Source: Clostridia bacterium (GTDB taxonomy: Bacteria; Bacillota; Clostridia; TANB77; CAG-508). Taken from it: DNA of 64,000 nt. Shown one piece after another: positions 1 through 64,000 of the stretch. The stretch is taken from assembly GCA_017410505.1 (NCBI GenBank), contig JAFQQR010000027.1, positions 31,461 through 95,460 on the forward strand, in the 5' to 3' direction. The number at the start of each line of letters is the position of its first letter. The first letter of the stretch is position 1. Both the position numbers and the translations under genes were made by a program. A model generated the notes under the pieces. That model was not told the origin of the DNA, ran no database searches, and worked only from the letters and a program-made list of their open reading frames with translations.

Positions 1-392
1 TTTCTTTCAACTTTTGAGCTGCTTTATTTGATCTATATGACTCAAAAAATTCTAACAATGTACTTGCTGCAACTAAAATAGCTATTACTATAATATTAGC
101 ATAATTTGGTTCTGATGCTAAATAAATATCTGTATATACTAAGATAATAGAAATCCCTATCAATATACAATTAAATGGTGTAAGCAGACTTTCCAAAAAA
201 TAGTTGTACCATTTTTTAGGTTTAGCTTGTTTAATCTCATTTAATCCTAAATTACGAATGTTTTCTTCAGCCTTTTCATTTGAAAGTCCGTTTCTCACTT
301 ATTTTGTACTTTTGCAAAAATTCATTTTTTGAAATACTACTATCTTTGCCATACATTTGATATACATCAACATCTTCCTTTAAACTAGACAT
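1..392 (-). CDS. Cation-transporting P-type ATPase, N-terminal part. The gene starts at 392 and runs off the window edge. There is an apparent 1-bp frameshift near 297.
   Basis: Minus-strand translation from the ATG at 392 (RBS AGGAGA) gives MSSLKEDVDVYQMYGKDSSISKNEFLQKYKISEK, then a stop. The adjacent frame continues GLSNEKAEENIRNLGLNEIKQAKPKKWYNYFLESLLTPFNCILIGISIILVY..KAAQKLKE, which is the typical P-type ATPase N-terminal region plus TM1. Confidence 0.5.
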
Positions 393-579
393 TTTTATCG
401 TCTCCTATCTTATTTTTTATACATTATTTATATCATATAAATTAAAAAAAGAATAGCTTTTAACACTATTCTTTCAAAATAAATATTTTTTATTCTTACT
501 TTATTTTCTGGTAACTGACGAACATTAGAGAATTTTATCATATTAATTTTAACTTATTATCTGCCTTGCTTATTGTAAT

Positions 580-1053
580 TTATATTTCTAATCTCATTTT
601 CTTTTCAAATTCACTAAATCCCATTTTTTTATATAATTTAAAAGCATTTTCATTTGCTGATGTAACATTTAATTCAAATATTTTAGCTCCAATATCTTTA
701 CTCCATTTTTTACATTCATTAATTAATTTTGTAGCTATTCCCTGATTCCTATATTGAGAATCCACATATAAACCATCTAACAATGCTATATGAAATATAG
801 TTGGTCCATTATCATCAGTTATGATTTTACAATATGCATAACCTATAATTTCTTTTTTATTATTTTTAGCTGCAAATAAAACATTATTTTTTTCTCTATA
901 CTTATTTTCAAAATAACCATTTACAACATAATCATTTTTTAAATTTTTATCGAATTTACTTTCACTGCAAATCAATTTCGTCAATAGTTCATCACATTTA
1001 ACTGCATCTTCTATATCTTTTACAACTTCTATCTGCATCTTTAACCTCTCCAA
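580..1053 (-). CDS. GNAT family N-acetyltransferase
   Basis: 157 aa with an acetyl-CoA binding motif (RNQGIATKLINECKKW...GAKIFELNV) and the GNAT fold pattern. Confidence 0.8.
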   Translation of the reverse strand: MERLKMQIEVVKDIEDAVKCDELLTKLICSESKFDKNLKNDYVVNGYFENKYREKNNVLFAAKNNKKEIIGYAYCKIITDDNGPTIFHIALLDGLYVDSQYRNQGIATKLINECKKWSKDIGAKIFELNVTSANENAFKLYKKMGFSEFEKKMRLEI

Positions 1054-1248
1054 AAATTACTAATCGTTGTTAGCATTATATAATAAAAGACTGATAATTT
1101 CAACTAACTATCAGCCATATTTATTGCAATTTGTCGCAATACCATAAATTACTTTTTTAAATTCTATATCTTATTTTTTCCTTTTTATTACCAATTTTTC
1201 TTATCTTTTGTATGGTCTTGATTTGTTCTTCTTGATACTACAGTTTGG

Positions 1249-1425
1249 TCAAACCAAGCTACCAACTTCTTCTTCATTAAAATAACTTTGTGCTGTATCA
1301 ATTAATCTATAACCTACTTTTATTGCATTAAGTACACATTCTTCACACTCATCTTTACTAATTTGATATACTCCAAATCCTGCTTTTGGCATTTTCACAT
1401 GATTATTTAAAATTACATACTCCAT
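1249..1425 (-). pseudogene. Aldo/keto reductase N-terminal remnant of about 58 codons, truncated
   Basis: The minus-strand [61 protein letters not shown] matches the conserved AKR N-terminus (..GFG..Q...EC...V..A...GYR.IDTAQ.Y.NE..VG) but stops after 58 aa. It lies divergent to the MerR regulator. Confidence 0.5.
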
Positions 1426-1527
1426 TTTTTTTATTCCTCCTTGACCTTTTTATTATATGATGTTATTATATATGTCGATAGTAGCTATCGGTCAATAGTT
1501 TTTTTAATTTTTTTTGGAGTGATTCGT

Positions 1528-1929
1528 ATGTATTCAATGCAGGAAACTTATAAAATGGTTGGAATGAGCTATCAAACTCTAAAATTTTACTGTAATCAAG
1601 GCTTAATTCCTAATGTTAAACGAGATAAAAATAATTATAGAGTTTTTGATGATAATGATATTAAATGGATTGAAGGGTTAATTTGTCTAAAAAAATGTGG
1701 TATGAGCATAGAAGAAATGAAAGAATTTCTTAACTTATGTCTAAAAGGCGAATCCTCTATTCCTGAAAGAAAAACAATATTAGATATTAAAAAACAAAAA
1801 TTAATAGAAAATTTAAACCAAATTCAATCAAGTATAGATTATATTGATAAAAAACAAGAATTTTATGATAGTGTTCTTTCTGGAAAAACAAAATATTATA
1901 GTAATTTAATAAAAGTTGAAAATGAATAG
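1528..1929 (+). CDS. MerR family transcriptional regulator
   Basis: The N-terminal HTH MYSMQETYKMVGMSYQTLKFYCNQGLIPNVKRDKNNYRVFDDNDIKWIEGLICLKKCGMSIEEMKEF is classic MerR. The GGAG RBS lies before the ATG at 1528. The track ORF is extended upstream. Confidence 0.85.
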   Translation: MYSMQETYKMVGMSYQTLKFYCNQGLIPNVKRDKNNYRVFDDNDIKWIEGLICLKKCGMSIEEMKEFLNLCLKGESSIPERKTILDIKKQKLIENLNQIQSSIDYIDKKQEFYDSVLSGKTKYYSNLIKVENE

Positions 1930-1978
1930 TCAAAAAAAGATGAAATTTTGTATTTTCATCTTTTTTACTTAATCTATA

Positions 1979-3294
1979 TTAAATATACTCATATTTCTTC
2001 CTATTATGAATTAATAATGTACTACTTACTATAAATGACAACAGCTCTGCAACAACTATTGCAAGCCAAATTCCATTAAGTCCTAATATTGCTGGAAGAA
2101 TAAATATCATAGATGTTTCAAATACTAATGTTCTCATAAAAGATATAATTGCAGATACAGGCCCATTATTTAATGCTGTAAAGAATGATGATGCAAATAT
2201 ATTAAACCAACTAATCAAATATGAAATTGCATATAATCTTATAGCTGTAATTGTCATTTCAAATAATTCTTTATCATAGCTTACAAATATTGAAGCTAGT
2301 CCTTTTGATAAAACTTCAGCAGCTAAAGTAAGTATTAAGGCCGCTACTCCAAGTAATTTTAAACTCTTCTTAAATAAGCTCTTTAATTCATCTTTATTTT
2401 CCGCACCATAGTGATAACCTATAATTGGTGCTGAGCCTATTCCGTATCCTAAATATGTTCCAGAGAATATAAATCCTACATACATAATAATTCCATAAGC
2501 TGATACTCCATTTGCTCCTGCAAATTTCATTAATTGCATATTATATAACATATTTACCAACGAAATAGAAATGTTTGTTAGCATCTCTGATGAGCCATTA
2601 GAGCAAGCTTGTAATATTGTTTTTCCATCAAATTTTGCTTTTACTATTCTCAAAGGACTATTATTTTTACAAATAAAGTAAACAAGTGGGATAATACCAC
2701 CTACAACCTGGCTTATTCCTGTAGCAAAAGCTGCTCCAAACACTCCCATTTTAAAAACATATATAAATAAGAAATCTAAAACCATATTAGTTATACCTGC
2801 ACAAATAGATATAAGTAATCCCATTTTTGGTTTTTCTGCAACAACAAGAAAACTTTGAAAACAGTTTTGTAATAAAAATGCTATTAATGCTATTAGTAAT
2901 GTTCTTCCATATGTTACACTATAATTTAATATATCTCCTTCTGCTCCTAATAAAGTGGCAATTGGTTTAATAAAAATAAAGCCAATTATAGTTAATATTA
3001 GTCCTGCAATAATTAATAAATATATTAACATTGAAAAATATTCATTTGCTTTTTCTTTTTTTCCTTCTCCTATTGTTTTTGAAACTAATGCGCTTCCTCC
3101 AGTTCCAATCATAAAACCATAATAGCAGGCATAATTAAATTTACTGCTGCAAACGCATCACTTCCTACACAATTTGATATAAATATTCCATCTACTACTC
3201 CATAAATTGATGTAAATATCATCATAATAATTGTTGGTATTGTAAATTTTATTAATTTTTTATATGTAAAGTGTTCTGATAACTGTATTTTCAT
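1979..3294 (-). CDS. MATE family efflux transporter, interrupted by a frameshift near 3109-3112. It is either a pseudogene or a sequencing error.
   Basis: The 61-aa ORF 3109-3294 is a typical MATE N-terminus (FTIPTIIMMIFTSIYGVVDGIFISNCVGSDAFAAVNLIMP). The 377-aa ORF 1979-3112 continues the MATE TM bundle. Together they make ~438 aa, a full-length MATE. Confidence 0.7.
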
Positions 3295-3297
3295 CTC

Positions 3298-3471
3298 TTA
3301 TTTCCCTCCAAACCAATCTTTTATATATTCTTCTGAAAGACCTGTTTGCTTTGCAATTTCTGTTATAATTTCACGGTCATAATAGGCCATTCCTAATTCA
3401 TCTGCTAGCCTTTTTCCTACTTCTCTCCCTCCGCTTCCAAATTCTCTGCTGATTGTAATAATCATACTCAT
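3298..3471 (-). pseudogene. Cytidylate kinase-like (AAA) family protein, 57-codon N-terminal remnant
   Basis: The minus ORF MSMIITISREFGSGGREVGKRLADELGMAYYDREIITEIAKQTGLSEEYIKDWFGGK* matches the conserved N-terminus of cytidylate kinase-like family proteins (ISREFGSGG..ig..LA..LG..yyD.eii), which are normally ~200 aa. Confidence 0.4.
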
Positions 3472-3760
3472 AAAAATTCCTCCTCTTTTTAGGGCAAAAA
3501 AAGAGCCCCATTATTTTTATAAATAACCGAGCTCACTCGACATCTTATCGACAATATAATTACGATTATATGTCCTCCGATGATCACACTTATGATAATA
3601 TAGTACAAATTTATGTATTTGTCAACAAAATTTATATTATTATTTTTTCTTATGATAAAAATGCCAAAGGAAAGTTGTATATTGCTATCAGTGCTTTTGA
3701 ATTACCTGCTTCTTCTACTAATGCTCCATCTACATGAATACTTCCTCTACTATATTACAT

Positions 3761-4363
3761 CTAATCTTTCCATTTAAAACTATCAACAATACTTTTAGCA
3801 ACATCATCAGTTTCTTCTGACTCTCCAAAAACAGTTTCATGAATCAAAATATATTTGTAATCTCCTACAATATAATATTGCGTCGTTGTAATATTATCAG
3901 TTGTTTCTTTAATAATAAAAGTGTAAACAATATATCCATTATTTGTGTCTGAACCATTTGCTTTTATTTCTATATCTTCTTTTCCTGCTATCTGCATTGA
4001 AAGTTGATTAAGTATTGCTGTTTTAAATTTTTCATGTTCTGTCTCAGCATATTTATTAGTGCCAGAATTTATAGAAATATTATTGGGTTGTGCTTCTTGT
4101 TCTTGTCCTTCTAATACATAAAAGAATTTACTATTTGTAGAATGTTCCTTACTTTCTACCCAATTTTCTGGAACTTCATAGCTTCCAAAACTTTTATTAA
4201 CAGTATTGTTATTATTATTTTCAACATTTACAATATTGCTTGTTTCTTCTAATTCGTTCTTTAACTTTTCTTCTTGTTTAAAGTCTTGAACTATGAAATA
4301 TCCTATACCAATTATTATAATTGCAATGATTATTGTTATAATTATAAGAATCTTCTTTTTCAT
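3761..4363 (-). CDS. Signal-anchored extracytoplasmic protein, hypothetical
   Basis: 200 aa. The N-terminus MKKKILIIITIIIAIIIIGIGYFIV is a TM anchor followed by a polar, Asn-rich domain. It has the same N-terminal architecture as the three genes at 26607-30796. Confidence 0.55.
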   Translation of the reverse strand: MKKKILIIITIIIAIIIIGIGYFIVQDFKQEEKLKNELEETSNIVNVENNNNNTVNKSFGSYEVPENWVESKEHSTNSKFFYVLEGQEQEAQPNNISINSGTNKYAETEHEKFKTAILNQLSMQIAGKEDIEIKANGSDTNNGYIVYTFIIKETTDNITTTQYYIVGDYKYILIHETVFGESEETDDVAKSIVDSFKWKD

Positions 4364-4641
4364 ATCTATTATCCCCTTTTATTTTAATATCAACCTAACA
4401 ATCTTAACTATAGTTAGGAGTATAATCTTCTATAAAATTTTCTATATATATTCTAATTTTATGAATCTAATAATATCATAAAAACAGATAATTATCAAAT
4501 AACTACACGTGTTTTGATAGTATAATTTTTAAAAATTCATTTTATAATTTTCAATAAATGTTGTATAAAATATTTAACTTATAAATTATGAGATCAAAAA
4601 ATTATAAGATGTTTGATATGTGTTGGCTGTATATATCTTTT

Positions 4642-5169
4642 TTAGATTCCAAACATACCAGTTATAGGATCCTTAAATAAACCAATATGAGGTGGAAAAA
4701 ATGTAAAAATTAAAAAAGATAAATATAATACTAATAAAATGATAATAGGTATTACATTATTACAAGAAATATTTGATTGCATTTTTTGATATGCTACATA
4801 TTGACCTAATATTACAGCTACAAAAAAGCTACCAATATCTATAATAGCGAAGTTAGTTCCTATTATTCCAGTATATGTATAGAAAAATATTATTGTAAAA
4901 GAAATTGCTAAAATAATTCCTAGAACTTTTGCACATAAATAATTAGAAATAGTTTTCCTTGCATAAAAATATAATATAATTGTGCTTATCAACATAGGAA
5001 AAAATAATAATTTTAAATGTTCCCATACACTTTCATTTACTGGGCTAAAAGTACCTACTAATACATTATTATTTGACCACTCGAATGTGAAATGTAAAAG
5101 TATTCCTAATATTATTATGAAAATAGTACTTATTATTTCAAACTTCAAAATAGGATTTTTTTTAAGCAT
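4642..5169 (-). CDS. Polytopic integral membrane protein, hypothetical
   Basis: 175 aa with 5-6 hydrophobic segments. No motif I can assign confidently. Confidence 0.55.
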   Translation of the reverse strand: MLKKNPILKFEIISTIFIIILGILLHFTFEWSNNNVLVGTFSPVNESVWEHLKLLFFPMLISTIILYFYARKTISNYLCAKVLGIILAISFTIIFFYTYTGIIGTNFAIIDIGSFFVAVILGQYVAYQKMQSNISCNNVIPIIILLVLYLSFLIFTFFPPHIGLFKDPITGMFGI

Positions 5170-5253
5170 ATATATATCCTCCTCATGGATATATATATGC
5201 TTAAATGTTACATTATATTTACATTTTTATTAGCAATTTATATTTTTTAATAC

Positions 5254-7122
5254 TTATTCTTCAACTTCTTCAAATTGAGAATTATACAACTTAGCATAAA
5301 ATCCTTCTTTAGCTAACAATTCATCATGAGTACCTTGTTCAACAATATCACCATGATCCATAACTAAAATCAAATCCGCATTTTTAATAGTAGACAATCT
5401 ATGTGCAATAATAAAGCTTGTTCTGCCTTTCATTAAGTTATCCATAGCAGCTTGAATTTGTTGTTCTGTTCTAGTATCTATCGAACTTGTTGCTTCATCT
5501 AAAATTAGTATTTTAGGATCTGCTAAAATAACTCTTGCTATTGTAAGTAATTGTTTTTGTCCTGCTGAGATATTGCTTGATTCTTCATTTATCATAGCAT
5601 CATATCCCTTAGACAATGTTTTTATATAATGATGAACATGTGCTGCTTTTGCGGCCTCAATTACTTCTGAATCTGTAGCTTCTGGTCTACTATATTTTAT
5701 ATTATCTTTTATAGTTCCTCCATATAGCCATGTATCTTGAAGTACCATACCAAACATTTTTCTAAGTTCTCCACGTCTAAAGTCTTTTATATTATGTCCA
5801 TCTATTAAAATTGCACCACTATTTACATCATAAAATCTCATTAATAGTTTTACCATTGTTGTTTTACCAGCACCTGTTGGTCCAACTATAGCTATTTTTT
5901 GACCATCTTTTACTTCACAATTAAAGTCATTTATTATTGTTTTTTCTGGGTTATATCCAAAATGAACATGGTCAAATTTGATATTTCCATTTATTTTCTC
6001 TGTCGATACAGGATTTTTAATATCTTCTACTTCTTCTTTTTCCTCTAAAAATTCAAATATTCTCTCTGCTGCTGCTATCATTGATTGTATTGTACTAGAT
6101 ATTTGTGCAACTTGCCCTATTGGTTGTGTGAATTGTTTGTTATATTGTATAAAACTTTGAATATTACCAACTGTAATTCTTCCTTTTACTGCAAAATATC
6201 CACCAAGTATTGCTACTAGCACATATCCTATATTTCCAACAAAATTCATTAATGGATGCATTAAACCTGATAAAAATTGAGAACGCCATCCTGATCTATA
6301 TAATTCTAAATTTTCTTTTTCAAATGCTTTAAATGCTTCTTCTTCTCTTCCAAATACTTTTACTATATTGTGTCCACTATAAACTTCTTCTACTTGACCA
6401 TTTACATGACCTAAATATTCTTGTTGTTTTACAAAGTATTTTTGAGATTTTCCTATAACCATTTTAAGTATTACTGCTGATACAGGTAATATTAATAAAC
6501 TAGCAATAGTCATTTCCCAGCTAATTGAAAGCATCATTACAAGTATTCCTATTATTGTACATACTGATGTTATTATTTGTGTTATACTTTGGTTTAGTCC
6601 TGTGCTTAATGTATCAACATCATTTGTTATTACTGACAAAACTTCTCCATTTGTTCTTTTATCAAAATATTTCATTGGTAATTTATTTATTTTTTGTGTT
6701 AAATCATTTCTAATTTTGTATGTTACATTTTGGGCAACTCCTGCCATAATATAACTTTGTATTAAATTAAATAATGCACTTACTCCATATAGTCCTAAAG
6801 CAAATAAAATGATTTTGCCTATTTTTTCAAAGTCTATTCCACCTGTTCCATTTATTTTATTCATTAATCCTGTATAAATTTCTGTTGTAGCATTTCCTAA
6901 TATTTTAGGTCCTACTATACTAAATATTGTACTTCCTATTGCAAATATAACTACAAATATAATTGCTATTTTGTATTTTGAAAGTGTTCCTGCTAATTTT
7001 TTTGTTGTTCCTTTTATATCTTTTGCTTTTTCTGCTGGAGCATGGCCACCATGTGGTCCTCCTCCCATTGGTCCATGTCCTCTCATTTTTGGAGGTTTTT
7101 GTGTTGTTTCTTTATTACTCAT
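5254..7122 (-). CDS. ABC transporter ATP-binding protein/permease; half of a heterodimeric type I exporter
   Basis: 622 aa. A TMD is followed by Walker A GPTGAGKTT, signature LSAGQKQLLTIARV and Walker B ILILDEATS. It overlaps the upstream partner by 8 bp. Confidence 0.9.
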   Translation of the reverse strand: MSNKETTQKPPKMRGHGPMGGGPHGGHAPAEKAKDIKGTTKKLAGTLSKYKIAIIFVVIFAIGSTIFSIVGPKILGNATTEIYTGLMNKINGTGGIDFEKIGKIILFALGLYGVSALFNLIQSYIMAGVAQNVTYKIRNDLTQKINKLPMKYFDKRTNGEVLSVITNDVDTLSTGLNQSITQIITSVCTIIGILVMMLSISWEMTIASLLILPVSAVILKMVIGKSQKYFVKQQEYLGHVNGQVEEVYSGHNIVKVFGREEEAFKAFEKENLELYRSGWRSQFLSGLMHPLMNFVGNIGYVLVAILGGYFAVKGRITVGNIQSFIQYNKQFTQPIGQVAQISSTIQSMIAAAERIFEFLEEKEEVEDIKNPVSTEKINGNIKFDHVHFGYNPEKTIINDFNCEVKDGQKIAIVGPTGAGKTTMVKLLMRFYDVNSGAILIDGHNIKDFRRGELRKMFGMVLQDTWLYGGTIKDNIKYSRPEATDSEVIEAAKAAHVHHYIKTLSKGYDAMINEESSNISAGQKQLLTIARVILADPKILILDEATSSIDTRTEQQIQAAMDNLMKGRTSFIIAHRLSTIKNADLILVMDHGDIVEQGTHDELLAKEGFYAKLYNSQFEEVEE

Positions 7123-9385
7123 GTTTATTACCTCCTTCTAAATTTAATTCTTCTTCTGACAATTGTGATAATGCTATTTGTCTATATATTTCATTATTTT
7201 TTATTAATTCTTCATGTTTTCCTTTACCTACAACTTTTCCATCTTCTAATACTATAATTTGGTCTGCATTTAATATTGTATTTATTCTTTGTGCTACTAT
7301 TATCACTGTTTTATCTTTTGTTTTTTTGCTAAGTTCTTGTCTTAAAATACTATCTGTTTTAAAGTCTAATGCTGAAAAACTGTCATCAAATACGAATATT
7401 TCTGGGTCTACTGCAATTGCTCTTGCTATTGATAATCTTTGTTTTTGTCCCCCAGATACATTACTTCCACCTTGTGCTATTGGCTCTTGATATTTTAATG
7501 GTTTTGACTCTATAAATTCTTCTGCTTGTGCTATTTGTGCTGCTTCTATCATTTGCTCATCTGGCATTTCTGAATTTCCATATTTAATATTTGATTCTAT
7601 TGTTCCTGAGAATAATATACCTTTTTGTGGAACAAATCCTATTATTTTTCTTAAATCTTTACTTGCTATGTCTTTTATATCAACACCATCAATAAGCAAA
7701 TTTCCTGATGTTATATCATAAAATCTTGGTATTAAATTAACTATTGTAGATTTACCACTTCCTGTACTTCCTATAATAGCTGTTGTTTCACCTGGTTTTG
7801 CTGTAAATGTAATATCACTTAAAACTTCTTCATCACTATCTGGATATTTAAATCCTACATTTTTAAATTCTACTAATCCTTTTTTGTCAGAGTTTAATTG
7901 TTTTGGATTTTTACTTTCCTTTATGAATTCATCTGTTTCTAATACTTCATTTATACGGTTAGCAGATACTGATGCTCTTGGAAGTATTATAGATAACATT
8001 GATATAAACAAGAAACTCATTACAATTTGCATTGTATATTGTATAAATGCCATCATATTTCCAACTTGCATTGTTCCGTTATCAACACCATGTGATCCAA
8101 CCCATACAATTAATAAAGAAATACTATTCATTATAAGCATTAATAGTGGCATCATAAAGCTCATTGCTCTATTTACAAATAGATTTGTCTTTGTTAAGTC
8201 AATATTTGCAGCATCAAATCTTTTTTCTTCTCTTTTTTCTGTATTAAATGCTCTGATTACTGGTAATCCTGTTAAAATTTCTCTTGCAACTAAGTTTAGT
8301 TTATCTATAAGTTTTTGTAACTTTTTGAATTTTGGCATTGCTATAATAAATAATGTTGCTACTACAAATAATATTGCTACAATTGCTACACCTATAATCC
8401 AAGCCATTGAATTATCACTTTGTCTTAATACCCTTAAAAATCCTCCAACACCTATTATTGGTGCATATACAACTGTTCTAAATAACATTCCCATTAAACC
8501 TTGTATTTGTTGTATATCATTTGTTGAACGTGTTATTAATGATGCTGTACTGTATTCTGAAAATTCTTTATTTGAAAAACTTAGTACTTTTTTAAATACT
8601 TTTTCTCTTAAAGTTTTTCCTAGTTTCGCTCCAACTCTCGCAGATAATAACATAATTAATATTGCAGATACCATTATAATTAAAGATATTCCAAGCATTT
8701 TTAATCCAGAAATTATTATGTATTTATTTTGTAAATTGTCTGTATTTACTCCTATAGATTTATATTCTTCTTTTACTTGTTGGATTGTTGCTTGTTCTAG
8801 TATACTATCTTGCATATCATCTATTTTTTTGTTTATTTCCTCAAGCATTGTATTTAATTGTTCTTCAGGCATTTGTTTGATGATATCTATAAGTTCCATA
8901 TTTTGCATCATTGCTTTTTGTTGTTCTGGCATATTTGCTGTCATTTGCTCTTTCATTTTAGTTGTTAATTCTTCATCACTTAAATATCCTACTATCATTA
9001 ATGGTTTAGCAATAACTGCATTTAAATTATCTTTTTCATCCTTAGATAATTTGTTTATTTTATATAATGTTTCATTCTCTAATGCTGGATATTCTTCTAC
9101 TAATTTTTCATATTCTTTTTCTTCTAAACTGTCTTTTGAAATCTCTTTATATGATGATAATATTGTTTCATCATTTTCTGTAAAAATTAGCATATTATCC
9201 ATCGTACTTTTTCTAATCATTTCAGGTGATACATCTTCTATACCACCATTTTGGATACCTACATTTACTATTTTTGATGTGTAATCTGGTAATGTTAAAT
9301 CACATGCGGCTTGAACTACTAGTAATATAACTATCACAATTACTGATAACCATGATTGTTTCAAATTTTTTAGTATTTTTAACAT
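7115..9385 (-). CDS. ABC transporter ATP-binding protein/permease with a ~190-aa extracytoplasmic insertion after TM1; heterodimer partner
   Basis: 756 aa. Walker A GSTGSGKST, signature VSGGQKQRLSIARA and Walker B IFVFDDSFSALD. There is a long charged insert between the first two TM helices. Confidence 0.9.
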   Translation of the reverse strand: MLKILKNLKQSWLSVIVIVILLVVQAACDLTLPDYTSKIVNVGIQNGGIEDVSPEMIRKSTMDNMLIFTENDETILSSYKEISKDSLEEKEYEKLVEEYPALENETLYKINKLSKDEKDNLNAVIAKPLMIVGYLSDEELTTKMKEQMTANMPEQQKAMMQNMELIDIIKQMPEEQLNTMLEEINKKIDDMQDSILEQATIQQVKEEYKSIGVNTDNLQNKYIIISGLKMLGISLIIMVSAILIMLLSARVGAKLGKTLREKVFKKVLSFSNKEFSEYSTASLITRSTNDIQQIQGLMGMLFRTVVYAPIIGVGGFLRVLRQSDNSMAWIIGVAIVAILFVVATLFIIAMPKFKKLQKLIDKLNLVAREILTGLPVIRAFNTEKREEKRFDAANIDLTKTNLFVNRAMSFMMPLLMLIMNSISLLIVWVGSHGVDNGTMQVGNMMAFIQYTMQIVMSFLFISMLSIILPRASVSANRINEVLETDEFIKESKNPKQLNSDKKGLVEFKNVGFKYPDSDEEVLSDITFTAKPGETTAIIGSTGSGKSTIVNLIPRFYDITSGNLLIDGVDIKDIASKDLRKIIGFVPQKGILFSGTIESNIKYGNSEMPDEQMIEAAQIAQAEEFIESKPLKYQEPIAQGGSNVSGGQKQRLSIARAIAVDPEIFVFDDSFSALDFKTDSILRQELSKKTKDKTVIIVAQRINTILNADQIIVLEDGKVVGKGKHEELIKNNEIYRQIALSQLSEEELNLEGGNKHE

Positions 9386-9999
9386 CTCTTTCCTCCTTTT
9401 AAAATCCCATATTTTAAAAATTCTATTTGTCTTAAATAATCTTCTCTGGCCTTTTCTTTTGATTCATATTTAAATCTCATAACTATTGCTTTATTAGTTA
9501 TTGCAAATAAAATTTTCTCAATTATTTCTAAATCGTCTTTTGTTTTTATATTCAAATTGTCTATATTGATTCTTTCTATGCAATCTTTTATTTTTATTGG
9601 TCTGTCTTTTATTATATTTTTTGAAAAAAGATAATCTTCACTTGTTTTTATATTTTCAAATATTTTTTTATAAAATTCCACATCTTTATTTTCTGAACAA
9701 TTATCTACCATAAAGTCATATATTGATATGAAAAATTTAAAAATGTCTCCGTTAGCTTTTTCTAAGTCTTCCTTTATTTTTTCATTCATTTCTTCAAAAT
9801 GTTTGCTTAAAATAAAACCTAGTAAATCTTCTTTATCTTCAAAATATTGATAAAAACTGCCTCTTGCAATTTCTGCATCTTCTACTATATTTTTTATTGA
9901 TACCTGTTCTAATGGTACTCTTGCAAATTCTTTTTTTGCTGAAAATATAATTTTTTCTTTCTTTTCTTCAGAAAGTTTTAAAAATGTTTCTTTTGGCAT
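9379..9999 (-). CDS. TetR/AcrR family transcriptional regulator
   Basis: The TetR HTH is IFSAKKEFARVPLEQVSIKNIVEDAEIARGSFYQYFEDKEDL. The true start is MPKETFLKLS with RBS GGGGATGAG. The track ORF is extended through the upstream operator. Confidence 0.85.
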   Translation of the reverse strand: MPKETFLKLSEEKKEKIIFSAKKEFARVPLEQVSIKNIVEDAEIARGSFYQYFEDKEDLLGFILSKHFEEMNEKIKEDLEKANGDIFKFFISIYDFMVDNCSENKDVEFYKKIFENIKTSEDYLFSKNIIKDRPIKIKDCIERINIDNLNIKTKDDLEIIEKILFAITNKAIVMRFKYESKEKAREDYLRQIEFLKYGILKGGKRC

Positions 10000-10065
10000 T
10001 TTCTCATCCCCTTCTAAAATAGTAATCTTATGGCCAGTAGTCAAAATTACTATTTTGCACCAAAA

Positions 10066-10102
10066 TGACACTGTGTCATATATTATATATGACACAGTGT
10101 CA
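10066..10102. promoter_or_regulatory. Perfect 18-1-18 palindrome TGACACTGTGTCATATAT-T-ATATATGACACAGTGTCA; likely TetR operator
   Basis: Read directly from the sequence. It lies ~65 bp upstream of the TetR start, leading the TetR-ABC-ABC operon. Confidence 0.55.
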
Positions 10103-10139
10103 TTTGTCAATACCTTTATTTCCTTTTCCTAAATATGTA

Positions 10140-10781
10140 TTATAAAATTTCTCTTAACTCTTCTAATTTAGAAATTGTATAATATTTCTCGTTTTTTTCT
10201 TTATTGTTAGGAGTATAATGTACTGCTTTAAGACCACAATTTAATGCGCCTTTTATATCTCTTTCTAAATTATCTCCTATCATTATGCATTCTTCTGGTT
10301 TGCTTGTTCCTATTGCTTGCATAAATGCTTCTTTAAATGGTTTCCTTTTTGTTTTTTCTGCTGAATATACATTTGTAAAATATTTTAAAATATCTAATTT
10401 TTCTAATCTCTCTTTTTGTTGGTCTGCATACCAATCAGTTAAAATTACTAATTCATATTTTGATTTTAAATATTCTAGTGTTTCTATTATTTTTGAATCC
10501 ATTTTATCTGGTACACAATTTGCCCATTTATCGGTAAGATTATATATGAACTCTTTAGGATATTGTTTTTGTGTGTATTTATTTATATATTCTAACATTA
10601 GCTTTCTATCAAAAATATAATATTCGTTTTCATATTCATCTAATGCTTCTAAGATTCTATTATAATCTTCATCTGTATATTCTATACCTAATTCTTCTAA
10701 AACATTATTTATTTTTTTATAATATTCATCTTTCCACATAACTAAAGTATTATCTATATCAAATATAACTCTTTTTATCAT
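10140..10781 (-). CDS. HAD superfamily hydrolase
   Basis: N-terminal DxDxT motif VIFDIDNTLV and a C-terminal GDN..D motif (IMIGDNLERDIKGA). Confidence 0.8.
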   Translation of the reverse strand: MIKRVIFDIDNTLVMWKDEYYKKINNVLEELGIEYTDEDYNRILEALDEYENEYYIFDRKLMLEYINKYTQKQYPKEFIYNLTDKWANCVPDKMDSKIIETLEYLKSKYELVILTDWYADQQKERLEKLDILKYFTNVYSAEKTKRKPFKEAFMQAIGTSKPEECIMIGDNLERDIKGALNCGLKAVHYTPNNKEKNEKYYTISKLEELREIL

Positions 10782-10798
10782 TATTACTCCTTACCATA

Positions 10799-11449
10799 TT
10801 ACATTTTTCTGAACACACCGCAAACTTTTCCTAAAATTTCGCATGTTGGAACTATTATTGGATCCATTGTGCTGTTTTCTGGTTGTAGTCTAATATGGTC
10901 TTTTTCCTTATAGAATGTTTTTACTGTTGCTTCATCTTCTATTAATGCTACAACTATTTCTCCATTTCTTGCATCATTTTGTTTTTTTATTAATATATAA
11001 TCTCCATCTAGAATTCCTGCTTCTATCATGCTTTCTCCTCTAACTGTAAGCATGAAGCAGTCTGAATTTCCTACAAAATCTATTGGAATTGGGAATGTAT
11101 CTGTTACATTTTCTACCGCTAAAATTGGAGCTCCAGCTGTTATCCTTCCTACTACTGGTACGTCAACTAATTCTTTTTGTGTATAGAAATCTTTTGTTGA
11201 TGTCTTTTTTGTTTCTCCATCTGTTCCTTTTAATAATCTTAAAGTTCTTCCTTTTTTATCTTGTTTTTTAATATAACCTTTATCTTCTAATCTCTCTAAA
11301 TATCCATGTACTGTTGCTGTTGAACTTAATCCTACAGCTTTACCTATTTCTCTTACTGATGGTGGGTATCCTACTGTCATTATTTGTTTTTCAATATATC
11401 TTAATATTGATTTCTCTCTACTATTTAATTCAGGTCTCTTTCTTGGCAT
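10799..11449 (-). CDS. lexA: LexA repressor
   Basis: [60 protein letters not shown] is the winged-HTH, followed by the S24 peptidase domain (GESM...K). Confidence 0.9.
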
Positions 11450-11565
11450 ATATATCACTCCATTTTTTATTTTTTTATATAGTATCATACAAACAAAAAA
11501 ATGTCAAACATAATTTTGCTTTTTTGTAATTTTTTTTAGCAGAGCTCTTACACTCTGCTTTTTGT

Positions 11566-12873
11566 TTATTTATATCTTTTTCCTTTTGAACGTTTTTTCT
11601 TTTTAGGTGTTTCTTCATAAAAATCTTCTACTTCATCTTCTTGTTCTACATCATCAAATTCGTCTGAATCAAAATTGTCCATTATATTGTAATATGGCAT
11701 TGAAGAATCGTCATCTTTTTTTCGTTTTTTTACTATAACTACTATAATTACTATTATAATAACTAAGCTTACTCCTCCGATTACTGCATATAATATGGTG
11801 TTTTGTTCTTGTCCTGCTTGATTTTCAACAATTTCTTCTGATGCTAATACTTTATTTACTATTATTTGATATGCTATTGTTTCCTCATCGTCTTTATTTT
11901 TTACTATAATTGTAATTATATTTTCTCCTTCTTGTAAATTTTCATTTCCTGTTATTTCTATATTTGCACCTTCTTCTGTTGCTAATGCTGTTAAGTCTAA
12001 TTTTTGTAAATCTTCTTTTAATTCAATTTTATATTCATATACATCTGCTTGAAATTCTGGTTGTAAATTTATTCCGTCTATTGTTAATTCCTTTAATCCA
12101 AATGTTGTTGATGTTGTTTCTTCTTCCTCTTGTTCTTCTTTTTCCTCTTCTTCATCATCTTCTTTTTTTGCATCTCTAGTTATATTAATTGTGTATGTTT
12201 TGGTTGTTTCTTCATCTTCTGCTGTAACCGTTACATTTACTGTATTTGCTCCTTCTGCTAATTTTTTTGTTCCTGTTCCTGATATTGTTTGTCCACTATG
12301 ACCTTTGTTAGCATATACTTCTACTGATTCTACATCATTTGGTACTGTGACTGAATATGATGTTTTTGATGGTGTAAATCCTGAGAAGTCATTTGGTCTT
12401 ATTCCTAGGTTTGAAAGTGTTGCTATATTTGATTTTGTGTCTGTTGAATTAGTACTATTTTCTGTCTCGGAATTGCTATTTATATTCGATTCACTTCCAT
12501 TTGACGATACTTTTGTAACATTTATTGTTTTTGAATTAAAATTCCTTATTGTACTACCATCACTTGCTTCTGTCACACTCCCTTCTAGTGTTATTGTTAA
12601 ATTTCCTTCTGATGTTGGCTTATAAGTTCCTGAAAAAGATATTGCTTTATTTCCTTGTACATTTTCAAACTCGTTACTAGAAGCTATTGTTGTTCCATTA
12701 ACTTTTAAATTTAAATTCCATTGAACAGCACTCCCAGAAACTGAAATGTTTACTGGTGTATTGGCTTCCACTGTACTATCGCATTGTATAGATGCATTTG
12801 CAGCATTACTATAATTTTTTATGTTAAATACTATTATTATTGCAAATATTATACTAACTATTTTTTTTGTCAT
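11566..12873 (-). CDS. Membrane-anchored surface protein with two cadherin-like beta-sandwich domains and an acidic C-terminal tail
   Basis: It has a signal peptide and Thr/Ser/Asn-rich repeats. The segment SNLGIRPNDFSGFTPSKTSYSVTVPNDVESVEVYANK is cadherin-like. An E-rich linker follows, then a C-terminal TM segment VIGGVSLVIIIVIIVVIV + KKRKK. Confidence 0.65.
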   Translation of the reverse strand: MTKKIVSIIFAIIIVFNIKNYSNAANASIQCDSTVEANTPVNISVSGSAVQWNLNLKVNGTTIASSNEFENVQGNKAISFSGTYKPTSEGNLTITLEGSVTEASDGSTIRNFNSKTINVTKVSSNGSESNINSNSETENSTNSTDTKSNIATLSNLGIRPNDFSGFTPSKTSYSVTVPNDVESVEVYANKGHSGQTISGTGTKKLAEGANTVNVTVTAEDEETTKTYTINITRDAKKEDDEEEEKEEQEEEETTSTTFGLKELTIDGINLQPEFQADVYEYKIELKEDLQKLDLTALATEEGANIEITGNENLQEGENIITIIVKNKDDEETIAYQIIVNKVLASEEIVENQAGQEQNTILYAVIGGVSLVIIIVIIVVIVKKRKKDDDSSMPYYNIMDNFDSDEFDDVEQEDEVEDFYEETPKKKKRSKGKRYK

Positions 12874-12882
12874 TTTTCCTCC

Positions 12883-14601
12883 TTATAAACAAATATTAGA
12901 TACTCCTAATATTTGTTTTTTTAAAATAAATGTATCTCCTGTATCTAATGAATTATCACTATTTACATCTGCTGCTATTTTGTAATATTTATTACTAAAA
13001 TTTTTCACATTTAACACAACACATTTCAAAATGTAAGTATCTCCTGTATCAACTTCTCCATCTCCATTGCAATCACCTTTTTTTACAACTATATATTGAT
13101 CTTCTACTATAAATCCTGTAGCCATTGAATCATTTTCGCCATTAAGAAAACTTCCATCTGCTTTTGTTATTTTTGTAGGACCTCCAAAAGTTTCTAATAT
13201 ATCGCTCGCAATTGCATCTGGAGTAACCATTATGATTCTTTTATCTTTATCAACATTTACTTTGTTCGTATTTGTTAATGTATTATCTGAGGTATTTTGA
13301 TTATTGCTATTAGAATTGTCCCCACTTACAGGCACTAAATACAATTTATACGCACTCTCACTTTCATAAGTTTCTCTAGCCGCATAACCTTCTGTTCCAT
13401 TAGATTTTCTTACCTTATCCCAATAAGTACCATTAACTTTAGAAGTTGCCTTTTCTATTCTTGTAACAATTTCATCTTTATATAAATATCCAACAGTTGT
13501 ATCTCCATTTGGATTATTTCTTATTCTTAATGAACTATCTACATTTACCTTTACTAAATCTATTTCTGTAGAACTTGTTCCATTTGAATCTGGTCTACTA
13601 CAAATATCTGTAGGCATATTTTCATATACAGGTATTATAAATGTATGTTTAGATGCCATTATATTTGTATTTATATATGTATTTCTTAAAGTTGTTCCTT
13701 CACTTTGAGCTGCTAAGATATTTTGCATATATTGATTTGAATATAAACCATTAGTTGCAGCTACATCAAATTTTTGCAAATATAAAGTATTTTGTCCTTT
13801 TTGTATGTATTGACTAGCTAAAAAACTAATACCTCCATTTATTGACGCTTCTAAACTTGTCCATCCTTTCTTTTGTGCATATGCAAGAGCATTTGTTAAA
13901 ATTTCTGATGTTGAATTTCCTGATGCTGCTATATTAAATGCATTATAATATCCTGCATATTGTCCATTATATCCACTTCCAGATGTTAACACTGTCCCAG
14001 ATGCTCCTTGTTCTTGTATTAATCTTGCCGCTATATAATAACAATTTACATTATTATTTGTTGCTGCATCTATTATCCCTTGTTCATGTCCTGAAAGAAA
14101 TGTTCCACTTGTCATAGTTCTTAAAATATTTATATCACATCCTGCATTTGTTAGCTCTTCAAATTGAAAAATATCTGATTCATTGATTGATACTCTTGGG
14201 TCCATCATATATTTTATAGCTTGTTCTGATACGCATCTCCAACTTCCATTATCATATGCTCTATCCCCACATATTGGGCAAAGCCATGCACCTTGGTAGT
14301 TTGATGTTTTGTATACTAAATTTTTTGGTGAGCCTCCATGCCCTGTAAATTCATTTGCTATAACTTCATTCCAATCTAACCCAGTATAAAGTACTTTAAA
14401 TGTCCAATTTGGATATTTGCTTTGTAACGTCTTTATCTTATCTTTTATTCCTGGATATTTTGAGTTATCTATTCCATCTATATTTGTGCTTATACTTTGT
14501 GTAACCGCGTATGTTTTATTTTGATAAATTATTGATATTAAAATATTTAGTAATATTGCTAGAATTAAGACTGATGATAATATTTTTATTATTTTTTGCA
14601 T
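12883..14601 (-). CDS. Secreted cell-wall hydrolase (glucosaminidase-like catalytic region) with a bacterial SH3 domain and a C-terminal type-I dockerin
   Basis: The true start is the ATG at 14601 with a GGAGG RBS; the track used an upstream TTG. SH3_3-like segment: NPNGDTTVGYLYKDEIVTRIEKATSKVNGTYWDKV. Dockerin duplicated Ca-binding loops: DCNGDGEVDTGDTYILK and DVNSDNSLDTGDTFILKKQIL. Confidence 0.65.
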   Translation of the reverse strand: MQKIIKILSSVLILAILLNILISIIYQNKTYAVTQSISTNIDGIDNSKYPGIKDKIKTLQSKYPNWTFKVLYTGLDWNEVIANEFTGHGGSPKNLVYKTSNYQGAWLCPICGDRAYDNGSWRCVSEQAIKYMMDPRVSINESDIFQFEELTNAGCDINILRTMTSGTFLSGHEQGIIDAATNNNVNCYYIAARLIQEQGASGTVLTSGSGYNGQYAGYYNAFNIAASGNSTSEILTNALAYAQKKGWTSLEASINGGISFLASQYIQKGQNTLYLQKFDVAATNGLYSNQYMQNILAAQSEGTTLRNTYINTNIMASKHTFIIPVYENMPTDICSRPDSNGTSSTEIDLVKVNVDSSLRIRNNPNGDTTVGYLYKDEIVTRIEKATSKVNGTYWDKVRKSNGTEGYAARETYESESAYKLYLVPVSGDNSNSNNQNTSDNTLTNTNKVNVDKDKRIIMVTPDAIASDILETFGGPTKITKADGSFLNGENDSMATGFIVEDQYIVVKKGDCNGDGEVDTGDTYILKCVVLNVKNFSNKYYKIAADVNSDNSLDTGDTFILKKQILGVSNICL

Positions 14602-14735
14602 TTGTTTTTCCTCCAACTCTTTAGTTTTTCATATATTTATCTTTTTTGATACTTTTTTCCATTTTTCGATATTATATCATTGCGTTTTTTTTAAGTCAAT
14701 CGATTTGCTTAATGTAATATAATTGTAAAATAATT

Positions 14736-14780
14736 GGAAGAAAAACAAATGAGTAGTCTTTTATTCAAAAACTACTCATT
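14736..14780 (-). terminator. Rho-independent terminator downstream of rdgB
   Basis: The hairpin AATGAGTAGT...ACTACTCATT is followed by a T-run on the minus strand. Confidence 0.5.
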
Positions 14781-14792
14781 ATATAATTATTT

Positions 14793-15383
14793 TTATCTTT
14801 CAAATTCTCTCTGCTCTAGCTCATATCTTAAAGTCTCTAAAGCTCTTTTTCTTGCACTTATCTCATTTTTTTCTTCTGGTAATAACTCTGCCAATGTTTT
14901 TCCATTTTCTAATTCAAATATTTCATCAAAGCCAAATCCATTATCTCCTTTAACATTTTCTGCAACATACCCTTCTATATTTGCTACTGCTGAAAATGTA
15001 TTATTTCCATCTGAAATAGCCATAGCTGTAACGAATTTTATTTTTCTTTTTTCTTTTGGAACATCTTTTAATTTTTCAATAATCGCTAGATTCCTTTCTC
15101 TATCTGTTCCTTTATGCCATCTTTTTGTATATACTCCTGGAAATCCGTTTAAATATTCTATTTCGATTCCAGAGTCGTCTGCTATGCACATTTTTCCTTC
15201 CAATTCTTTTGCTATTGTTTTAGCTTTTTTTATTGCATTTCCTATAAATGTTTCTTGATCTTCTTCGACATCTATTTCTATTCCAATTTCTTGCATTGGT
15301 GTTATTTTATATTCTTTTAATATTTCTTGTGCTTCTTTTATTTTTCCTTTATTTCCTGAAGCAATTACTATTTCTTTATTCAT
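14793..15383 (-). CDS. rdgB: Non-canonical purine NTP pyrophosphatase (RdgB/HAM1 family, XTP/dITP diphosphatase)
   Basis: MNKEIVIASGNKGKIKEAQEIL ... FGFDEIF are the family hallmarks. 196 aa. Confidence 0.9.
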   Translation of the reverse strand: MNKEIVIASGNKGKIKEAQEILKEYKITPMQEIGIEIDVEEDQETFIGNAIKKAKTIAKELEGKMCIADDSGIEIEYLNGFPGVYTKRWHKGTDRERNLAIIEKLKDVPKEKRKIKFVTAMAISDGNNTFSAVANIEGYVAENVKGDNGFGFDEIFELENGKTLAELLPEEKNEISARKRALETLRYELEQREFER

Positions 15384-15657
15384 TTTTTATTTTCTATGCT
15401 AGATTTTAATATCTAACATATCTCCTTTCTTAATTTTTATAACTTATATAATTATATATTCTTACAGTATTATTAGTTTGATTACTGCATCCACACTTGC
15501 CATAAACCTACTCTTTTGGTGCCGCTACTGTAGTTATTTACAGCTCTTGCTCTCTTAACTTTTTTCCCTTTTAAGGTTCTAAATATCAACTTTAATCATA
15601 ACTTTACTTGAAAGTAAACAAGGGGCACAACTTTTAATATTGTACTCCTTGCTATAA

Positions 15658-15924
15658 TTACTTATATTCTCTGACATAATTTTCAAAGAATCCTCTTGCT
15701 GTATTAGGAGATGATTTTAACCATTTTTTTACTTCTTCAATTTTTTGGTCTTCTGTTTTTTCTTTAAATTGTCCAGGCTCATAATCTATTCCTAATTCGT
15801 TTGCACATTTTTTAAGAAGTTTTTCTACTTCCTCTAATGGTATACAAGAAATCTCATCACTTGTAGGAAGTTCTTCATTATAATGTCTGTTTGTGTTGAT
15901 AGAATTAAATAAGTCTTTTCCCAT
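15658..15924 (-). CDS. Hypothetical small protein
   Basis: The ORF has a good RBS (AAGGAGA) before MGKDLF. No recognisable domain. Confidence 0.4.
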   Translation of the reverse strand: MGKDLFNSINTNRHYNEELPTSDEISCIPLEEVEKLLKKCANELGIDYEPGQFKEKTEDQKIEEVKKWLKSSPNTARGFFENYVREYK

Positions 15925-16140
15925 AAATTTTCTCCTTAACAAATCTGTTTACGAGTTACTTATGTCCTTCCATTCAGAATAAGCATTTAATTGAGTTTCT
16001 TTTAGAAAGTCTTTTAAATAATTCGATAACCTATTTTATCACATTTTTATATGAATTTCTAGTATTTTCAGTTATTTTTTATGATATAACCTCATAAATT
16101 TAAAATACTACTGTGCATTACTATTGCATTAATTTTAATA

Positions 16141-16178
16141 AAAAAGCAAGTAAAAACAGAGGTTCAAAATCCTCTGTT
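16141..16178 (-). terminator. Rho-independent terminator downstream of tRNA-Leu
   Basis: The hairpin AACAGAGG-TTCAAAAT-CCTCTGTT is followed by a T-rich tract on the minus strand. Confidence 0.5.
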
Positions 16179-16187
16179 TTCTTACTC

Positions 16188-16272
16188 TGGTGCGGATGAA
16201 GGGACTCGAACCCCCACGCCGTTGGCACTGGTTCCTAAGACCAGCGCGTCTACCAGTTCCGCCACATCCGCA
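16188..16272 (-). tRNA. tRNA-Leu, anticodon UAG, with a long variable arm and encoded CCA
   Basis: The reverse complement reads GCGGATGTGGCGGAACTGGTAGACGCGCTGGTCTTAGGAACCAGTGCCAACGGCGTGGGGGTTCGAGTCCCTTCATCCGCACCA. The anticodon loop is CTTAGGA. A TTGACA-N18-TATTAT promoter lies just upstream at 16279-16321. Confidence 0.85.
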
Positions 16273-16340
16273 TATCTCTTTGACAATAATTATAATAGCA
16301 CATTCATACTTTTATTGTCAATACAAATTTTTAATTTTTT

Positions 16341-16586
16341 CTATTTTGATATAAAAAGTAATACTATTCCTCCCATTATAACAATAATAAACCCTAGAAT
16401 CTTCAAGCCTGATGACCCTTCATTTTGATCCCCAAAACTAAAAAATCTTTTTGTCAAAATTCTAGCATCATATATTAAAATAACTCCGATTAGTATTATT
16501 AATAGCAATAATATTTTTATTATTATATTAATCATATCTATCAACATCCTTTTTATATTTATACATATATAATAATATTTTTTCAC
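16341..16586 (-). CDS. Small membrane protein, hypothetical
   Basis: 81 aa with two hydrophobic helices. Confidence 0.4.
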   Translation of the reverse strand: MKKYYYICINIKRMLIDMINIIIKILLLLIILIGVILIYDARILTKRFFSFGDQNEGSSGLKILGFIIVIMGGIVLLFISK

Positions 16587-16646
16587 AAAAAAGTCAAGAA
16601 GGAAACGAAATTCGTTTCCTTCTATCTGTCTTGGAAGTTTTTCATT

Positions 16647-17357
16647 TCACTGAATCAAGTAGTCATACAATTCTTCAAGAATGTTTGAATCGCTTTGATT
16701 AATGCCCCATTTGGTTGGAATTTTAACTTTTTTCAAACTTAATATTAATTCCATGTTTTCCATTTGGAATTTGATTTCCTCTTCTTTGCTTCTTTTGGAA
16801 TCTTTTTTTAAGTAGTTAAGTTCATTAAGAGTCTGCCATATATTTTCCTTTAATTCTATATCTGGATTATACTTTTTTCTTAATACCATTGCATTCCAAA
16901 ATTTAAGGCTTTCATCATCTAGCCCTTTTATGGAATTTAATTCCGCAATTACTGATAGCTCTTTTACCATGTAATCTAATACATCTTCAACTGTGAATCC
17001 AGTTAATTTCCAATCTTTTGGAATCACCGCCCCCTCTAGGGCGTCTTCTAATTGTTCCAAACACCTTTCATTCGTTCTCTCAAGAAAGTTGTTTTTGCCG
17101 TAGTTTTGTCCATTGCATCCAACAGCCTGCATACTTTCTGTACGCATTTTCTCTTCTTGGACTTCTGGACATTCTTTGTTGCTATATCTCCTCCTCATCT
17201 TTTTCTGTGTTTTGGAAATTATTTCCTTTAACTTTTCCTCTGGGTGTCTCATTTTTCTAAGCAACATTGTTGATAAAAAAATGGTATGATAATTACCCAG
17301 ATATTTAATTCTGCTAACCTCCATAAGACAGATTTTGTAAAGTTCCTCTTTCCTCAT
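16647..17357 (-). CDS. Hypothetical protein. Its GC content is locally higher than the surroundings.
   Basis: 236-aa ORF. No recognisable motif. Its composition differs from the flanking housekeeping genes. Confidence 0.45.
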   Translation of the reverse strand: MRKEELYKICLMEVSRIKYLGNYHTIFLSTMLLRKMRHPEEKLKEIISKTQKKMRRRYSNKECPEVQEEKMRTESMQAVGCNGQNYGKNNFLERTNERCLEQLEDALEGAVIPKDWKLTGFTVEDVLDYMVKELSVIAELNSIKGLDDESLKFWNAMVLRKKYNPDIELKENIWQTLNELNYLKKDSKRSKEEEIKFQMENMELILSLKKVKIPTKWGINQSDSNILEELYDYLIQ

Positions 17358-17604
17358 GTTTTTCTTCCTTTTCTTTCAATGTGCCTCTAATTAGAGGTCT
17401 TATTGTGTTTATCTGTTGCAAATTCCAAATTGGACCTAAAGGTATTATATCACATTTTACATAATTTGGCAACCCTGTTTTTCAATCTCATCAAACTTTA
17501 ATTCTAAAAAAATATGAGTAACATATATTTATATTAAAACAACTATAAATTTGTATGTAAATAAGTAATATCACCTATTTCATACAATAAAATTGGAGGT
17601 TAGA

Positions 17605-18063
17605 ATGAAAAAAATAATTGCAAGTTTATTATTTATAATTATGTCAATTCCAGTATATTCGTTCGGACATGATTCAACTAGCTCATACATATGGTCAACT
17701 GATATAGATTCAATAGCAGTTAATTCTTCAGATATACTTGAAACAAACTCAGAAATTGAAAATAACAACTCCTTAAATTTAGAAAGTGGTTCAGCAATAT
17801 TAATTGAACAATCAACAGGTCAAGTACTTTATTCTCATAACGCACATGAACAATTATGTCCAGCATCAGTAACAAAAATAATGAGTATTCTATTGATAAT
17901 GGAGCAAATTGATAATGGTTCTCTATCTTACTCAGACACTATTAGTTGTTCTGAAACCGCACGTTCTATGGGTGGTTCTCAAATATGGCTAGACCCAAGA
18001 GAAACCTTAACAGTTGATGAAATGCTAAAAGCTATTTGTGTTGTATCAGCAAATGATTGTAAT
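17605..18063 (+). pseudogene. dacF: D-alanyl-D-alanine carboxypeptidase (PBP5/DacF-DacB-like), 5' portion only; interrupted by an inserted element
   Basis: It has a signal peptide, the SxxK active site (PASVTKIM) and the SxN motif region ..AICVVSANDC. After that, the reading frame diverges into element sequence. The ATG at 17605 has a GGAGGT RBS. Confidence 0.8.
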
Positions 18064-18117
18064 GTTCAAAAAAGGCAGGAAAATGAAATTTGTGAACACT
18101 CTACAGAAATAGAGTGT

Positions 18118-19704
18118 TCACTTTTTGCAGGAAACAATTTTAGATGGTTTTTTTTCAAATTTATAATATATATGAATATAATTTTCATACACTTCTATTT
18201 TATCAATCAATTCACTTATGTCTTCATTAGATAGAATATCTTTATTTAGATTTTTTAAGATTTCTTTAACTTTCTTTATTTTCGCTATATTTTCATTACT
18301 ATTCAATTTTTCTTTTTCATTCTCTAAATTTTTTATAATTTCTCTTATGTCTTTTCTTTTTTGAGTTAATTCTTTATATAACTTTTTATAATTTTCTTCT
18401 AAAATGCTTTCTTGTAGTCTATCATTATATAGTTTTGTAATTTTGAATCTTAATAAGCCTAATTCTTTATTTAATTCTTTTAATTGAATATTTATTTTTT
18501 TAACTTCTATATCATTATATTTTTTCATAAGACTCGTATTTAAATTACTCTTTTTTAAGAATTTAGCAAATTCCTTTTCTATATCTTTAATAATTAAACT
18601 TTCTAAATCTTCATATTTATATAAGATATTATTTGAACATAAATATGAAGATTCATTTCTGGAAGGACAATGAACATTTATAAAATTTCTTGACTTTCTT
18701 TTTGCCATCCTTTTTTTACACTTACCACAATACATATATTTGGAAAATTTAGCATCTATCCCTTCTTTTCCACTAGCTGTTTTTCCAAATTTATTGTTAT
18801 CATGAATTTTATTATAAATTTCTTCAGTGATAATAGGTTCATGTGTCTTTTCAGTCGTTATTTGTTCACTTCTTTTTACATAAATTCTTTTTTTACTTTT
18901 ATAACTAATATTTTGTGTTTTTCCTCTCAGACATTTTCCTGTATATACTTCATTAGCTAATATTCTTGTAATTATTGATCTTGTCCAGACTTTTTTTGTC
19001 CTATTTTCTAGTCCTTTTACTTTTAAGTATTCTGCTGGAGTAATAATTTCTTCTTTATTAAATAAATCTGCTATTTGTTTTGCTGTTTTTCCTTCTAATG
19101 TTAATTTAAAAATTCTTTTGACATTTATACTAGCTACTTCGTCTATAATTAATTTTCCTTGATTATCTGGATCTTTCATGTAACCATATGGAGCTACATT
19201 ACAACTATAATATCCATCAAGCATCTTCTTTCTTTTACTTCTTTTGACTCCCTTAGATGTTTCTTTACAAAATAATTCATTAAAAACACCTTTTATTGGT
19301 GCAAATTCATTTGCTATTTTATCTTCAAAATTGTCTACTCCGTCTAAAATAGCAATATATCTAATATTATTGTTAGGAAATAATTTTTCTATATATTCTC
19401 CCGCTTCAATATAATTTCTTGCAAATCTAGCTAAGTTTTTTGTAATTACTAAATCTATTTCATTTATTTTTAATTCTTGAATCATTTTTTTAAAACCTGG
19501 TCTATCAAATGTAGCTCCTGAAACTCCATCATCTACATATTCATAATATTTTTCATAATTAAAATTCTTTTTTATATAGTCGAGGATAATTGCTCTTTGA
19601 TTAGAAATGCTTTCACTTTCTTCAGTATCACCATCATCTTTACTTAGTCTTAAATATATTGCAACATTACGAACTGATGACTTTTCTAGTCTTTGGATTA
19701 TCAT
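18118..19704 (-). CDS. Large serine recombinase (resolvase N-terminal domain plus recombinase, zinc-ribbon and coiled-coil regions)
   Basis: VAIYLRLSKDDGDTEESESISNQR...YVDDGVSGATFDRPGFKKM...VITKNLARFARN is the catalytic serine region. 528 aa. It stops 55 bp from the dac junction. Confidence 0.9.
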   Translation of the reverse strand: MIIQRLEKSSVRNVAIYLRLSKDDGDTEESESISNQRAIILDYIKKNFNYEKYYEYVDDGVSGATFDRPGFKKMIQELKINEIDLVITKNLARFARNYIEAGEYIEKLFPNNNIRYIAILDGVDNFEDKIANEFAPIKGVFNELFCKETSKGVKRSKRKKMLDGYYSCNVAPYGYMKDPDNQGKLIIDEVASINVKRIFKLTLEGKTAKQIADLFNKEEIITPAEYLKVKGLENRTKKVWTRSIITRILANEVYTGKCLRGKTQNISYKSKKRIYVKRSEQITTEKTHEPIITEEIYNKIHDNNKFGKTASGKEGIDAKFSKYMYCGKCKKRMAKRKSRNFINVHCPSRNESSYLCSNNILYKYEDLESLIIKDIEKEFAKFLKKSNLNTSLMKKYNDIEVKKINIQLKELNKELGLLRFKITKLYNDRLQESILEENYKKLYKELTQKRKDIREIIKNLENEKEKLNSNENIAKIKKVKEILKNLNKDILSNEDISELIDKIEVYENYIHIYYKFEKKPSKIVSCKK

Positions 19705-19711
19705 AATTGAA

Positions 19712-21325
19712 CTATCCTCCTATACAATTTAACTCATAAAAATTAAAGTGAATTAGTACATTTTTATCCTTATCTATTTCAATTTTATTAACTAATTGTT
19801 GTACATCTTCTTTTTTTAGCTCATTTTTATTAGCTATCTTTTCAATTACATTTTGTATTTTATCTTCCATTTTTTTATCATCATATTTTTTATCAAATTC
19901 TTTGATTTCTTCTTGTGTAATTTCTTTTAATTTTTCTAGTTTATGTCTTTCTTTTATCATATTTTCTGAAAAACATATATAATCTTGTTCTTCTATTAAT
20001 CCGCCCAATTTATCATTATATAATGTAGAAATCTTTTTGTTTAAAATATTTAATTGAGTATTGATTTGTTCTATCTTTTCTTCTAATTTCCCTTTGTTAT
20101 TTTGAGATTTTATCAAATTCTCTAATAAGTGTTTATTATTAAAAACATTTGACGTTATATATTCTCTAAATATATTTGATATTTTATTTAATATTTTTTC
20201 CTCCAATCTATCATAATTCACATATTGTCTATAACATATTTTGTTAGTTACTTCTCTTGTTGCTGTACTACAAATAATATATCTTCTAATTGTTACTTTA
20301 TCTTTGTATTTGTCTTTCTTTTTAACAATTTGTAGCTTATTCTGACAATGATAACAATATAGTAACGATTTTAGTAATGGATCTTCTTCTTTTATTTTTT
20401 CTCCTATATATTTTTTAAACAAGGATTGAACCATATTCCATGTTTCTATATCAATAATGGCTGGATGATGATTTTCAGTAATAGTATGTTGGCTTTCAGG
20501 TAATGTAATCATTTTCTTGCTTTTATAACTAATCTTTTTTCTTTTATTTTGAACAACTGTACCTATATATATTGGATTTGTTAAAATTCTTTTTATTGTT
20601 GTATGTCTCCAAATATTAGTAGTATTTGTTATATTGTTTACTACTCCTGTCATGTTCATGGATAAACCTGGCGTAACTACTTTTTCTTTGTTTAATAATT
20701 GTGCAATTTGATATGTTCCTTTTCCTCCAATAAACTCTTTAAATATTTTCCTTACTATATCTGCAGTCACTTCATTAATCTTTAGATTCCCTGCTTTATC
20801 TATTTTTGTATATCCAAATGGTGCATAACTTGTATAATAGAAGCCTTCTTGTTTTTTTCTATTTTTAGTTTTTTTTATGTTTTTAGATGTTTCTTTAGCA
20901 TAAAAATCATTCATTATATTTTTAAACGCAACTGTATCACAGTTCTTATCCAAATATGTATCCACATCATCTAATATCGCAATGTAACGAATTTCGTTTT
21001 CTGGAAAAAATGTTTCAATATATCTCCCTGTTTCTATGTAATCTCTTCCTAATCTTGCAAGGTTTTTTGTGATTACCATATTTACTTTTCTAGTTTCTAT
21101 ATCTTTAATCATTCTTTTGAAATTTGGTCTATTAAAATTAGTTCCACTATATCCATCATCAATATATTCATCATAAATGTTGTAATTATTTTCTTTCACA
21201 AATTCTTTTAATATTTTTCTTTGATTCGTTATACTTTCACTTTCCTCCTTATCTCCATCATCTTTACTTAATCTCATGTATAAAGCTACCGTATAACTTT
21301 TATTATCAAAGTTACTCGCTTCCAA
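19712..21325 (-). CDS. Large serine recombinase, second tandem copy
   Basis: VALYMRLSKDDGDKEESESITNQR...YIDDGYSGTNFNRPNFKRM...VITKNLARLGRDY. 537 aa. Confidence 0.9.
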   Translation of the reverse strand: MEASNFDNKSYTVALYMRLSKDDGDKEESESITNQRKILKEFVKENNYNIYDEYIDDGYSGTNFNRPNFKRMIKDIETRKVNMVITKNLARLGRDYIETGRYIETFFPENEIRYIAILDDVDTYLDKNCDTVAFKNIMNDFYAKETSKNIKKTKNRKKQEGFYYTSYAPFGYTKIDKAGNLKINEVTADIVRKIFKEFIGGKGTYQIAQLLNKEKVVTPGLSMNMTGVVNNITNTTNIWRHTTIKRILTNPIYIGTVVQNKRKKISYKSKKMITLPESQHTITENHHPAIIDIETWNMVQSLFKKYIGEKIKEEDPLLKSLLYCYHCQNKLQIVKKKDKYKDKVTIRRYIICSTATREVTNKICYRQYVNYDRLEEKILNKISNIFREYITSNVFNNKHLLENLIKSQNNKGKLEEKIEQINTQLNILNKKISTLYNDKLGGLIEEQDYICFSENMIKERHKLEKLKEITQEEIKEFDKKYDDKKMEDKIQNVIEKIANKNELKKEDVQQLVNKIEIDKDKNVLIHFNFYELNCIGG

Positions 21326-21402
21326 ATTTCCTCCCTTCTTTGTAATTATCTATGCCTAATTATTACTACATTTATTTCTATATTTAAAGTCAAGAAAAAA
21401 CT

Positions 21403-21588
21403 TTAATTAGATTCATTCATTTTTCTTATTATTATGTTTTCAGCAATTGACTGGAAACTTTGTCCATGTTCAGCATAAGTTACAATAATGTTATAATCTT
21501 CTTTCTTCTTGTTTTTTTCTTTTGTTTTAATTATGTTTTCACTTTCTTCCATAGCTTTCACCTCAATTAAATCTATGATTAAAAACAA
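21403..21588 (-). CDS. Small hypothetical protein; candidate recombination directionality factor, speculative
   Basis: 61-aa ORF directly upstream of the recombinases. No motif. Confidence 0.25.
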   Translation of the reverse strand: MFLIIDLIEVKAMEESENIIKTKEKNKKKEDYNIIVTYAEHGQSFQSIAENIIIRKMNESN

Positions 21589-21715
21589 AAGAATATTATA
21601 AAAAAGAAGCTTAGTTTTGTACTAAACCTCTACTATACATTTCCTCCACTCTTTCTTTAACTTTTTCCATCTATATTCTCCTTAATACTCAATATCCTAA
21701 GTTTTATAGATTATT

Positions 21716-22687
21716 TTAATTATCTATGCCATATTGTTTTAATAGCCATTTTAAAGGTTCTTCTCCATCTTTTACTTCCTCTACTCTAGATAATAAATCA
21801 TTATACACATCTTTATTTTTTTTGTATAAATATGTAACCATTAGCTTTCTGTCATCTTTTTTCCCATTATGGATTCTTTTATGACAATTCGGACATAAAT
21901 TAATAATGTTCTTCGGATTATCTATTATTTCCTTTGGAAATTTTTTATCTTTTCTTCCATTACACTGTTCTATCAAATGGTGTGCTTCATAATAATTCAT
22001 TCCATTTTCTTTTTGAAATGTATTATGGTTTGCATCTTTTAAGCCTTTGCAATTTTCTAAAGTACATTTAGACATTTTATTCATATCCTCTGCTAATTGT
22101 TCAAGACTATAATTTTTATATTTTTTCGAATTACAAGCTTTCTCCAAGTCTTCTATTAATTTTCTTTGATAATACTCTTCTAACTTATTATCGTTATTTT
22201 TTTGTAATAAATCTTCTTTTAAATGCTGTTTTCCCTGCAAATTATTTATACCATATTTATTGAATAAAGCTTCTTGTGAAAATTTTTCTTTATCACTATT
22301 TACACATAGTGCATTTTCGAATTTTAGTCTTATTGCTGGAATTTTATCTATTTCTCCTTTTAACATTTTTTCTTCTTCCTCAGGAGTTTCACAGTAAAGA
22401 CAATCTTTCTCTAAGACTCTACATTTAATTAAAATTCTATTAATTCTATCAGGCAAATTCGTGTAATAAATATATACTATATCATCTTCTTCTACTTTTA
22501 AATCTCTTTTTACTTTACCATTTTTCCATAAAATTCCTTCATAATCTTTACCTTTATCTTCATTAAGTAATTTATCAAAATCAAACTCTTCAAAATTACC
22601 TAAAATCAGATGATGTTTATAATGTTCTTTTTTACCTTTTTTTTCAGTTTCGAATTTTGCTTTACTTATTTTTTTTATATCACTCAT
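21716..22687 (-). CDS. HNH endonuclease with a tentative N-terminal PUA/EVE-like domain; candidate modification-dependent (type IV-like) restriction enzyme
   Basis: C-terminal HNH: YEAHHLIEQ...NIINLCPNCHKRIHNG. The N-terminal region GILWKNGKVKRDLKVEEDDIVYIYYTNLPDRINRILIKCRV resembles the PUA/EVE fold pattern. No search was possible. Confidence 0.55.
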   Translation of the reverse strand: MSDIKKISKAKFETEKKGKKEHYKHHLILGNFEEFDFDKLLNEDKGKDYEGILWKNGKVKRDLKVEEDDIVYIYYTNLPDRINRILIKCRVLEKDCLYCETPEEEEKMLKGEIDKIPAIRLKFENALCVNSDKEKFSQEALFNKYGINNLQGKQHLKEDLLQKNNDNKLEEYYQRKLIEDLEKACNSKKYKNYSLEQLAEDMNKMSKCTLENCKGLKDANHNTFQKENGMNYYEAHHLIEQCNGRKDKKFPKEIIDNPKNIINLCPNCHKRIHNGKKDDRKLMVTYLYKKNKDVYNDLLSRVEEVKDGEEPLKWLLKQYGIDN

Positions 22688-22710
22688 AATTATTTCCTTT
22701 AAATTTCATT

Positions 22711-22783
22711 ATTTTAAATATTTATCTCTATTTTAAATATTTATCTCTATTTTAAATATTTATCTCTATTTTAAATATTTATT
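22711..22783. repeat. 19-bp direct tandem repeat ATTTTAAATATTTATCTCT, 3 full copies plus 1 partial, between the WYL gene 3' end and the HNH gene start
   Basis: Read directly from the sequence. The copies are contiguous with no spacers, so this is not CRISPR. Confidence 0.85.
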
Positions 22784-23758
22784 ACTTGCATCCTCTATTA
22801 TTTTAATTATTTCACTTCTTAGATTTATAGGTTTTTTTACTTCTACTAGATCTAAATTTCTCATAGCCCATAGTTTAAATCCAAAAGGATTTACTTTAAG
22901 CTTCATTTTAAAACTATCTTTATTGATTGGTGCTATTTCTACATTTTTGCCAAATTTCTCAATTACTTCTCCTAACAAATATTCATTGCATTCCGCTTCT
23001 ATTTCTACCTCATCACCACTAAATACCTCTACAGATGTATCTGCATATTGTTCTATATCCTTTTCAGATTTACTTATTTTTATTATCTCTGCTAGTTCTT
23101 TTAAATTTTTTATTCTATCTAGTCTATAATGATAAAACTCTTTATTTCCATCTTTTATTGCTAACATGTAGAATTGCTGTTTATCATATATTATAGCATA
23201 AGGAGAAACTACAGGGGTACTTACAATTTGTTTTTCCACTCTATCTCCTACTATGCAGTATTTCCAATATTCAAATTTAACTTTATTTTTATTCATTATG
23301 CTATTTGAAATATCTTCAATGTTTTTTATAACTTCAACATTATTTGTTCTTCCTTTTGGAGAATATACTCTATAATTTTTAATCTTTTCATTTTCATATA
23401 CATTTTGTAAGTTCTTACATTTTCTTATTATTCCTTTGGCCATTCTCTGTTCGATGAATGTAGAATAGCTAAATGTATCAATAATAGCTCTTATCTCTCC
23501 TGGTTCAAAATCTGTTTCTGGATCATTGCTTATGTAATACCCTATTTTGTTATCATTATATGTGCTAATGTCATATCCAAATTTTTGTTGCAAAAGATTA
23601 ATATTTCTTCTTATTGTTCTTGGATCAATATCTTCTCCATATTCTTCTTTGATTTTTTCTTTAAGTTCTGATATTGATAGTTTATGTTCTTCATCACTGT
23701 ATTTTTTTAATACATTTAATATGTATAATATGTTTCCATTTTTTTCGTATAAATCCAT
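22766..23758 (-). CDS. WYL domain-containing transcriptional regulator (HTH-WYL, BrxR/CapW-like)
   Basis: The N-terminal wHTH is YILNVLKKYSDEEHKLSISELKEKIKEEYGEDIDPRTIRRNINLLQ. A central WYL-like region and a C-terminal extension follow. 330 aa. Confidence 0.7.
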   Translation of the reverse strand: MDLYEKNGNILYILNVLKKYSDEEHKLSISELKEKIKEEYGEDIDPRTIRRNINLLQQKFGYDISTYNDNKIGYYISNDPETDFEPGEIRAIIDTFSYSTFIEQRMAKGIIRKCKNLQNVYENEKIKNYRVYSPKGRTNNVEVIKNIEDISNSIMNKNKVKFEYWKYCIVGDRVEKQIVSTPVVSPYAIIYDKQQFYMLAIKDGNKEFYHYRLDRIKNLKELAEIIKISKSEKDIEQYADTSVEVFSGDEVEIEAECNEYLLGEVIEKFGKNVEIAPINKDSFKMKLKVNPFGFKLWAMRNLDLVEVKKPINLRSEIIKIIEDASNKYLK

Positions 23759-23780
23759 ATTTTAATTCTCCTTTGCATTT

Positions 23781-24797
23781 TTAAAATAAATAAAATATTT
23801 TTAACTTTTCTTTAAGTATATTTAAAACTACATTATCAGATTCTTTACTAATAAGAAATTCATATAACTCATTTCTCGCGATTGGAATTATTTTGTTATC
23901 TTTTTCATCTATACATCCATACCCATCTCCTTTCAATCCTGAAAATAAATATATTTTTTCAAATTTATTTTTATCCTTTGCATCATTAAGATAGTCATTA
24001 TACTTAACAATGTTTTTATTTTTCACTTGGCATGTAATGTGTTTATTTGTATCAGTTTTATTAACTAAATCAAATTCATATTTAATTTCATTTTTTTTAC
24101 ATTGTGATGGATATAAAACATAATCTTTATGTTTTTCAATTATATAAGCATATACTAAATCTTCTAAATCAATAGAAGATAATGTACTTGTAAAATTATC
24201 TAAATTTATTTTAATATACGATTTTTTCATTGTATTGTGATATAAATTATATATGAAATGTTTTATTATAGCATTATCATCTGAGTTTGTGGCTATCCTT
24301 TGTATAGTAGAATGTCTTCTTTGTGACATTCTGCCTATAATATGTCCTGGAAGATTATTTTTATTAAATTTTTTCCATTCTTCAACTTTACAATACCAAC
24401 TAAATCTTGAAATAAATTCTATATTACATGGTTCTGCTTTTTCACTTACTTTTCCAATATAATAATTTCCATCTAATAGTCTTGTTATTACATAATCACC
24501 AATTTCTATATTTAGAAAATCTCTTAGTGCAGAATCAGCACTTTTATTAAAAAATTTTTTATATAATTCTCTTATTTTATTTTTATCTTTATTGAGTTTT
24601 ATAAATTCTTTTGCCTTTTTTTGAATATCAAGAAACTTATTATTATCACAATAATTCCATCCCATACCAAATACATTTTGCATATAACATTTTTGTTGAA
24701 ATTCGCTTATTTCATTCATGGATACAGTATTGTTAAATGGTTTTATAAATGTTATCCAATAATTTTTATTTTTATCATAATTTATATTTTCTCTCAT
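23781..24797 (-). CDS. Hypothetical protein with a possible C-terminal PD-(D/E)xK nuclease motif
   Basis: 338 aa. ...EDLVYAYIIEKHKDYVLYP...YEFDLVNK...ITCQVKNK has a D...(E/Q)xK-like arrangement. Weak. Confidence 0.35.
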   Translation of the reverse strand: MRENINYDKNKNYWITFIKPFNNTVSMNEISEFQQKCYMQNVFGMGWNYCDNNKFLDIQKKAKEFIKLNKDKNKIRELYKKFFNKSADSALRDFLNIEIGDYVITRLLDGNYYIGKVSEKAEPCNIEFISRFSWYCKVEEWKKFNKNNLPGHIIGRMSQRRHSTIQRIATNSDDNAIIKHFIYNLYHNTMKKSYIKINLDNFTSTLSSIDLEDLVYAYIIEKHKDYVLYPSQCKKNEIKYEFDLVNKTDTNKHITCQVKNKNIVKYNDYLNDAKDKNKFEKIYLFSGLKGDGYGCIDEKDNKIIPIARNELYEFLISKESDNVVLNILKEKLKIFYLF

Positions 24798-24987
24798 AAT
24801 TTATCTCCTCTTTTTTATTTCAATAATATAATACCTTGCATTTTCTGCATTTTTATTTTCTATATTTTTAGTATTATTGTCATCAAAAATCTTTTTCCAA
24901 ATAGTTCCTTATTTCCATTTATAAATTCCTTAATATATTCTCTTAAATTAAGTTTTTCTTCCATATATATTTCTTCCTTTTCCTTTT

Positions 24988-26505
24988 TTATTTTGCAATC
25001 TCTTTCAATCTCTCCCAAACTTTAACCATAGCATAAGTATCTAACTTGCAATAAACTAACAATCCATTTCTTAGTTGTTCTTGCTCTTCTTTAGATTTTC
25101 CTTTTAAACTCAGAAATGTCTCAGATGCCTCTCCTCCATTATGTACAACTGGCAAATTATTATAGTCAAGTTCTGGATCATTTGGATATAATGCCGGTAA
25201 TACTTTCTTTATTGATGCTGAACCTTGCATTTCTTTCATATAAAACTGTCTCCTTTTGAATGGTGGTAAGAAATCAACCATATTACTATTTATTCTTAAC
25301 AATTCATTTTTCAGATCTGGATATAACTCTGCAAGTTCATTTATTCTTGAATGTTCAAATCCTTTATTATAAACTATAACGCTTCCATTTTCAGGTATGT
25401 CTTTAATCATGTTTTCTGCAAAATGTCTTAGAAAATTTTTATCATCTACCTCTGCTAAAAATTCTTTATGCTGTAGTTCTGCATCTTCTTTTTTAATTAT
25501 ATGAAGTGAATATTGAAAAGGTAGTTGTTGATACGGTTTAGTGTTATCATATTCTGGAATAGCTAATTGAAATGTTTCAAAATCTATGAAATATAAAGGA
25601 TATTTTAGCGAATTTATCAATTCTCTTATAGGTTCAATTTCTATTTTAGGTTCACGATTATTTATTTCAAAATCTATTTGTTCTAAATAAGTTTCATTTA
25701 GATTCTCATGTTGCAAATCTTCAAAAGAAATCTTTCCCTCATAATATTTTTCAAACTTTTTATCTGTATGCATTCCACCTTTTATATCAAATACATTTGG
25801 CTTAGGTAAGTCTTTGGTACAATATTCCCAGTATTCACAACCATACGGTTTTGTACATTGCATACCTATCACTTCTTTTGGTTCATTGTTTTCATCATGT
25901 GTATTCATATATTCATTTATCTGAATAATTCTATCTTTTATTTCTTTTTGTTTTAATACTGCAATTTCAGATATATCTTTAATATTAAATAATTTATCTA
26001 GCTCTAATTCTCCATGCTTTACATATTGATTATTTATATAAACTATACTTACTCTTTTAACAAGATATCCTAGATTACTTAGAACATAATATTGATATGC
26101 TGCATCATCCAAATAAATATCATGTACTTCTGTCGAGCTTTTTACTTCATATATTTCTACACCATCTTCTGTATTTTTCAAAATATCAACACTGCAAAAA
26201 TTATGGTTATATTCAAATGAAGCCTCAGTTATAATATTAGGCACTTTTTTTAGTGCCTCTTTTGTATCTGAAATCATTTTTGATAAATCACTATTAAATT
26301 CAATATTAACATATTCTCCAAATAGTCCTCTAGCTAATTCTCCAACCATAGTTCCGTTCTTAAAAACAGAATCTTTTGCAGATTGTACTTTTTCTTCTTG
26401 TTTATATTTATCCATCCATAATATCTTTTTGCATTGTATTGATTTGCAATATCTTGATTTTGATAAATAAACATTACAAACTATTTTTTCATCAGCCTTA
26501 TCCAT
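24988..26505 (-). CDS. Two-domain nuclease-like protein: N-terminal Cas4/RecB-like PD-(D/E)xK domain with Cys cluster, plus C-terminal DEDD-type 3'-5' exonuclease-like domain (DUF2779-like)
   Basis: The N-terminus is YLSKSRYCKSIQCKKILW. The ExK motif is IYEVKSS. The Cys triad is QCTKPYGCEYWEYC (C-x5-C-x5-C). The C-terminal half carries YFIDFETFQ (Exo I-like D-x-E). Confidence 0.5.
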   Translation of the reverse strand: MDKADEKIVCNVYLSKSRYCKSIQCKKILWMDKYKQEEKVQSAKDSVFKNGTMVGELARGLFGEYVNIEFNSDLSKMISDTKEALKKVPNIITEASFEYNHNFCSVDILKNTEDGVEIYEVKSSTEVHDIYLDDAAYQYYVLSNLGYLVKRVSIVYINNQYVKHGELELDKLFNIKDISEIAVLKQKEIKDRIIQINEYMNTHDENNEPKEVIGMQCTKPYGCEYWEYCTKDLPKPNVFDIKGGMHTDKKFEKYYEGKISFEDLQHENLNETYLEQIDFEINNREPKIEIEPIRELINSLKYPLYFIDFETFQLAIPEYDNTKPYQQLPFQYSLHIIKKEDAELQHKEFLAEVDDKNFLRHFAENMIKDIPENGSVIVYNKGFEHSRINELAELYPDLKNELLRINSNMVDFLPPFKRRQFYMKEMQGSASIKKVLPALYPNDPELDYNNLPVVHNGGEASETFLSLKGKSKEEQEQLRNGLLVYCKLDTYAMVKVWERLKEIAK

Positions 26506-26606
26506 TTATATTACCTCTCTCAAATCATATTAAATATCAAGTATCTTGTAAAGTTGTTTGGTCATATAATGTCTTTACGATTATAATATTATATTTCATC
26601 TTTAGT

Positions 26607-27893
26607 TTAATTTCCTTGATAAGTAAATGTTCCTTCACTTTGTCTATATTGGAATGCATTATTTTTAGTAACATCAAAAGCAGTAAAATCATGTGTATAT
26701 GAATTACTTGGTTCATATGTACTATGATACTTTGTATAAGTGAATTTTATAATCCAAGATTTTGTTGTATCGTAGTCATCTCCGTTTGAAAAATAAACTT
26801 TATATGTCCCCTCAGCTGTATCTGTATATCTTTGATTATATACATTCTTCCAATTGCATATCCATGAGAAAGTTCCATCTTTGTTTATAGTATATGTTCC
26901 TCCTGCAGGAGAATCTTGTTGATCACATACATATTTTCCGTATTTTAGAGTATAATTTCCAACCTTTAATCCTTTAGCAGCTTCCTCCTCTGCCTTTCTT
27001 TTAGCTTCTTCTTCAGCTTTTTTTTGTTCTTCTTCTTGTTTTTTCTTTACTTCTTCTTCAGCTTTTTTAATTTCGTTTTGTTTATCAGTAATTTCTGTTT
27101 CTTTAGTTGCTACTTCTTGTTTTATATTTTCTGTTACTACTTGTTCTTTTGTTTTATAGTCTTTAACCTCTTCAGTTATACTGGCTTTTAACTCTTTGTC
27201 TGATAGATTTTCGTTATATTCCATTGTGTCTATATTTACATCTGTTTTTATAAATACTGTATCGAATTTCGAAATTGATAATTTATTTCCATCTACAGTA
27301 TCAACTGAAATTTCTTCACCTTTCTTAAATGTGTATTCTTTTTGTTCAGTTATTGTATCTTCTGCTTGACTTAAATTTGCTGTGTTTTCACTATTTAACT
27401 CATCACTTTTCATTTTTTCTAATTCTGTTATTCTCTCTGATATTTGTGTCTCTATTGGTTTATATATATCTTCTTCTTGGGTTTGTTTATGTAAATACCA
27501 ATCATATTGTTTTGTCTCAATATTATATAAAAATTCTGCATCTGTTGGTTCTAAGTTTATTATATTATTTACTTCTCCATCATTTATAAAATATATATCT
27601 GAATATTGTTTTTCTTCTTTTTCATATTTTACTATCATTATTGGGTTTTCAACCTCTTCTATATCTACAAATCCTATCTTTGAATTATTTTGAATATTAT
27701 TATTTTCTGAATTTTGAGTAGTATTGCTTTCATTATTTGTTTTTGATTCTTTTAAGAAATTATAATAAGTATTTGCCCATTCCTGTTCTATTGGTTTACT
27801 ATTTTCATAATGTTCATATGCGAAATATCCTCCTACTGATGCTATTATTATTACTACCATAATAAGTATAGCTATTAATATCTTCTTTTTCAC
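26607..27893 (-). CDS. Signal-anchored protein with a K/E-rich coiled-coil segment, hypothetical
   Basis: The N-terminus MKKKILIAILIMVVIIIASVGGYFAY is a TM anchor. The middle region is EEVKKKQEEEQKKAEEEAKRKAEEEAAK. Confidence 0.5.
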   Translation of the reverse strand: MKKKILIAILIMVVIIIASVGGYFAYEHYENSKPIEQEWANTYYNFLKESKTNNESNTTQNSENNNIQNNSKIGFVDIEEVENPIMIVKYEKEEKQYSDIYFINDGEVNNIINLEPTDAEFLYNIETKQYDWYLHKQTQEEDIYKPIETQISERITELEKMKSDELNSENTANLSQAEDTITEQKEYTFKKGEEISVDTVDGNKLSISKFDTVFIKTDVNIDTMEYNENLSDKELKASITEEVKDYKTKEQVVTENIKQEVATKETEITDKQNEIKKAEEEVKKKQEEEQKKAEEEAKRKAEEEAAKGLKVGNYTLKYGKYVCDQQDSPAGGTYTINKDGTFSWICNWKNVYNQRYTDTAEGTYKVYFSNGDDYDTTKSWIIKFTYTKYHSTYEPSNSYTHDFTAFDVTKNNAFQYRQSEGTFTYQGN

Positions 27894-27928
27894 TATTAAC
27901 TCCCCCTTTACATTTTTATTGATTTATA

Positions 27929-28336
27929 CTATTTTAATTTAGTTGCTTTAACGAATACAGGTTTATAACTTTCATAACTTACAGATACTGAATAATACTC
28001 TTCATTTTCTGTATCATAAATTAGTACATATGAAGCACCTACATTGATTAATTGTTCAGAATATCGTAGTGAACCAAACTGACTTTTGGAACTACTTGGA
28101 AGTTCAGTAAATTCTTGTCTAGAAGCATCTATAATTGTATATTTAGTATTATCTTTAAATGCTGATTCGATTGTCCTTACATGATACTCACTTGACTCTT
28201 CTTCTAACTTATCAATAACGGAATTTAATGTTTCTACCACATCTTTTTTCTTATTGATATTTCCACATCTTGTTATAATAAATAACATAACTATTAATAT
28301 TGCTATTATTCCTATTCCTAAAATTTTCTTTTTCAT
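27929..28336 (-). CDS. Small signal-anchored protein, hypothetical
   Basis: MKKKILGIGIIAILIVMLFIITRCG ... 135 aa. Confidence 0.45.
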   Translation of the reverse strand: MKKKILGIGIIAILIVMLFIITRCGNINKKKDVVETLNSVIDKLEEESSEYHVRTIESAFKDNTKYTIIDASRQEFTELPSSSKSQFGSLRYSEQLINVGASYVLIYDTENEEYYSVSVSYESYKPVFVKATKLK

Positions 28337-28396
28337 AAAAATTCCTCCTTAAAAATTTCTATCTGTGTTTTTAATTTCCTACATAATTATAACTAT

Positions 28397-30796
28397 CTAT
28401 TTTACTTTTGTTATATCTTGATAAGAAAAATTAATAACATTGTTAAAATATGCTCTTTCTTGCTCTTCTGTAATATCTGTTTTTTGTCCATTTGCATTCC
28501 AAACCATATGACTATCATATTCATATGTTCCGTCATAAACATTATAAGAACCTCTATCATGTCCTACTACTTTTGATTCTACAAGATTATTATTATTTAA
28601 TTTATAAAATCCATAAATTCCTGTAACAGTATTAGGTCTTGTTTCACTATATACAATTTCTTTTTCATTTTTTTCATAGCGAATTCCTGCATAATTATAT
28701 ATAAGTTTTACTTTAACAACAGTTTTACTCGATTGATTATAAGTATAAATTGCATCTGTTTTCCATTCTTCAGTAACTCCACCTGCTACGCAGTCGATTA
28801 TTAACTCAGGTATTCCATCTTTGTTTATGTCAAAAATACAATAACCCACATTTTGAAGTGTATTACTATTTAATCCTTGTAAATGTTCTTTATAATCATT
28901 TATATATTTTTGTTCTAAAATATATTTTTTATATGCTTTGATTACCTCCGAGTCTGTATCCACAGAAAGACTTCCTACCACGCCATTTTCTGTACCAGTA
29001 TTAACTTGAACATTTGAGTTATTTGAGTTACTTGAGCTACTCGAGTTATTAACAGTAGTACTATTTTGTTGAATATTTTGCTGTGTGTTCGTCGTATCTT
29101 GTTCTTTTTCATCATCTGTCCAATCAACTTCCGATTCAATTTTAAATACTGGATATTTTATTTCCTTTAAATCTACTTTGTACTCTGCTTTAAAAAATAA
29201 AGCATCGACCGAACAATCTAATTTAACTTTCAAATATATTCCTAGTTCAATCTTTGCAGATATACCAGAATCTATATCATTAGTTTCTTTAGTATATTTA
29301 AATTTAGCCGTTGCAAAGTATTCATTATATGCTCCAAATTCTAGCCCTACTCCAGCATGTGCTAAATCTTTATTTATTATACTTATTCCTCCATCTAAAC
29401 CTATTCCTATTTTTATTTCAGCTTTACCTACAACAGAAATTTCTTGTGAAGATGTTGTTTGGCTAGCATTTTGATATGCTTTTTTCTCATTCTTGTTCAT
29501 TACAAAACCTGCATGTTGTACTGTTTCTATTTGTCCTGTATATTTCAAATTTATTTGTAGTGATAATTGCGTTTGAAAATATATATCAAAATAAACATTT
29601 ATTCCTGGAATACCGGTTGGTACTTCAATTGCTCCAATATCTATTGAATTTTCGGAAACATCTGGTACTTCTTTTTGTAATTTTTGTACAATTTCTTGAA
29701 CGGATTTACTATATTCTTCATCACTGATATCTGATATTCCCTTTAAATATTCATTTCCAGATTCTAATTCTACTTCAATTTCAGTTTTTGTTTTTACAGC
29801 CATATCATAGTTCATAGAAAAATCTTTTTCGACATCTACAATATAATCAGTTGAAATTTTATATGATACTTTTATAACTAAATCATGTTGTTTTAGAGAA
29901 TCTAGTCCCAGTTTTTTTTCTCCATCTGCTTTAAATTTTAATTCAATCTCAATTCCTATCTCTTCTCCATCTGTTACTAAAGATATCTTAGGATCTTCTA
30001 CTGCAGCATATACTTCTGTTGCTAAAAATTTATACAGAGCAGATTCTTTTATACTCTTTTCAATTTCTACTTCTGCATTTTCATTTATTTTTAAATTATT
30101 AAAATCAACTTTGCCTTCTTTATATAAGTCCACACTATTATATATTTCCGATAATTCCGGTTTCACAACTGTTGCAATTTCTCCATCTATATTGGATATT
30201 TTATATGCATTATTAATATTATCTCCATCTTTAACCAAAATTACTTGTCCTTCTTTTAAATTTTCATTTTGGATTTTTAATTTTGTTTCATCTTCTATCT
30301 GAATATTTTTATTATCAACAGTAACTACATCATCTGCCATTTTATATTCTGATTTTTGATTTTCCTTAATTTTAAATTCAATCTTTTTAACTTCTTTTAA
30401 AACATCATCTGCAAAATTAGCAGTGTATAACTCTAATTGATATGTTTCACCCTTTGTGTATTTTTTATTTGCCTGTATATATTTCTTTCCATTGTATTCT
30501 ACAATGCTACTTTCAACTGTTTCATTATTGGAATTTGTAAGTTTATATGAATTTAAATCACCACCATCAATTGCGAATTTAATATCAGGTTCAGCCTTAG
30601 GAATATAATATGTTCCATCATCAAAAACAGCATAATATATGGCAGCATTTTGTGCATTATTGGTATTATTTTTACTTTTTAAATAAAAAAATACTCCTGA
30701 AGATGTTCCAATTGCTATAATTATTAAAAATAATATAAAAAATACAATTTTCGTACTTTTCATTTTTGAAATATTTTCTTTTTTCTTATTTTCCAT
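28397..30796 (-). CDS. Large signal-anchored extracytoplasmic protein, hypothetical
   Basis: 799 aa. The N-terminal TM anchor is followed by a long polar domain with an S/N-rich linker. Confidence 0.5.
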   Translation of the reverse strand: MENKKKENISKMKSTKIVFFILFLIIIAIGTSSGVFFYLKSKNNTNNAQNAAIYYAVFDDGTYYIPKAEPDIKFAIDGGDLNSYKLTNSNNETVESSIVEYNGKKYIQANKKYTKGETYQLELYTANFADDVLKEVKKIEFKIKENQKSEYKMADDVVTVDNKNIQIEDETKLKIQNENLKEGQVILVKDGDNINNAYKISNIDGEIATVVKPELSEIYNSVDLYKEGKVDFNNLKINENAEVEIEKSIKESALYKFLATEVYAAVEDPKISLVTDGEEIGIEIELKFKADGEKKLGLDSLKQHDLVIKVSYKISTDYIVDVEKDFSMNYDMAVKTKTEIEVELESGNEYLKGISDISDEEYSKSVQEIVQKLQKEVPDVSENSIDIGAIEVPTGIPGINVYFDIYFQTQLSLQINLKYTGQIETVQHAGFVMNKNEKKAYQNASQTTSSQEISVVGKAEIKIGIGLDGGISIINKDLAHAGVGLEFGAYNEYFATAKFKYTKETNDIDSGISAKIELGIYLKVKLDCSVDALFFKAEYKVDLKEIKYPVFKIESEVDWTDDEKEQDTTNTQQNIQQNSTTVNNSSSSSNSNNSNVQVNTGTENGVVGSLSVDTDSEVIKAYKKYILEQKYINDYKEHLQGLNSNTLQNVGYCIFDINKDGIPELIIDCVAGGVTEEWKTDAIYTYNQSSKTVVKVKLIYNYAGIRYEKNEKEIVYSETRPNTVTGIYGFYKLNNNNLVESKVVGHDRGSYNVYDGTYEYDSHMVWNANGQKTDITEEQERAYFNNVINFSYQDITKVK

Positions 30797-31090
30797 TTTT
30801 AATCTTATTCCTTCCCTGCTTCCGCTACCAATACGCCTATTGAAGTCACAAATCTTTAGTTCACAAAATCACATATAAAATATACATTTTAATTATTAAA
30901 TCTATGAGCAATTATCTCAAAAAAAATTTTATTCTTCGACATTTTCTCTTAAAATTTTCATTTTCAATTATTATATCAAAAAAAATTTTAAATGTATATA
31001 TTTAAAAAATTTATTTATAATTAATTACAACCTTATTATTTATTGCTATTACTATATTTCTTCAATTCCTGTAACTACTGAACGCTCTAA

Positions 31091-31880
31091 GACTGCGTAG
31101 TAGCTATGGCTGAACATATCGCAGGTTCAGAAGAAGCATTTGTTCAAATGATGAATGACAAAGCAAAAGAATTAGGTATGAATGACACGACATTTAAAAA
31201 TTGTCATGGCATCGACGAAGATGGTCATATTACATCTAGCTATGATATTGCTTTAATGTCTCGAGAACTTTTATCAAAACACCCTGATATTACAAAATAC
31301 ACAACAATATGGATGGATAGTTTAAGAGATGGCAAATCACAATTGGTTAATACTAATAAATTAATTAGAACATATAAAGGAATTACAGGATTAAAAACAG
31401 GATCAACTTCACTTGCATTATATAATTTATCAGCAAGTGCCACACGAAATGATTTATCTTTAATTGCAGTAATTATGAAAGCACCCTCTACTAAAGTAAG
31501 ATTTGAAGAAGCACAAAAATTACTCGATTATGGATTTAATAAATTCTCTTTTAAAAGTTTCGGAAATAAAGATGATGTGATTCAAACAGTTTCTGTAAAT
31601 AAAGGTGTAAAAAACAGTGTTGATATCATTTTAGAAGAAAATAGCGGTACTTTAATTGAAAAAGGTAAAGAAAGTCAAATTTCTCAATCTATTGAAATAA
31701 ATGACAATATTGAAGCACCTATAAAAAAAGGTGACAAACTTCGGTCAAGTAACTTTTTATTTAGATAACAGGGAGATTGCAAGCAGCAATTTAGTTGCCT
31801 CTAGTGATATTGATAAAATTAATTTATTTACTATGTCCAAAAGAGTTGTTTATAGTTGGATTGATTTATTACGAAGTTAG
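31091..31880 (+). pseudogene. dacF: D-alanyl-D-alanine carboxypeptidase, 3' portion (continuation of 17605-18063) with an extra +1 frameshift near 31742
   Basis: DCVVAMAEHIAGSEEAFVQMMNDKAKELGMNDTTFKNCHG..LKTGST continues the PBP5 fold. The frame 31106-31768 ends ..KKGDKLRSSNFLFR*. The +1 frame continues GQVTFYLDNREIASSNLVASSDIDKINLFTMSKRVVYSWIDLLRS*, which is the conserved PBP5 C-terminus, ending at 31880. Confidence 0.75.
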
Positions 31881-31910
31881 GATTTGGGGACGTATTAAAA
31901 ATCCCCAAAT
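31877..31910. terminator. Bidirectional terminator hairpin (ATTTGGGGA...TCCCCAAAT) between dac and the helicase gene
   Basis: The 9-bp perfect stem is flanked by T/A runs. Confidence 0.5.
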
Positions 31911-31916
31911 TCTAAT

Positions 31917-33638
31917 TTATTTTTGTTTCAATCTCAAATATCCCTGCTCTTCCCAACTATTATAAGCTAAGTTTAGCTTAAACAACAATTTAGGTTTAGC
32001 TCCCGCTCTATTTTTATCAACAACACAAGCATAATATCTAACATCAGGGTTACTAGATTTTTCTAAATCAAAAAACTTAGTATCAACTTCATTTAATGAA
32101 AATTCATAATCATCGTAGTTATCCCTACTTATTTGTTTCATTAAACATAATGTATCTAAAACTTCTTTTACTGTTCTACTAACAGCTAAATCGTTTACAT
32201 TTAAATTAATTGGTGATGTCGTGCTTTCTGCTAACTGTAATGTTGAACATATATATATGTTGAAATTTTGTGCTAGGTTTGAAAGTATTGTGGCTGTTTT
32301 CTTTATTTCTTCTGTATTTCCTATGTTTGCTGTGTCTGTTTTTAATGTATCGTAGAATACATATTCTATTTGTTCTTTGTAGTAATAATTTATTATGACT
32401 TTTTTTAGTTCATCATTCGTATGGTCTGTAATATTAATAAAATATATTGAATTCTTTATTTGTTTACTTGCCCATTCAATTGCTTTAATCACTTTATTGT
32501 ATTCTGATGAGTTTTCTGAAATTCTTTTTACAAATTGTCTTTGTGTTTCTCCTTCTTCTTTTAGGATATATCCTTCTTCATCTAGTTTTACACTTTTTTT
32601 GTTATCTGGTTTAAATTTAAATTCTAATAATTCCCCTTCTGATATTTTTACTTTTTGTCCATGTATTTTTTGTATTTCTGGATTATTAAGAATTGTTGTT
32701 ATCAAACATAATTTCATTTTTTCTTCTGACATTTCGTTTGATATTATTAATACCTTCTTTTTATGTACTAGTGCTGTATATGCCGCAATATCTATTGTAA
32801 GTCTACTTTTCCCTGAATTTGATGGCATTGCTATTGCTGTTGTTTCTCCTTTTCTTATTCCTTTAAATACTTCTGTTAATATTGGAAATGGATATTCTAA
32901 TCCATTCGCTAATTCGTTATCTCCACTTTCTAAGAATTCTACAAGATTACTGCTTAATACTGCTTGTTTGAATTTTTGAGTTACTTTTACTTGTTCTATT
33001 GTGCTTTCAACTTCTTCTGTAGACATTTTGTCATATAGTTCATAATTTGTTATTTCAACAATTTTTTCTTGTATATTTTCTTCTGGTGTTTCTAAATATG
33101 CTTTTCTTAGTATAAATAATTTCCTTAATTCACTATAAATTTTTTCTATTTTATAACCTTTGTCTCTTACATCTTTTCTTAGTTTATTTTTTAAATCATA
33201 TACTTTTTCTGAATCTTTTGAAAAGTTAAATTTATTTTTAGCTGGTTCTGATGAATATTTTGATCCTTCATTGTATAATACACTTTTATATATATTTAGC
33301 ATTTCATCATCTTCAAACATACAAATATCAAATAAGAAATAATATTTTGCTATTAATTTTGGATTTTCTAATAACATTCCTATAAAAATATGTTCTAATT
33401 CTATATTACTTAATTGTTTTGGATATGCGCCATCTGCTTCATCTTCTAATTCCATTTCTATATATTCTTCATCTTCATCTTGTTCCTTTTCTTTTGCTTT
33501 TAATTCTCTCATTTTTTTTAGAGCTTCCATATAATTTTCTGTTGCTAATAAATGCTTAATTTCATTTATATATTTTTCGTTCTTTCTTGTTACTTTAATA
33601 CTATTTAATAAATCATATATATTATCCATACTATCCAT
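31917..33638 (-). CDS. DnaB-family replicative helicase-like protein, divergent
   Basis: DnaB N-domain-like IFIGMLLENPKLI...IYKSVL. RecA-fold Walker A AMPSNSGKSRLT. 573 aa, with an acidic insert. Confidence 0.65.
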   Translation of the reverse strand: MDSMDNIYDLLNSIKVTRKNEKYINEIKHLLATENYMEALKKMRELKAKEKEQDEDEEYIEMELEDEADGAYPKQLSNIELEHIFIGMLLENPKLIAKYYFLFDICMFEDDEMLNIYKSVLYNEGSKYSSEPAKNKFNFSKDSEKVYDLKNKLRKDVRDKGYKIEKIYSELRKLFILRKAYLETPEENIQEKIVEITNYELYDKMSTEEVESTIEQVKVTQKFKQAVLSSNLVEFLESGDNELANGLEYPFPILTEVFKGIRKGETTAIAMPSNSGKSRLTIDIAAYTALVHKKKVLIISNEMSEEKMKLCLITTILNNPEIQKIHGQKVKISEGELLEFKFKPDNKKSVKLDEEGYILKEEGETQRQFVKRISENSSEYNKVIKAIEWASKQIKNSIYFINITDHTNDELKKVIINYYYKEQIEYVFYDTLKTDTANIGNTEEIKKTATILSNLAQNFNIYICSTLQLAESTTSPINLNVNDLAVSRTVKEVLDTLCLMKQISRDNYDDYEFSLNEVDTKFFDLEKSSNPDVRYYACVVDKNRAGAKPKLLFKLNLAYNSWEEQGYLRLKQK

Positions 33639-33744
33639 TTATTTTCTATCTCCTTTGTTTTTTTCTCATTATATCATAACGTTTTTAAAAATAAAATATT
33701 TTTATTTTATTAAGTACTAAAAATTGTGTTTTTTAATTTTTCTC

Positions 33745-33780
33745 ATAAAAAATCCTACTTGAATTCAAGTAGGATTTTTT
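33745..33780. terminator. Perfect palindromic terminator AAAAAATCCTACTTGAATTCAAGTAGGATTTTTT
   Basis: Read from the sequence. It lies immediately 3' of the minus gene 33784-34422. Confidence 0.6.
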
Positions 33781-33783
33781 ACA

Positions 33784-34422
33784 TTATTCTTTTATTTCAA
33801 ACATTTTAAGTAACTCTTCATAATAACATTCATTAGTAATGGCTGTATCATTTTTTGGTTTAATACTTATTTTCACCTTTTCATTTTCCAATTCTTCTAT
33901 TGTAATACTATCTATGATACTCTGTAAAATAAATTTTTTTTCTTTTTGGTTTATCAAAGATAATATTTCTTCTTTCGGAAAAGCTATTGAAGATATTAAT
34001 TTTCCTTCTCCTAATAGTATGTCTGCCTTTAATTCTTTTTCTCCACAGTTTTTAAATATTATTTGTTTTATTTGATTAGATAAAATTTTATCTTGGATAG
34101 TTTCGTTTTTTATTGTAAGATAATTTTTCAAATTTTCTTCTTTTGTAGTTTTCTTCATTTTGTCTATTTTTATTTTGAATATTTGTTTATCTAATCTTGT
34201 TATTAATATGGAACTGTAAAAAATTAATATTGCAAAAATTGATACGCTACCTACATATACTATAAAAAATGCTATCTCACTTCTAGTATTATTGTAGCCC
34301 CACAATGTTACTATAACGACATTAATAAGAAGCATCAAAACTTCTATATCCTGTATTTTTTGTAGAATTCTTTTTTTCTTTTTTAGTTGTTCTACATCAA
34401 CTTTCCGTCTGCTTTCTTTCAT
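33784..34422 (-). CDS. Hypothetical membrane protein with 2 TM segments
   Basis: 212 aa. Two hydrophobic helices follow a basic N-terminus. Confidence 0.45.
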   Translation of the reverse strand: MKESRRKVDVEQLKKKKRILQKIQDIEVLMLLINVVIVTLWGYNNTRSEIAFFIVYVGSVSIFAILIFYSSILITRLDKQIFKIKIDKMKKTTKEENLKNYLTIKNETIQDKILSNQIKQIIFKNCGEKELKADILLGEGKLISSIAFPKEEILSLINQKEKKFILQSIIDSITIEELENEKVKISIKPKNDTAITNECYYEELLKMFEIKE

Positions 34423-34541
34423 GATTTTTTCCTCCTCAAAATACTTATTTTATTTGATTGCCTGTTACTTATATAACTCCTCATGCTGCAAAACCGGAGT
34501 TTTTTCAAAAAACTTATGTTAATATAATATCATTTTTTTGT

Positions 34542-37220
34542 TTATTTTTCAAGTCTTTCCATTACTTTTTGAAGCATTTCTCTATATTTTTCTAATTTAT
34601 CTTTTTCCTCTTGAATTTTCTTTTCAGGTGCTTTGTTTACAAATCCTGGATTTGAAAGCATTTTTTCACATCTTGCAACTTCAGCTTCTAATTTAGTTTT
34701 TTCTTCTTCTAGTCTTTTTCTTTCTTCTTCCATATCAACTAAATCTTCAAGCGGCATATATAGTTCAATTCCATCTTGCATTATAGCTATGCTGTTTTCT
34801 GCTATTCCTGTTTTATCTTTTTGAACTCTTATTGATGTTCCAAATCCTAGTTTTAATAAGAATTCTTGTGCTTCTAAAATTTCTTTTTCATATTTTTCAG
34901 TTACAAATATTAATTCTGATTTTTTAGATGGATGTATATTCATATTTGCTCTTATATTTCTTATTTCAACTATTATTTGTTTTATTTTTTCAACTGTTTG
35001 TTCTTCTATTTCAAATACAAATTCTTTTCTTATTCTTGGCCATTTTGAAACCATTAAATCTTCATCTTTATATTTTACTAATTTATCAAAAATTTCAGAT
35101 GTTACAAATGGCATAAATGGATGTAATAATTTTAACGATGTTTCAAATACATGGTTTAATATGTCACTTACTGCTATTTTTGTTTCTTCATTTTCACTAT
35201 ATATTCTTGATTTTACCATTTCTATATACCAATCACAGAATTCATTCCAAATAAATCCGTATATTTTATCAATAGCAATTCCTAAATCATAGTTTTCTAT
35301 ATTTTTTGTTACATCTGCTACTAATTTGTCTAATTTATTTAAAATCCATTTATCTTCCAATGTTAGATATTCTGGGTTGTATGAATGTGTTTCATGGTTA
35401 TATACTTTATGACAGAATTCTTTTACTTTTTCTTCATCTGGTGTATTCATTATTATGAATTTAGCTGCATTCCAAATTTTATTTGCAAAGTTTGATGCTT
35501 GGTCTAGTTTTTCTGGCATGTATCTTATATCATTTCCCATTGTTGTTCCTGATAATACAGAAAATCTTAATGCATCTGCTCCATATTGGTCGATTATTTC
35601 TATTGGGTCAATTCCATTTCCTAATGATTTTGACATTTTTCTTCCTTGTGAGTCTCTTACTATTCCATGTACTACGACATCTTTAAATGGATTTTGATTT
35701 GTTAATTCTAATCCTTGTGTCATCATTCTTGAAATCCAGAATGTTATAATATCATATCCTGTAACTAATGCGTTTGTTGGATAGAATGTTTTATAATCTT
35801 CATTTTCTTCGTTTGGCCAACCAAGTGTTGAGAATGGCCATAATGCTGAACTGAACCATGTATCTAATGAATCTTCATCTTGGTGTAATTTATTAGAACC
35901 ACATTTTTCACATTTTTCTGGCATCTGTTTTGCTGCATGCATATGTCCACATTCATCACAATAGTAAATTGGAATTCTGTGTCCCCACCATAATTGTCTT
36001 GATATACACCAATCTTGAATATTATCTAACCAGTTGAAGTACATTTTTTCATATCTTTTTGGTACAAATTTTACTTCATCGTTTCTAACTGAGTCTGCTG
36101 CTCTTTTTGCTAAATCTTTCATACTTACAAACCATTGCTCAGAAATTCTTGGTTCTATTGTATTATGACATCTATAGCATTTTCCAACATTATGAGTATA
36201 GTCCTCTGTTTTTACTAATGCTCCTATTTCTTCTAGTTTTTTAACTATTTCTTTTCTTGCATCTATTGATTTCATTCCTTTATATTCTGGAACTAAATCT
36301 CCCATTATTGAACTGTCATTAAATACTTCTATAATTTCTAAATTGTTTCTTAATCCAGCTTGATAATCATTTGGGTCATGTGCTGGTGTAATTTTTACAC
36401 ATCCTGTTCCAAATTCTTTTTCTACAAAGTCATCTGCAATTATTGGAATTTCTTTATTCATAATTGGAAGTATACATTTTTTTCCTATTATATCTTTATA
36501 TCTTTCATCATCTGGATGTACTGCAACAGCTGTATCTCCAAGCATTGTTTCTGGTCTTGTTGTTGCAACAATTATATATTTATCTGTATCTTTTATTTGA
36601 TATCTTATATGCCATAAATGTGAAGCTTCATCTTCATACTCAACTTCTGCATCTGATATTGTTGTGTGACATGATGGACACCAGTTTATCATTTTTTTAC
36701 CTTTATAAATTAGATCTTTATTATATAAACTAATAAATTGTTCTAATACTGCTTCAGATAAACCTTCATCCATAGTAAATCTATTTCTTTCCCAATCACA
36801 AGAACATCCAAGTCTTCTTTGTTGTTTTTGAATAGTTCCACCATATTCCTTAGTCCAAGCCCAAGCTCTATCTAAAAACTCTTCTCTTGTAATATCAGCT
36901 TTTGTTAAGCCTTCTTCCTTTTTCATCTTTTCAACAACTTTTACTTCTGTTGCAATAGCAGCATGGTCTGAACCTGGAAGCCATAAAGTATTATAACCTT
37001 GCATTCTTTTAAATCTTATTAAAATATCTTGTATTGTACCATCTAAAGCATGTCCCATGTGTAATTTACCTGTTACATTTGGTGGTGGCATCATTATACA
37101 ATAACTTTCTTTTGTTTTGTCCATACTTGGTTTAAAGTATCCTTTTTCTTCCCAGTCTTGATATAGCTTTTCTTCAAAATCCTTTGGGTTGTATTTGTCA
37201 TTTAATATTTTATCTTTCAT
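34542..37220 (-). CDS. valS: Valine--tRNA ligase
   Basis: HIGH (PNVTGKLHMGHAL), KMSKS (KMSKSLGN), the editing domain and the C-terminal coiled coil are all present. The true start MKDKILNDKYNPKDFEEKLYQDWEEKGYF has a GAGGAGG RBS. Confidence 0.95.
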   Translation of the reverse strand: MKDKILNDKYNPKDFEEKLYQDWEEKGYFKPSMDKTKESYCIMMPPPNVTGKLHMGHALDGTIQDILIRFKRMQGYNTLWLPGSDHAAIATEVKVVEKMKKEEGLTKADITREEFLDRAWAWTKEYGGTIQKQQRRLGCSCDWERNRFTMDEGLSEAVLEQFISLYNKDLIYKGKKMINWCPSCHTTISDAEVEYEDEASHLWHIRYQIKDTDKYIIVATTRPETMLGDTAVAVHPDDERYKDIIGKKCILPIMNKEIPIIADDFVEKEFGTGCVKITPAHDPNDYQAGLRNNLEIIEVFNDSSIMGDLVPEYKGMKSIDARKEIVKKLEEIGALVKTEDYTHNVGKCYRCHNTIEPRISEQWFVSMKDLAKRAADSVRNDEVKFVPKRYEKMYFNWLDNIQDWCISRQLWWGHRIPIYYCDECGHMHAAKQMPEKCEKCGSNKLHQDEDSLDTWFSSALWPFSTLGWPNEENEDYKTFYPTNALVTGYDIITFWISRMMTQGLELTNQNPFKDVVVHGIVRDSQGRKMSKSLGNGIDPIEIIDQYGADALRFSVLSGTTMGNDIRYMPEKLDQASNFANKIWNAAKFIIMNTPDEEKVKEFCHKVYNHETHSYNPEYLTLEDKWILNKLDKLVADVTKNIENYDLGIAIDKIYGFIWNEFCDWYIEMVKSRIYSENEETKIAVSDILNHVFETSLKLLHPFMPFVTSEIFDKLVKYKDEDLMVSKWPRIRKEFVFEIEEQTVEKIKQIIVEIRNIRANMNIHPSKKSELIFVTEKYEKEILEAQEFLLKLGFGTSIRVQKDKTGIAENSIAIMQDGIELYMPLEDLVDMEEERKRLEEEKTKLEAEVARCEKMLSNPGFVNKAPEKKIQEEKDKLEKYREMLQKVMERLEK

Positions 37221-37237
37221 AATCTTTATCCTCCTCT

Positions 37238-37519
37238 TGTCCATTTGGGACGTTTCTTTTTGGACAAAAATGTCCATTTGGGCCAGATGTTGTGTCCTTT
37301 TGAATACCATATTTTCCTTTTTGTTCTTTTGTTAATTCTTCTCGTTTACTTAATTCATAATTTAATAATTCATCTTCTAGTCTTTCTCTTAATGTCATAA
37401 ATCGTAGTGCTTCTTTAAATAAATTTTTCATTTATACCTCCTTTGTCCATCTTGTCCGTCTGGGATGTTTCTGTTCTTTTGGGTACGTATCTATTTGGGA
37501 CATGTCCCAGAATGGACAT
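37238..37519. repeat. MITE-like element with terminal inverted repeats of the TGTCCAWWTGGGACGTTTC family, inserted between the valS T-box terminator and the valS RBS
   Basis: The left end TGTCCATTTGGGACGTTTCTTTTTGGACAAAAATGTCCATTTGG closely matches the uvrA-copy TIR. The right end carries the inverted copies GGGACATGTCCCAGAATGGACAT. Confidence 0.5.
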
Positions 37520-37524
37520 AAAAA

Positions 37525-37790
37525 TAAAATAGCCCACCCTTATTGTAAAATAAGGGCGAGCTTTTATCTCACGGTACCACCTTAATTATTATCTATTGCT
37601 ATTATTTAGATAACATCTCATTTAGCTTTAACGCAGCTTTACGGATAATCTTAAGTTTATTTTCGGATTATCAACTCCAAAGTTACTTTCCATTTATCCT
37701 AATTTCAGAAGTTTACAGCCTATGACTTCTGTTCTCTTTAAATTGGTGCTTAAATGTACTTTTCTTTTTCTTTGTTTTTATTTTATTATG
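37525..37790 (-). ncRNA. T-box riboswitch leader (valine specifier GUA) for valS
   Basis: On the minus strand: a Stem I AGAGA motif, the specifier GGCUGUAAAC, and the T-box sequence AATTAAGGTGGTACCGTGAG. The terminator hairpin GCCCTTATTTTACAATAAGGGTGGGC is followed by a U tract. Confidence 0.7.
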
Positions 37791-37853
37791 GCAATATTAT
37801 ATAACTTTTTATTCTGTTTGTCTAGTAAAATTTTGATTTTTAAACCAACAAAA

Positions 37854-38537
37854 TTATTCACAAAGACTAGCTAAAGATATATATTCATCTTTATTACATT
37901 CATTTAAAAGAATAATCGTCTTTATCTTTTGAGAAACATAATACTGTCTGTCCCAAGATGATTTGTAAAACTCATAACGCTTCTCTAATATTTTAGGTTC
38001 ATTTTCAGTAAGATATACCGGCAATCTTTCTCCAATATTTAAGTCTATCTCTATAAGATATACATTAGATAGAAAATCCCCATAATCTACTTCATCATCA
38101 ATGAACCGTATTCTCCTGAGTACCCTAACCCTGTCTTTCATAGAAGCTGGAATAAAGATATCATCTGGAATAACATCAGTACTTCTGAGCAAAGCATACA
38201 TAAGGTCCTTTGATGGTTTTGTTAGATAGTCAACATGATATGTATTTTTGCTTGTTTTCTTTAAAAAAACACCTTCTAATAAAAGATCTTCTTCTAAATC
38301 CTTTTCTTTAATGTCTTCTGGCAGAATAATTTTAATGTATTCCTGCTTTTTTTCAGATTCCACGTAATTAGGAATTGATAATTTTAATCTAAAAGAAGAT
38401 AATTCTTTTATTTTTACATTACCATTCCATTTCCGTTCACAAATACCTGCGTTAATAAATAATTTCATTTTTGCCTCCTTAATGGTATAAACCATTGTTA
38501 TTTGATACTTTACAATATAATTATCTTGTAAATACAT
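37854..38537 (-). CDS. Hypothetical protein
   Basis: 227-aa ORF with no recognisable motif. A 74-aa ORF (38579-38803) lies just upstream. Confidence 0.35.
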   Translation of the reverse strand: MYLQDNYIVKYQITMVYTIKEAKMKLFINAGICERKWNGNVKIKELSSFRLKLSIPNYVESEKKQEYIKIILPEDIKEKDLEEDLLLEGVFLKKTSKNTYHVDYLTKPSKDLMYALLRSTDVIPDDIFIPASMKDRVRVLRRIRFIDDEVDYGDFLSNVYLIEIDLNIGERLPVYLTENEPKILEKRYEFYKSSWDRQYYVSQKIKTIILLNECNKDEYISLASLCE

Positions 38538-38784
38538 ACCTCCTTTTTTAGGATAGGCTAAATTTTATCATAAAAATATTAAGAAATCAATAAAATTATT
38601 ACCATTTTTTTGACAACTCCGTGCTTTCCTCTTATTATAACCGTTCCTGTCCATCTATCATCCATTTCTAATAGCAATTCTTCAAGAAATGAAGAATCAT
38701 ATTGTTGAAATAATTGAAATGCAGATAGACCTTGTAGCTCACCCGCTTGACGAAATCTTTTTTTACATAATTTCGCAATCTTTA

Positions 38785-38823
38785 TAAAAAAAATCGATAT
38801 CATATGATACCGATTTTTTTTAT
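38785..38823. terminator. Bidirectional terminator ATCGATATCATATGATACCGAT flanked by A and T runs, 3' of pspA
   Basis: Read from the sequence. Confidence 0.55.
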
Positions 38824-38832
38824 TAGAAAATT

Positions 38833-39507
38833 TTATAATCCCATTTCCTTTTTCAATTTTTCTAATTCATCTTCTACAGCAATAGAAGTATTACTATATT
38901 TATCTTCTAAGCTCTCTATTTCTGCATTAACATCACTATTTAATTCAGCTGTAGAATTTGCTATATCCAGCATATTATCTGCTTTTTCTTCCATTCTTTC
39001 AAATGCATTCATTGCATCACTTGCAGTGCCCATTGAGCTTGATACTTTATTTAATTTTTCTTGTGTTCTCGCAACTGCAACTTTTGATTTAACATTTTTT
39101 CTACGTTGTTCAAGTTCTTGAACATCTTTTGTTAATTTATCATGCATTTCTCTCATTTTTGTTGCATTTGCTTTTGCCACTTCATAAGATTTTTGTAAAT
39201 CTACTCCATTATTTACATACTCTTGCTTTTTAGTCAAAAATGTTTTTGCATCTTCTTCATTTCCTGCAGTTAATGCTTTTCTAGCAAATTGATCATATTT
39301 TTCTATTTGCTCTGCATTTTCATCTACTAAACGTTTTGTTCTTTTTTCTTCTGCCATAACTCCTGCTGTTTCTTTTTTAACTTCTGCAAGTTGTTCAACA
39401 ACTTGTCTCATATATTCATCTATCATCTTCTCTGGATTCTCACATTTATCCAAAATTGCATTTATGTTTGCTGACATTATATCTCTAAATCTATTTAATA
39501 TTCCCAT
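38833..39507 (-). CDS. pspA: PspA/IM30 family protein (phage-shock protein A / LiaH-like)
   Basis: MGILNRFRDIMSANINAILDKCENPEKMIDEYMRQVVEQL... is a coiled-coil PspA-family protein. 224 aa. Confidence 0.9.
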   Translation of the reverse strand: MGILNRFRDIMSANINAILDKCENPEKMIDEYMRQVVEQLAEVKKETAGVMAEEKRTKRLVDENAEQIEKYDQFARKALTAGNEEDAKTFLTKKQEYVNNGVDLQKSYEVAKANATKMREMHDKLTKDVQELEQRRKNVKSKVAVARTQEKLNKVSSSMGTASDAMNAFERMEEKADNMLDIANSTAELNSDVNAEIESLEDKYSNTSIAVEDELEKLKKEMGL

Positions 39508-39529
39508 TATTTTTCCTCCTAAAATTTTA

Positions 39530-40555
39530 TTATTTTCCTTTATATTTCTTTTCTAACTCACTTGTATCTGTTCCAAAAGTTTCAAGTGGTTTTTCTAATA
39601 TTTTTTCTGTGAATTCTTCTTTTTCTTTTTCTCTTTGGTGTTTGCTTTTTATCATTTTATATATAAATACAATAATTAATATGATTACTATTGCAATTAT
39701 TAAAATTTTTGCAACATCCCATCCATTTGTTGGCTTACTCATAATTGATTTTGCTGTTTCACTAAATGTCTTTGATATCATTTTTTCTATACTTAAAGAC
39801 GTGTTATAATAATTTGTTTCAAAATATCCCCACAAAATGCTTATTGCTTCATTATCCATAATAGTATCTGCGCTATATCCACTTAGATATCTAAATTCTC
39901 CATCCATTTCAGATTTAGAATCATTTTTACATTGGAAATATGCAAAAATAAAATGTCCTTCATCTTTAAATTTTTCTTTATATACTTCTTCTAAATATTC
40001 ATCAGCTTTTGTTACTATGATATTATTTCCATTCCAATATTGTCCTGAATATGGAACAAACAATACATATGGCTGTATTCCTGTCTTTTTATAAAATTCT
40101 TCTAAACCAGTGATTAAATCATTTTTTGATGTTATCCATCCTATTTTATCTTCATACCAGTCTGTTTTTGAAACCACACCATTTAACGCTACTCTTTGTG
40201 TTGTATTTTTAGATACCTTTGATGAATTAACTGAAGTCTTTTGAATAGTAGGTATCACTATAATCATTAATATAATGAAAATTGCTATTATTGTTGACCC
40301 TATACTACCCTGACTGCGTCTATATGTATATCCTGGACCAGGTCTGTGATAATGTGGTCTTCTGTGAATTGGTCCTGGTTGTGGTGGCCTATTATAAGGT
40401 CTTGAATGTCTTGATGGGCCAAAACCTCCACCTCCAAAGCCTCCTCTTGATGAGTTACTTCTTGATGAACGTCCTCCTCCTGAAAATCCACCTGATGAAT
40501 GACCTCCTCCAAAGCCTCCGACCGCTGTGACTACGTCCTCCACTACTGCTTCCAC
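39530..40555 (-). CDS. Membrane protein with a Gly/Ser/Arg-rich N-terminal region and an extracytoplasmic domain, hypothetical; in the operon with pspA
   Basis: 341 aa. The N-terminus is GGFGGGHSSGGFSGGGRSS...GGFGGGGFG...PQPGP. There are two TM helices. Confidence 0.5.
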   Translation of the reverse strand: MEAVVEDVVTAVGGFGGGHSSGGFSGGGRSSRSNSSRGGFGGGGFGPSRHSRPYNRPPQPGPIHRRPHYHRPGPGYTYRRSQGSIGSTIIAIFIILMIIVIPTIQKTSVNSSKVSKNTTQRVALNGVVSKTDWYEDKIGWITSKNDLITGLEEFYKKTGIQPYVLFVPYSGQYWNGNNIIVTKADEYLEEVYKEKFKDEGHFIFAYFQCKNDSKSEMDGEFRYLSGYSADTIMDNEAISILWGYFETNYYNTSLSIEKMISKTFSETAKSIMSKPTNGWDVAKILIIAIVIILIIVFIYKMIKSKHQREKEKEEFTEKILEKPLETFGTDTSELEKKYKGK

Positions 40556-40591
40556 CGCTTCTTCCCATTTGTATATTCTCCTTTCGTTATA

Positions 40592-41032
40592 TTATTTATC
40601 TCTTTTTTTGAATACTGTTTTTAAAAGTAATCCTGAACCTGCTGCTGCTAATCCCATGATAATAATATAATCAAACATAGATGTTGGAACAAAACTTATT
40701 CTGATACTCATTATAATTGTTATAATTATAAATACAACTCCTAAAGTCATAATAATTTTTGGTATTACAGATTTTGAATTGTAAAATTGCCATATAATTC
40801 CTATAATAAGTGGAACTGTGACTAATCCAGATGATATATCAAAACTTCCTATTCTCCAAATATGCCAACTACTATGAACCATTACTCTTTTACTTAGCAT
40901 AAACAGTCCTGCACCTAACATTATTATCCCTAAGAAAAATTGTAATACTTCATTGTTATCTTCTTTTGTTTCTTTTATATTATCTCTTAGTTCTTTTAGT
41001 TCTTCTTCTAACTGCTTATCTTTTCTATTCAT
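40592..41032 (-). CDS. Small polytopic membrane protein, first gene of the pspA operon (LiaI/PspC-like role, speculative)
   Basis: 146 aa. A charged N-terminus is followed by 3-4 TM segments. Confidence 0.45.
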   Translation of the reverse strand: MNRKDKQLEEELKELRDNIKETKEDNNEVLQFFLGIIMLGAGLFMLSKRVMVHSSWHIWRIGSFDISSGLVTVPLIIGIIWQFYNSKSVIPKIIMTLGVVFIIITIIMSIRISFVPTSMFDYIIIMGLAAAGSGLLLKTVFKKRDK

Positions 41033-41227
41033 AAAACACTCCTTTCTCGTTTGTTATTTGGTATTCATATCTTAACATATTTATCTTGCTTTTACAAGGA
41101 TTTTATTTATCTATTGTGTATTTTGACATTTCTACAAAATTATAGTATAATGTAATTAGTTTGTTAAACACATGCTGTAACTAAACTTACTTAAAATCAA
41201 TAATTTGAATTAAGGAGGATATTTCAA

Positions 41228-41473
41228 ATGGCAAACCGTAAAGAAAATTATAAAGATATGGAAAAATGGCGGAAAGCTCTGAATGCTCAAAAAAAAAGGT
41301 ACTATTCTAAAACTGCAATATATAAACCTAGTACCTGGACATTAGAGCATGACAGATTAATATTGGAACATAATGCCACAGATGCTGAATTATCTAAAAT
41401 TATTAAGCATTCTGTAAATGCTATCCAAAAGAGACGATGTCGTTTGAAAAAAATGCTAAAAGAGAACAACTGA
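41228..41473 (+). CDS. Small hypothetical protein
   Basis: 81 aa with the RBS AAGGAGGA. A terminator hairpin lies directly after it. Confidence 0.45.
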   Translation: MANRKENYKDMEKWRKALNAQKKRYYSKTAIYKPSTWTLEHDRLILEHNATDAELSKIIKHSVNAIQKRRCRLKKMLKENN

Positions 41474-41475
41474 AA

Positions 41476-41516
41476 ATATAGCAGAGAAATCAATAAATTT
41501 CTCTGCTATATTTTTA
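41476..41516. terminator. Bidirectional terminator ATATAGCAGAGAAAT...ATTTCTCTGCTATAT
   Basis: Read from the sequence. It sits between the plus ORF at 41228-41473 and the uvrA stop. Confidence 0.55.
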
Positions 41517-44351
41517 TCATAAATACTTCTCCAAAAACTTTCCAGTATAACTTTGCTCATTCTTACAAATCTGTTCAGGTGTTCCAACAGCAACAATTTG
41601 TCCTCCTCCATCTCCACCTTCTGGTCCTAAATCAATAATATGGTCACATGTTTTTATTAAATCTAAATTATGCTCTATAACAATTATTGTATTCCCAGTA
41701 TCAACTAATCTTTGTAAAATATCTACTAATCTATGAACATCAGCTATGTGAAGACCTGTTGTTGGCTCATCTAAAATATATAATGTTTTTCCTGTTGCTC
41801 TTTTAGAAAGTTCTGTTGCAAGTTTAACTCTTTGTGCCTCTCCTCCTGATAATGTTGTTGATGGTTGCCCTAATTTAATATATCCTAGTCCAACATCATT
41901 TAGTGTTTGAATTTTTTGTTTTATTTTTGGTATTTTATCAAAAAATTCTAATGCCTCTTCTACTGTCATATCTAGTACATCTGCTATTGTCTTTCCTTTA
42001 TATTTTACTTCTAAAGTTTCTCTGTTATATCTTTTTCCTTTACATACTTCACAAGGTACATAAACATCTGGTAAAAAGTGCATTTCTATTTTGTGCACAC
42101 CATCACCATTACAGCTTTCACATCTTCCCCCTGCTACATTAAAGCTAAATCTTCCTTTATCAAATCCACGTAGTTTTGCTTCATTTGTTCCTGCAAATAT
42201 ATCTCTTATTAAATCAAAAACTCCTGTATATGTTGCTGGGTTTGAACGAGGTGTTCTTCCTATTGGTGATTGGTCTATATTGATTATTTTGTCTATATTT
42301 TCTAAACCTTTTACTGCTTTACATTTTCCTGGTTTCTCACTTGCTCCATTTAATTCTTTTGCTATAGTTTTATATAAAACTTCATTTACTAATGTTGATT
42401 TTCCTGAGCCTGAAACTCCTGTAACACATGTGAATACTCCTAGTGGAAATTTTACACTTATATTTTTTAGATTATTTTCTGTTGCATTTTTTACTTCTAT
42501 TACTTTTGATTTAGTATGCTTTCTTCTTGTTTTTGGAACTTCTATTTTCTTTCTTCCACTTAAATATTGTCCTGTTATCGAATTTTTTACTTGTTTTATT
42601 TCTTCTGCTGTTCCTTGCGCCATAACATTTCCACCATGAACTCCTGCTCCTGGTCCAATATCAATTATTTGGTCTGCTGCGTACATTGTGTCTTCATCAT
42701 GTTCTACAACTAAAAGTGTATTTCCTAAATCTCTTAATTTTTTTAATGTTGCTATTAATTTGTCATTATCTCTTTGGTGAAGTCCAATACTTGGTTCATC
42801 TAATATATACATAACTCCTGTAAGCCCTGAACCTATTTGTGTTGCTAAACGAATTCTTTGAGCCTCCCCTCCTGATAATGTGCCTGCACCTCTTGATAAT
42901 GTTAGATATTCAAGTCCTACATCTATTAAAAATTGAAGTCTTGTGTTTATTTCTTTTAATATCAAATCTGCAATCATCGCTTCTTTTTTTGTCAATTGTA
43001 CATTACTTAAGAACTCTTTCATTGCTTTTATTGACATATCTGTTATTTCATTTATGTTTTTATCTCCAATTTTTATACATAATATTTCTTTCTTTAGACG
43101 AGCTCCATTACATGTTGTACAATGAGAATTTGTCATATACATTTCATAAAAGCTTCTCATTCCTTGTGATTTTGTTTCGCTATGGCGTCTCTCTAATGTT
43201 GGTAACACTCCTTCAAATGGAGAAGTGAATTTTCTTACACCTGCAGCTGATTCATATTGAAAGTCTATTTTTTCATCACCTGTACCATATAAGATTTTTT
43301 CTAAAAACCATCTTGGTAATTTTTTAATTGGCACGCCTTTTATTTTTACTCCATAATGTCTTCCTATGCTTTCGAAATACATTCTTGCCATTGTATCTCC
43401 TTTTTTCATAGTACTTGACCCAAATGCTTTTACTCCATCATATAAAGTTTTATTTTTATCTGGTATTATTAAGTCCTCATCCATTTTCATTAAAAATCCA
43501 ATTCCCATGCAATCTGGACATGCTCCATATGGATTATTAAATGAAAACATTCTTGGTGTTAGCTCTGGAAAACTGAATCCACAATCTGGACATGCATAAT
43601 TAGAACTATACAATACCATTTTTTCTCCATCTTTGCTGAATATATTTACTAATACAAGATTTTCTGCGTGTTTTAATGCCACTTCTACTGACTCTGTAAG
43701 TCTACTTCTTATTTCTTCTTTCACGACTAATCTATCTACAATTAATTCAATTTCATGCTTTTTGTTTTTCTCTAATTTGATTTCATCTGATAAATCATAA
43801 ACTTCTCCATCGATTCTCACTCTAACAAATCCATCTTTTTGGTAACTTTCTAATTGTTTTACAAATTCACCTTTTCTTCCTCTCACAACTGGTGCTAATA
43901 TTTGTATTTTTGTACCTTCTTCTAAAGCCATTATATTATCAATAATCTGGTCTATTGATTGTTTCTCTATTTTTTTGCCACAATTCGGACAATATGGTAC
44001 CCCTATATTTGCATATAATAAACGTATGTAATCATATATTTCTGTAACTGTTCCAACTGTTGAACGTGGATTTTTTGATGTTGTTTTTTGGTCTATTGAT
44101 ATTGCAGGCGATAGCCCCTCTATTGATTCTACATCTGGTTTTTCCATTATTCCTAAGAATTGTCTTGCATATGATGATAGACTTTCTACATATCTTCTTT
44201 GCCCTTCTGCATATAATGTATCAAATGCTAGTGATGATTTTCCTGAACCTGATAGCCCTGTTACTACTACCATTTTGTCTCTTGGTATTTCTAAATTTAT
44301 GTTTTTTAGATTATGTTCTTTTGCTCCTTTTATTATTATTTTATCATTCAT
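41517..44351 (-). CDS. uvrA: Excinuclease ABC subunit A
   Basis: Two ABC ATPase modules ([27 protein letters not shown]) and zinc-finger Cys clusters. The start [25 protein letters not shown] has a GGAGGA RBS. Confidence 0.95.
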
Positions 44352-44364
44352 TTTTATTCCTCCA

Positions 44365-44572
44365 ATGTCCAAATGGGACGTTTCTAAATGAACAAAAATG
44401 TCCATTTGGAAACGTTCTTTTGAGATATTATACTATATTTTTTTATTTAAAACAAGAGTTTGGTAAATATTTCTTCTCTTTATTGAATATAAACCATATC
44501 CTAGAATTTAAATACAAAAGATCGGTTCTTTTTGGACATTTTTGTCCATTTAGAAACGTCCCATTTGGACAT
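44365..44572. repeat. MITE-like element of ~208 bp with perfect 20-bp TIRs (ATGTCCAAATGGGACGTTTC / GAAACGTCCCATTTGGACAT), extending to ~40 bp with 1 mismatch
   Basis: Read from the sequence. The left TIR abuts the uvrA RBS. There is an internal subterminal direct copy TGTCCATTTGGAAACGTTC. Confidence 0.6.
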
Positions 44573-44578
44573 GACAAA

Positions 44579-44614
44579 ATATCCCAACCAATGCAATTGC
44601 ACTGGTTGGGATAT
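44579..44614 (-). terminator. Rho-independent terminator of the P-type ATPase gene
   Basis: The hairpin ATATCCCAACCAATGCAATTGCACTGGTTGGGATAT is followed by a U-run on the minus strand. Confidence 0.6.
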
Positions 44615-44646
44615 TTTAAAGTGTTACTGTTTTTTGAATAGATTAG

Positions 44647-47259
44647 TTATTCTTTAATGCCCATCTTATTCACAATAGCCTTGCGAATAAGATCAATAGG
44701 AATAATCATAAAGGCAATGAGAATAGCTACAATCCAATTACTAAGTGTTAATGGAGTTGTTCCAAACACTTTACCTCCGAATTGGATAATGATAATCTGA
44801 AAAGCAGCTACTGCAAGCATTACTATAATAAAGTTGTGATTTTCATGAATATGTTCAAACAGATTCATGCTTTCAGTTCTTGCATTAAGAGAATTCCACA
44901 AGATTGCTAATATGAAGGTTGCAAACATGAAAGTTCTTATAACACTAATATCGGTACTTCCTATTATATTGTAAATACCGAATATGTTTTTCAAGATACC
45001 AAGACAAATGATTGTGATGAATACACCTCCAACCAGAATTGCACTTTTGAGATATTTGTTAAGAATATCAGCAGTACGTGCTACAGGCTTTTCTCTCATG
45101 TAACTTTCTCTTGCCGGTTCTTGTCCGAATGCAATGGCAGCTAATGTATCCATAATCATATTAATCCAAAGAATCTGTATGATAGTAAATACTTCGGTCC
45201 AACCAAGAATAGGTCCAAGCACCGCTGTAAAGACTGTACTTACATTGACAGTCAACTGGAAGATAATAAACTTCTTTACTGATTTACTCATAGTACGCCC
45301 ATACATAATTGCATCTGCAATAGAAGTTAAACTATCATTAAGAATAATAATATCTCCTGCTTCCTTTGCAACTTCTGTTCCTGACCCCATAGCGAACCCA
45401 ACATCAGCTTTATGTAGAGCTGACGCATCATTTACACCATCACCAGTCATACCTACTACTTCTCCAATTGATTTGCTTATCTCAACAAGTCTTTCTTTGT
45501 CAGAAGGAACTGCTCTTGCAACCACCTTTAAATTAGGTAATGCTTTGATGAGTTCTTTATCAGACATTCTTGCTAGTTCTTCATGAGTTATGCAAAGATC
45601 TGTCGGTTTAGTAATGAGACCTGCTTCTCTTGCAATAGCCTTAGCTGTAGCCAAGACATCGCCAGTTACCATTGTTACATTGACACCTGCATTCAACATT
45701 TTTTTAACAGAATCCTTAACATCTTTACGTACATCATCTCTGATAGAAATCAAAGCTACAAAAGTTTTCTCATTGGCACTTTCTTTTACAATAGCAATAA
45801 CTCTCATTGCTCGTTCGGTCTGTGCATCCCAAGTTTCTTTCAATTTACTCTGGATTTCACTTGTCAAAGTCTGCTTATCACCGTTTTTGTCAATATAACT
45901 AGTACATTCATTCATAATGATGTCAGGAGCACCTTTCATGTACTTAACACCATCTGGCATAGTAACAGACGCGTATTTTACTTTTGAATCAAAAGGTTCT
46001 GAACTTTCAATTACACTCTTATCAATATTAACGCCATTTTCAATGGCAAGATAAGTAATCAAAGCACGGTCAGTATCATTTGAACCAATGGCTTTTCCAT
46101 CGCCACTAATTGTAGCGTCATTATTTACTCCTGCACCAATAATAATATCTTCCCGTACTGAATCACAAATGTTATCAAAATCTTCATAAACGGTAGAATC
46201 ACCTGTAATAACATTTGCAACCGTCATTTTACCATTTGTTAAAGTACCAGTTTTGTCAGTAAAAATATGAGTCAAATATCCAGCCGTTTCTATAGCCTTG
46301 GGATTTTTTACATAGATATGTGCTTTAAGCATTTTGCCTACATTTAACCCCTGTACCAAAGTATTCATTAACGGCAATCCTTCGGGAACAGCCATAACAA
46401 TAATAGAAACACCTAATACAAGACTACTTAGAATCAAGTATGCAATGTTGCCAACTGTATAATGAGACATATTGATAATTCCTAAAATCAGATGAATAAC
46501 TGCTGCTGCAGCACCACCACAATATCCAAAGGTACCAATATTTTTAGCAAGTTTGTCTAACTTCTCTTCAGAAGGTGTTTTGCTTTCATCTTTCTCCTGC
46601 AAAGATACATTGATTGTACCCAATACAGTGTTGTCACCAACATCGGTAACCTGCATAATTGCTGAACCAGAAGTAACCACACTTCCACGGAAACATTTGA
46701 ATTTTGTGAACAAATCGTCATTGCTTGGAACAGGATTGTCTCCAAGAACAATCTTCTCCGCTTCTCGGCTTTCTCCATTAAGAGCTGCCTGATCAACTTT
46801 AAGAGAACCATCAATCAAGATGCCATCCGCTGGTATCTTATCTCCAGGTTGCAAGAATACACAATCCTCACAAACAATATCATTAATTGATAATTCAATA
46901 AGCTGTCCATCACGATAAACCTTGACTTTAATCTGACTTGCCTCACGTTGGAGTGCTTGAGCACCACGATCTTGCTTGTAGTTAATATAAGTACTAATAA
47001 AAGAAACTGCAATAATAACGATAAAAATCGCTACTGCACTGAACCAGTCATCAGAACCCATATCGGGCCAAATACGACCAATGACATAGAATACTACTTC
47101 AAGTGCCAGAGCTACCATCAGGATTTTCAACCAAGTGTCCTGAAGCGACTCCTTGAGCATATCCCAAAAGCTCTCTCTTTCTCGTTGTGTAAGTTCATTA
47201 GAACCTTTTGCTTTGTTAGCAATTGCTTGCTGCGTTGTTAAACCAATAGTTTTCTTCAT
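44647..47259 (-). CDS. Calcium-translocating P-type ATPase (PMCA/SERCA-like, type IIA/B)
   Basis: DKTGTLT phosphorylation site (FTDKTGTLTNGKMTV), TGDGVNDASAL hinge, 10 TM segments. 870 aa. Confidence 0.9.
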   Translation of the reverse strand: MKKTIGLTTQQAIANKAKGSNELTQRERESFWDMLKESLQDTWLKILMVALALEVVFYVIGRIWPDMGSDDWFSAVAIFIVIIAVSFISTYINYKQDRGAQALQREASQIKVKVYRDGQLIELSINDIVCEDCVFLQPGDKIPADGILIDGSLKVDQAALNGESREAEKIVLGDNPVPSNDDLFTKFKCFRGSVVTSGSAIMQVTDVGDNTVLGTINVSLQEKDESKTPSEEKLDKLAKNIGTFGYCGGAAAAVIHLILGIINMSHYTVGNIAYLILSSLVLGVSIIVMAVPEGLPLMNTLVQGLNVGKMLKAHIYVKNPKAIETAGYLTHIFTDKTGTLTNGKMTVANVITGDSTVYEDFDNICDSVREDIIIGAGVNNDATISGDGKAIGSNDTDRALITYLAIENGVNIDKSVIESSEPFDSKVKYASVTMPDGVKYMKGAPDIIMNECTSYIDKNGDKQTLTSEIQSKLKETWDAQTERAMRVIAIVKESANEKTFVALISIRDDVRKDVKDSVKKMLNAGVNVTMVTGDVLATAKAIAREAGLITKPTDLCITHEELARMSDKELIKALPNLKVVARAVPSDKERLVEISKSIGEVVGMTGDGVNDASALHKADVGFAMGSGTEVAKEAGDIIILNDSLTSIADAIMYGRTMSKSVKKFIIFQLTVNVSTVFTAVLGPILGWTEVFTIIQILWINMIMDTLAAIAFGQEPARESYMREKPVARTADILNKYLKSAILVGGVFITIICLGILKNIFGIYNIIGSTDISVIRTFMFATFILAILWNSLNARTESMNLFEHIHENHNFIIVMLAVAAFQIIIIQFGGKVFGTTPLTLSNWIVAILIAFMIIPIDLIRKAIVNKMGIKE

Positions 47260-47516
47260 AAAGAACCTCCTTAAATTGTTGACTTTTTATATTGGTTTTC
47301 AGTTACTTAAAAATTAGCTCTACATATCATATCCTCCTTACCTTTCTATTCAATTGTTAATGTACAACATGTATATTAATTGATATCGTATCATCAATTA
47401 ATATACTAAATTATACGAACAGTTTTCACTTTGTTGCACATACATTTCTGCAACTTTTGTAAAAATTTCGCACGTTTAGTATTATAACACGGTACATTTT
47501 TTATGTCAATCTTTTT

Positions 47517-47742
47517 CAGTTTTTTGTAAAATCTGCATTACATCTCAGCATAAATACATATATATTAAAATTCCGTTCCTTGCTGGTCGGACTAATCATA
47601 TGAGCAGAATATAGGTATGTCAAAGTTTGAATAGTTAATCTGGGTGGTCTGTATGTTTTTGTGTCATTCCAAACTGCGCGTCACTGCATTTTAATATATA
47701 TGTATTTATGCTGAGATGTAACGCAGATTTTACAAGAAACTG
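47517..47742. repeat. 55-bp near-perfect inverted repeats (47517-47571 and 47688-47742, 2 mismatches) flanking a 116-bp core; inverton-like or MITE-like
   Basis: Left arm CAGTTTTTTGTAAAATCTGCATTACATCTCAGCATAAATACATATATATTAAAAT. Right arm ATTTTAATATATATGTATTTATGCTGAGATGTAACGCAGATTTTACAAGAAACTG. Confidence 0.6.
47595..47623 (-). promoter_or_regulatory. Consensus sigma-A promoter TTGACA-N17-TATGAT inside the IR-flanked core, currently oriented toward the P-type ATPase gene
   Basis: On the minus strand, TTGACA sits at 47623-47618 and TATGAT at 47600-47595, with a 17-nt spacer. Confidence 0.45.
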
Positions 47743-48012
47743 AAACTTAAATTTTCGTTTTTTAATCATCTCGCTTTACTTTTTATGTAAATTATAATAT
47801 AATATCCTAGCATACCGGTATTTTTAACATTATAAAAAAATTTTATAATGAATGGAGTAATTATTTTTATCGGTAGATAATTAAAATAGTTTCTCTAGCA
47901 AACAAAATTATCCTCAGCAATTGCAAGGTTAAATTTTGTTATTCTTAAGAAAAAACTATTTTTGTAACAATAATTTCATACTTAAATAACATCAAGAAAG
48001 GAAAATATCATT

Positions 48013-49068
48013 ATGGATTATCGGACTATCAACAATTATGCAGCAAATATTATCAGAGCATTTGATAAAAATTCTGGAAAAGAAGTTTTACAGTACGCAG
48101 TAGGAGCTTTGCTTTATATGCCTGGAACCAATACTAAGATTTCAAAAAAAATCCTCAAAAAGGAAAATCCAAATATTAAATCTTTGGTGCTTTGTTTGGA
48201 AGATTCTATTGGTGATAGCATTGTTGAACAAGCTGAGGAATGTGTAAAAAATACACTTATCGAAATTCACACTGCAATTACTACTGGGCGATTTTCCATT
48301 TCTGATTTACCATTAATTTTTATCCGGGTACGGGAAATCGGACAAATGACACGACTTGTTGACAAATGTGGAGATAGCATTTCTACAATCACAGGCTTTG
48401 TTCTTCCAAAATTCAATAAAATTAATGCTTCAAATTATATAAATGAATTTGAGCAGATTTTGGATTCGGTAGATACTTCGTTATATTTAATGCCTATTAT
48501 TGAAAGCAGAGATATAATGCATAAGCCTACTCGTTTAGAGAATTTGTGTTATATTCACAATGCACTTAAAAAGATTTCAGACCGTACTCTTTGTATCCGT
48601 GTAGGTGGAACTGATTTTTGCAATATCTTTGGAATCAGACGTCCTATAAATTCAACAATTTGGGATATTAGAGTTATTTCTGATTGTATTTCTGACATCA
48701 TTAATATTTTTGGCACAGATTATGTCGTTTCTGGACCAACATGGGAATTTTTTGAAAAGAAAGACTCCCCTAGTCAAACCGATTGGGTTGAAGGATTAAA
48801 TAAAGAACTTTTCTATGATAGACTCAATGGCATTATAGGAAAAACTTGTATCCATCCCACTCAAGTGCCTTATGTTCAACAATCTTTGATTGTTTCTGAA
48901 ACAGACTACACTAATGCACTTCAAATATTAAGCATGTCATCTCAAAGTTTTGTTGGTGTAAAAAAAGGAACTAATGGTAACCAGATGAATGAATCCAAAA
49001 CTCATATAAATTGGGCGAAAAAGATTCTTGCATTATCTGGAATTTATGGTATTAAGAAAGAAATTTAG
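48013..49068 (+). CDS. HpcH/HpaI aldolase/citrate-lyase-like family protein of the Ter-associated biosynthetic module
   Basis: 351 aa. LCLEDSIGDS is a citrate-lyase-beta-like acidic motif. It sits in an operon with the PRTase, StiP-like and HAD genes beside terD/telA. Confidence 0.55.
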   Translation: MDYRTINNYAANIIRAFDKNSGKEVLQYAVGALLYMPGTNTKISKKILKKENPNIKSLVLCLEDSIGDSIVEQAEECVKNTLIEIHTAITTGRFSISDLPLIFIRVREIGQMTRLVDKCGDSISTITGFVLPKFNKINASNYINEFEQILDSVDTSLYLMPIIESRDIMHKPTRLENLCYIHNALKKISDRTLCIRVGGTDFCNIFGIRRPINSTIWDIRVISDCISDIINIFGTDYVVSGPTWEFFEKKDSPSQTDWVEGLNKELFYDRLNGIIGKTCIHPTQVPYVQQSLIVSETDYTNALQILSMSSQSFVGVKKGTNGNQMNESKTHINWAKKILALSGIYGIKKEI

Positions 49069-49081
49069 AGGAGATTTTATT

Positions 49082-50272
49082 ATGAAAAAAAACATCTTAG
49101 ACCTTAACAACTATGTTACTATTACTAAAAATAACAGTAACATTTATGAGCCTGCAGATATTGTGAATATTTGCAAACGGAGAAATAATCTCAAAAGAGA
49201 TTTTCTATTTGTAAATTCTTTACAAGGAAAACATCTTCATGTAGATCCATGCAAAATATTTGCACTATATGATGAATTAGTTAAATCAATTATCAAATCA
49301 ACAACTCAGAATGAAAAAGTCATTGTAGTTGGTTTTGCAGAAACTGCTACAGCAATAGGACATTACATTGCTAGTTCTCTATCAAATTGCATCTACTACA
49401 TGCAAACAACAAGAGAACAAATCCCTAATGCAACATCACTTCTTGAATTTAAAGAAGAACATTCTCATGCTATGGAACAGTTTTTATATGGAGATATTTC
49501 TGAGCTTACCAAATGCGACAAAATCATTTTTGTAGATGATGAGATTTCTACTGGTAATACAGTATTAAATTTTATTTCAGAAATCGAAAAAATTGGTATC
49601 CATGTAAAATATGGTGTAGCTTCACTTTTAAATTGGCAAAATGATGAATGGTCCGATAAGTTTGAGAAATTGAATATTGATACTTATTTTGTATTAAGAG
49701 GTAAATTGAAGGATTTGAATGTCAAAGTTCCAATTTCTGTTTCTGACGAAATGCATGTCTCTCCAAATATCATGGATTTTCCTAAAGTTCTTGTAGCAAG
49801 GAGCGATATTTCTAATTATTCTAAGGAAAGAATTGGCTCTAAGCCATATCCTCTTTCAGGATTTTCGGAAATTGTTTATTCTACAATAAGTTCTACATTA
49901 AATGACCATATGCCTATGGTAGGAGATGATGTATTAGTTTTAGGAACAGAAGAATATATGTTTACCCCGATGATTTTTGCAAAGGAATTGTGTGACAAAT
50001 TACATACTAATGTACAATTTCATGCAACTACAAGAAGTCCAATTGAAACAGCTGATAGGATTGATTATGCAATAAGAACTAGATATCCTATAACAAGTTG
50101 CTACGATTATACAAGAAAAACCTATATTTATAATCTTAGAAAATATGATAAAGTTTATATTATTACTGATGTCATTCCTAATTCTAATTTTATTATAGAT
50201 ATTTCTTCAGCTCTTGTTAATGCAGGATGTAAAATTCAAGACATAATTATTATAACAATGAAAGGATATTAA
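49082..50272 (+). CDS. Phosphoribosyltransferase-domain protein (Ter-associated PRTase)
   Basis: PRT motif IIFVDDEISTGNT. The start MKKNILDL has a GAGGAG RBS. Confidence 0.7.
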   Translation: MKKNILDLNNYVTITKNNSNIYEPADIVNICKRRNNLKRDFLFVNSLQGKHLHVDPCKIFALYDELVKSIIKSTTQNEKVIVVGFAETATAIGHYIASSLSNCIYYMQTTREQIPNATSLLEFKEEHSHAMEQFLYGDISELTKCDKIIFVDDEISTGNTVLNFISEIEKIGIHVKYGVASLLNWQNDEWSDKFEKLNIDTYFVLRGKLKDLNVKVPISVSDEMHVSPNIMDFPKVLVARSDISNYSKERIGSKPYPLSGFSEIVYSTISSTLNDHMPMVGDDVLVLGTEEYMFTPMIFAKELCDKLHTNVQFHATTRSPIETADRIDYAIRTRYPITSCYDYTRKTYIYNLRKYDKVYIITDVIPNSNFIIDISSALVNAGCKIQDIIIITMKGY

Positions 50273-50282
50273 GGTGATGTAT

Positions 50283-51377
50283 ATGAATTTAGTTAAAACC
50301 AGTTATCGGAGTGATGATGTAACCATACTTTTGAAAGATATCTCTGGTATTATTACTCCACTTTCGACAGAAGAAAGAGAAAAACTTAATCAAACAGGAG
50401 TACATTACTCAGAAATGTTACCATTAGAGTATAAACCTACTGAAAAGTACATGGAAATTTACAATGAGGCTTTACAAACACTTTCATATAAGACTGCAAA
50501 TGCTACAGCTATTCTTGCAAAAAAATTGTATGAAAAATATGGTAATAAGCTTGTACTTGTATCGCTTGCTCGTGCAGGTACTCCCATCGGAATACTTTTG
50601 AAAAGATTTATTCGATTCAAGTATAACATTGTAGTTCCTCACTATAGTATTTCTATTATTCGTGGCAAAGGCATTGATGTTAATGCTATAAATTATATTG
50701 TTGATCGACATGGTTCATACGGATTGCAGTTTGTTGATGGATGGATTGGAAAAGGTGCTATTAATGGAGTTCTCGTGGAAGCTTGTGAACTTTTGAAAAC
50801 TGAAAGTTTTAAATTTTCTTCACTTGATTCCACCCTTGCGGTTCTTTCCGATCCTGCTTTCATCACAGATTTGTGTGGAACTCATGAAGATTTCTTAATT
50901 CCTAGTGCTTGCCTTAATTCGACAGTTAGTGGACTAATTAGCAGAACTTTTTTAAGAAATGATATTATTGGTCCTAATGACTTTCATGGTGCAGTATATT
51001 ATGGTGAATTAGAACTTGAGGATAAATCTAACGAGTTTATTGATACTGTAAGTAATTATTTTGAAAAAATTAATTATGATTATTTTCAGGATAATTCTTC
51101 TATCATGCAGGATAGCAAAACCGGAATAGATGAAGTTAGAAACATTGCTAGGGACTTTGGAATACTTGATATTTCGAAAATTAAACCTGGCGTTGGCGAA
51201 ACAACAAGAGTTCTTCTTAGACGTGTTCCTTATTGTGTTCTTTTAAGAAACTTAGCAGATATGCAAAAGTTTCCTCATATTAAAAGACTTTGTGAAGAAA
51301 AAAATATTCCTATTAAGGAATATCCTTTGCAGATGTATAATGTATGTGGAATAATAAAAACTTTATCTGACATTTAA
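50283..51377 (+). CDS. Ter-cluster associated protein, cysteine protease StiP-like family (tentative)
   Basis: Conserved position between the PRTase and HAD genes in a Ter biosynthetic operon. ~365 aa. I cannot verify the family without a search. Confidence 0.45.
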   Translation: MNLVKTSYRSDDVTILLKDISGIITPLSTEEREKLNQTGVHYSEMLPLEYKPTEKYMEIYNEALQTLSYKTANATAILAKKLYEKYGNKLVLVSLARAGTPIGILLKRFIRFKYNIVVPHYSISIIRGKGIDVNAINYIVDRHGSYGLQFVDGWIGKGAINGVLVEACELLKTESFKFSSLDSTLAVLSDPAFITDLCGTHEDFLIPSACLNSTVSGLISRTFLRNDIIGPNDFHGAVYYGELELEDKSNEFIDTVSNYFEKINYDYFQDNSSIMQDSKTGIDEVRNIARDFGILDISKIKPGVGETTRVLLRRVPYCVLLRNLADMQKFPHIKRLCEEKNIPIKEYPLQMYNVCGIIKTLSDI

Positions 51378-51389
51378 AGAGGTGATTTA

Positions 51390-52145
51390 ATGATATTTGC
51401 AACAGACTTAGATAACACAATGATATTTTCACATAGATTGATAAGCGGTTATGAAGATAAAGTTTATTGTGTGGAATATTATAATGGAAAAGCTATTACT
51501 TACATGACTTATACAGCTATTGAGAAAATAAAAAATCTCATGAAGAAAATCCATGTAATTCCTATTACAACACGTTCTATTTCTCAATTTGAACGAATCG
51601 AAATTTTTTCATCAGCAACATATGCTGTTGTAGCTAATGGAGGAACAATATTGAAAAATGGCATTATTCATCCAGAATGGGAACAATACATTAATGGCAT
51701 CTTACACAAATATAATTTTGAAGATGTTATCAAAGTATTTTCTAATCTTCCTAATCTTACATTACAACCTAAAGTTGTGGATGGAAAATTTGTATTTGCA
51801 AAATCTGATGATATTAATTCATGCAAGCAGATTTTACAAAATAAATTAGATACAAAAATATGGCAATTATCGTTTCAGGGCGCAAAAATGTATGCTATTC
51901 CTATGGAAATTACCAAAGGAAATGCTTTAAAATTTATCAATGAAAAAATAATAAATGATAAGCAACCTGTAATTTCAGCAGGAGATAGTAATTTAGACTT
52001 ATCAATGTTGGAATATTCAGATTATAGTATTATTCCTTGGGGGTGCAATTTATCAAGCCCTAAATATCAAAACTTCATTGAATTAGGTAATAGTTTTCTA
52101 TCATCTGATGCAATATTAGATTTTGTTACTAACTTATCTGTTTAA
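51390..52145 (+). CDS. HAD-superfamily hydrolase (IIB-like), Ter-associated phosphatase
   Basis: N-terminal DxD motif IFATDLDNTM and C-terminal GDSNLD. Confidence 0.7.
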   Translation: MIFATDLDNTMIFSHRLISGYEDKVYCVEYYNGKAITYMTYTAIEKIKNLMKKIHVIPITTRSISQFERIEIFSSATYAVVANGGTILKNGIIHPEWEQYINGILHKYNFEDVIKVFSNLPNLTLQPKVVDGKFVFAKSDDINSCKQILQNKLDTKIWQLSFQGAKMYAIPMEITKGNALKFINEKIINDKQPVISAGDSNLDLSMLEYSDYSIIPWGCNLSSPKYQNFIELGNSFLSSDAILDFVTNLSV

Positions 52146-52206
52146 TGAATAAATTAAAAAACTCACACAAAGCATTTAAACATTGCTTTGTGTGAGTTTT
52201 TTATTA

Positions 52207-53292
52207 TTAATTCAAATTTGTGTATTTAACAATTGCTGCTTTAAGTTCGGCTTCATCTTTCTGAAGCTGCTTAGCTCCCTCTTCTCTTGATGCAATAGCT
52301 TGTTTTGCAATTTCATACGAACCACTTAAAGATTCAATCAGTTTCTGATTAACAACATTGACAGTTTCAATATCCAGCACTCCTCTTTCCACTGCCTGAG
52401 CTGTTTCCAGAGTAAGCTGTTTGTTTAGTTCTGCATTTTTCTTCATCATCTCATTTGTCGCATCCTTAACTGCATTAACAGCATTAAGGCTTCCTTGAAT
52501 AACCTGCATACCAAGGGCAGCTGCCATCTGATTTTTCCAAAGAGGAATTGATGTTACGATTGTAGTTTTGATGCTCTCAGAAAGTTCATCTGCACCTTTT
52601 TGGATATTTTTAATCTGGCCTGCCTGTTGAATTGCAATTGTACGAGTTAATTTCAGATCATAAAGTCTTCTTTCAAATCTAATAATGTCATCATTGAAAT
52701 CAGATGCATTCTGAATTTCCATTAAGTCCTCTGACATTTCTGCTTCTTTTTGCATGTTTTGAAGTTTTATCTTTTCATCCTTTAAGGCCTGCTCACCAGC
52801 ATAGATTACCATTGTGAGAAATTCATACATATTTTTGTTTTCTACATACATCATTTCAAAGTTTCTAGAAACTTGGCCTAATGCTAAATCCTTGTTCTGT
52901 AGCTCTTTAACAACTATATCTATATTATCTGCCACAGATTTATACTTGGTCTGTAAAGTCTGAATTTTAGATTTCTGCTTTCTAAAAAAAGCAAAGAATC
53001 TCACATTATCATCGTTTTCACATGCTACCTTATAACCATTGATATCGCCAATTACTTTTGTTAAAAGTTTACCAGCTTCTCCGACCTCTTTAGTTCCTAC
53101 ACCTTGTAAGATAGATTCGGAAAACTTGCTGAGATGTGCCTGTTCTTCTCTTCCATAAGCGATAACCTTTCCTTTATCATGAATATCAATAGAAGATTTT
53201 AGTTCTTCCACTTTCCGTGCGATTTCAGGTGTCATCTTCTGCTCATAAGTAGCAGGTAATGAGAGTTGTTGTTGCATTGTTAATTCTTCCAT
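52207..53292 (-). CDS. telA: Toxic anion resistance protein TelA/KlaA family
   Basis: 361 aa of coiled-coil TelA-like sequence (…IDIHDKGKVIAYGREEQ…), adjacent to two terD genes. Confidence 0.8.
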   Translation of the reverse strand: MEELTMQQQLSLPATYEQKMTPEIARKVEELKSSIDIHDKGKVIAYGREEQAHLSKFSESILQGVGTKEVGEAGKLLTKVIGDINGYKVACENDDNVRFFAFFRKQKSKIQTLQTKYKSVADNIDIVVKELQNKDLALGQVSRNFEMMYVENKNMYEFLTMVIYAGEQALKDEKIKLQNMQKEAEMSEDLMEIQNASDFNDDIIRFERRLYDLKLTRTIAIQQAGQIKNIQKGADELSESIKTTIVTSIPLWKNQMAAALGMQVIQGSLNAVNAVKDATNEMMKKNAELNKQLTLETAQAVERGVLDIETVNVVNQKLIESLSGSYEIAKQAIASREEGAKQLQKDEAELKAAIVKYTNLN

Positions 53293-53392
53293 GTTGTACT
53301 CCTCCTAACATTTTTTAGAAAAGCACCCCATTTGCACGACAAATGGGGTGTTGTTTTTGAGTTATCTAGCTATACCGCAATAATGCTATGCA

Positions 53393-53971
53393 TTATTCAA
53401 CATCAATGCCATACTCAATGCAAAGGTCTGCTAATTCCTTCGCATAACCTTCACCAACGGCCTTAAACTTCCACTCATCAGAAGACTTATAGATTTCTCC
53501 AAATACAACTGATGTCTGAATATCAAACTCTTCTGCAAGATCATATCTTTGCAATTCCTCATTGTTCTCCATGTTAACAATACGGATATAAGCATTGTCT
53601 ACTGCTCCAAAAGACTGATCTCTTTCTTTTGCATCGTAAATAGAAACTGTAATGACTATCTTTTCCACATTTTCTGGGATATTGGCAAAATTGATAAATG
53701 CTGTTTCATCATCACCTTCGCCAGCACCAGTGCGGTTATCTCCGGAATGTTTGACAGACTTCGCTGGATCTTCAAGATTGTGATAATAAATCATATGCTT
53801 ATCATCGATACAACGACCATTTTTATCACACATAAAGATAACGAGATCTAAGTCAAAATCTTTTCTTCCATCGTACCGGTTGATATCCCAACCAAGACCT
53901 AACATTGCTTCTTTTAATCCTGTGCCCTTAGTAAGATCTACACGCTGATTCTTTTTTAATGATACTGCCAT
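53393..53971 (-). CDS. terD: TerD family stress protein
   Basis: MAVSLKKNQRVDLTK...LGLGWD...DLDLVIFMCDKNGR...GDNRTGAGEGDDE is the TerD Ca-binding fold. Confidence 0.9.
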   Translation of the reverse strand: MAVSLKKNQRVDLTKGTGLKEAMLGLGWDINRYDGRKDFDLDLVIFMCDKNGRCIDDKHMIYYHNLEDPAKSVKHSGDNRTGAGEGDDETAFINFANIPENVEKIVITVSIYDAKERDQSFGAVDNAYIRIVNMENNEELQRYDLAEEFDIQTSVVFGEIYKSSDEWKFKAVGEGYAKELADLCIEYGIDVE

Positions 53972-54015
53972 AATTATTCCTCCTGTTTGATAAAATCTTT
54001 GTTTATTGTGTTCAG

Positions 54016-54582
54016 TTATCTACATTTAATTGCGACCATTTCTTTGATATCAGCCACTTTCACGCCTTCTCCAATTGCTTTGAATTTCCACTCGCCGTTA
54101 TAGCGATAGATATCAGCTACAAAAATACCGGTTGAGCCTTTGAAGTTACCATCGACATCATATCGAACCAACTCCTTATGGGAATCCATATCATCGGCAT
54201 GAACAAAACAATTTTTTACTTTACTAAAGTCCTGTTTTCTGCCGTAGGCAGAGTAGATGTTAATAATGATAGAAAGTTTCTGGATATTATTAGGAATTTT
54301 GTCCAGATTAATTTCAATTTGCTCATCATCACCATCTCCATCACCGGTGAGGTTATCACCCTGATGAATAATTGCACCAGAACTATGTTTCAGCTTGCCG
54401 TAATACACTACACTCTCTTTACGGTTGTTGTCATCAATACAAATAATACTTGCATCGATATCCATTTTTGAGCTAAAAGCAGATTTGACAGGGTCCCATC
54501 CTAAACCGATAAGAACCCGCTTCAAATTTGGCGCCTCTTTGCTAAGGCTTACTCCTTGATTCTTGCTTAATTTTACTGACAT
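54016..54582 (-). CDS. terD: TerD family stress protein (paralog)
   Basis: MSVKLSKNQGVSLSK...IGLGWD...DIDASIICIDDNNR...GDNLTGDGDGDDE. Confidence 0.9.
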   Translation of the reverse strand: MSVKLSKNQGVSLSKEAPNLKRVLIGLGWDPVKSAFSSKMDIDASIICIDDNNRKESVVYYGKLKHSSGAIIHQGDNLTGDGDGDDEQIEINLDKIPNNIQKLSIIINIYSAYGRKQDFSKVKNCFVHADDMDSHKELVRYDVDGNFKGSTGIFVADIYRYNGEWKFKAIGEGVKVADIKEMVAIKCR

Positions 54583-54820
54583 TTGCTTTACCTCCTTAAG
54601 TTGTTAAAAAAGTTTGACTGTTGCATATGGGGTAGCTAAAATTTTCTCATCAATAATGAGAATTTACTACTCCTTTCATTGTACACAATGAAAGTAATAA
54701 TACTAAAATAATGCGTACAGCGGATATATTACCATATTTTTTTAACAAAGTCAATGTTTTATGTAATCTTTTATAAAAATTTAAATGCTACATGGAAATC
54801 CATATAGCATTCTACTTAAT

Positions 54821-55930
54821 TCAGAAGTAATCTTTTCTGAATTTAAGATATGATACAAATTGTAACTTTTCAGGAATATTTCTTCTATCAATTCTAACGG
54901 TCATAAGGTTATCCTTGTATAAGCCACTTCTTTCTTGTAAATAAAACCAATTTTTTCTTCTAATTTCTATCTTTTCCCCTTTCACTAGTGTCGGTCCAAT
55001 AATTCTAACCATATAATCTGATGGAATTATAATTGAAATAACAGCATAGGTTTTTTTTGTTAAAACAATTTGTAAAATTCCTTTTAAATATTGTTCTAAG
55101 TCATTCATATTAACAATCTCAAAAGTTAAAGACTTCTCTTCATTTGGATTATATTCCCAGTCATTGTCAATAATACAGGTTCGCCTCATATAATTTAGCT
55201 GAAACCTTGTAACACTAGAAATATATACCCATACAGAATCTGTTGGAATTGTATTTTCAAATTCAAGTTTTAGAACTCTAATCTTATTTAATTTTTCGGA
55301 ACTTAGAACTTTATCATTCTTATCTGCATAGACTTGTTTGCAGAAGTTTCCAAAACGATAGCTTTCTATACTATCATTTTCATCAACTAATATTGCATTA
55401 TTATTTTTTGGAATTGGTATTTGAATATTAATATTCCAAGCCTGTCTATAACTTTCGATTCTATTTAGAATAATGTTATCTAATTCAGGTTTGGTATTAA
55501 CTTCACATAACCTCACTAGTATTGTAAATATCTTTGTTTGAACAGCTTCTAATTTAGCTTTTTCAATTTCATCATAAAAACTATAAACTGACTTTTTCCA
55601 AACTGACTGATACTCTCTTTCGTTTCCTTTAACTAAGTTAAGTATTTCATCAATCTGAGCAAGAGCTACTTGATCTTGTTTAATTTTTTTATTAATGAAA
55701 TTTATTTTGCTTTGACTCAATGTTGTTTGTAACAAGAAATCTGTTTGCATTTTGCAAATATCATTGTAATAATAACTTTGCAGTTCTGCAACAAAATTCA
55801 CTGCATCTTGCAACGTAGTTCCGGAAGTCTCTGGGGTATTGGTTTCTGCTGTATTAACTATCCGTTTTTCTTTCTTAGAATCAGCATTATCAAGTCCAAA
55901 GAACTTTGTAAAGAAATTTCCCTCAGCCAT
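54821..55930 (-). CDS. Hypothetical protein upstream of the terD genes
   Basis: 369-aa ORF with no motif. A MITE-family motif remnant lies ~110 nt upstream. Confidence 0.45.
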   Translation of the reverse strand: MAEGNFFTKFFGLDNADSKKEKRIVNTAETNTPETSGTTLQDAVNFVAELQSYYYNDICKMQTDFLLQTTLSQSKINFINKKIKQDQVALAQIDEILNLVKGNEREYQSVWKKSVYSFYDEIEKAKLEAVQTKIFTILVRLCEVNTKPELDNIILNRIESYRQAWNINIQIPIPKNNNAILVDENDSIESYRFGNFCKQVYADKNDKVLSSEKLNKIRVLKLEFENTIPTDSVWVYISSVTRFQLNYMRRTCIIDNDWEYNPNEEKSLTFEIVNMNDLEQYLKGILQIVLTKKTYAVISIIIPSDYMVRIIGPTLVKGEKIEIRRKNWFYLQERSGLYKDNLMTVRIDRRNIPEKLQFVSYLKFRKDYF

Positions 55931-56083
55931 ATTTCTATCACCCTTTCCTATAATGTTAATTTAGCTATTTTAATAAGCTGAATTGCTTTGTATATTTTAT
56001 CATGCTTTACATAAAAAGTAAAGTGTTTGTATAGATGAGTTGTAAAAAGTAGTTTCTGTCCAAAAAGAAATGTCCCTATTGAA

Positions 56084-56107
56084 CACAATATTAAAGGAGT
56101 AGGCATT
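56084..56107. terminator. Hairpin GGAGTAGGCAATGCCTACTCC with a flanking T-run (bidirectional)
   Basis: Read from the sequence. It lies directly 3' of the minus gene 56110-56481. Confidence 0.45.
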
Positions 56108-56109
56108 GC

Positions 56110-56481
56110 CTACTCCTCTTTTTTGCATTTTTCATTTAATTCTATTAGTCTTGCTTTATTTATATACCTCTTTCTCTTATCTTCTTCTGTAAGTTCCGGT
56201 GGCATATTTTTTCTTACTACAATTTCACCATTTATATATTTCTTATCATCCATTCTATACATCATGTTAGTTATTGGATCCCAGAAAAAGCTTTTTCCAT
56301 CTTTCTCTTTCTTAATTAGGTATATTTCACCTAAAATTTGATTTGCAGAAATATAAACTGAACTACCTAAGTTCTCTATTTTTCGTAGAAAAAGTTCACA
56401 TTTATATAAACTTTCTATACAATACTCTTCTTCCCGTAGTCCTTTTGTTGCTTGTAACTGTTTCATTTTAAATTCCTCCAT
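56110..56481 (-). CDS. Hypothetical protein
   Basis: 123-aa ORF. Confidence 0.4.
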   Translation of the reverse strand: MEEFKMKQLQATKGLREEEYCIESLYKCELFLRKIENLGSSVYISANQILGEIYLIKKEKDGKSFFWDPITNMMYRMDDKKYINGEIVVRKNMPPELTEEDKRKRYINKARLIELNEKCKKEE

Positions 56482-56606
56482 TAATTAAATGATTGCAATT
56501 AAAAATTGATTACGCTATATTATAACATATATTTGTAAACTATGCAAGTGATTTTTTTCATATTTATGTTACTATGCTTATTTTTAAAATTTACTTTTTG
56601 TATTTT

Positions 56607-56948
56607 TTAATTAGAAGCCCATCTAAGCATCTTAATATCATTATATTTTTTTAAAACTTGCTTATATTTTTCATATTCTTCTTCCCACAATTCTTGAGGT
56701 ATTTTATCAAAAGCTATAAATATTCTCTCTGCTTCTGATAAATAAATTATTTGCTCTTGTGGTGACATTTTTTGATATTGTTTAGCAAATCTATATAACT
56801 TATCTAACATTTGGTTTGCTTCTATAAAATCCCAAAAATCCTTTACCTTCATTCCTAATAATTTTATTTGCATTACTGAATATAATAATAATGCAAATAA
56901 TATAAATACTAATATGTATATAATTAATAATATTTCCATTTCTACCAC
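56607..56948 (-). CDS. Small membrane-anchored hypothetical protein
   Basis: 113 aa with an N-terminal TM segment. Confidence 0.4.
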   Translation of the reverse strand: MVEMEILLIIYILVFILFALLLYSVMQIKLLGMKVKDFWDFIEANQMLDKLYRFAKQYQKMSPQEQIIYLSEAERIFIAFDKIPQELWEEEYEKYKQVLKKYNDIKMLRWASN

Positions 56949-57007
56949 CTTTTGGTTCTTCTATTATACATCTAAATTATAACACATATAACATTTTTTT
57001 GCAATTT

Positions 57008-57580
57008 TTATATTGTCCCTTCCAATCTAACCTCATTCTCTATTATTGTCATAATAACTTGAACGGTCTTCTCCAACTCATCATTTTTTATAACATAATC
57101 ATACAAAGGTATTTTTGATTCTTCATATTGCAATCTACTTAATCTTAATTCCATCTCAGACTCGCTTAAATCATCGCCTCTATTAATAAGTCTATGTTTT
57201 AATTCTTCCTTATCAACTTTCAAAAATATAGTTACCAATTTTGTTTCATGTTTTAATGTTTTTATTAAATTTTCTGTTCCATTTACTTCAATGTCTTTTA
57301 CTATTATCTTTCCACTTTGTATTTTTTCATTCATTAATTTTCTAGATGTGCCATAATAATTTTCGTGATGTATATCATATTCATAAAATTCACCATTTTT
57401 TATTTTTTCCTTAAATTCTTCTTTTGTTATAAAGTGATATTGTACTCCTTCTTCTTCTCCTACTCTTGGGTTTCTAGAAGTAAAAGATGGAAGCGATATT
57501 ACATTTTCCATCCTTTTTATTAATTCTTTTTTTATTGTATCTTTTCCTGCTCCTGAAACGCCTGATAATATTACTAACAT
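57008..57580 (-). CDS. gmk: Guanylate kinase
   Basis: P-loop VILSGVSGAGKDT, TSRNPRVGEEEGVQYHF, YGT and YDYVIKND are the Gmk pattern. Confidence 0.8.
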   Translation of the reverse strand: MLVILSGVSGAGKDTIKKELIKRMENVISLPSFTSRNPRVGEEEGVQYHFITKEEFKEKIKNGEFYEYDIHHENYYGTSRKLMNEKIQSGKIIVKDIEVNGTENLIKTLKHETKLVTIFLKVDKEELKHRLINRGDDLSESEMELRLSRLQYEESKIPLYDYVIKNDELEKTVQVIMTIIENEVRLEGTI

Positions 57581-57609
57581 AAACTATTCCCCTTAATATC
57601 TATTTTTTA

Positions 57610-57846
57610 TTATTCTTCATCATTATTAGAATTTTCTTCTTTATCAGACTCTTCTTCTCTTACAATAGTAACTTTATCTTCTGCAATTTCATTTGCAGCT
57701 AATGTAACAGGTGAATCTTCCTTAACTTTTGTTAATACCTCATCTCCCATTGCTATTTGTCTAGCTCTTTTTGATGTAGCTATTACTAGCTCATATCTGT
57801 TTTTTGATTTTTTTAATAACTCTGTAACTGTTGGTTTTACTATCAT
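57610..57846 (-). CDS. rpoZ: DNA-directed RNA polymerase subunit omega
   Basis: VTELLKKSKNRYELVIATSKRARQIA is the RpoZ signature. 78 aa with an acidic tail. Confidence 0.8.
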   Translation of the reverse strand: MIVKPTVTELLKKSKNRYELVIATSKRARQIAMGDEVLTKVKEDSPVTLAANEIAEDKVTIVREEESDKEENSNNDEE

Positions 57847-57871
57847 TCTATTTTTACCTCCTTAAATTTAA

Positions 57872-58144
57872 TTATTCTTCATCTTGTAATTGTGTAACTG
57901 CAGCTGTTATGTCTTTGTCTAATCTTCCTGCAACCGTTTCTGGTTGTACTGCAGACAATATAATATGATCAGAATCTGTTATTATTACAGCTCTTGTTCT
58001 TCTTCCACATGTTGCATCAACTGCTGTTTTATTATCTTTTGCTTCTTGTACCATCCTTTTTATTGGTGCTGATTCTGGGCTTACTATAGCAACTATTCTT
58101 TCTGCTGAAACAATATTTCCAAATCCTATATTTACTAATTGCAT
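57872..58144 (-). CDS. remA: Extracellular matrix/biofilm regulator RemA (DUF370)
   Basis: [37 protein letters not shown]...[24 protein letters not shown]. Confidence 0.85.
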
Positions 58145-58161
58145 ATAAATCTCAATCCTTT

Positions 58162-59043
58162 CTATTCTATATTTTGCACTTGTTCTCTAATATCTTCTAA
58201 TTCTGTTTTTATATCTATTACTCCATTTGTTATTTCTAGATTATTTGCTTTTGATCCTATTGTGTTTGTCTCTCTGTTCATTTCTTGTATTATAAAATCT
58301 AGTTTTTTTCCAATTGTTTCATTTTGGTTATCAGATAATAGATTTTTAAATTGATATATATGGCTATTTAATCTTGTAATTTCTTCTTCGATTGAACATT
58401 TATCTGCATATATTACAACTTCTTGGGCTAATCTTGATTTATCTATTTCTTCTGATTTTAGTATTTCCTTTATTCTTTTTTCTAATTTTACTACATATTC
58501 TTCAATAAGTCCAGTAGATTTTTCAGATATCTCTAGTATTTTATTTTCTATTTTTTCTATTCTTCTTAATAAATCTTGTGCTATTTTTTCGCCTTCTGCA
58601 TTCTTCATTTCTAATATTTTATCTATTGCATTATTGGTAGCCTGCAATATTTCATTTTTTATTTTTTCATCATTCTCATCTATTTTAATTGTTAAAATAT
58701 CTGGAAATTTTGCAATATCTATGACTTCTATATTACTTAATATTTCTTCTTCATTTGCTAATTCTTTTAATTGATTTATATACACTTTAGCAAGTTCTTT
58801 ATTAATTTTTATATTTCTTCCTTCTTGACTATTATTTTCAAATGTTATAAAAATATCTATTTTCCCTCTTTTTATTTTTTGAGATACTTGTTTTTTTATA
58901 TCTTCTTCTAAATAGCTTAATGTTTTTGGCATTTTTATATTTATGTCCAAATATCTATGGTTTACACTTTTTATTTCTACTTGGTACTCTCTACTTTCAG
59001 TACTTAAAAATCCTTTGCCATACCCTGTCATACTTCTAATCAT
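58162..59043 (-). CDS. yicC: YicC/YloC family endoribonuclease
   Basis: [11 protein letters not shown]...[17 protein letters not shown], with the DUF1732 C-terminus. Confidence 0.9.
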
Positions 59044-59044
59044 T

Positions 59045-59560
59045 TTATTTTACCTCTTCTTTTTCTTTTTTCTTTTTCGTATCTTCTTCTTTTTCTTTTT
59101 TCTTTTTCGTAGCTTCTTTTTTTACCGGTTCTTCTTTCTTTACAATTTCTTTTATATCACTAAATTTTTCTACTTCCTCTTTTTTTCCTTTTGTATATAC
59201 AATTATACATTTTAATATAAAATATATTGCAAATATATTTGATGCTACTAATGTGTAAGTTTTAAAATTTAAATTAAATCTGTTTGTTATATGTTCAGTT
59301 GTTAGTGTATACATAGATAAAATCAATATTTCAATCCCTTGTATAGCTAATTTTCCATCCTCTTTTTTATATGCTCTTTCAAACATATATATTGCTATAA
59401 AAAGAAATATCATTGTACATAATTGTATTCCCTTTTCTAAATATACCATATTTACTTTTTCATATGCTACACTTAGTATAAAAAAATATAGTACAATTAT
59501 TATAGCTTTTAATACATTTAAATACATCTCTTTTAAATACTTTTCATCTAATCCTTTCAA
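59045..59560 (-). CDS. Membrane protein with a K/E-rich repetitive C-terminal tail, hypothetical
   Basis: 4 TM segments. The tail KKKKEKEEDTKKKKEKEEVK is encoded by a 30-bp tandem DNA repeat at 59046-59110. Confidence 0.45.
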   Translation of the reverse strand: MKGLDEKYLKEMYLNVLKAIIIVLYFFILSVAYEKVNMVYLEKGIQLCTMIFLFIAIYMFERAYKKEDGKLAIQGIEILILSMYTLTTEHITNRFNLNFKTYTLVASNIFAIYFILKCIIVYTKGKKEEVEKFSDIKEIVKKEEPVKKEATKKKKEKEEDTKKKKEKEEVK

Positions 59561-59571
59561 TTATCTTCCTC

Positions 59572-60324
59572 CTAATTTTCTAATTCATACATAATAATAC
59601 TTAAGACATTTAACGCTACTGTTTCTGTTCTTAATATCCTTTTCCCTAAAGTTATTATTTCTGCTCCACTATTTTTTAAGATTTCAACATCGTTTTCTTC
59701 TAATCCACCCTCAGGTCCTATAATAATTCCTATTTTTAATTTACTATACTCTTCACTTGATTTAATCTTTTTTAATTGTTGTTTCAAAGTATTTTCTTTT
59801 TCGTTTTCATATGCTACTAATACTATATCATAATTATCTATTAAATTACATAGTTTTTTTACATTTATTATATTATTTATTTTTGGAATTAAATCTCTAC
59901 CACATTGTTTTGCTGCTACTTCAGATATTTTTTGCCATCTTAGTTCTTTTTTATTTTTATCTTTTTCATTAAGTTTTACAACACATCTTTTCATCTCTAT
60001 TGGTGTTATATCATAAACTCCTAATTCCACTGACTTTTGTATTATATATTCCATTTTATCAGCTTTTGGCAACCCTTGAAATATTGTAACTTCTATATTA
60101 GATTCTACCTTTTCTTCTATTTTCTTTTTTATATTACATATTATATTTTCATTTTCTATATTTTTTATATCACATAAGAAATTTTCTCCATTTTGGCTGT
60201 TGCATATTTGCAACTCATCTCCTATTTTCCCTCTTAAAACTTTTCTTATATGATTTACATCCTGTCCTTGAATAATTATTTTATTATCTTGTATTTGTTC
60301 TTGTTTTACAAAAAATTTTGGCAT
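59572..60324 (-). CDS. rsmE: 16S rRNA (uracil1498-N3)-methyltransferase RsmE
   Basis: MPKFFV...IQGQDVNHIRKVLR (PUA-like N-terminus) and the SPOUT C-terminus GIIIGPEGG. Confidence 0.85.
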   Translation of the reverse strand: MPKFFVKQEQIQDNKIIIQGQDVNHIRKVLRGKIGDELQICNSQNGENFLCDIKNIENENIICNIKKKIEEKVESNIEVTIFQGLPKADKMEYIIQKSVELGVYDITPIEMKRCVVKLNEKDKNKKELRWQKISEVAAKQCGRDLIPKINNIINVKKLCNLIDNYDIVLVAYENEKENTLKQQLKKIKSSEEYSKLKIGIIIGPEGGLEENDVEILKNSGAEIITLGKRILRTETVALNVLSIIMYELEN

Positions 60325-60466
60325 TTATTTTCTCCTTTTTGTCCATTTTGGGACACATGTTCTTTCGAATTATATCATATCATCCCATTTTTTTCAAATA
60401 TAAAAAGCACCAAGACTATTTAAATTTTTAGTCTTGGTTAATATCATTAATTTAATTTTTTCAATA

Positions 60467-61006
60467 TTAATAATTTTCAGCTTTTATTTCAAAATAAGCT
60501 TTTGGATGAGCACATACTGGGCATATTTCTGGAGCTTCTTTTCCTATTACTATATGTCCACAATTTCTACATTTCCAAATTTTATCTCCATCTCTGCTAA
60601 ATACTAATCCATCTTCAACATTTTCTAATAATTTTAAATATCTTTGTTCATGTTCTTTTTCTATTTTAGCAACTTCTGAGAATAAATATGCAATATGGTC
60701 AAATCCTTCTTCCTTAGCTTCTTGTGCCATTCTATCATACATATCTGTCCATTCGTAATTTTCTCCTTCTGCTGCTGCTTTTAAGTTCTCTTCTGTTGAT
60801 TTTATATCTCCACCATTTAATAATTTAAACCACATTTTTGCATGTTCTTTTTCATTATCAGCTGTTTCTTGGAATATAGCTGCAATTTGTTCATACCCTT
60901 CTTTTTTTGCTTTACTTGCAAAATATGTATATTTATTTCTTGCTTGTGATTCTCCAGCAAAAGCCTCCATTAAATTTTTTTCTGTTTTTGTTCCTTTTAA
61001 TTCCAT
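60467..61006 (-). CDS. rbr: Rubrerythrin
   Basis: Ferritin-like diiron motifs (E..EH ×2) and a C-terminal rubredoxin-like CRNCG...CPVC. The start MELKGTK has a GGAGGA RBS. Confidence 0.9.
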
Positions 61007-61025
61007 TATAATTCCTCCTACAATA

Positions 61026-61414
61026 TTATTTTTTTGATTTACAATTTTCACATATTCCATTTATTGTAATACAATCCATATTTGATATTACACCAGTCTG
61101 TTTTTTTATAGATTTAGACATTTTTTTCGTTTCAAAATTATATTCAAAATCAAATACTTTTCCACATATTTCACATACTGCATGGTGATGTGGAAAATGT
61201 ATATAATCAAATCTATCTGGACCTTCTTGCATTGTTATTTTTTTTATTGTATCATTCTCAGCTAAAATTTTTACATTTCTATACACTGTACTTTTACTGA
61301 TTTTACAATCTACTTTTGTTACCATTTCATATATCTCTTCTATAGTAGGATGTATTCGTGTATTTTTTATTACTTCTAATATTATCTCTCTTTGTTTGGA
61401 ATAGTTGTTACTCA
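61026..61414 (-). CDS. perR: Fur family transcriptional regulator, peroxide-sensing PerR-like
   Basis: Fur-family winged helix, HHHAVC, and CxxC...CxxC. It is adjacent to rubrerythrin. Confidence 0.85.
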
Positions 61415-61429
61415 TAAATCCTCTCCTCA

Positions 61430-61450
61430 AATTAGGAATTATTCCTAATT
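61430..61450. promoter_or_regulatory. Perfect 10-1-10 palindrome AATTAGGAAT-T-ATTCCTAATT; candidate PerR/Fur-box operator upstream of perR
   Basis: Read from the sequence. It lies ~4 nt upstream of the perR RBS and has the 7-1-7 Fur-family architecture. Confidence 0.5.
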
Positions 61451-61597
61451 TATATTTTAGAGTTTATCTTATTTTTTTCTCTTTGTCAATACTTTTTTTA
61501 ATTTAATTTTAATTTTTTGAATTAATAAAAACTTTATATATTTTTTGCATAAAATTAGGAAGATGCAATGCACCTTCCTAACTGAAAAAACTGAATT

Positions 61598-63421
61598 CTA
61601 AATCTCTCTTACTAAATTACATTCTCCTTCTTTTAGAAACTGCAAATTTCTAAATGTATGCTCATCAGCAAGATTACCTTTAAACCCATCAATGTTCTGG
61701 TGTGTAGATATAATTACTATTCGTTTTTTATCCGAATTAGCATATCTTACAATATACTCTAAAATTCTCTCTGCATCAGCCGAATCGTTTTCAGCTTTAT
61801 CATCAAGACCTGATGTACATTCATCCAGAACTATAACATCAATTTCATCATCTAACCAGTATAGCATCTTAGCAAGAATAAGTCTCTGCCTCTGTCCATT
61901 TGATAATGATTGTTCAAACTTCTTTTCTTTCATCCACTTCCATACATCAAAGCAATTTGACTTTATTTCACACCACAAATGGAGATTTTCTAAAATCTTT
62001 TGCATTTTCATAAGGTCTGGATTTTCGTTACAACAGAATAATTCTTCAAAAATACTTAAACTACCAAACTTCAATTTCTCATCATAAAACAAGAAACGTG
62101 ATGTTGATGGTATTTCTGTACTTTTTTCTAACCTGATTCGTTCTGTCAACATTTTCATAAATGTCGATTTTCCACTACCAGATGGACCATACAAAACAAC
62201 TATTTCACCATTTTCGATGCAAATCTGATTCTTTGAAATTAGTGTGAATGGCTTATCATTTTCTGATTCCTCTAAATATTGGATTGAAAATGGATTTATT
62301 CTTATATTGTCAACAACTTTTGGAGTAGAAATCTTTGCAGATTCATTATAGAAAACATCCAAAATCAATGACATATCCTTTTCTTCTTTTTCCAATATAA
62401 TTAATCTTTCATTGTGATTATTGAATGTTTCAGCAATCCTGCCAATCTGCCTTAACGCTGTTTCAATAATTAAAAGCGTTGCAGTAATATCTGTTATAGT
62501 AGCCAGACTGATACTATTCCATTCAACTCCTAATAGATAAAATACTATTATTCCGTATTGACTAAATGCTTCGATTGTGGTTATGAACAATCTTGACAAA
62601 TTCATCACCTTATGAAACTTAGTAACATTCTTATTGCTTTCAATAACAGTCTTTTGAAATTTGTTTATTCTCATGTCCAAGTCACCATTAACTATTACAG
62701 GAACACGAAGTAAATCATTAATAATCATAGACTGTTCGTTGTTATATTCTCTATGATTTCGATAGTATGTTTCCCTGTTTAAACTGATATATGCAGAGCT
62801 AAAAAAAGAAATAAATACAAATACAAAAATCAGTGGAATAAAAACAACTTGTGATATAGATTCATTTGTTAGAATAGATATTGTTAACATTATAATCACG
62901 CTTATCACTTCAAGAATGTCAAATGTATGCCGAATTTTTTGTTGCCATAAATTTTGTAGATAGTTTTTGATAGTATTTAGTACTGACTCATTGCTCATCA
63001 CCTTATATAGGTTGTTTGATATGTCATACTTTAAAACTTTGTTTGTTGTCTTGCCGATGATTTTACTTGCTCTTAATACAATTTCATCTTCAAAAATTAG
63101 TTCAAATTTCTTTCTTTCAGAACTTTCAAAAAGATAAAAAGTCTCTCTTACAACTTGTTGTCCACGATACAACATGAATAATATAATTCCAAGCAATATC
63201 ATCCTATATTCAATCATCAAGTTTGTAATCTTGAGCATAAATGCAAATATAAGAACAATTATGGTCATACCAAGATTCATAAATCCAACTTTTAATCCCA
63301 TCCGTTTAACACTTCCAGGAATATTAAGCATTTCATCTGACAGACCATAAGGTTTAAAGAACTTAATAATGAGATTTATCACCTCTTGAATTAAATTTTT
63401 TGTTTTTTCCTGTCCTTTCAT
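61598..63421 (-). CDS. ABC transporter, fused permease/ATP-binding protein (exporter)
   Basis: N-terminal 6-TM domain. Walker A GPSGSGKST, signature LSNGQRQRLILAKM, Walker B VIVLDECTSGLD. Confidence 0.85.
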   Translation of the reverse strand: MKGQEKTKNLIQEVINLIIKFFKPYGLSDEMLNIPGSVKRMGLKVGFMNLGMTIIVLIFAFMLKITNLMIEYRMILLGIILFMLYRGQQVVRETFYLFESSERKKFELIFEDEIVLRASKIIGKTTNKVLKYDISNNLYKVMSNESVLNTIKNYLQNLWQQKIRHTFDILEVISVIIMLTISILTNESISQVVFIPLIFVFVFISFFSSAYISLNRETYYRNHREYNNEQSMIINDLLRVPVIVNGDLDMRINKFQKTVIESNKNVTKFHKVMNLSRLFITTIEAFSQYGIIVFYLLGVEWNSISLATITDITATLLIIETALRQIGRIAETFNNHNERLIILEKEEKDMSLILDVFYNESAKISTPKVVDNIRINPFSIQYLEESENDKPFTLISKNQICIENGEIVVLYGPSGSGKSTFMKMLTERIRLEKSTEIPSTSRFLFYDEKLKFGSLSIFEELFCCNENPDLMKMQKILENLHLWCEIKSNCFDVWKWMKEKKFEQSLSNGQRQRLILAKMLYWLDDEIDVIVLDECTSGLDDKAENDSADAERILEYIVRYANSDKKRIVIISTHQNIDGFKGNLADEHTFRNLQFLKEGECNLVREI

Positions 63422-63614
63422 ATGTTTTTCCTCCTTAATTATATGTGATAGAAAAATTTTTACTTAGGTATTTACCTTACACCTACATTATACCATATTT
63501 ACATAATATTTTCCATATTTACCCAAAACATACAACAATTTAAACCGCATTTTTATATAAAATTTTATATTATCATAATATTTTTATAACACATCTACTC
63601 TATAACTTAAAAAA

Positions 63615-63655
63615 TCACCATACAGAAAATATTTATTTTCCGTATGGTGACTCTT
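63615..63655 (-). terminator. Rho-independent terminator 3' of 63656-63988
   Basis: The hairpin TCACCATACAGAAAAT...ATTTTCCGTATGGTGA is followed by a T-run on the minus strand. Confidence 0.5.
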
Positions 63656-63988
63656 TTACTTAATTGATAACCCATGTTCTTTGTCAAAATCCAAAACTTT
63701 ATCTCCATTTTTGAGATCTTTAATAAATTTTTCAAAAATAGATTTTGTTAATTTTTCTTGACCGTATTCTTTCCTTATAAGATTTTTTACATCAAAGGTT
63801 TCTTCCTTTTCGTCAATTTCTAGAACAATCTCCATCTCAGATGATTTTCCTAGAAGATACTCTCCCTGTCCACCTCTTATAATGTAATATCCTTGGTCCA
63901 TCTTTTTTTCAATTTCCTCTCTTGTTCCTCGAAAAGTAAACCGCTCTTCATCTGAATACTTGAAACTTTTGAGCTCAATTGATGACAT
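63656..63988 (-). CDS. Hypothetical protein
   Basis: 110-aa ORF. Confidence 0.4.
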   Translation of the reverse strand: MSSIELKSFKYSDEERFTFRGTREEIEKKMDQGYYIIRGGQGEYLLGKSSEMEIVLEIDEKEETFDVKNLIRKEYGQEKLTKSIFEKFIKDLKNGDKVLDFDKEHGLSIK

Positions 63989-64000
63989 ATGGATTCCCCC

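What the first reader, a model, noticed from the sequence alone, without database searches (positions are those of the whole stretch)
17605..31880. D-Ala-D-Ala carboxypeptidase (dacF/dacB-like) gene split by a ~13-kb element that carries large serine recombinases; a skin-like 'intervening element' candidate
The N-terminal 153 codons of a PBP5-family carboxypeptidase end at ..VVSANDC (18060). The same ORF resumes 13 kb downstream with DCVVAMAEHIAGSEEAF... at 31091. Both junctions carry the imperfect hexamer GAYTGY: GATTGT on the left and GACTGC on the right. Joining the two parts at the shared TG gives a continuous, conserved SxN-motif region, ...SANDCVVAMAEH. Two large serine recombinases sit right at the left junction. 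Known intervening elements in sporulation genes, such as skin in sigK and elements in spoVR, gerE and spoVFB, have this architecture. The mother-cell-specific large serine recombinase excises them in the mother cell to rebuild the gene. dacF/dacB are sporulation-phase genes. An intervening element in a dac gene would be unusual.
Basis: partly seen in the sequence, partly recalled or inferred. Interest (0 to 1): 0.85.

Follow-up and report, generated by a model that had tools for sequence, protein, structure and literature searches.

The report
Mobile element splitting a carboxypeptidase gene
A 13-kb non-viral mobile element carrying two serine recombinases sits exactly inside the active-site coding region of a cell-wall carboxypeptidase gene of an uncultured gut Clostridium, and it belongs to a widespread, undescribed family of elements that always use this one site and carry a sporulation-type promoter, which suggests they are cut out during spore formation to rebuild the gene.

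Summary
[quoted passage not shown] The joined flanks give one Peptidase_S11+PBP5_C protein, collinear without gaps with 80 uninterrupted orthologues, some at a syntenic locus.

The insert is not a prophage. It has a recombination module (49-aa ORF, then two paralogous large serine recombinases) and defence-like cargo.

All nine recombinase homologues I looked up (44-100% identity) lie next to a dac fragment broken at the same residue. Hosts and cargo differ. One host flank carries spoIVA and gerA. None of 160 loci with more distant recombinases has a dac fragment.

All seven elements examined have a sigma-E-type promoter (ATA-containing -35, 13-14 nt, CATA -10) at a fixed position before the small ORF. 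dac has a similar conserved promoter. The split gene shows no decay.

This fits the skin-like model, with gin in gerE as the closest analogue. Excision itself is unproven: I found no empty site in the same strain and no circular junction. dacB/dacF identity is not shown by homology.

Verdict: new member of a known kind, with a target gene I did not find described in the papers searched. In passing, dac also carries a conserved +1 frameshift at CUU-C-GG.

The parts
17502..17529 (+). Conserved promoter-like motif upstream of dac: TTCTAAA-N13-CATATATT, of sigma-E/K type
   Evidence: Found in 15 of 29 orthologue upstream regions, against an expectation of 0.002 per 130 nt. In L035, L040 and L041 it reads GAATATT-N14-CATATATT.
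17605..18056 (+). dac 5' part, codons 1-151 (signal peptide, SVTK active-site motif, SAN of the SxN motif). The ORF then reads into the element as far as 18234.
18040..18085 (+). attL: dac half-site ...GTATCAGCAAAT, proposed crossover GA (18055-18056), then the element half-site TTGTAATGTTCAAAAAAGGCAGG
   Evidence: The half-site GTnCAAAAAAAGSCA recurs at the junction with the dac 5' part in L257, and in the attP-like site of L093.
18092..18121 (.). Perfect 12-13-bp inverted repeat GTGAACACTCTA-n6-TAGAGTGTTCAC that overlaps the stop codon of recombinase B. It is a bidirectional terminator-like hairpin, and its arms resemble the att half-site TGAACrCTCTA.
18118..19704 (-). Large serine recombinase B (528 aa)
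   Evidence: Pfam Resolvase+Recombinase+Zn_ribbon_recom. PHROG integrase, E 2e-87. Catalytic Y17/R19/S21 are invariant across 16 homologues.
19712..21325 (-). Large serine recombinase A (537 aa), 36% identical to B
   Evidence: It precedes B in every related element.
21403..21552 (-). Conserved 49-aa ORF (..NIIVTYAEHGQSFQSIAENIIIRKMNE..), candidate recombination directionality factor
   Evidence: A 47-51-aa ORF lies at this position upstream of recombinase A in every related element. Its sequence, read in seven elements, is conserved. It has no hit in Pfam-independent libraries tried (NCBIfam, PHROGs, PADLOC).
21570..21598 (-). Sigma-E-type promoter TAATATT-N14-CATAGATT, preceded by a terminator at 21631-21605
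   Evidence: The boxes and spacing are conserved in 7 of 7 elements while the spacer sequence diverges. Expected by chance: 0.014 per 70 nt.
21716..26505 (-). Defence-like cargo: HNH endonuclease (21716-22687), WYL regulator (22766-23758), PADLOC candidate PDC-S02 (23781-24797), DUF2779 protein (24988-26505)
   Evidence: No phage structural or replication families were found.
26607..30796 (-). Three cargo ORFs of unknown function, each with an N-terminal hydrophobic segment (428, 135 and 799 aa)
   Evidence: no family hits.
31065..31115 (+). attR: element half-site ACTGAACGCTCTAA, proposed crossover GA (31091-31092), then the dac half-site CTGCGTAGTAGCTATGG
   Evidence: Related junctions are seen in L090, L092, L255 and L257.
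31093..31880 (+). dac 3' part (codon 152 to the end; KTG motif, PBP5_C domain). A +1 frameshift lies at C 31742. The 0 frame stops at 31768 and the +1 frame runs to the stop at 31878-31880.

Best explanation
A 13,036-bp integrative element that is not a phage is inserted by large-serine-recombinase site-specific recombination into the Asp codon that follows the SxN active-site motif of a PBP5-type DD-carboxypeptidase gene.

Shown:
- The insert separates the two halves precisely.
- It carries a conserved recombination module: promoter, 49-aa ORF, recombinase A, recombinase B.
- It is one member of a diversified family whose members all occupy this same dac site while carrying different cargo.

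Inferred:
- The recombinase pair joins a quasi-palindromic attP (TGAACGCTCTAA-GA-TTGTAATGTTCA) to attB in dac (GCAAAT-GA-CTGCGTAG), crossing over at the central GA.
- During sporulation, sigma-E RNA polymerase in the mother cell transcribes the small ORF. It acts as a directionality factor that switches the recombinases to excision.
- The element leaves as a circle. dac is rebuilt in the mother-cell chromosome only and is expressed from its own sigma-E-type promoter, to trim spore-cortex peptidoglycan as B. subtilis DacB does.
- The forespore keeps the element, so it is inherited vertically through the spore.
- In vegetative cells the cargo (defence-like genes here, sigma factors in relatives) is what the host gains.
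For: - In-silico reconstitution is precise and matches 80 orthologues.
- The family is specific to this site. Nine of nine homologues of recombinase B (44-100% identity) abut a Peptidase_S11 fragment that ends or starts at residue about 151, in different hosts and with different cargo. None of 160 loci with more distant recombinases (29-38% identity) does.
- L257 shows a complete 6-kb relative between the two dac halves, with a 13-bp shared core. Its attP arms are centred on GA.
- Spore-former context exists in the family: spoIVA and gerAA/AB/AC within 8 kb of the split dac in L257, and a SleB/CwlJ-like gene next to dac in L088 and L014.
- The sigma-E-type motif [TG][ACT]ATA-N13/14-CATA lies 43-50 nt before the small ORF in 7 of 7 elements, against 0.014 expected. 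The spacers have diverged.
- The spoIVA gene of L257 has the same kind of motif.
- In C. difficile, sigma-E promoters have an ATA -35 element and a -10 element shared with sigma-K (PMC3789822).
- dac has a conserved promoter of the same type.
- The split dac has 1 private substitution at otherwise invariant columns among its 318 core residues. That is within the range of intact orthologues (0-4 among close ones), and all catalytic motifs are kept.
- There is precedent. gin in gerE is a non-phage element with several serine recombinases and a 42-aa directionality factor (PMC5595907). In C. difficile skin a directionality factor controls cell-type-specific activation of sigma-K (PMC5025042).
Against: - There is no direct evidence of excision. 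All six same-strain contigs are occupied. The exact reconstituted protein is absent from the 15-billion-protein collection. No attP match was found in IMG/VR. Only the integrated form was seen around ORF799.
- The window's own 64 kb holds no sporulation gene, so sporulation in this particular host is inferred from relatives.
- dac is not closer to DacB than to vegetative PBP5-type enzymes.
- The -35 box of the dac promoter in this subclade is TTCTAAA, with CTA in place of ATA.
- Promoter assignment by consensus in 28% G+C DNA is weak evidence for any single site.
- The directionality-factor role of the 49-aa ORF rests only on its size, position and conservation.
- Defence-type cargo and relic half-sites in relatives are also what an ordinary mobile island at an insertion hot spot would show.
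Confidence: 0.5

Rival explanations
1. It is an ordinary site-specific integrative island (a mobilisable defence island). The island simply uses a conserved stretch of dac as its attachment site and knocks out a dispensable or redundant carboxypeptidase. It excises only for horizontal transfer, with no link to development.
For: - The cargo is defence-like (HNH, WYL, PDC-S02, DUF2779) and differs between family members.
- Relatives sit in both orientations relative to dac and carry relic half-sites, which indicates repeated insertions at a hot spot.
- No excision product was found.
- Large serine recombinases commonly target conserved coding sequence.
Against: - The conserved sigma-E-type promoter in front of the recombination module (7 of 7) has no obvious role in a transfer-only element.
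- Splitting a gene through a catalytic motif is costly unless the gene is either dispensable or restored.
- The split gene shows no relaxed constraint.
- The gene is conserved with its own sporulation-type promoter across the clade.
- No conjugation or mobilisation genes are present in the element.
Confidence: 0.3
2. It is a reversible switch that acts outside sporulation, as in active lysogeny (phage phi10403S in Listeria comK). The element would excise transiently in vegetative cells in response to some other signal, turning dac on and off and so changing cell-wall cross-linking or beta-lactam tolerance.
For: - dac resembles general PBP5-type enzymes more than DacB.
- The element carries a WYL-type regulator, and relatives carry their own sigma factors and a Spo0A_C response regulator. 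These could supply their own control.
Against: - The promoter before the recombination module and the one before dac both fit the mother-cell sigma type rather than sigma-A.
- The regulator cargo is not conserved across the family, whereas the promoter is.
Confidence: 0.12
3. It is a dead remnant. The element is immobile and dac is a pseudogene on its way to loss, as the 3' frameshift might suggest.
For: The dac 3' part carries a +1 frameshift, and no empty site was seen in the same strain.
Against: - The same frameshift is present in uninterrupted orthologues of at least five other species, with the downstream +1 frame conserved. It therefore predates and is unrelated to the insertion.
- Both recombinase genes and the small ORF are intact.
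- The split dac has no excess of private substitutions.
Confidence: 0.06
4. It is an assembly or binning artefact that joins unrelated contigs inside dac.
For: The source is a metagenome-assembled genome.
Against: Identical junctions occur in six contigs from different samples and assemblers. The same architecture recurs in eight other related elements.
Confidence: 0.01

Closest known systems
gin element in gerE of Bacillus cereus ATCC 10987 (GirC recombinase with the 42-aa GirX directionality factor, plus the tandem girA/girB genes)
   Same: Both are non-phage elements that interrupt the coding sequence of a gene. Both carry several large serine recombinase genes and a very small ORF next to them. 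In gin, recombination occurs at a central dinucleotide inside imperfect inverted repeats (PMC5595907), and the same is inferred here.
   Different: The target here is a DD-carboxypeptidase gene. The two recombinases are conserved as an adjacent pair in every family member, whereas girAB are dispensable and a third recombinase, GirC, does the work. The hosts are uncultured gut Clostridia. Excision has not been demonstrated here.
skin elements in sigK (B. subtilis SpoIVCA; C. difficile CD1231 with the directionality factor CD1234)
   Same: Both involve a large serine recombinase gene at one end of an element that splits a gene. In C. difficile a small directionality factor confines excision to the mother cell (PMC5025042). 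Sigma-E dependence of that factor is my recollection, not something I read in the paper. The promoter arrangement seen here matches that logic.
   Different: skin is phage-derived and has a single recombinase. Its target is a sigma factor gene, so excision gates a regulatory cascade. Here the target is an enzyme of peptidoglycan maturation, and the recombinases match the nearest named NCBIfam recombinase models (CcrB, XisF) only far below their cut-offs.
SP-beta prophage in spsM (SprA with SprB)
   Same: In both cases a serine integrase works with a small directionality factor, and the factor's sporulation-specific promoter is what triggers excision and rebuilds the gene (PMC4191935, PMC5499854).
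   Different: SP-beta is a functional 134-kb phage. This element has no phage genes.
SCCmec with the CcrA/CcrB recombinase pair
   Same: Both have two adjacent paralogous large serine recombinases acting at one chromosomal site. The best NCBIfam hits for both recombinases here are the CcrB model.
   Different: The scores (88 and 112 bits) are far below the CcrB family cut-off of 900. SCC integrates at the 3' end of rlmH without inactivating it and has no developmental role.
yin element in yabG of Clostridium botulinum; vfbin in spoVFB; vrin in spoVR
   Same: All are intervening elements in sporulation genes of spore-formers that excise as circles (PMC10747680; PMC4191935).
   Different: Those elements are prophage-like and have different targets. 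None of the papers I read mentions a dac gene.

Membership tests
Sporulation-gene intervening element (skin / SP-beta / gin type) | The element interrupts the coding sequence of a host gene, and precise removal restores one ORF. | tested here: met
   The joined flanks give one Peptidase_S11+PBP5_C protein that is collinear with 80 orthologues.
Sporulation-gene intervening element (skin / SP-beta / gin type) | The interrupted gene is a sporulation gene expressed in the mother cell. | tested here: inconclusive
   A conserved sigma-E/K-type promoter lies upstream of dac, and spore genes neighbour dac in relatives. Homology, however, does not separate this gene from vegetative PBP5.
Sporulation-gene intervening element (skin / SP-beta / gin type) | The element encodes its own site-specific recombinase next to a junction. 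| tested here: met
   Two large serine recombinases lie 58 bp from attL.
Sporulation-gene intervening element (skin / SP-beta / gin type) | The recombinase or its directionality factor is under mother-cell sigma control. | tested here: inconclusive
   A sigma-E-type motif lies at a fixed position before the small ORF in 7 of 7 elements, against 0.014 expected. There are no expression data.
Sporulation-gene intervening element (skin / SP-beta / gin type) | The host is an endospore former. | tested here: inconclusive
   Met for hosts of related elements: spoIVA and gerA in L257, and SleB-like genes in L088 and L014. There is no sporulation gene in the 64-kb window itself.
Sporulation-gene intervening element (skin / SP-beta / gin type) | The element excises as a circle during sporulation, while the spore genome keeps it. 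| not testable with these tools
   Searches for attP, for an empty site and for the reconstituted protein found nothing. This needs cultures or raw reads.
Large serine recombinase | An N-terminal resolvase catalytic domain with the catalytic serine, a recombinase domain and a zinc-ribbon domain, about 450-700 aa in all. | tested here: met
   Pfam PF00239+PF07508+PF13408 in both proteins. Y17, R19 and S21 are invariant in 16 homologues.
CcrA/CcrB cassette chromosome recombinases | Score at or above the NCBIfam equivalog cut-off (700-900 bits). | tested here: not met
   The best scores are 88 and 112 bits, against a cut-off of 900.
Prophage or phage-derived element | Phage structural, packaging, lysis or replication genes are present. 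| tested here: not met
   PHROGs hits are limited to the two integrases and three families of unknown function. Close relatives of the recombinase are absent from IMG/VR.
DacB (PBP5*) / DacF sporulation carboxypeptidases | Closer to DacB or DacF than to vegetative DacA/PBP5, or the characteristic operon context (spmAB; spoIIA). | tested here: not met
   B. subtilis DacB (3mfd) scores E 2e-36, against 2e-52 for generic PBP5-type chains. There is no spmAB or spoIIA context. No DacF sequence was available for comparison.

The most novel reading that the evidence does not exclude
A large, so far undescribed family of elements in uncultured gut and rumen Clostridia uses a tandem pair of serine recombinases and is dedicated to one site in a cortex-type DD-carboxypeptidase gene. 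On this reading the elements are excised in the mother cell under sigma-E control through a 49-aa directionality factor. In effect they park defence systems and accessory sigma factors inside a sporulation gene, so that they ride the spore germ line at no cost to spore quality. This would add a peptidoglycan-maturation enzyme to the short list of developmentally rearranged genes. It would also show that the phenomenon is common in the uncultured majority of gut spore-formers.
Probability: 0.45. Interest if true: 0.7.

Novelty: new member of a known kind. Interest (0 to 1): 0.62.

Why it matters
Developmentally programmed gene rearrangement in spore-formers is known for only a handful of genes: sigK, spsM, spoVFB, spoVR, gerE and yabG. 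All were found in cultured Bacillus or Clostridium. If the model holds, this locus adds several things.

- It adds a new target class, an enzyme of cell-wall maturation.
- It adds a conserved two-recombinase module with a candidate 49-aa directionality factor.
- It points to a whole family with interchangeable cargo (defence genes, sigma factors, a Spo0A-like regulator) in uncultured gut and rumen Clostridia.
- It provides a set of natural attB/attP pairs and orthogonal serine integrases with a defined 2-bp crossover, which are of practical use for genome engineering.
- It offers a concrete case for asking why mobile elements favour mother-cell genes.

Even if excision proves not to be developmental, a family of islands that reliably disrupts an active-site motif of a conserved penicillin-binding protein would still be worth knowing about.

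Tried and rejected
- The metagenome contigs and IMG/VR scans with the recombinase alignment picked only the generic catalytic motifs as patterns. They returned only relatives of 29-38% identity, so they served as a negative control and not as a census of the family. The single-protein IMG/VR scan found nothing.
- The exact-pattern search for the predicted attP in IMG/VR gave 0 hits.
- The exact look-up of the reconstituted Dac showed it is not in the collection.
- Same-strain look-ups through the 236-aa flank protein and through ORF799 found only occupied sites. Both Logan contigs end at 31150, which is 57 bp past the junction. That is not where an attB/attR branch point would fall at k=31, so I did not take it as a sign of excision.
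- I rejected the perfect CATACAAT at 17581-17588, just before the dac ribosome-binding site, as the promoter. It is not conserved in orthologues, and transcription from it would start inside the Shine-Dalgarno sequence. The conserved motif is at 17502-17529.
The attP arms of the window (TGAAC..16 nt..GTTCA), of L257 (TTGTACAG..12 nt..CTGTACAA) and of L093 are all centred on the GA. Both choices rebuild the same protein.
- I considered dac decay because of the 3' frameshift. I rejected it because uninterrupted orthologues share the frameshift.
- The sigma-70 consensus scan is uninformative in this A+T-rich DNA: 127 sites found against 111 expected.
- Literature searches for a dac target of an intervening element found nothing. 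Searching 'TANB77' together with 'sporulation' gave nothing usable. The taxonomic placement of the host below 'Clostridia bacterium' remains undetermined.


Full report
OBSERVATION

The dac ORF begins at ATG 17605, preceded by a GGAGG ribosome-binding site. It reads through the SVTK active-site motif to ...KAICVVSANDC at 18060, which is 152 codons. It then continues for 58 unrelated codons into foreign DNA.

At 31091 the frame DCVVAMAEHIAGSEEAF... resumes. Joining the halves gives a 412-aa protein. It matches Pfam Peptidase_S11 over positions 8-238 of 239 in one stretch across the junction (E 2e-70), and it matches PBP5_C.

A genome-contig scan returned 80 orthologues of 60-87% identity, all uninterrupted. 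All come from gut or rumen MAGs labelled uncultured Clostridium or Clostridia. Every one reads through the predicted junction without an indel. In the closest ones the joined flanks align collinearly over more than 10 kb, with the same neighbours, a DnaB-like gene and valS. The closest orthologue, L010, is the best or near-best match of both halves.

The junctions are identical in six contigs from different samples and assemblers. The insertion is therefore real, it is not a misassembly, and the two fragments are halves of one orthologue.

ANATOMY OF THE INSERT

All genes of the insert lie on the minus strand. Reading along that strand from attR:
- three ORFs of unknown function with N-terminal hydrophobic segments (799, 135 and 428 aa);
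- a DUF2779 protein;
- a protein matching the PADLOC candidate defence family PDC-S02 (E 3e-35);
- a WYL-domain regulator;
- an HNH endonuclease with weak similarity to type IV restriction enzymes;
- a terminator;
- a 49-aa ORF;
- two large serine recombinases, A (537 aa) and B (528 aa), which are 36% identical to each other.

PHROGs recognises only the two integrases and three families of unknown function, so this is not a prophage. G+C is slightly lower than in the flanks, at 24-26% against 27-30%.

A FAMILY DEDICATED TO THIS SITE

Recombinase B has many homologues in public assemblies. I looked up the genomic context of nine of them, spanning 100, 86, 68, 67, 50, 47 and 44% identity. In every case three things held:
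- The homologue is the second gene of an adjacent or overlapping recombinase pair.
- The pair is preceded by a 47-51-aa ORF.
- The pair lies directly next to a Peptidase_S11 fragment.

By tblastn these fragments end or begin at residue 151 of my query, which is the same site. The host flanks differ (VanW/L31/MiaB/MutS; VanW/MetK; VanW/PolA; AsnA/AspRS/PolC; and others). The cargo differs as well.

As a control, none of 160 loci fetched around more distant recombinases (29-38% identity) has a dac fragment within 10 kb.

L257 shows a complete minimal relative of about 6 kb between the two dac halves. It contains a 159-aa ORF, an ECF-like sigma factor, a 307-aa ORF, the small ORF and the recombinase pair.

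ATT SITES

In L257, attL and attR share a 13-bp core, ATGATTGTACTGT. The reconstructed attP has perfect arms, TTGTACAG and CTGTACAA, separated by 12 nt and centred on GA.

The window's reconstructed attP is TGAACGCTCTAA-GA-TTGTAATGTTCA. Its arms match at 8 of 12 positions, and the TGAAC/GTTCA ends are separated by 16 nt centred on the same GA. An intact attP-like site in L093 is also centred on GA.

I therefore place the crossover at the GA of the Asp codon, at 18055-18056 and 31091-31092. This makes the element 13,036 bp long.

Relatives occur with the recombinase module next to either the 5' or the 3' dac fragment. The identical recombinase P0042 is seen in both arrangements. Some carry repeated or relic half-sites. 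This points to repeated insertions at a hot spot and to rearrangement of the module relative to attP.

In the window, a perfect inverted repeat overlaps the stop codon of recombinase B (18092-18121). Its arms resemble the att half-site. It also scores as a bidirectional terminator.

IS IT DEVELOPMENTAL?

Four lines of evidence bear on this question.

1. Hosts. The L257 flank carries gerAA, gerAB, gerAC and spoIVA within 8 kb of the split dac. A SleB/CwlJ-type hydrolase lies next to dac in L088 and next to the intact orthologue in L014. The window itself has no sporulation gene.

2. The recombination module.
- Directly after a terminator, and 43-50 nt before the start of the small ORF, every one of seven elements examined has [TG][ACT]ATA, then 13-14 nt of spacer beyond the 7-mer, then CATA.
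- The window has TAATATT-N14-CATAGATT at 21598-21570. The others read TAATATT-14-CATAGAGT, TAATATT-14-CATAAACT, TTATAAA-14-CATAGAAA, GAATAAA-13-CATAGTAA and TCATAAA-13-CATAATAA.
- The boxes and spacing are kept while the spacer sequences have diverged.
- The background frequency of this pattern in the window predicts 0.014 occurrences per 70 nt.
- This matches the sigma-E consensus as I recall it for B. subtilis (ZHATAXX-14-CATACAHT; recalled from memory). It also matches the statement for C. difficile that sigma-E promoters have an ATA -35 element and share their -10 element with sigma-K (PMC3789822).
- spoIVA is a classic sigma-E gene. In L257 it has GAATAAA-15-CATAAATT upstream.
- A small factor under mother-cell control placed ahead of the recombinase genes matches the logic reported for SP-beta (sprB) and, as I recall it, for C. 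difficile skin (PMC4191935, PMC5025042).

3. dac itself.
- Fifteen of 29 orthologue upstream regions carry TTCTAAA-N13/14-CATATAtT (window 17502-17529). Three more distant ones carry GAATATT-N14-CATATATT.
- In B. subtilis, dacB belongs to the sigma-E regulon (established knowledge).

4. No sign of decay. In 318 core residues the split gene has 1 private substitution at otherwise invariant columns. The close intact orthologues have 0-4.

WHAT IS MISSING

Nothing shows excision.
- All contigs that carry the exact flank protein are occupied.
- The nearest intact Dac proteins are only 90-91% identical, so they come from other species.
- The exact reconstituted protein is not on record.
- attP is not in IMG/VR.

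Homology does not make this gene dacB or dacF. Generic PBP5/DacC-type structures score better than B. subtilis DacB, and the NCBIfam hits are to DacD, DacA and PBP3 models far below their cut-offs.

I therefore rate the developmental-excision model at about 0.5, the plain integrative-island rival at about 0.3, and a non-sporulation switch at about 0.1.

COMPARISON AND NOVELTY

The closest described system is gin in gerE. It is a non-phage element with three serine recombinases and a 42-aa directionality factor (PMC5595907). After that come skin, SP-beta, and vfbin, vrin and yin.

None of the papers I read names a dac gene as a target. Targeted searches found none either.

The recombinases are not Ccr proteins: they score 88-112 bits against a cut-off of 900.

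I classify the finding as a new member of a known kind, with three distinctive features:
- a new target;
- a strictly conserved tandem recombinase pair plus small ORF;
- a large family in uncultured gut Clostridia with swappable cargo.

SIDE OBSERVATION

The dac 3' region has an extra C at 31742 (...AAAGGTGACAAA CTT C GGT CAA...). The 0 frame stops at 31768. The last 40 codons, which encode the conserved C-terminal tail ...FTMSKRVVYSWIDLLRS, continue in the +1 frame.

Five uninterrupted orthologues have the same extra C at the same place, in the context xTT-C-GG (L010, L011, L012, L013, L026). Three others have an extra C before GG about ten codons further on, in the context AAT-C-GG (L058, L064, L065). 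The downstream frame is conserved in all of them. Several truncated 371-382-aa products in the protein database reflect the same shift.

CGG is a rare codon here, at 19 of 17,886. The site resembles the yeast Ty1 shift site CUU-AGG-C, and a Shine-Dalgarno-like AAAGGTGA lies 4 nt upstream, as in prfB (recalled knowledge). This is a candidate programmed +1 frameshift. It is independent of the element.

Noticed in passing
window 31730-31770 (extra C at 31742); also L010, L011, L012, L013, L026; second site in L058, L064, L065: A +1 frameshift lies in the 3' part of dac at CTT-C-GGT, and uninterrupted orthologues of at least five other species share it. Three further species have an extra C before GG about ten codons downstream. 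The +1 frame beyond it, which encodes the C-terminal tail, stays conserved. CGG is rare (19 of 17,886 codons), and a Shine-Dalgarno-like AAAGGTGA lies 4 nt upstream. This is a candidate programmed +1 ribosomal frameshift of the Ty1 or prfB type, possibly yielding anchored and unanchored isoforms.
   Followed up: partly
window 18092-18121: A perfect inverted repeat, GTGAACACTCTA-n6-TAGAGTGTTCAC, overlaps the stop codon of recombinase B. Its arms resemble the att half-site TGAACrCTCTA. In relatives of the other orientation (L090, L092, L257) the equivalent sequence is the real junction with dac. It may be a relic or a secondary attP, and it also scores as a bidirectional terminator.
   Followed up: partly
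L092 versus L093; L084 11600-11730; L088 11600-11790: The identical recombinase (P0042) lies next to the 3' dac fragment in one contig. In another it lies next to an intact attP-like site, followed about 130 bp later by the 5' dac fragment. L084 and L088 carry repeated copies of the half-site TTTTCCTGyyGTTTTTGAACA. Together these suggest serial insertions, relics, or two usable attP sites in opposite orientations.
   Followed up: partly
L084 2094-4542; L257 6538-7948: Related dac elements carry an ECF-like sigma factor followed by a protein of about 300 aa. The two sigma factors are 66% identical. In L084 a 229-aa response regulator with a Spo0A_C domain also lies upstream of the recombinases, apparently inside the element. 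These are regulators that could interfere with host sporulation control.
   Followed up: partly
window 22711-22788: A 19-bp unit, ATTTTAAATATTTATCTCT, is repeated about 3.7 times in tandem. It spans the 3' end of the WYL-regulator gene and the gap before the HNH gene, and it looks like an iteron or operator array.
   Followed up: no
window 48013-54582: This is a tellurite-resistance-type stress cluster: C-C bond lyase, PRTase_2/TRSP, StiP/PELOTA, a HAD phosphatase, TelA and two TerD genes. It holds many of the window's rare in-frame CGG codons, which suggests horizontal origin.
   Followed up: no
L014 1509-1928; L088 14764-15186: A 140-aa SleB/CwlJ-type cell-wall hydrolase (Pfam Hydrolase_2) lies immediately next to dac in two relatives. 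That places spore-cortex lytic and cortex-trimming functions side by side.
   Followed up: partly
window 31917-33638: A 573-aa protein convergent with dac has only a partial DnaB_C/AAA_25 match (residues 243-316). It is syntenic in orthologous loci. It may be an atypical helicase or KaiC-like ATPase of unknown role.
   Followed up: no

Follow-up and report, generated by a model that had tools for sequence, protein, structure and literature searches.

On balance, we read a four-gene cassette on the minus strand of a gut Clostridia genome as a single operon in which two type IV-like enzymes, each joining a reader domain to a nuclease, are encoded together with a DUF2779 exonuclease and a WYL-domain regulator acting at the motif ACAWWNNNTGACCA, a 19-bp tandem repeat between two of the genes being incidental. 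The cassette lies in the window (the whole stretch of 64,000 nt of DNA that was analysed), on a serine-recombinase element of ~13 kb that interrupts a DD-carboxypeptidase gene. It looks like a variant of known anti-phage islands, composed of two nucleases shaped to cut modified DNA, an exonuclease and a WYL switch. An earlier note on this DNA had suggested a possibly novel defence cassette riding on an intervening element; the mobile carriage and the defence-type partners hold up. If the reading is right, sporulation-gene intervening elements are able to carry defence cargo. On the minus strand, the features run in this order:

26524..26572, minus strand: candidate operator and promoter, with ACATTATATGACCA at 26572-26559 and then TTTACA-17 nt-TATGAT at 26552-26524
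24988..26505, minus strand: DUF2779 protein, 505 aa (Pfam DUF2779 E 2.9e-45; weak PADLOC Cas4 match)
23781..24797, minus strand: PDC-S02-family protein, 338 aa (PADLOC PDC-S02 E 2.7e-35)
22766..23758, minus strand: wHTH-WYL-WCX transcription regulator, 330 aa (Pfam WYL E 4.5e-9; HTH_12 E 4e-3)
22705..22782, minus strand: variable tandem repeat, three copies of AAATATTTAAAATAGAGAT and a partial copy (Tandem Repeats Finder), the WYL stop codon lying inside the first copy
21716..22687, minus strand: predicted EVE-HNH endonuclease, 323 aa (Pfam HNH_2 E 3e-5; McrA alignment; EVE-like fold)
21605..21631, minus strand: terminator-like hairpin and T-run, 85 nt past the HNH stop

The positions given earlier for the last three genes and for the repeat are borne out by the open reading frames and by Tandem Repeats Finder, and the DUF2779 gene, which lay outside the coordinates of the earlier note, is the fourth gene of the same conserved unit. 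On the minus strand from 26552 to 21631, the hairpin at 21605..21631 is the only terminator-like site, and the gaps between genes measure 22 nt (PDC-S02/WYL) and 78 nt (WYL/HNH). The spacer of 190 nt between DUF2779 and PDC-S02, seen only in the window and not in other loci, could leave room for an internal promoter and thus counts against a single operon; most likely, the minus strand from 26572 to 21605 is nonetheless one transcription unit. A DNA search of phage genomes with 21400-25000 gave no match, none of the PDC-S02, WYL and HNH genes matched NCBIfam, and PHROGs returned unnamed families only.

The PADLOC search proposed in the earlier note identifies the 338-aa protein as the known candidate PDC-S02, matching the family over its full length (profile PDLC04816, in which residues 29-319 align to positions 15-280 out of 299). 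Relatives carry PF28530 (Pfam DUF8426). The N-terminal part, at ~residues 10-170 (nt 24288-24770), is an EVE/YTH-like reader domain with a helical insert at 52-95, for which the Foldseek match was marginal (E 1e-3). It is followed at ~residues 205-335 (nt 23793-24185) by a PD-(D/E)xK nuclease domain with the alpha-beta-beta-beta-alpha-beta core of a restriction-endonuclease fold and the invariant residues E212, D213, E241 and Q257-x-K259, i.e. a catalytic motif of the form E...QxK. The PD-(D/E)xK-like protein with a D..(E/Q)xK motif suspected from the sequence is hence real, although its description as a larger protein was misplaced, as it exceeds the WYL and HNH proteins by merely 8-15 residues. 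Single-sequence searches of the PDB with the WYL and PDC-S02 proteins returned noise only (e.g. the PHF19 Tudor domain at E 0.12).

Type IV enzymes of EVE-HNH and of EVE-PD-(D/E)XK make-up have been established or predicted (PMC6765204, PMC7897488, PMC7641849). Like MspJI/AspBHI and the EVE-PD(D/E)XK fusions (PMC7641849), PDC-S02 falls within the class of type IV enzymes that combine a PUA-superfamily domain with a PD-(D/E)xK nuclease; its reader, interrupted by the helical insert, is of the EVE/YTH type and not SRA-like. PDC-S02 would then join a PUA-type reader to a PD-(D/E)xK nuclease and probably act as a modification-dependent restriction enzyme. Phages T4, T5 and T7 contain neither 5mC nor unglucosylated 5hmC. 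In the one published test, a PDC-S02 representative gave no protection against these three phages in E. coli B (bioRxiv 10.1101/2024.09.26.614923), a negative result that counts against the present reading but that modification dependence would explain. The family comprises 760 representative clusters in a 50%-identity library and accounts for thousands of calls in rumen surveys. With the proposed identity, this widespread yet uncharacterised PADLOC candidate becomes concretely testable.

For the 323-aa protein, the earlier note had predicted an HNH endonuclease with a PUA/EVE-like N-terminus, and both parts were found: a domain with the PUA-superfamily EVE fold at ~residues 10-130 (nt 22298-22660) is connected by a helical linker to an HNH beta-beta-alpha-metal domain at ~205-290 (nt 21818-22075). 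The Pfam HNH_2 match covers residues 231-275, and the HNH region aligns to EcoKMcrA (6ghc). Across the shallow alignment of the 14 family members found, the HNH residues H236, H237, N260, C265, C268, H269 and H273 are invariant, supplying the conserved His/Asn/His set and the zinc-binding cysteines, as are the aromatic residues W54, Y72 and Y75 of the N-terminal part. Pfam EVE did not match the protein, and a profile built from the 14 relatives, when compared with every PDB sequence (E<=10), recovered only the McrA HNH domain and not VcaM4I (6yex). The protein shares its pair of folds with the TspA15I/VcaM4I/CmeDI group of EVE-HNH enzymes (PMC6765204, PMC7897488), of which VcaM4I holds flipped 5mC or 5hmC in a hydrophobic pocket formed by P24, W82 and Y130. 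Unlike that group, it has no detectable sequence homology to VcaM4I, belongs to a small, separate family and is encoded behind a WYL regulator.

DUF2779 proteins combine an N-terminal Cas4/RecB-like PD-(D/E)xK nuclease with a C-terminal DEDD-type 3'-5' exonuclease (domain assignments from PMC3985635 and PMC13621843), and the translation from the window contains the motifs VDIL...EIYEVK...QYY and DFE...YCKLD. Its C-terminal domain is similar to MrfB, an exonuclease of mitomycin repair (PMC13621843). DUF2779 lies directly upstream of PDC-S02/WYL in seven loci (L008, L009, L016, L018, L044, L048, L053) and upstream of WYL in 22 of the 46 metagenome loci with enough upstream sequence, which ties a widely distributed family to defence islands.

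As the earlier note had recognised, the 330-aa protein is a WYL regulator. Its winged HTH (~residues 12-58), WYL domain (146-220) and WCX region (~230-325, found in 12 of 19 relatives) give it the wHTH-WYL-WCX architecture of BrxR and CapW. WYL regulators are known to govern defence islands that contain type IV enzymes (PMC9122601), and the likeness extends to the setting, since the pEFER island with BREX and BrxU (GmrSD), for example, is likewise a mosaic defence island containing type IV enzymes (PMC9122601). In both types of island, one sequence box is repeated at more than one promoter. BrxR, however, is encoded upstream of its system and represses via an inverted repeat of 11 bp, which follows its own promoter and precedes its start codon (PMC9122601); the window's regulator is the third gene of its cassette and not the first, the candidate box lacks symmetry and is located upstream of the -35, and the protein sequence is nearer to DriD and PafBC. 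These gave the best matches of the WYL family profile among solved structures, with E 3e-7 for DriD (7u02, 8tp8) and E 1e-4 for PafBC. Both are ssDNA-activated WYL transcription activators of chromosomal damage regulons, whereas the WYL gene of the window is carried on mobile DNA together with defence genes that can be exchanged.

The company kept by this regulator was compared across loci. Among the families examined, its commonest recurrent partners are PDC-S02 and DUF2779, not HNH: of 35 species-level loci, 23 have WYL and PDC-S02 as same-strand neighbours, with DUF2779 upstream in a subset. PDC-S02, which PADLOC catalogues as a single-gene candidate with no fold assigned, is here paired with WYL and often with DUF2779. 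The order DUF2779-PDC-S02-WYL is kept in L008 and L009 (PDC-S02 identity 45-68%), and the order DUF2779-WYL-HNH occurs in L053. DUF2779 and WYL flank a variable slot, and a second slot lies behind WYL. The first, which holds PDC-S02 in the window, is filled by GmrSD_N+C (HEC-06) in L084, L086 and L087, by GmrSD_N (HEC-05) in L071, by a dGTPase in L085 and by a PDC-S26-like gene in L059; the second by GmrSD_N genes in L054 and L085 and by EVE-HNH in the window and L053. A WYL regulator directly before a type IV-like nuclease, as emphasised in the earlier note, is therefore a recurrent arrangement. Its specific pairing with the HNH gene stands for the window and L053, but HNH is not the commonest partner and its relatives are mostly solitary.

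The better operator candidate is not the 19-bp array but ACAWWNNNTGACCA, located near the -35 upstream of DUF2779. The promoter behind it, whose -10 ends 18 nt ahead of the DUF2779 ATG, scores 10/12, the highest value in 21300-26800, reached there by seven promoter-like sites. The motif matches twice in the window (0.17 expected), is likewise placed by a TTGAAA-N17-TATAAT promoter at the flanks of cassettes in other loci, 20 in all, and occurs 61 times on the plus strand versus 8 times on the minus strand in 593 kb of metagenome loci. It is present in 11 of 11 loci whose WYL protein is 42-79% identical to that of the window (most 58-79%; L044 has a variant form) and absent from 11 loci in which this identity is ~28%. 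The pattern is consistent with binding of the motif by the WYL protein, as we infer. Against WYL recognition, the motif-bearing loci L007, L016 and L024 have no WYL gene within the sequence examined, and ACAWWNNNTGACCA is not a dyad. DriD, by comparison, binds a (pseudo)palindrome. The binding site of BrxR is palindromic as well (PMC9122601).

ACAWWNNNTGACCA lies immediately ahead of the -35, which suggests activation and fits an operator of the DriD/PafBC type, adjoining or replacing the -35. We also considered that the motif might serve a mobile cassette as terminal repeat or recombination site; because its spacing to a -35/-10 pair never varies, the operator reading was preferred. A clade of Clostridia WYL regulators thereby gains a specific candidate operator, making its ligand and the choice between activation and repression in defence testable. 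The neighbouring motif-driven operons encode DnaB_C-type ATPases and an MBL-fold protein, with a Pol III alpha gene in L050. For the proteins encoded nearby (AAA+ ATPase, DnaB_C-only, MBL-fold and others), PADLOC returned generic AAA matches only.

In the operon reading, PDC-S02 and the EVE-HNH protein would both restrict DNA in a modification-dependent, type IV-like manner, their reader domains flipping a modified base of incoming DNA into a PUA-type pocket while the nuclease cuts nearby. DUF2779 would trim or degrade the products of the restriction cuts, and the WYL protein, bound to ACAWWNNNTGACCA, may make operon transcription respond to a nucleic-acid signal, in the way that DriD and PafBC respond to ssDNA. 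A bolder version, which we regard as doubtful, holds that DUF2779 and the WYL clade, often with an AAA+ ATPase of ~526 aa, form a conserved chassis for sensing and regulation in Clostridia of gut and rumen, driving interchangeable effectors (EVE-PD-(D/E)xK, EVE-HNH, GmrSD, dGTPase) via ACAWWNNNTGACCA-box promoters, with DUF2779 making the ssDNA or oligonucleotide signal that activates WYL. If true, the cassettes would amount to a plug-in platform for inducible defence and not to a collection of type IV enzymes made constitutively.

The alternative that fares best concerns the EVE-HNH gene, which might encode an autonomous, stand-alone type IV enzyme that merely lies beside the WYL cassette, with no regulatory or functional tie to it. 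The rare family does stand alone amid housekeeping genes in four of the seven contexts examined (L003, L005, L007, L051), and no HNH-family gene was found within 6 kb at 35 PDC-S02 loci or in 80 clade-A WYL loci. Yet in both the window and L053, no terminator separates WYL from the HNH gene that comes next on the same strand (16-bp gap in L053), the position behind WYL is taken by GmrSD_N genes elsewhere, and the cassette motif begins within 10 nt of the HNH stop, at 4-6 nt, in L007, L050 and L053; we therefore consider full independence unlikely. A conserved sequence 3' of the HNH gene in L003 and L007, tried as a further part of the system, proved to be the SAM riboswitch of the next gene.

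Alternatively, the cassette could be a DNA-damage or repair regulon with no anti-phage role, in which a DriD/PafBC-like WYL activator induces exonucleases and lesion-reading nucleases. The profile matches to these two damage-response activators, the activator-type position of the motif, the MrfB-like domain of DUF2779 (PMC13621843) and the ATPase, MBL-fold and Pol III alpha genes of the adjacent operons would all suit this explanation. It sits poorly with slots occupied by genes typical of defence (GmrSD, dGTPase, PDC-S02, PDC-S26, HEC-05, HEC-06) and with Cas12a as the neighbour of more distant PDC-S02 relatives. Moreover, slot content differs among close relatives and a mobile element carries the cassette, as is typical of defence islands but not of core repair genes, leaving a repair regulon rather improbable.

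The 19-bp repeats are real and perfect (22710-22782, period 19, 3.8 copies, 100% matches, score 146), overlapping the WYL 3' end and lying between WYL and HNH as first noticed. In the coding-strand unit AAATATTTAAAATAGAGAT, bases 1-15 are the final four WYL codons (K-Y-L-K) and the TAG stop, from which it follows that the array is a tandem duplication of the end of the WYL gene. These 15 bases are homologous to the end of the WYL gene in L053 (AAATATTTGAAATAA), where the repeat is absent. A search of the window for the unit (<=3 mismatches) yielded three exact copies and one copy with three mismatches (chance expectation 0.86); outside the array, there is one three-mismatch match at 34166, and no other promoter in the window carries the unit. 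Exact searches of 52 other loci, including those with WYL proteins 77-79% identical, did not find it. In the near-identical assembly L001, the array has 1.8 copies, a difference of two units. Placing the array exactly in the HNH promoter region was an assumption: its promoter-like matches reach only 9/12, at background level (52 found overall versus 44 expected from shuffles). Its RNA fold is weak and consists of A-U pairs only (-9.1 kcal/mol, z -1.9), making it neither a terminator nor a structured leader.

This variability raises the idea of a contingency locus that tunes HNH expression, in the manner of phase variation, through an intercistronic distance of 40 versus 78 nt. The repeat is one of just three differences between the two assemblies, which are 99.8% identical across 21 kb; the other two are a SNP and an indel of 1 bp. 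The indel lies in a homopolymer (A5/A6), also a slippage-prone type of site, and shifts the reading frame of a membrane-protein gene. However, just two alleles were seen, in two assemblies, an assembler artefact is conceivable, and the repeat lies outside coding sequence and far from any strong promoter, so that we give such tuning little chance. The proposal of the earlier note, that the WYL protein binds the repeats as iterons controlling the HNH promoter and that the two genes form a functional pair, draws on the location of the array, on an 8-bp palindrome (AAATATTT) in each unit and on the HNH relative behind WYL in L053, but is hardly credible for a unit derived from the WYL gene end that lacks two marks of iterons, conservation in homologous systems and a stable copy number. 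The array is better seen as a slippage-prone duplicate of the WYL gene end that would at most alter the spacing between WYL and HNH.

The minus-strand cassette comprises genes for a DUF2779 protein, a member of the PADLOC candidate family PDC-S02 (Pfam DUF8426), a WYL regulator and an EVE-HNH endonuclease, and rides on a mobile element in an NCBI metagenome-assembled "Clostridia bacterium" (locus tag IJE05_03295). We consider it fairly probable that this is a defence operon in which two nucleases would be modification-dependent, DUF2779 would serve as a dual exonuclease, the WYL regulator would act on the cassette through a promoter box, and the HNH gene would be an add-on occupying the slot behind WYL. 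The earlier note had proposed a WYL-linked nuclease module; gene coordinates, Tandem Repeats Finder and a pattern search agree with its ORFs, 19-bp period and copies, and its description of genes and repeat is therefore accurate, whereas its reading of them finds support only in part.

17593-18234, plus strand: carboxypeptidase, N-terminal part (Peptidase_S11 profile positions 8-109)
26505-24988, minus strand: DUF2779 protein, 505 aa, first in transcription order
24797-23781, minus strand: "hypothetical" protein (PDC-S02), 338 aa, second gene
23758-22766, minus strand: WYL protein, 330 aa, third gene
22710-22782, minus strand: 19-bp tandem repeat between the WYL and HNH genes (Tandem Repeats Finder)
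22687-21716, minus strand: HNH protein, 323 aa, after the repeat
21631-21605, minus strand: terminator-like hairpin 3′ of the HNH gene
21325-18118, minus strand: small ORF and two large serine recombinases, beyond the hairpin
31106-31768, plus strand: carboxypeptidase, C-terminal part (profile positions 111-238)

The element of ~13 kb interrupts the Peptidase_S11 DD-carboxypeptidase gene at profile position ~110 and resembles skin-like intervening elements in bearing two tandem large serine recombinase genes (18118-21325, minus strand) at its end. Just beyond it, adjoining the C-terminal half of the split gene, a protein of 573 aa (31917-33638, minus strand) matches DnaB_C in part (E 1e-9); DnaB_C-type genes neighbour the cassette in other loci as well. 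The window further contains a T-box leader (37549-37781, minus strand) upstream of a valine-tRNA ligase gene (34542-37310) and a single tRNA gene (16191-16271, minus strand). Within the cassette, DUF2779 and PDC-S02 are separated by 190 nt (24798-24987), as against 2-3 nt in loci L008 and L009; the spacer region holds tandem repeats of 18 bp x 2.5 (24759-24804) and 15 bp x 2.1 (24840-24870) as well as weak promoter-like sites. After the HNH stop comes a 19-codon mini-ORF, MEKVKERVEEMYSRGLVQN (21614-21673, minus strand), which has a ribosome-binding site of its own and whose 3′ end overlaps the 5′ arm of the terminator hairpin.

The HNH protein shares the reader, helical linker and HNH layout of VcaM4I (PMC7897488), and a profile search found no relation between the two at the sequence level. 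In the PDC-S02 protein, the C-terminal part adopts a restriction-endonuclease fold (MspJI 7.8, LlaBIII 7.4, AspBHI 7.2), while its reader shows weak Foldseek agreement (YTH match, E 1e-3). Its invariant residues E212, D213, E241 and Q257-V-K259 are consistent with a PD-(D/E)xK site in the QxK form. This variant is also present in Mrr. Given the reader and nuclease folds of PDC-S02 alongside the HNH protein, the cassette holds two reader–nuclease fusions rather than the one initially noticed. DUF2779 proteins have been described as Cas4-like PD-(D/E)xK nucleases fused to a DEDD exonuclease (PMC3985635, PMC13621843), and the motifs of both are readable in the window translation. The sole published test of PDC-S02 was negative against T4, T5 and T7 (bioRxiv 10.1101/2024.09.26.614923), a result compatible with an enzyme needing a modification that is absent or masked in these phages.

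Across 35 species-level genomes, a same-strand WYL gene adjoins PDC-S02 in 23 (downstream in 14, upstream in 9); an HNH-family gene within 6 kb was found in none. L008 and L009 carry tightly packed DUF2779, PDC-S02 and WYL genes in the window's order. Identity to the window proteins is 56-69% for DUF2779 and 59-79% for WYL, but only 39-68% for PDC-S02. A metagenome scan with the window WYL clade yielded 80 loci; 46 of them extend far enough upstream, and 22 of these have DUF2779 ahead of WYL in the same orientation. The interval between them varies: it is empty in several metagenome loci and elsewhere holds full GmrSD enzymes (PADLOC HEC-06; L084, L086, L087), a GmrSD_N protein (HEC-05; L071), a dGTPase (L085), a PDC-S26-like protein (L059), a 144-aa protein (nine loci) or other genes. 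GmrSD_N genes also sit directly 3′ of WYL in L054 and L085, the position of HNH in the window and L053. The overall picture is of a frame, set by DUF2779 and WYL, with two slots that gather defence genes, most of which encode type IV restriction enzymes.

Could the HNH gene be an autonomous passenger instead? In four of seven inspected contexts (L003, L005, L007, L051), HNH relatives stand alone among unrelated genes, and in L050 the relative lies 6.7 kb from a PDC-S02–WYL pair; L053, with DUF2779, WYL, a 16-bp gap and HNH, repeats the window arrangement without PDC-S02. We regard a passenger as rather unlikely. Directly 3′ of two solitary relatives, a SAM riboswitch (L003 9051-9134, L007 9081-9164) governs the next gene of ~285 aa; the cassette box lies between HNH stop and riboswitch promoter in L007 but not in L003.

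In homologous loci, this conserved box usually follows the WYL stop within 1-30 nt, together with a promoter close to the consensus, AATACATTnTATGACCAAnAnnnTTGAAAA-(~17)-TATAAT; ACA..TGACCA is invariant in 20 aligned instances. The -10 often forms part of a hairpin that precedes a T-run, occupying the hairpin's 5′ arm in L008 (6291-6373), L009 (8091-8173), L018 (8456-8538), L035 (9136-9218), L042 (6117-6199), L050 (3220-3302) and others; because of this, the ~75 nt after the box could both stop upstream transcripts and initiate afresh. The box also precedes the cassette's first gene:

26572-26559, minus strand: box upstream of DUF2779, immediately preceding TTTACA-17-TATGAT (26552-26524), which is among the seven promoter-like sites with the region's top score (10/12)

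It matches twice in the window (0.17 expected), 27 times in the first 53 loci (all intergenic and cassette-oriented) and, in 593 kb of metagenome loci, 61 times on the plus and 8 times on the minus strand. It follows the WYL stop within 150 nt in 28 of 62 loci, and some ten more show a variant form. In the genome and encoding-contig sets, each of the 11 loci with this WYL clade has it (a variant in L044), and 11 loci with a WYL only ~28% identical lack it; L007, L016 and L024 have a box and no visible WYL gene. We infer that the box, which is not a dyad, is the WYL regulator's candidate binding site.

The regulator comprises winged HTH, WYL and WCX domains, and its family profile matches DriD (E 3e-7) and PafBC; by analogy with these, the location of the box immediately 5′ of the -35 suggests activation. 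A damage or repair regulon, which these matches would favour but the defence genes of the two slots speak against, seems improbable to us. Often 3′ of WYL in metagenome loci, and usually first in the box-driven operon beside this clade, is a ~526-aa AAA + AAA_lid_6 ATPase (L008 6428-8008, L018 8555-10126, L024 2845-4530, L042 6204-7817, ~27 metagenome loci) or a DnaB_C-only protein of 259-275 aa (L009 8195-8974, L035 9314-10093, L050 4174-5001). Both gave generic AAA matches and none to known defence families, and the window element carries neither. In L009 (2632-5997) and L035 (3369-5972), the first gene of such an operon encodes a 403-406-aa MBL-fold protein (Lactamase_B_2/RMMBL), followed in L009 by a ~174-aa protein and DUF2779, and in L035 by ORFs of 251 and 171 aa with no DUF2779 detected.

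The closest known systems are EVE-HNH enzymes (PMC6765204, PMC7897488), the EVE/SRA-PD-(D/E)xK class (PMC7641849), PADLOC's PDC-S02 and BrxR-type regulated islands with GmrSD enzymes (PMC9122601). The cassette differs from them in sequence-level family membership, in regulator position and type of box, and in its DUF2779 partner; in the full-text literature searched, DUF2779 gave seven matches, all silent on this linkage, and DUF8426 gave no match.

The repeat (22710-22782) has 3.8 copies of period 19 at 100% identity, and the pattern search found three exact and one degenerate copy in the window against 0.86 expected. The first 15 bases of the coding-strand unit, AAATATTTAAAATAGAGAT, are the WYL codons K-Y-L-K and stop. 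L001, an independent assembly of the element (99.81% identical over 21 kb), differs at three places only, a SNP, an A5/A6 run and a 38-bp gap corresponding to the loss of exactly two units; the unit is absent from the other 52 loci, including those with a WYL 77-79% identical; and in L053 the homologous gene ends in AAATATTTGAAATAA, with the HNH ribosome-binding site directly after. Together these indicate that the array arose recently by tandem duplication of the WYL 3′ end and is unstable. Promoter-like matches within it stay at background level and its RNA forms no meaningful structure; that such a repeat is a contingency-type locus has, in our view, a small chance. The two-unit difference and the absence from 52 loci speak against a conserved set of binding sites; the iterons, or regulator binding sites, of the earlier note we judge very improbable. 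The A6 run at ~27413 (ORF 26607-27893, minus strand), A5 in L001, where a membrane/secreted protein of 428 aa is thereby split into parts of 160 and 268 aa, may likewise be slippage-prone.

What the first reader, a model, noticed from the sequence alone, without database searches (positions are those of the whole stretch)
24988..26505. Fusion of a Cas4/RecB-like Fe-S PD-(D/E)xK nuclease domain to a DEDD 3'-5' exonuclease-like domain
The N-terminal half has an ExK motif (YEVKSS) and a Cys cluster (C-x5-C-x5-C plus N-terminal Cys residues), as in Cas4/AddB nuclease domains. The C-terminal half carries YFIDFETFQ, the Exo I motif of DnaQ-like exonucleases. Two nuclease domains in one polypeptide, inside a defense-rich mobile element and with no neighbouring cas genes, is unusual. 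It may be a standalone defense or DNA-processing effector (DUF2779-like family).
Basis: inference. Interest (0 to 1): 0.6.

Follow-up and report, generated by a model that had tools for sequence, protein, structure and literature searches.

The report
Known Cas4-plus-exonuclease fusion protein (DUF2779)
The gene really does encode two different DNA-cutting domains in one protein, but this fusion defines a large, already described and experimentally untested bacterial family (DUF2779); the new lead is that it is often paired with a WYL regulator next to swappable anti-phage genes.

Summary

- **N-terminal half:** a Cas4/RecB-type PD-(D/E)xK nuclease (D107, E120, K122). Its four-Cys set (C25, C217, C223, C229) is 96-100% conserved in 131 relatives of 35-56% identity. 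C20 is not conserved.
- **C-terminal half:** the Pfam DUF2779 domain (E 2.9e-45), an RNase H-fold DEDDy-type 3'-5' exonuclease (D308, E310, E384, Y485-x3-D489, each 99%).
- **Structure:** the AlphaFold model (pLDDT 96) matches Cas4 and MGME1 in the N-half, and DEDDh and PolB exonucleases in the C-half.

The fusion is not unusual. It is the family-defining architecture of PF11074 (over 8000 clusters at 50% identity, many phyla), noted in 2014 and analysed in 2026 for a quasi-essential mycoplasma gene. No biochemistry exists, and the protein matches no known defence-system model.

Here the gene lies on a ~13 kb serine-recombinase element that splits a D-Ala-D-Ala carboxypeptidase gene.

New lead: in 36 of 97 loci DUF2779 is linked to a WYL regulator, and often to an AAA+ ATPase. 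In gut Clostridia the interval between DUF2779 and WYL holds different defence genes (PDC-S02 here).

The parts
24988..26505 (-). DUF2779-family gene (505 aa): Cas4-like Fe-S nuclease fused to a DEDDy-type exonuclease.
   Evidence: ORF. Pfam PF11074 E 2.9e-45. Full-length homologues. AlphaFold2 model pLDDT 96.1, pTM 0.90.
25801..26466 (-). N-terminal Cas4/RecB-type PD-(D/E)xK domain (about aa 14-235). Catalytic codons: D107 (26185-26187), E120 (26146-26148), K122 (26140-26142). Predicted 4Fe-4S ligands: C25 (26431-26433), C217 (25855-25857), C223 (25837-25839), C229 (25819-25821).
   Evidence: Residue conservation. Cas_Cas4 Pfam hit in 47 of 82 relatives, best E 3.8e-11, though only E 0.9 for this protein itself. 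Foldseek matches Cas4 7mi4_A and 4r5q and MGME1 at probability 0.99-1.0. Many viral Cas4-like / PD-(D/E)XK proteins also match.
25606..25800 (-). Helical linker (about aa 236-300) between the two nuclease domains.
   Evidence: Secondary structure of the model: helices 247-255, 261-264, 271-282 and 290-298. Three of 82 relatives hit the DNA_pol_lambd_f fingers domain at E 1.9e-4, but the position of that hit was not checked.
24991..25605 (-). C-terminal DUF2779 / RNase H-fold DEDDy 3'-5' exonuclease-like domain (about aa 301-505). Exo I: D308 (25582-25584) and E310 (25576-25578). Exo II: E384 (25354-25356). Exo III: Y485 (25051-25053) and D489 (25039-25041). D411, K433 and C486 are also 98-99% conserved.
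   Evidence: Pfam DUF2779 covers aa 305-431. Conservation. Domain-only model pLDDT 96.2. Foldseek: 3'hExo probability 0.95, TM 0.44/0.48, plus PolB exonuclease domains. RNase_H_2 hits in 26 of 82 relatives.
22766..23758 (-). HTH-WYL regulator (330 aa), the recurrent partner of DUF2779 genes.
   Evidence: Pfam WYL E 4.5e-9 and PADLOC WYL E 9e-21. Homologues lie beside or near DUF2779 in 36 of 97 loci, directly adjacent or overlapping on the same strand in Clostridia, Betaproteobacteria and Aliarcobacter.
23781..24797 (-). PDC-S02 candidate defence gene (338 aa), occupying the variable slot between DUF2779 and WYL.
   Evidence: PADLOC PDC-S02 E 2.7e-35. Among the relatives it is found only in L087, at 38% identity. 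Other genomes carry different cargo at this position.
21716..22687 (-). HNH_2 endonuclease-like protein (323 aa), weakly similar to type IV restriction enzymes. It follows the WYL gene and is followed by the only predicted minus-strand terminator (21631-21605).
   Evidence: Pfam HNH_2 E 3e-5. PADLOC mREase_IV E 1.1e-5. Terminator scan.
18118..21325 (-). Two tandem large serine recombinase genes (18118-19704 and 19712-21325) at the left end of the element.
   Evidence: Resolvase, Recombinase and Zn_ribbon_recom domains in both.
17593..18062 (+). 5' part of the interrupted D-Ala-D-Ala carboxypeptidase gene (left junction around 18057-18062).
   Evidence: Peptidase_S11 profile positions 8-109 of 239. 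The reading frame runs ...SANDC and then into unrelated sequence.
31088..31768 (+). 3' part of the same carboxypeptidase gene (right junction around 31088-31093).
   Evidence: Peptidase_S11 profile positions 111-238 plus PBP5_C. The frame reads *DCVVAMAEH..., continuing the SANDC of the left part.
26607..30796 (-). Three further cargo genes of unknown function: 428 aa (26607-27893, N-terminal hydrophobic segment and a Glu/Lys-rich stretch), 135 aa (27929-28336) and 799 aa (28397-30796).
   Evidence: No Pfam, PADLOC or PHROG match. The 799-aa protein has no PDB sequence match. None has a homologue in the related loci. None has a Walker A motif.

Best explanation
The gene encodes a cytoplasmic, single-chain dual nuclease of the PF11074/DUF2779 family.

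Shown by sequence and structure prediction:
- The N-terminal half has the Cas4/RecB PD-(D/E)xK fold. It keeps an intact D107...E120-x-K122 metal site and four conserved Cys (C25 plus C217-x5-C223-x5-C229), arranged as in the 4Fe-4S clusters of Cas4 and AddB.
- The C-terminal half has an RNase H fold with a complete DEDDy set: D308-x-E310, E384 in an N-x2-F-E Exo II motif, and Y485-x3-D489.

Inferred mechanism:
- The Cas4-like site attacks 5' ends or 5' flaps of single-stranded DNA.
- The DEDDy site removes nucleotides from 3' ends.
- One polypeptide can therefore shorten or destroy DNA with free ends or single-stranded regions in both polarities, without a helicase of its own.

Inferred regulation:
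- The gene is co-transcribed with a downstream WYL regulator.
- By analogy with CapW and DriD, that regulator would sense single-stranded DNA produced by damage or infection and set the level of the operon.
- The nuclease would be a stress- or infection-inducible enzyme that clears DNA ends and single-stranded DNA.

In this window the DUF2779-WYL pair, with a PDC-S02 gene between the two and an HNH gene after them, rides on a ~13 kb serine-recombinase element inserted in a D-Ala-D-Ala carboxypeptidase gene.
For: Family and architecture:
- Pfam DUF2779 E 2.9e-45.
- 150 best representatives of 35-56% identity, most aligning nearly end to end.

Catalytic and Cys conservation in 131 diverse sequences.

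Nuclease-family links:
- Cas_Cas4 hits in 47 of 82 relatives and RNase_H_2 hits in 26 of 82.
- Model pLDDT 96.
- Foldseek to Cas4 and MGME1 at probability ~1.0, and to DEDDh and PolB exonucleases at probability 0.8-0.95.
- Full-length matches to giant-virus Cas4 + YprB-like proteins at E 1e-13.
- Independent published HHpred results for a family member: Cas4 7MID 2e-6 and MrfB 8UN9 5e-7. RNHL clade F.17 classification.

Operon with WYL:
- Same strand, with gaps from -13 to +64 bp where the slot is empty (L003, L004, L006, L016, L084, L093, L100, L103).
- WYL is present in 36 of 97 loci across Clostridia, Negativicutes, Betaproteobacteria and Campylobacterota.
- No terminator is predicted between DUF2779 and the end of the HNH gene.

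WYL domains as ssDNA sensors: PMC11662680 and PMC10853764.
Against: - No member of the family has been assayed. Polarity, substrate (DNA or RNA) and Fe-S binding are all inferred.
- This protein itself scores only E 0.9 against Pfam Cas_Cas4.
- The fold matches for the C-terminal domain are weak numerically (Foldseek E ~0.03, TM ~0.45).
- HMM searches against PDB sequences found nothing.
- Exo II carries Glu where Asp is usual.
- About two thirds of DUF2779 loci show no WYL gene within the fetched flanks. In some relatives the gene sits among housekeeping genes (L095/L096). WYL control therefore cannot be general.
- The WYL protein has no detectable sequence match to solved WYL regulators, so the ssDNA-sensing analogy is unverified.
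- The promoter scan was not above background (84 sites found against 74 expected).
Confidence: 0.6

Rival explanations
1. Housekeeping DNA repair, recombination or replication nuclease. It would process ends or flaps as part of normal genome maintenance, for example standing in for AddAB, RecJ or flap-nuclease functions. Its position next to defence genes and on a mobile element would be incidental.
For: - The family is very large and mainly chromosomal. There is no full-length homologue in 50,697 phage records, and only 32 of 72,556 plasmids carry one, mostly non-mobilizable megaplasmids.
- Close relatives lie between core genes: rpoB/rpoC, rho, ftsH, sua5.
- The mycoplasma member is quasi-essential in JCVI-syn3.0, and its authors conclude that its role goes 'beyond bacterial immunity'.
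- A transposon mutant of a Mycoplasma bovis member was recovered in a growth screen.
- The N-terminal half structurally resembles MGME1, a genome-maintenance nuclease.
Against: - Immediate neighbourhoods are highly variable, with 136 Pfam families among 134 neighbours.
- They include many restriction, DRT, Gabija-like and PDC genes.
- In this window the gene is cargo of an integrative element.
- The repeated link to WYL regulators suggests conditional rather than constitutive use.
Confidence: 0.3
2. Dedicated anti-phage or anti-plasmid effector. Alone, or with the AAA+ ATPase and WYL partner, it would form an undescribed defence system that degrades invading linear or replicating DNA. The other defence genes then accumulate around it.
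For: - AAA+ | DUF2779 | WYL tight operons occur in Betaproteobacteria and Clostridia.
- The slots around WYL carry PDC-S02, Uzume, HEC-05/GmrSD, PDC-M27, PDC-S72 and LlaJI-type genes.
- PLD nucleases, NERD and helicases flank it on plasmids.
- BrxR/CapW-type WYL regulators are known to sit in defence islands.
- Cas4-family nucleases work with other defence proteins: ACE1 with Argonautes (PMC12094033) and UvrD-Cas4 fusions.
Against: - No PADLOC or PHROG model matches the protein.
- Most loci (Bacteroidota, Bacilli, Ignavibacteria and others) have neither partner.
- The window's copy has no AAA+ partner and no Walker A protein in the element.
- Guilt by association was not tested against a genome-wide background.
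Confidence: 0.3
3. A 'solo Cas4' that serves CRISPR adaptation in trans. It would trim prespacers at both ends, combining the roles of Cas4 and of DEDDh trimmers.
For: Cas4 and DEDDh exonucleases are the two known prespacer trimmers (PMC10284694, listed). The N-terminal domain resembles the Cas4 of a Cas4-Cas1-Cas2 complex (7mi4).
Against: - No cas gene lies within 10 kb on either side by precomputed Pfam.
- No CRISPR-like array exists in the 64 kb window.
- No cas1 or cas2 was seen beside DUF2779 among the immediate neighbours of 76 loci.
- The family occurs in mollicutes as a quasi-essential gene.
Confidence: 0.03
4. RNA-directed enzyme. The DEDD-type domain, and perhaps the PD-(D/E)xK domain, would act on RNA (maturation, turnover or nanoRNA clearance) rather than on DNA.
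For: The best PDB fold matches of the C-terminal domain are RNA exonucleases: 3'hExo/ERI1, ERI2, Pan2 and oligoribonuclease. The M. bovis mutant was recovered in the same screen as nanoRNase and c-di-AMP phosphodiesterase mutants.
Against: Pfam links run to YprB/RNase_H_2 and DNA polymerase B exonuclease domains. Viral hits include PolB. The Tyr form of Exo III is, from general knowledge of the DEDD superfamily, typical of DNA polymerase proofreading domains. The Cas4/RecB/MGME1 partner domain is DNA-specific in characterised members.
Confidence: 0.07

Closest known systems
PF11074 / DUF2779 family, including MMSYN1_0389 of JCVI-syn3.0 (PMC13621843) and RNase H-like superfamily family F.17 (PMC3985635)
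   Same: Same Pfam family (154 bits). Same two-domain order, Cas4-like then DEDD-like. Same conserved D/E/K and D-E-(D/E)-D plus Tyr residues. The fusion itself was noted in 2014 and dissected by HHpred in 2026.
   Different: The mollicute branch is longer (NCBIfam UU173_fam profile of 650 positions; this protein matches only positions 311-648 at 96 bits against a cut-off of 225). It keeps only two of the four Cys. This protein and nearly all non-mollicute relatives keep all four. The mollicute gene is quasi-essential and chromosomal, whereas this copy is cargo of an integrative element next to a WYL regulator.
Cas4 (CRISPR-associated; PDB 7MI4 Cas4-Cas1 of Geobacter, 4R5Q Pcal_0546, 4IC1 SSO0001)
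   Same: PD-(D/E)xK fold, D...ExK site, and one N-terminal plus three C-terminal Cys for a 4Fe-4S cluster. Foldseek probability 0.99-1.0. Pfam Cas_Cas4 is hit by 47 of 82 relatives.
   Different: No cas1, cas2 or CRISPR array nearby. The first Cys spacing is usually x5 rather than x2. It is fused to an exonuclease. This sequence is below the Cas_Cas4 Pfam threshold.
Cas4 + YprB/RNase_H_2 (PF13482) fusions: COG2251 group (RNHL family F.13) and giant-virus 'YprB RNase H-like' proteins
   Same: Same two-domain logic. The full-length structural superposition with the Cafeteria roenbergensis virus and Faunusvirus proteins gives E 1e-13 and TM (normalised to the query) 0.54-0.63 over about 580-620 columns. 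Majorek et al. list both F.13 and F.17 as carrying DUF83.
   Different: The C-terminal domain belongs to a different Pfam family (PF13482 versus PF11074). Sequence identity is only 10-13%. COG2251 proteins often carry extra AAA domains in the same chain, whereas here an AAA+ ATPase, when present, is a separate neighbouring gene.
DEDDh/DEDDy 3'-5' exonucleases (3'hExo/ERI1 1W0H, MrfB 8UN9, PolB proofreading domains, DnaQ)
   Same: RNase H fold with Exo I D-x-E, an Exo II acidic residue after N-x2-F, and Exo III Y-x3-D. Published HHpred to MrfB is 5e-7 for a family member.
   Different: Very divergent: TM ~0.45, Foldseek E ~0.03, and no HMM-level hit to any PDB sequence. Exo II has Glu384 instead of Asp. 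There are extra invariant residues (D411, K433, C486).
MGME1 (mitochondrial genome maintenance exonuclease 1)
   Same: It is among the top structural neighbours of the N-terminal half (probability 1.0, TM normalised to the target ~0.5). From general knowledge, it is a PD-(D/E)xK enzyme that degrades single-stranded DNA and flaps and helps remove linear DNA together with a polymerase 3'-5' exonuclease. That is the same pair of activities joined here in one chain.
   Different: Eukaryotic and organellar, with no Fe-S cluster and no fused exonuclease. Sequence identity is 12-15%.
WYL-regulated defence islands (BrxR, CapW) and the WYL ssDNA sensor DriD
   Same: An HTH-WYL protein is encoded in the same operon or island as variable defence genes.
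   Different: The BrxR family is almost confined to Proteobacteria (6 of 607 Firmicutes genomes). There the regulator usually leads the operon, whereas here it follows DUF2779. No sequence match to solved WYL regulators was found. No published link between WYL and DUF2779 was found: 7 papers mention DUF2779 and, in the passages of three of them that were read, none mentions WYL.

Membership tests
PF11074 / DUF2779 family | Pfam PF11074 match above the gathering score. | tested here: met
   154 bits against a cut-off of 23.3, E 2.9e-45, aa 305-431 covering profile positions 1-126 of 126.
PF11074 / DUF2779 family | Full-length collinearity with family members (N-terminal Cas4-like half plus C-terminal DUF2779 half). 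| tested here: met
   Among the best 150 representatives, most single stretches cover about query 12-505 in proteins of about 490-510 aa. All 82 aligned members hit DUF2779 and 47 also hit Cas_Cas4.
Cas4 / RecB-type PD-(D/E)xK nucleases | Catalytic D...(D/E)xK motif conserved. | tested here: met
   D107 98%, E120 89% and K122 96% in 131 sequences.
Cas4 / RecB-type PD-(D/E)xK nucleases | Four Cys (one N-terminal, three C-terminal) that can hold a 4Fe-4S cluster. | tested here: met
   C25 96% (the rest gaps); C217, C223 and C229 100%. Spacings are x5/x5 in 98 and x2/x5 in 17 of 131. Actual cluster binding cannot be tested here.
Cas4 / RecB-type PD-(D/E)xK nucleases | Profile match to Pfam Cas_Cas4 (PF01930) above threshold. 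| tested here: not met
   This protein scores E 0.9, 10 bits against a cut-off of 22.7. Relatives do match: 47 of 82 at E<=0.1, best 3.8e-11. The link is therefore transitive.
Cas4 / RecB-type PD-(D/E)xK nucleases | Fold similarity to solved Cas4 structures. | tested here: met
   Foldseek: 7mi4_A E 1.7e-3, probability 1.0; 4r5q probability 0.99; MGME1 probability 1.0.
CRISPR-associated Cas4 (adaptation module) | Located with cas1/cas2 or a CRISPR array. | tested here: not met
   No cas Pfam domain within 10 kb on either side, no CRISPR-like repeat array in the window, and none among the neighbours of 76 loci.
DEDD (DnaQ-like) 3'-5' exonuclease superfamily | RNase H-like fold. | tested here: met
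DEDD (DnaQ-like) 3'-5' exonuclease superfamily | Exo I (D-x-E), Exo II (acidic residue) and Exo III ((H/Y)-x3-4-D) motifs. | tested here: met
   D308 and E310 99%. E384 99% within N380-x2-F383-E384 (Glu in place of the usual Asp). Y485 and D489 99%, which gives the DEDDy subtype.
DEDD (DnaQ-like) 3'-5' exonuclease superfamily | Profile match to a curated exonuclease family (RNase_T, DNA_pol_A_exo1, RNase_H_2). | tested here: inconclusive
   None for this protein at E<=1. Among relatives, RNase_H_2 is hit by 26 of 82 (best 2.5e-7), DNA_pol_B_2 by 3 and DNA_pol_A_exo1 by 1. Published HHpred to MrfB is 5e-7 for a mollicute member.
DEDD superfamily and Cas4 family | Metal-dependent nuclease activity with the expected polarity. 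| not testable with these tools
   No biochemical data exist for any PF11074 member in the searchable literature.
Known anti-phage defence systems (PADLOC-DB 2.0) and phage protein families (PHROGs) | Match to a defence-system or phage-family model. | tested here: not met
   No PADLOC hit and no PHROG hit for the protein. Its neighbours do hit: PDC-S02, WYL and mREase_IV-like.
NCBIfam UU173 family (mollicute DUF2779 branch) | Score above the curated cut-off. | tested here: not met
   96.4 bits against a cut-off of 225; only the C-terminal two thirds align.
Large-serine-recombinase integrative element (context) | Recombinase genes at one end and a target gene split into two complementary parts. 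| tested here: met
   Two LSR genes. Peptidase_S11 profile positions 8-109 on the left and 111-238 on the right, with ...SANDC | DCVVAMAEH... continuity. An empty site in a relative was not looked for.

The most novel reading that the evidence does not exclude
DUF2779 would be the nuclease component of an undescribed, cross-phylum module: AAA+ ATPase | DUF2779 dual nuclease | WYL regulator. The module would respond to single-stranded DNA or DNA damage.

In gut Clostridia it would also act as the conserved frame of a defence-gene hotspot. The interval between DUF2779 and WYL, and the interval after WYL, take up interchangeable systems: PDC-S02, Uzume, GmrSD/HEC-05/06, PDC-M27, PDC-S72 and LlaJI-type.

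The window's copy would be a reduced version of this module, without the ATPase, that has been captured by a serine-recombinase element.
Probability: 0.35. Interest if true: 0.65.

Novelty: new member of a known kind. Interest (0 to 1): 0.35.

Why it matters
The fusion itself adds little. It is one more member of a very large family whose architecture is already published.

The family does matter. It is widespread, present even in a minimal synthetic cell, probably carries two active nucleases and an Fe-S cluster, and has never been assayed.

The contexts collected here give concrete, testable handles that the published descriptions lack:
- A recurrent operon with a WYL regulator, which is likely to sense single-stranded DNA.
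- A recurrent operon with an AAA+ ATPase.
- A variable slot that collects anti-phage genes.

If these associations are functional, they would tie DUF2779 to inducible processing of DNA ends during damage or infection. They would also provide a marker for finding new defence genes in gut Clostridia.

Tried and rejected
- **PDB sequence searches:** phmmer with the protein, and hmmsearch with the full-length and C-terminal profiles, gave nothing or only coiled-coil noise.
- **hhalign against E. coli DnaQ:** I use it only as a hint for the Exo II register.
- **PADLOC and PHROGs:** no hit for the protein.
- **Promoter scan:** not above the shuffled background, so no promoter is claimed.
- **Structure prediction with locus-derived fragments:** I repeated it with fragments of the allowed proteins.
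- **Other element proteins against PDB sequences:** the WYL protein, PDC-S02 and the 799-aa protein gave nothing.
- **BLAST clustering of neighbours:** this alone suggested that the WYL link was confined to Clostridia. Annotated plasmid records and iterated HMMs corrected that.
- **Prophage origin, considered and rejected:** there are no phage structural or PHROG matches.
- **CRISPR-associated role, considered and rejected:** there are no cas genes and no array.
- **p799 or p428 as the missing AAA+ partner, considered and rejected:** neither has a Walker A motif or any homology to it.
Full report
**1. Observation**

The ORF is exactly as reported: 24988-26505, minus strand, ATG start, 505 aa. 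A purine-rich ribosome-binding site lies upstream. The window is AT-rich (24-35% G+C), and its genes run almost uniformly on the minus strand.

All quoted motifs are present:
- Y119-EVK-SS.
- C217-x5-C223-x5-C229.
- C20 and C25.
- Y305-FIDFETFQ.

The exact protein is on record on a 159.6 kb gut-metagenome contig and on two shorter assemblies. The nearest genome-collection relatives are uncultured Clostridia MAGs.

**2. What the protein is**

Pfam places aa 305-431 in DUF2779/PF11074 (E 2.9e-45). Cas_Cas4 is only a sub-threshold hint for this sequence (E 0.9). NCBIfam gives a partial, sub-threshold match to the mollicute UU173 family.

The family is very large:
- The word-indexed search reached its 8000-candidate limit, with 7949 hits.
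- The exhaustive search of 1.84 billion representatives found 8030 clusters at E<=1e-3 and 2280 at E<=1e-30.
- The best 150 (35-56% identity) mostly align from about residue 12 to residue 505.

The two-domain arrangement is therefore the family's standard architecture, not a one-off fusion.

I aligned the query with 130 of these representatives:

| Region | Residue | Conservation |
|---|---|---|
| N-terminal half | C25 | 96% (the rest are gaps) |
| N-terminal half | C217, C223, C229 | 100% |
| N-terminal half | C20 | not conserved |
| N-terminal half | D107 / E120 / K122 | 98% / 89% / 96% |
| N-terminal half | Q138 / Y161 | 92% / 98% |
| C-terminal half | D308, E310, E384, D411, K433, Y485, D489 | 99% each |
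| C-terminal half | C486 | 98% |

The second Cys spacing is always five residues. The first is five in 98 sequences and two, the canonical Cas4/AddB C-x2-C-x5-C, in 17.

Scanning all 82 members of a diverse alignment against Pfam gave DUF2779 in 82, Cas_Cas4 in 47 (best 3.8e-11), RNase_H_2/PF13482 in 26 (best 2.5e-7), PDDEXK_1 in 3, DNA_pol_B_2 in 3 and DNA_pol_A_exo1 in 1.

**3. Structure**

AlphaFold2 with that alignment gave a confident model (pLDDT 96.1, pTM 0.90).

Foldseek against the PDB:
- The N-terminal half matches the Cas4 part of the Geobacter Cas4-Cas1-Cas2 complex (7mi4, probability 1.0), Cas4 Pcal_0546 (4r5q, 0.99) and human MGME1 (1.0).
- The C-terminal half matches the DEDDh nuclease 3'hExo (0.91).

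I also modelled the C-terminal domain alone (pLDDT 96.2). It again gave 3'hExo first (probability 0.95, TM 0.44/0.48), followed by ERI2, Maelstrom, the exonuclease domain of ASFV PolB, Pan2 and oligoribonuclease. The E-values are only about 0.03, so this is a divergent member of the RNase H-fold exonucleases.

Against predicted viral structures, the whole protein superposes on giant-virus 'YprB RNase H-like' proteins over both domains (E 1e-13, TM normalised to the query 0.54-0.63). It also matches many phage Cas4-like / PD-(D/E)XK proteins and PolB.

**4. Comparison with the literature**

- Majorek et al. 2014 placed PF11074 in the 3'-5' exonuclease clade of the RNase H-like superfamily (family F.17). 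They noted that it co-occurs with DUF83, i.e. Cas4.
[quoted passage not shown] Its HHpred matches were to Cas4 (7MID, 2e-6) and MrfB (8UN9, 5e-7). All acidic residues were conserved, a Tyr stood in the DEDDh histidine position, and only two of the four Cys were kept.
- No biochemical study of any member was found.
- The Cas4 phylogenomics paper does not mention this fusion.

This protein is a typical member of the family that keeps all four Cys.

**5. Context in the window**

A D-Ala-D-Ala carboxypeptidase gene is split. Peptidase_S11 profile positions 8-109 lie at 17593 to about 18060. Positions 111-238, plus PBP5_C, lie at about 31090-31768. The reading frame continues across the break as ...SANDC | DCVVAMAEH....

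The ~13 kb between the two parts carries these genes, all on the minus strand, listed here by increasing coordinate, which is the reverse of their transcription order:
- two large serine recombinases
- an HNH_2 protein weakly similar to type IV restriction enzymes
- the HTH-WYL regulator
- a PDC-S02 candidate defence gene
- the DUF2779 gene
- three genes with no match in any library used

There are no phage-like genes, no cas genes and no CRISPR array. 'Inside a mobile element with defence-type genes' is therefore correct.

**6. Context in relatives**

Across 80 species-representative genome loci, the immediate neighbours are very heterogeneous: 136 Pfam families among 134 proteins. The family is essentially absent from phage genomes and rare on plasmids.

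Two partners recur. I searched 1169 ORFs from 101 loci with iterated HMMs. Of the 97 loci that carry DUF2779, a WYL gene is present in 36, a specific AAA+ ATPase family in 26, and both in 19. Some of these loci are near-duplicates, and many have truncated flanks.

- **Empty slot:** where nothing lies between them, DUF2779 and WYL are on the same strand and separated by -13 to +64 bp (L003, L004, L006, L016, L084, L093).
- **Betaproteobacteria:** the order is ATPase | DUF2779 | WYL, with gaps of -48 to +10 bp (Rhodoferax, Diaphorobacter).
- **Aliarcobacter:** PD-(D/E)XK | DUF2779 | WYL.
- **Close relatives (71-77% identity):** the pair sits among core genes (rpoB/rpoC, rho, dnaE) with no recombinase nearby.

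The window's element lacks the ATPase, and none of its proteins has a Walker A motif.

**7. The variable slot**

In the gut Clostridia clade, the interval between DUF2779 and WYL is filled differently in different genomes:

| Locus | Content of the DUF2779-WYL interval |
|---|---|
| This window | PDC-S02 |
| L087 | a 426-aa gene plus a PDC-S02 homologue |
| L085/L086 | UzuA (E 2.5e-42) |
| L090/L091 | HEC-05/GmrSD (E 1.8e-129) |
| L008 | a PDC-M27-like set with a PLD nuclease and a helicase |
| L088, L092, L035, L021 | unknown genes |
| Several others | empty |

The interval after WYL holds, in different loci: PDC-S72, UzuA, GmrSD/HEC-06, a GmrSD_N protein, LlaJI-type enzymes or, in this window, the HNH protein.

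This is the pattern of a defence-gene hotspot framed by conserved genes. WYL regulators of the BrxR/CapW type are known to accompany defence islands, but they were found almost only in Proteobacteria. CapW and DriD bind single-stranded DNA. I found no paper that links WYL and DUF2779.

**8. Mechanism**

Shown: two intact nuclease active sites and a conserved four-Cys set in one confidently folded chain, and operon-like linkage to a WYL regulator in a substantial minority of genomes.

Inferred:
- The Cas4-like site acts on 5' ends or flaps, and the DEDDy site acts on 3' ends.
- The enzyme can therefore shorten or clear DNA with free ends or single-stranded regions.
- Its expression is tuned by a WYL protein that senses single-stranded DNA.

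Whether the biological purpose is repair, defence or both is open. I give the enzymatic assignment about 0.85. I give the 'WYL-controlled DNA-end-clearing nuclease' role about 0.35-0.4, with housekeeping repair and dedicated defence as near-equal rivals. A CRISPR-adaptation role and an RNA-only role are unlikely.

**9. Verdict**

The feature is a new member of a known, uncharacterised kind, so the finding as stated is of modest interest.

The part worth following up is the AAA+ | DUF2779 | WYL association and the variable defence slot. That part appears to be undescribed and can be tested directly.

Noticed in passing
window 22710-22785 (minus strand): Three perfect copies and one imperfect copy of a 19-bp tandem unit, GAGATAAATATTTAAAATA. 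The first copy is the last codons and stop of the WYL gene, and the array ends 22 bp before the HNH start codon. Each unit contains the palindrome AAATATTT. There are 4 matches against 0.93 expected. It may be an operator array or a slippage duplication.
   Followed up: partly
window 17593-18062 and 31088-31768 (+), element about 18.06-31.09 kb: A D-Ala-D-Ala carboxypeptidase (Peptidase_S11) gene is split by a ~13 kb insertion with two tandem large serine recombinases at one end. From general knowledge, this resembles the recombinase-excised intervening elements in sporulation genes of Firmicutes. I did not test whether this carboxypeptidase is sporulation-specific, or whether an empty site exists.
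   Followed up: partly
L085:11506-12465, L090:8515-10230, L008:4056-10686, L087:3607-5952, L003:10681-11739, L094:8699-11780, L093:8255-11093; window 23781-24797 and 21716-22687: The intervals between DUF2779 and WYL, and after WYL, hold different defence or candidate defence genes in different gut Clostridia: UzuA, HEC-05/06 GmrSD, PDC-M27, PDC-S02, PDC-S72, LlaJI-type and HNH. This is a hotspot framed by conserved genes.
   Followed up: yes
L100:1845-6462, L103:1733-6467, L085:8308-13481, L093:3930-8142, L016:5713-10552, L098: An AAA+ ATPase family (520-730 aa; AAA plus AAA_lid_6 in the Clostridial forms) recurs with DUF2779 and WYL across Betaproteobacteria, Negativicutes, Clostridia, Campylobacterota, Nitrospirota and others: 26 of 97 loci, 19 of them with WYL too. 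The window's element has no such gene.
   Followed up: yes
L084:9574-10008, L087:1721-2116, L092:4042-4587, L094:5592-6008, L008:4056-4499: A small ORF (131-181 aa), DnaJ_C-like in four of the five loci, overlaps the start of the DUF2779 gene by 8 bp in several of the closest relatives. In L008 it lies just after the gene. The window has an unrelated 428-aa gene upstream instead.
   Followed up: no
window 26607-30796 (minus strand): Three element genes (428, 135 and 799 aa) have no match in Pfam, PADLOC or PHROGs and no homologue in any related locus. The 799-aa protein also has no PDB sequence match. They are unexplained cargo that could include unknown defence or element-maintenance functions.
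   Followed up: partly
L005 (Methanobrevibacter sp. MAG, JADLKP010000008.1): A DUF2779 homologue 63% identical to the query sits on a contig binned to an archaeal methanogen, closer than most bacterial relatives. This is either recent transfer from gut Clostridia or a binning error.
   Followed up: no
BFVD hits E3T4R0, A0A3G4ZWN9, A0A5J6VIM9, A0A3G5AGZ9: Giant viruses (Cafeteria roenbergensis virus, Faunusvirus, a Megaviridae sample, Sylvanvirus) encode proteins that superpose on both domains of the model at once (E 1e-13 to 4e-9). The Cas4 + RNase H-like exonuclease pairing therefore also exists in eukaryotic viruses.
   Followed up: no
window 25048-25050 (C486) and family alignment: C486, next to the catalytic Tyr in the motif Y-C-x-L-D-T, is 98% conserved. 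D411 and K433 are 99% conserved. None of these belongs to the classical DEDD motifs, and their roles are unknown.
   Followed up: no
window 24860-24964 (minus strand): A 34-codon ORF between DUF2779 and PDC-S02 is called as a gene on all three contigs that carry this exact protein. There is no evidence for or against its expression.
   Followed up: no
L097:4914-6002 and 5 of 134 immediate neighbours: A PD-(D/E)XK protein of the PDDEXK_4 / PDC-S26 type lies directly beside DUF2779 in Aliarcobacter and several other loci. It is a third, less frequent partner.
   Followed up: partly
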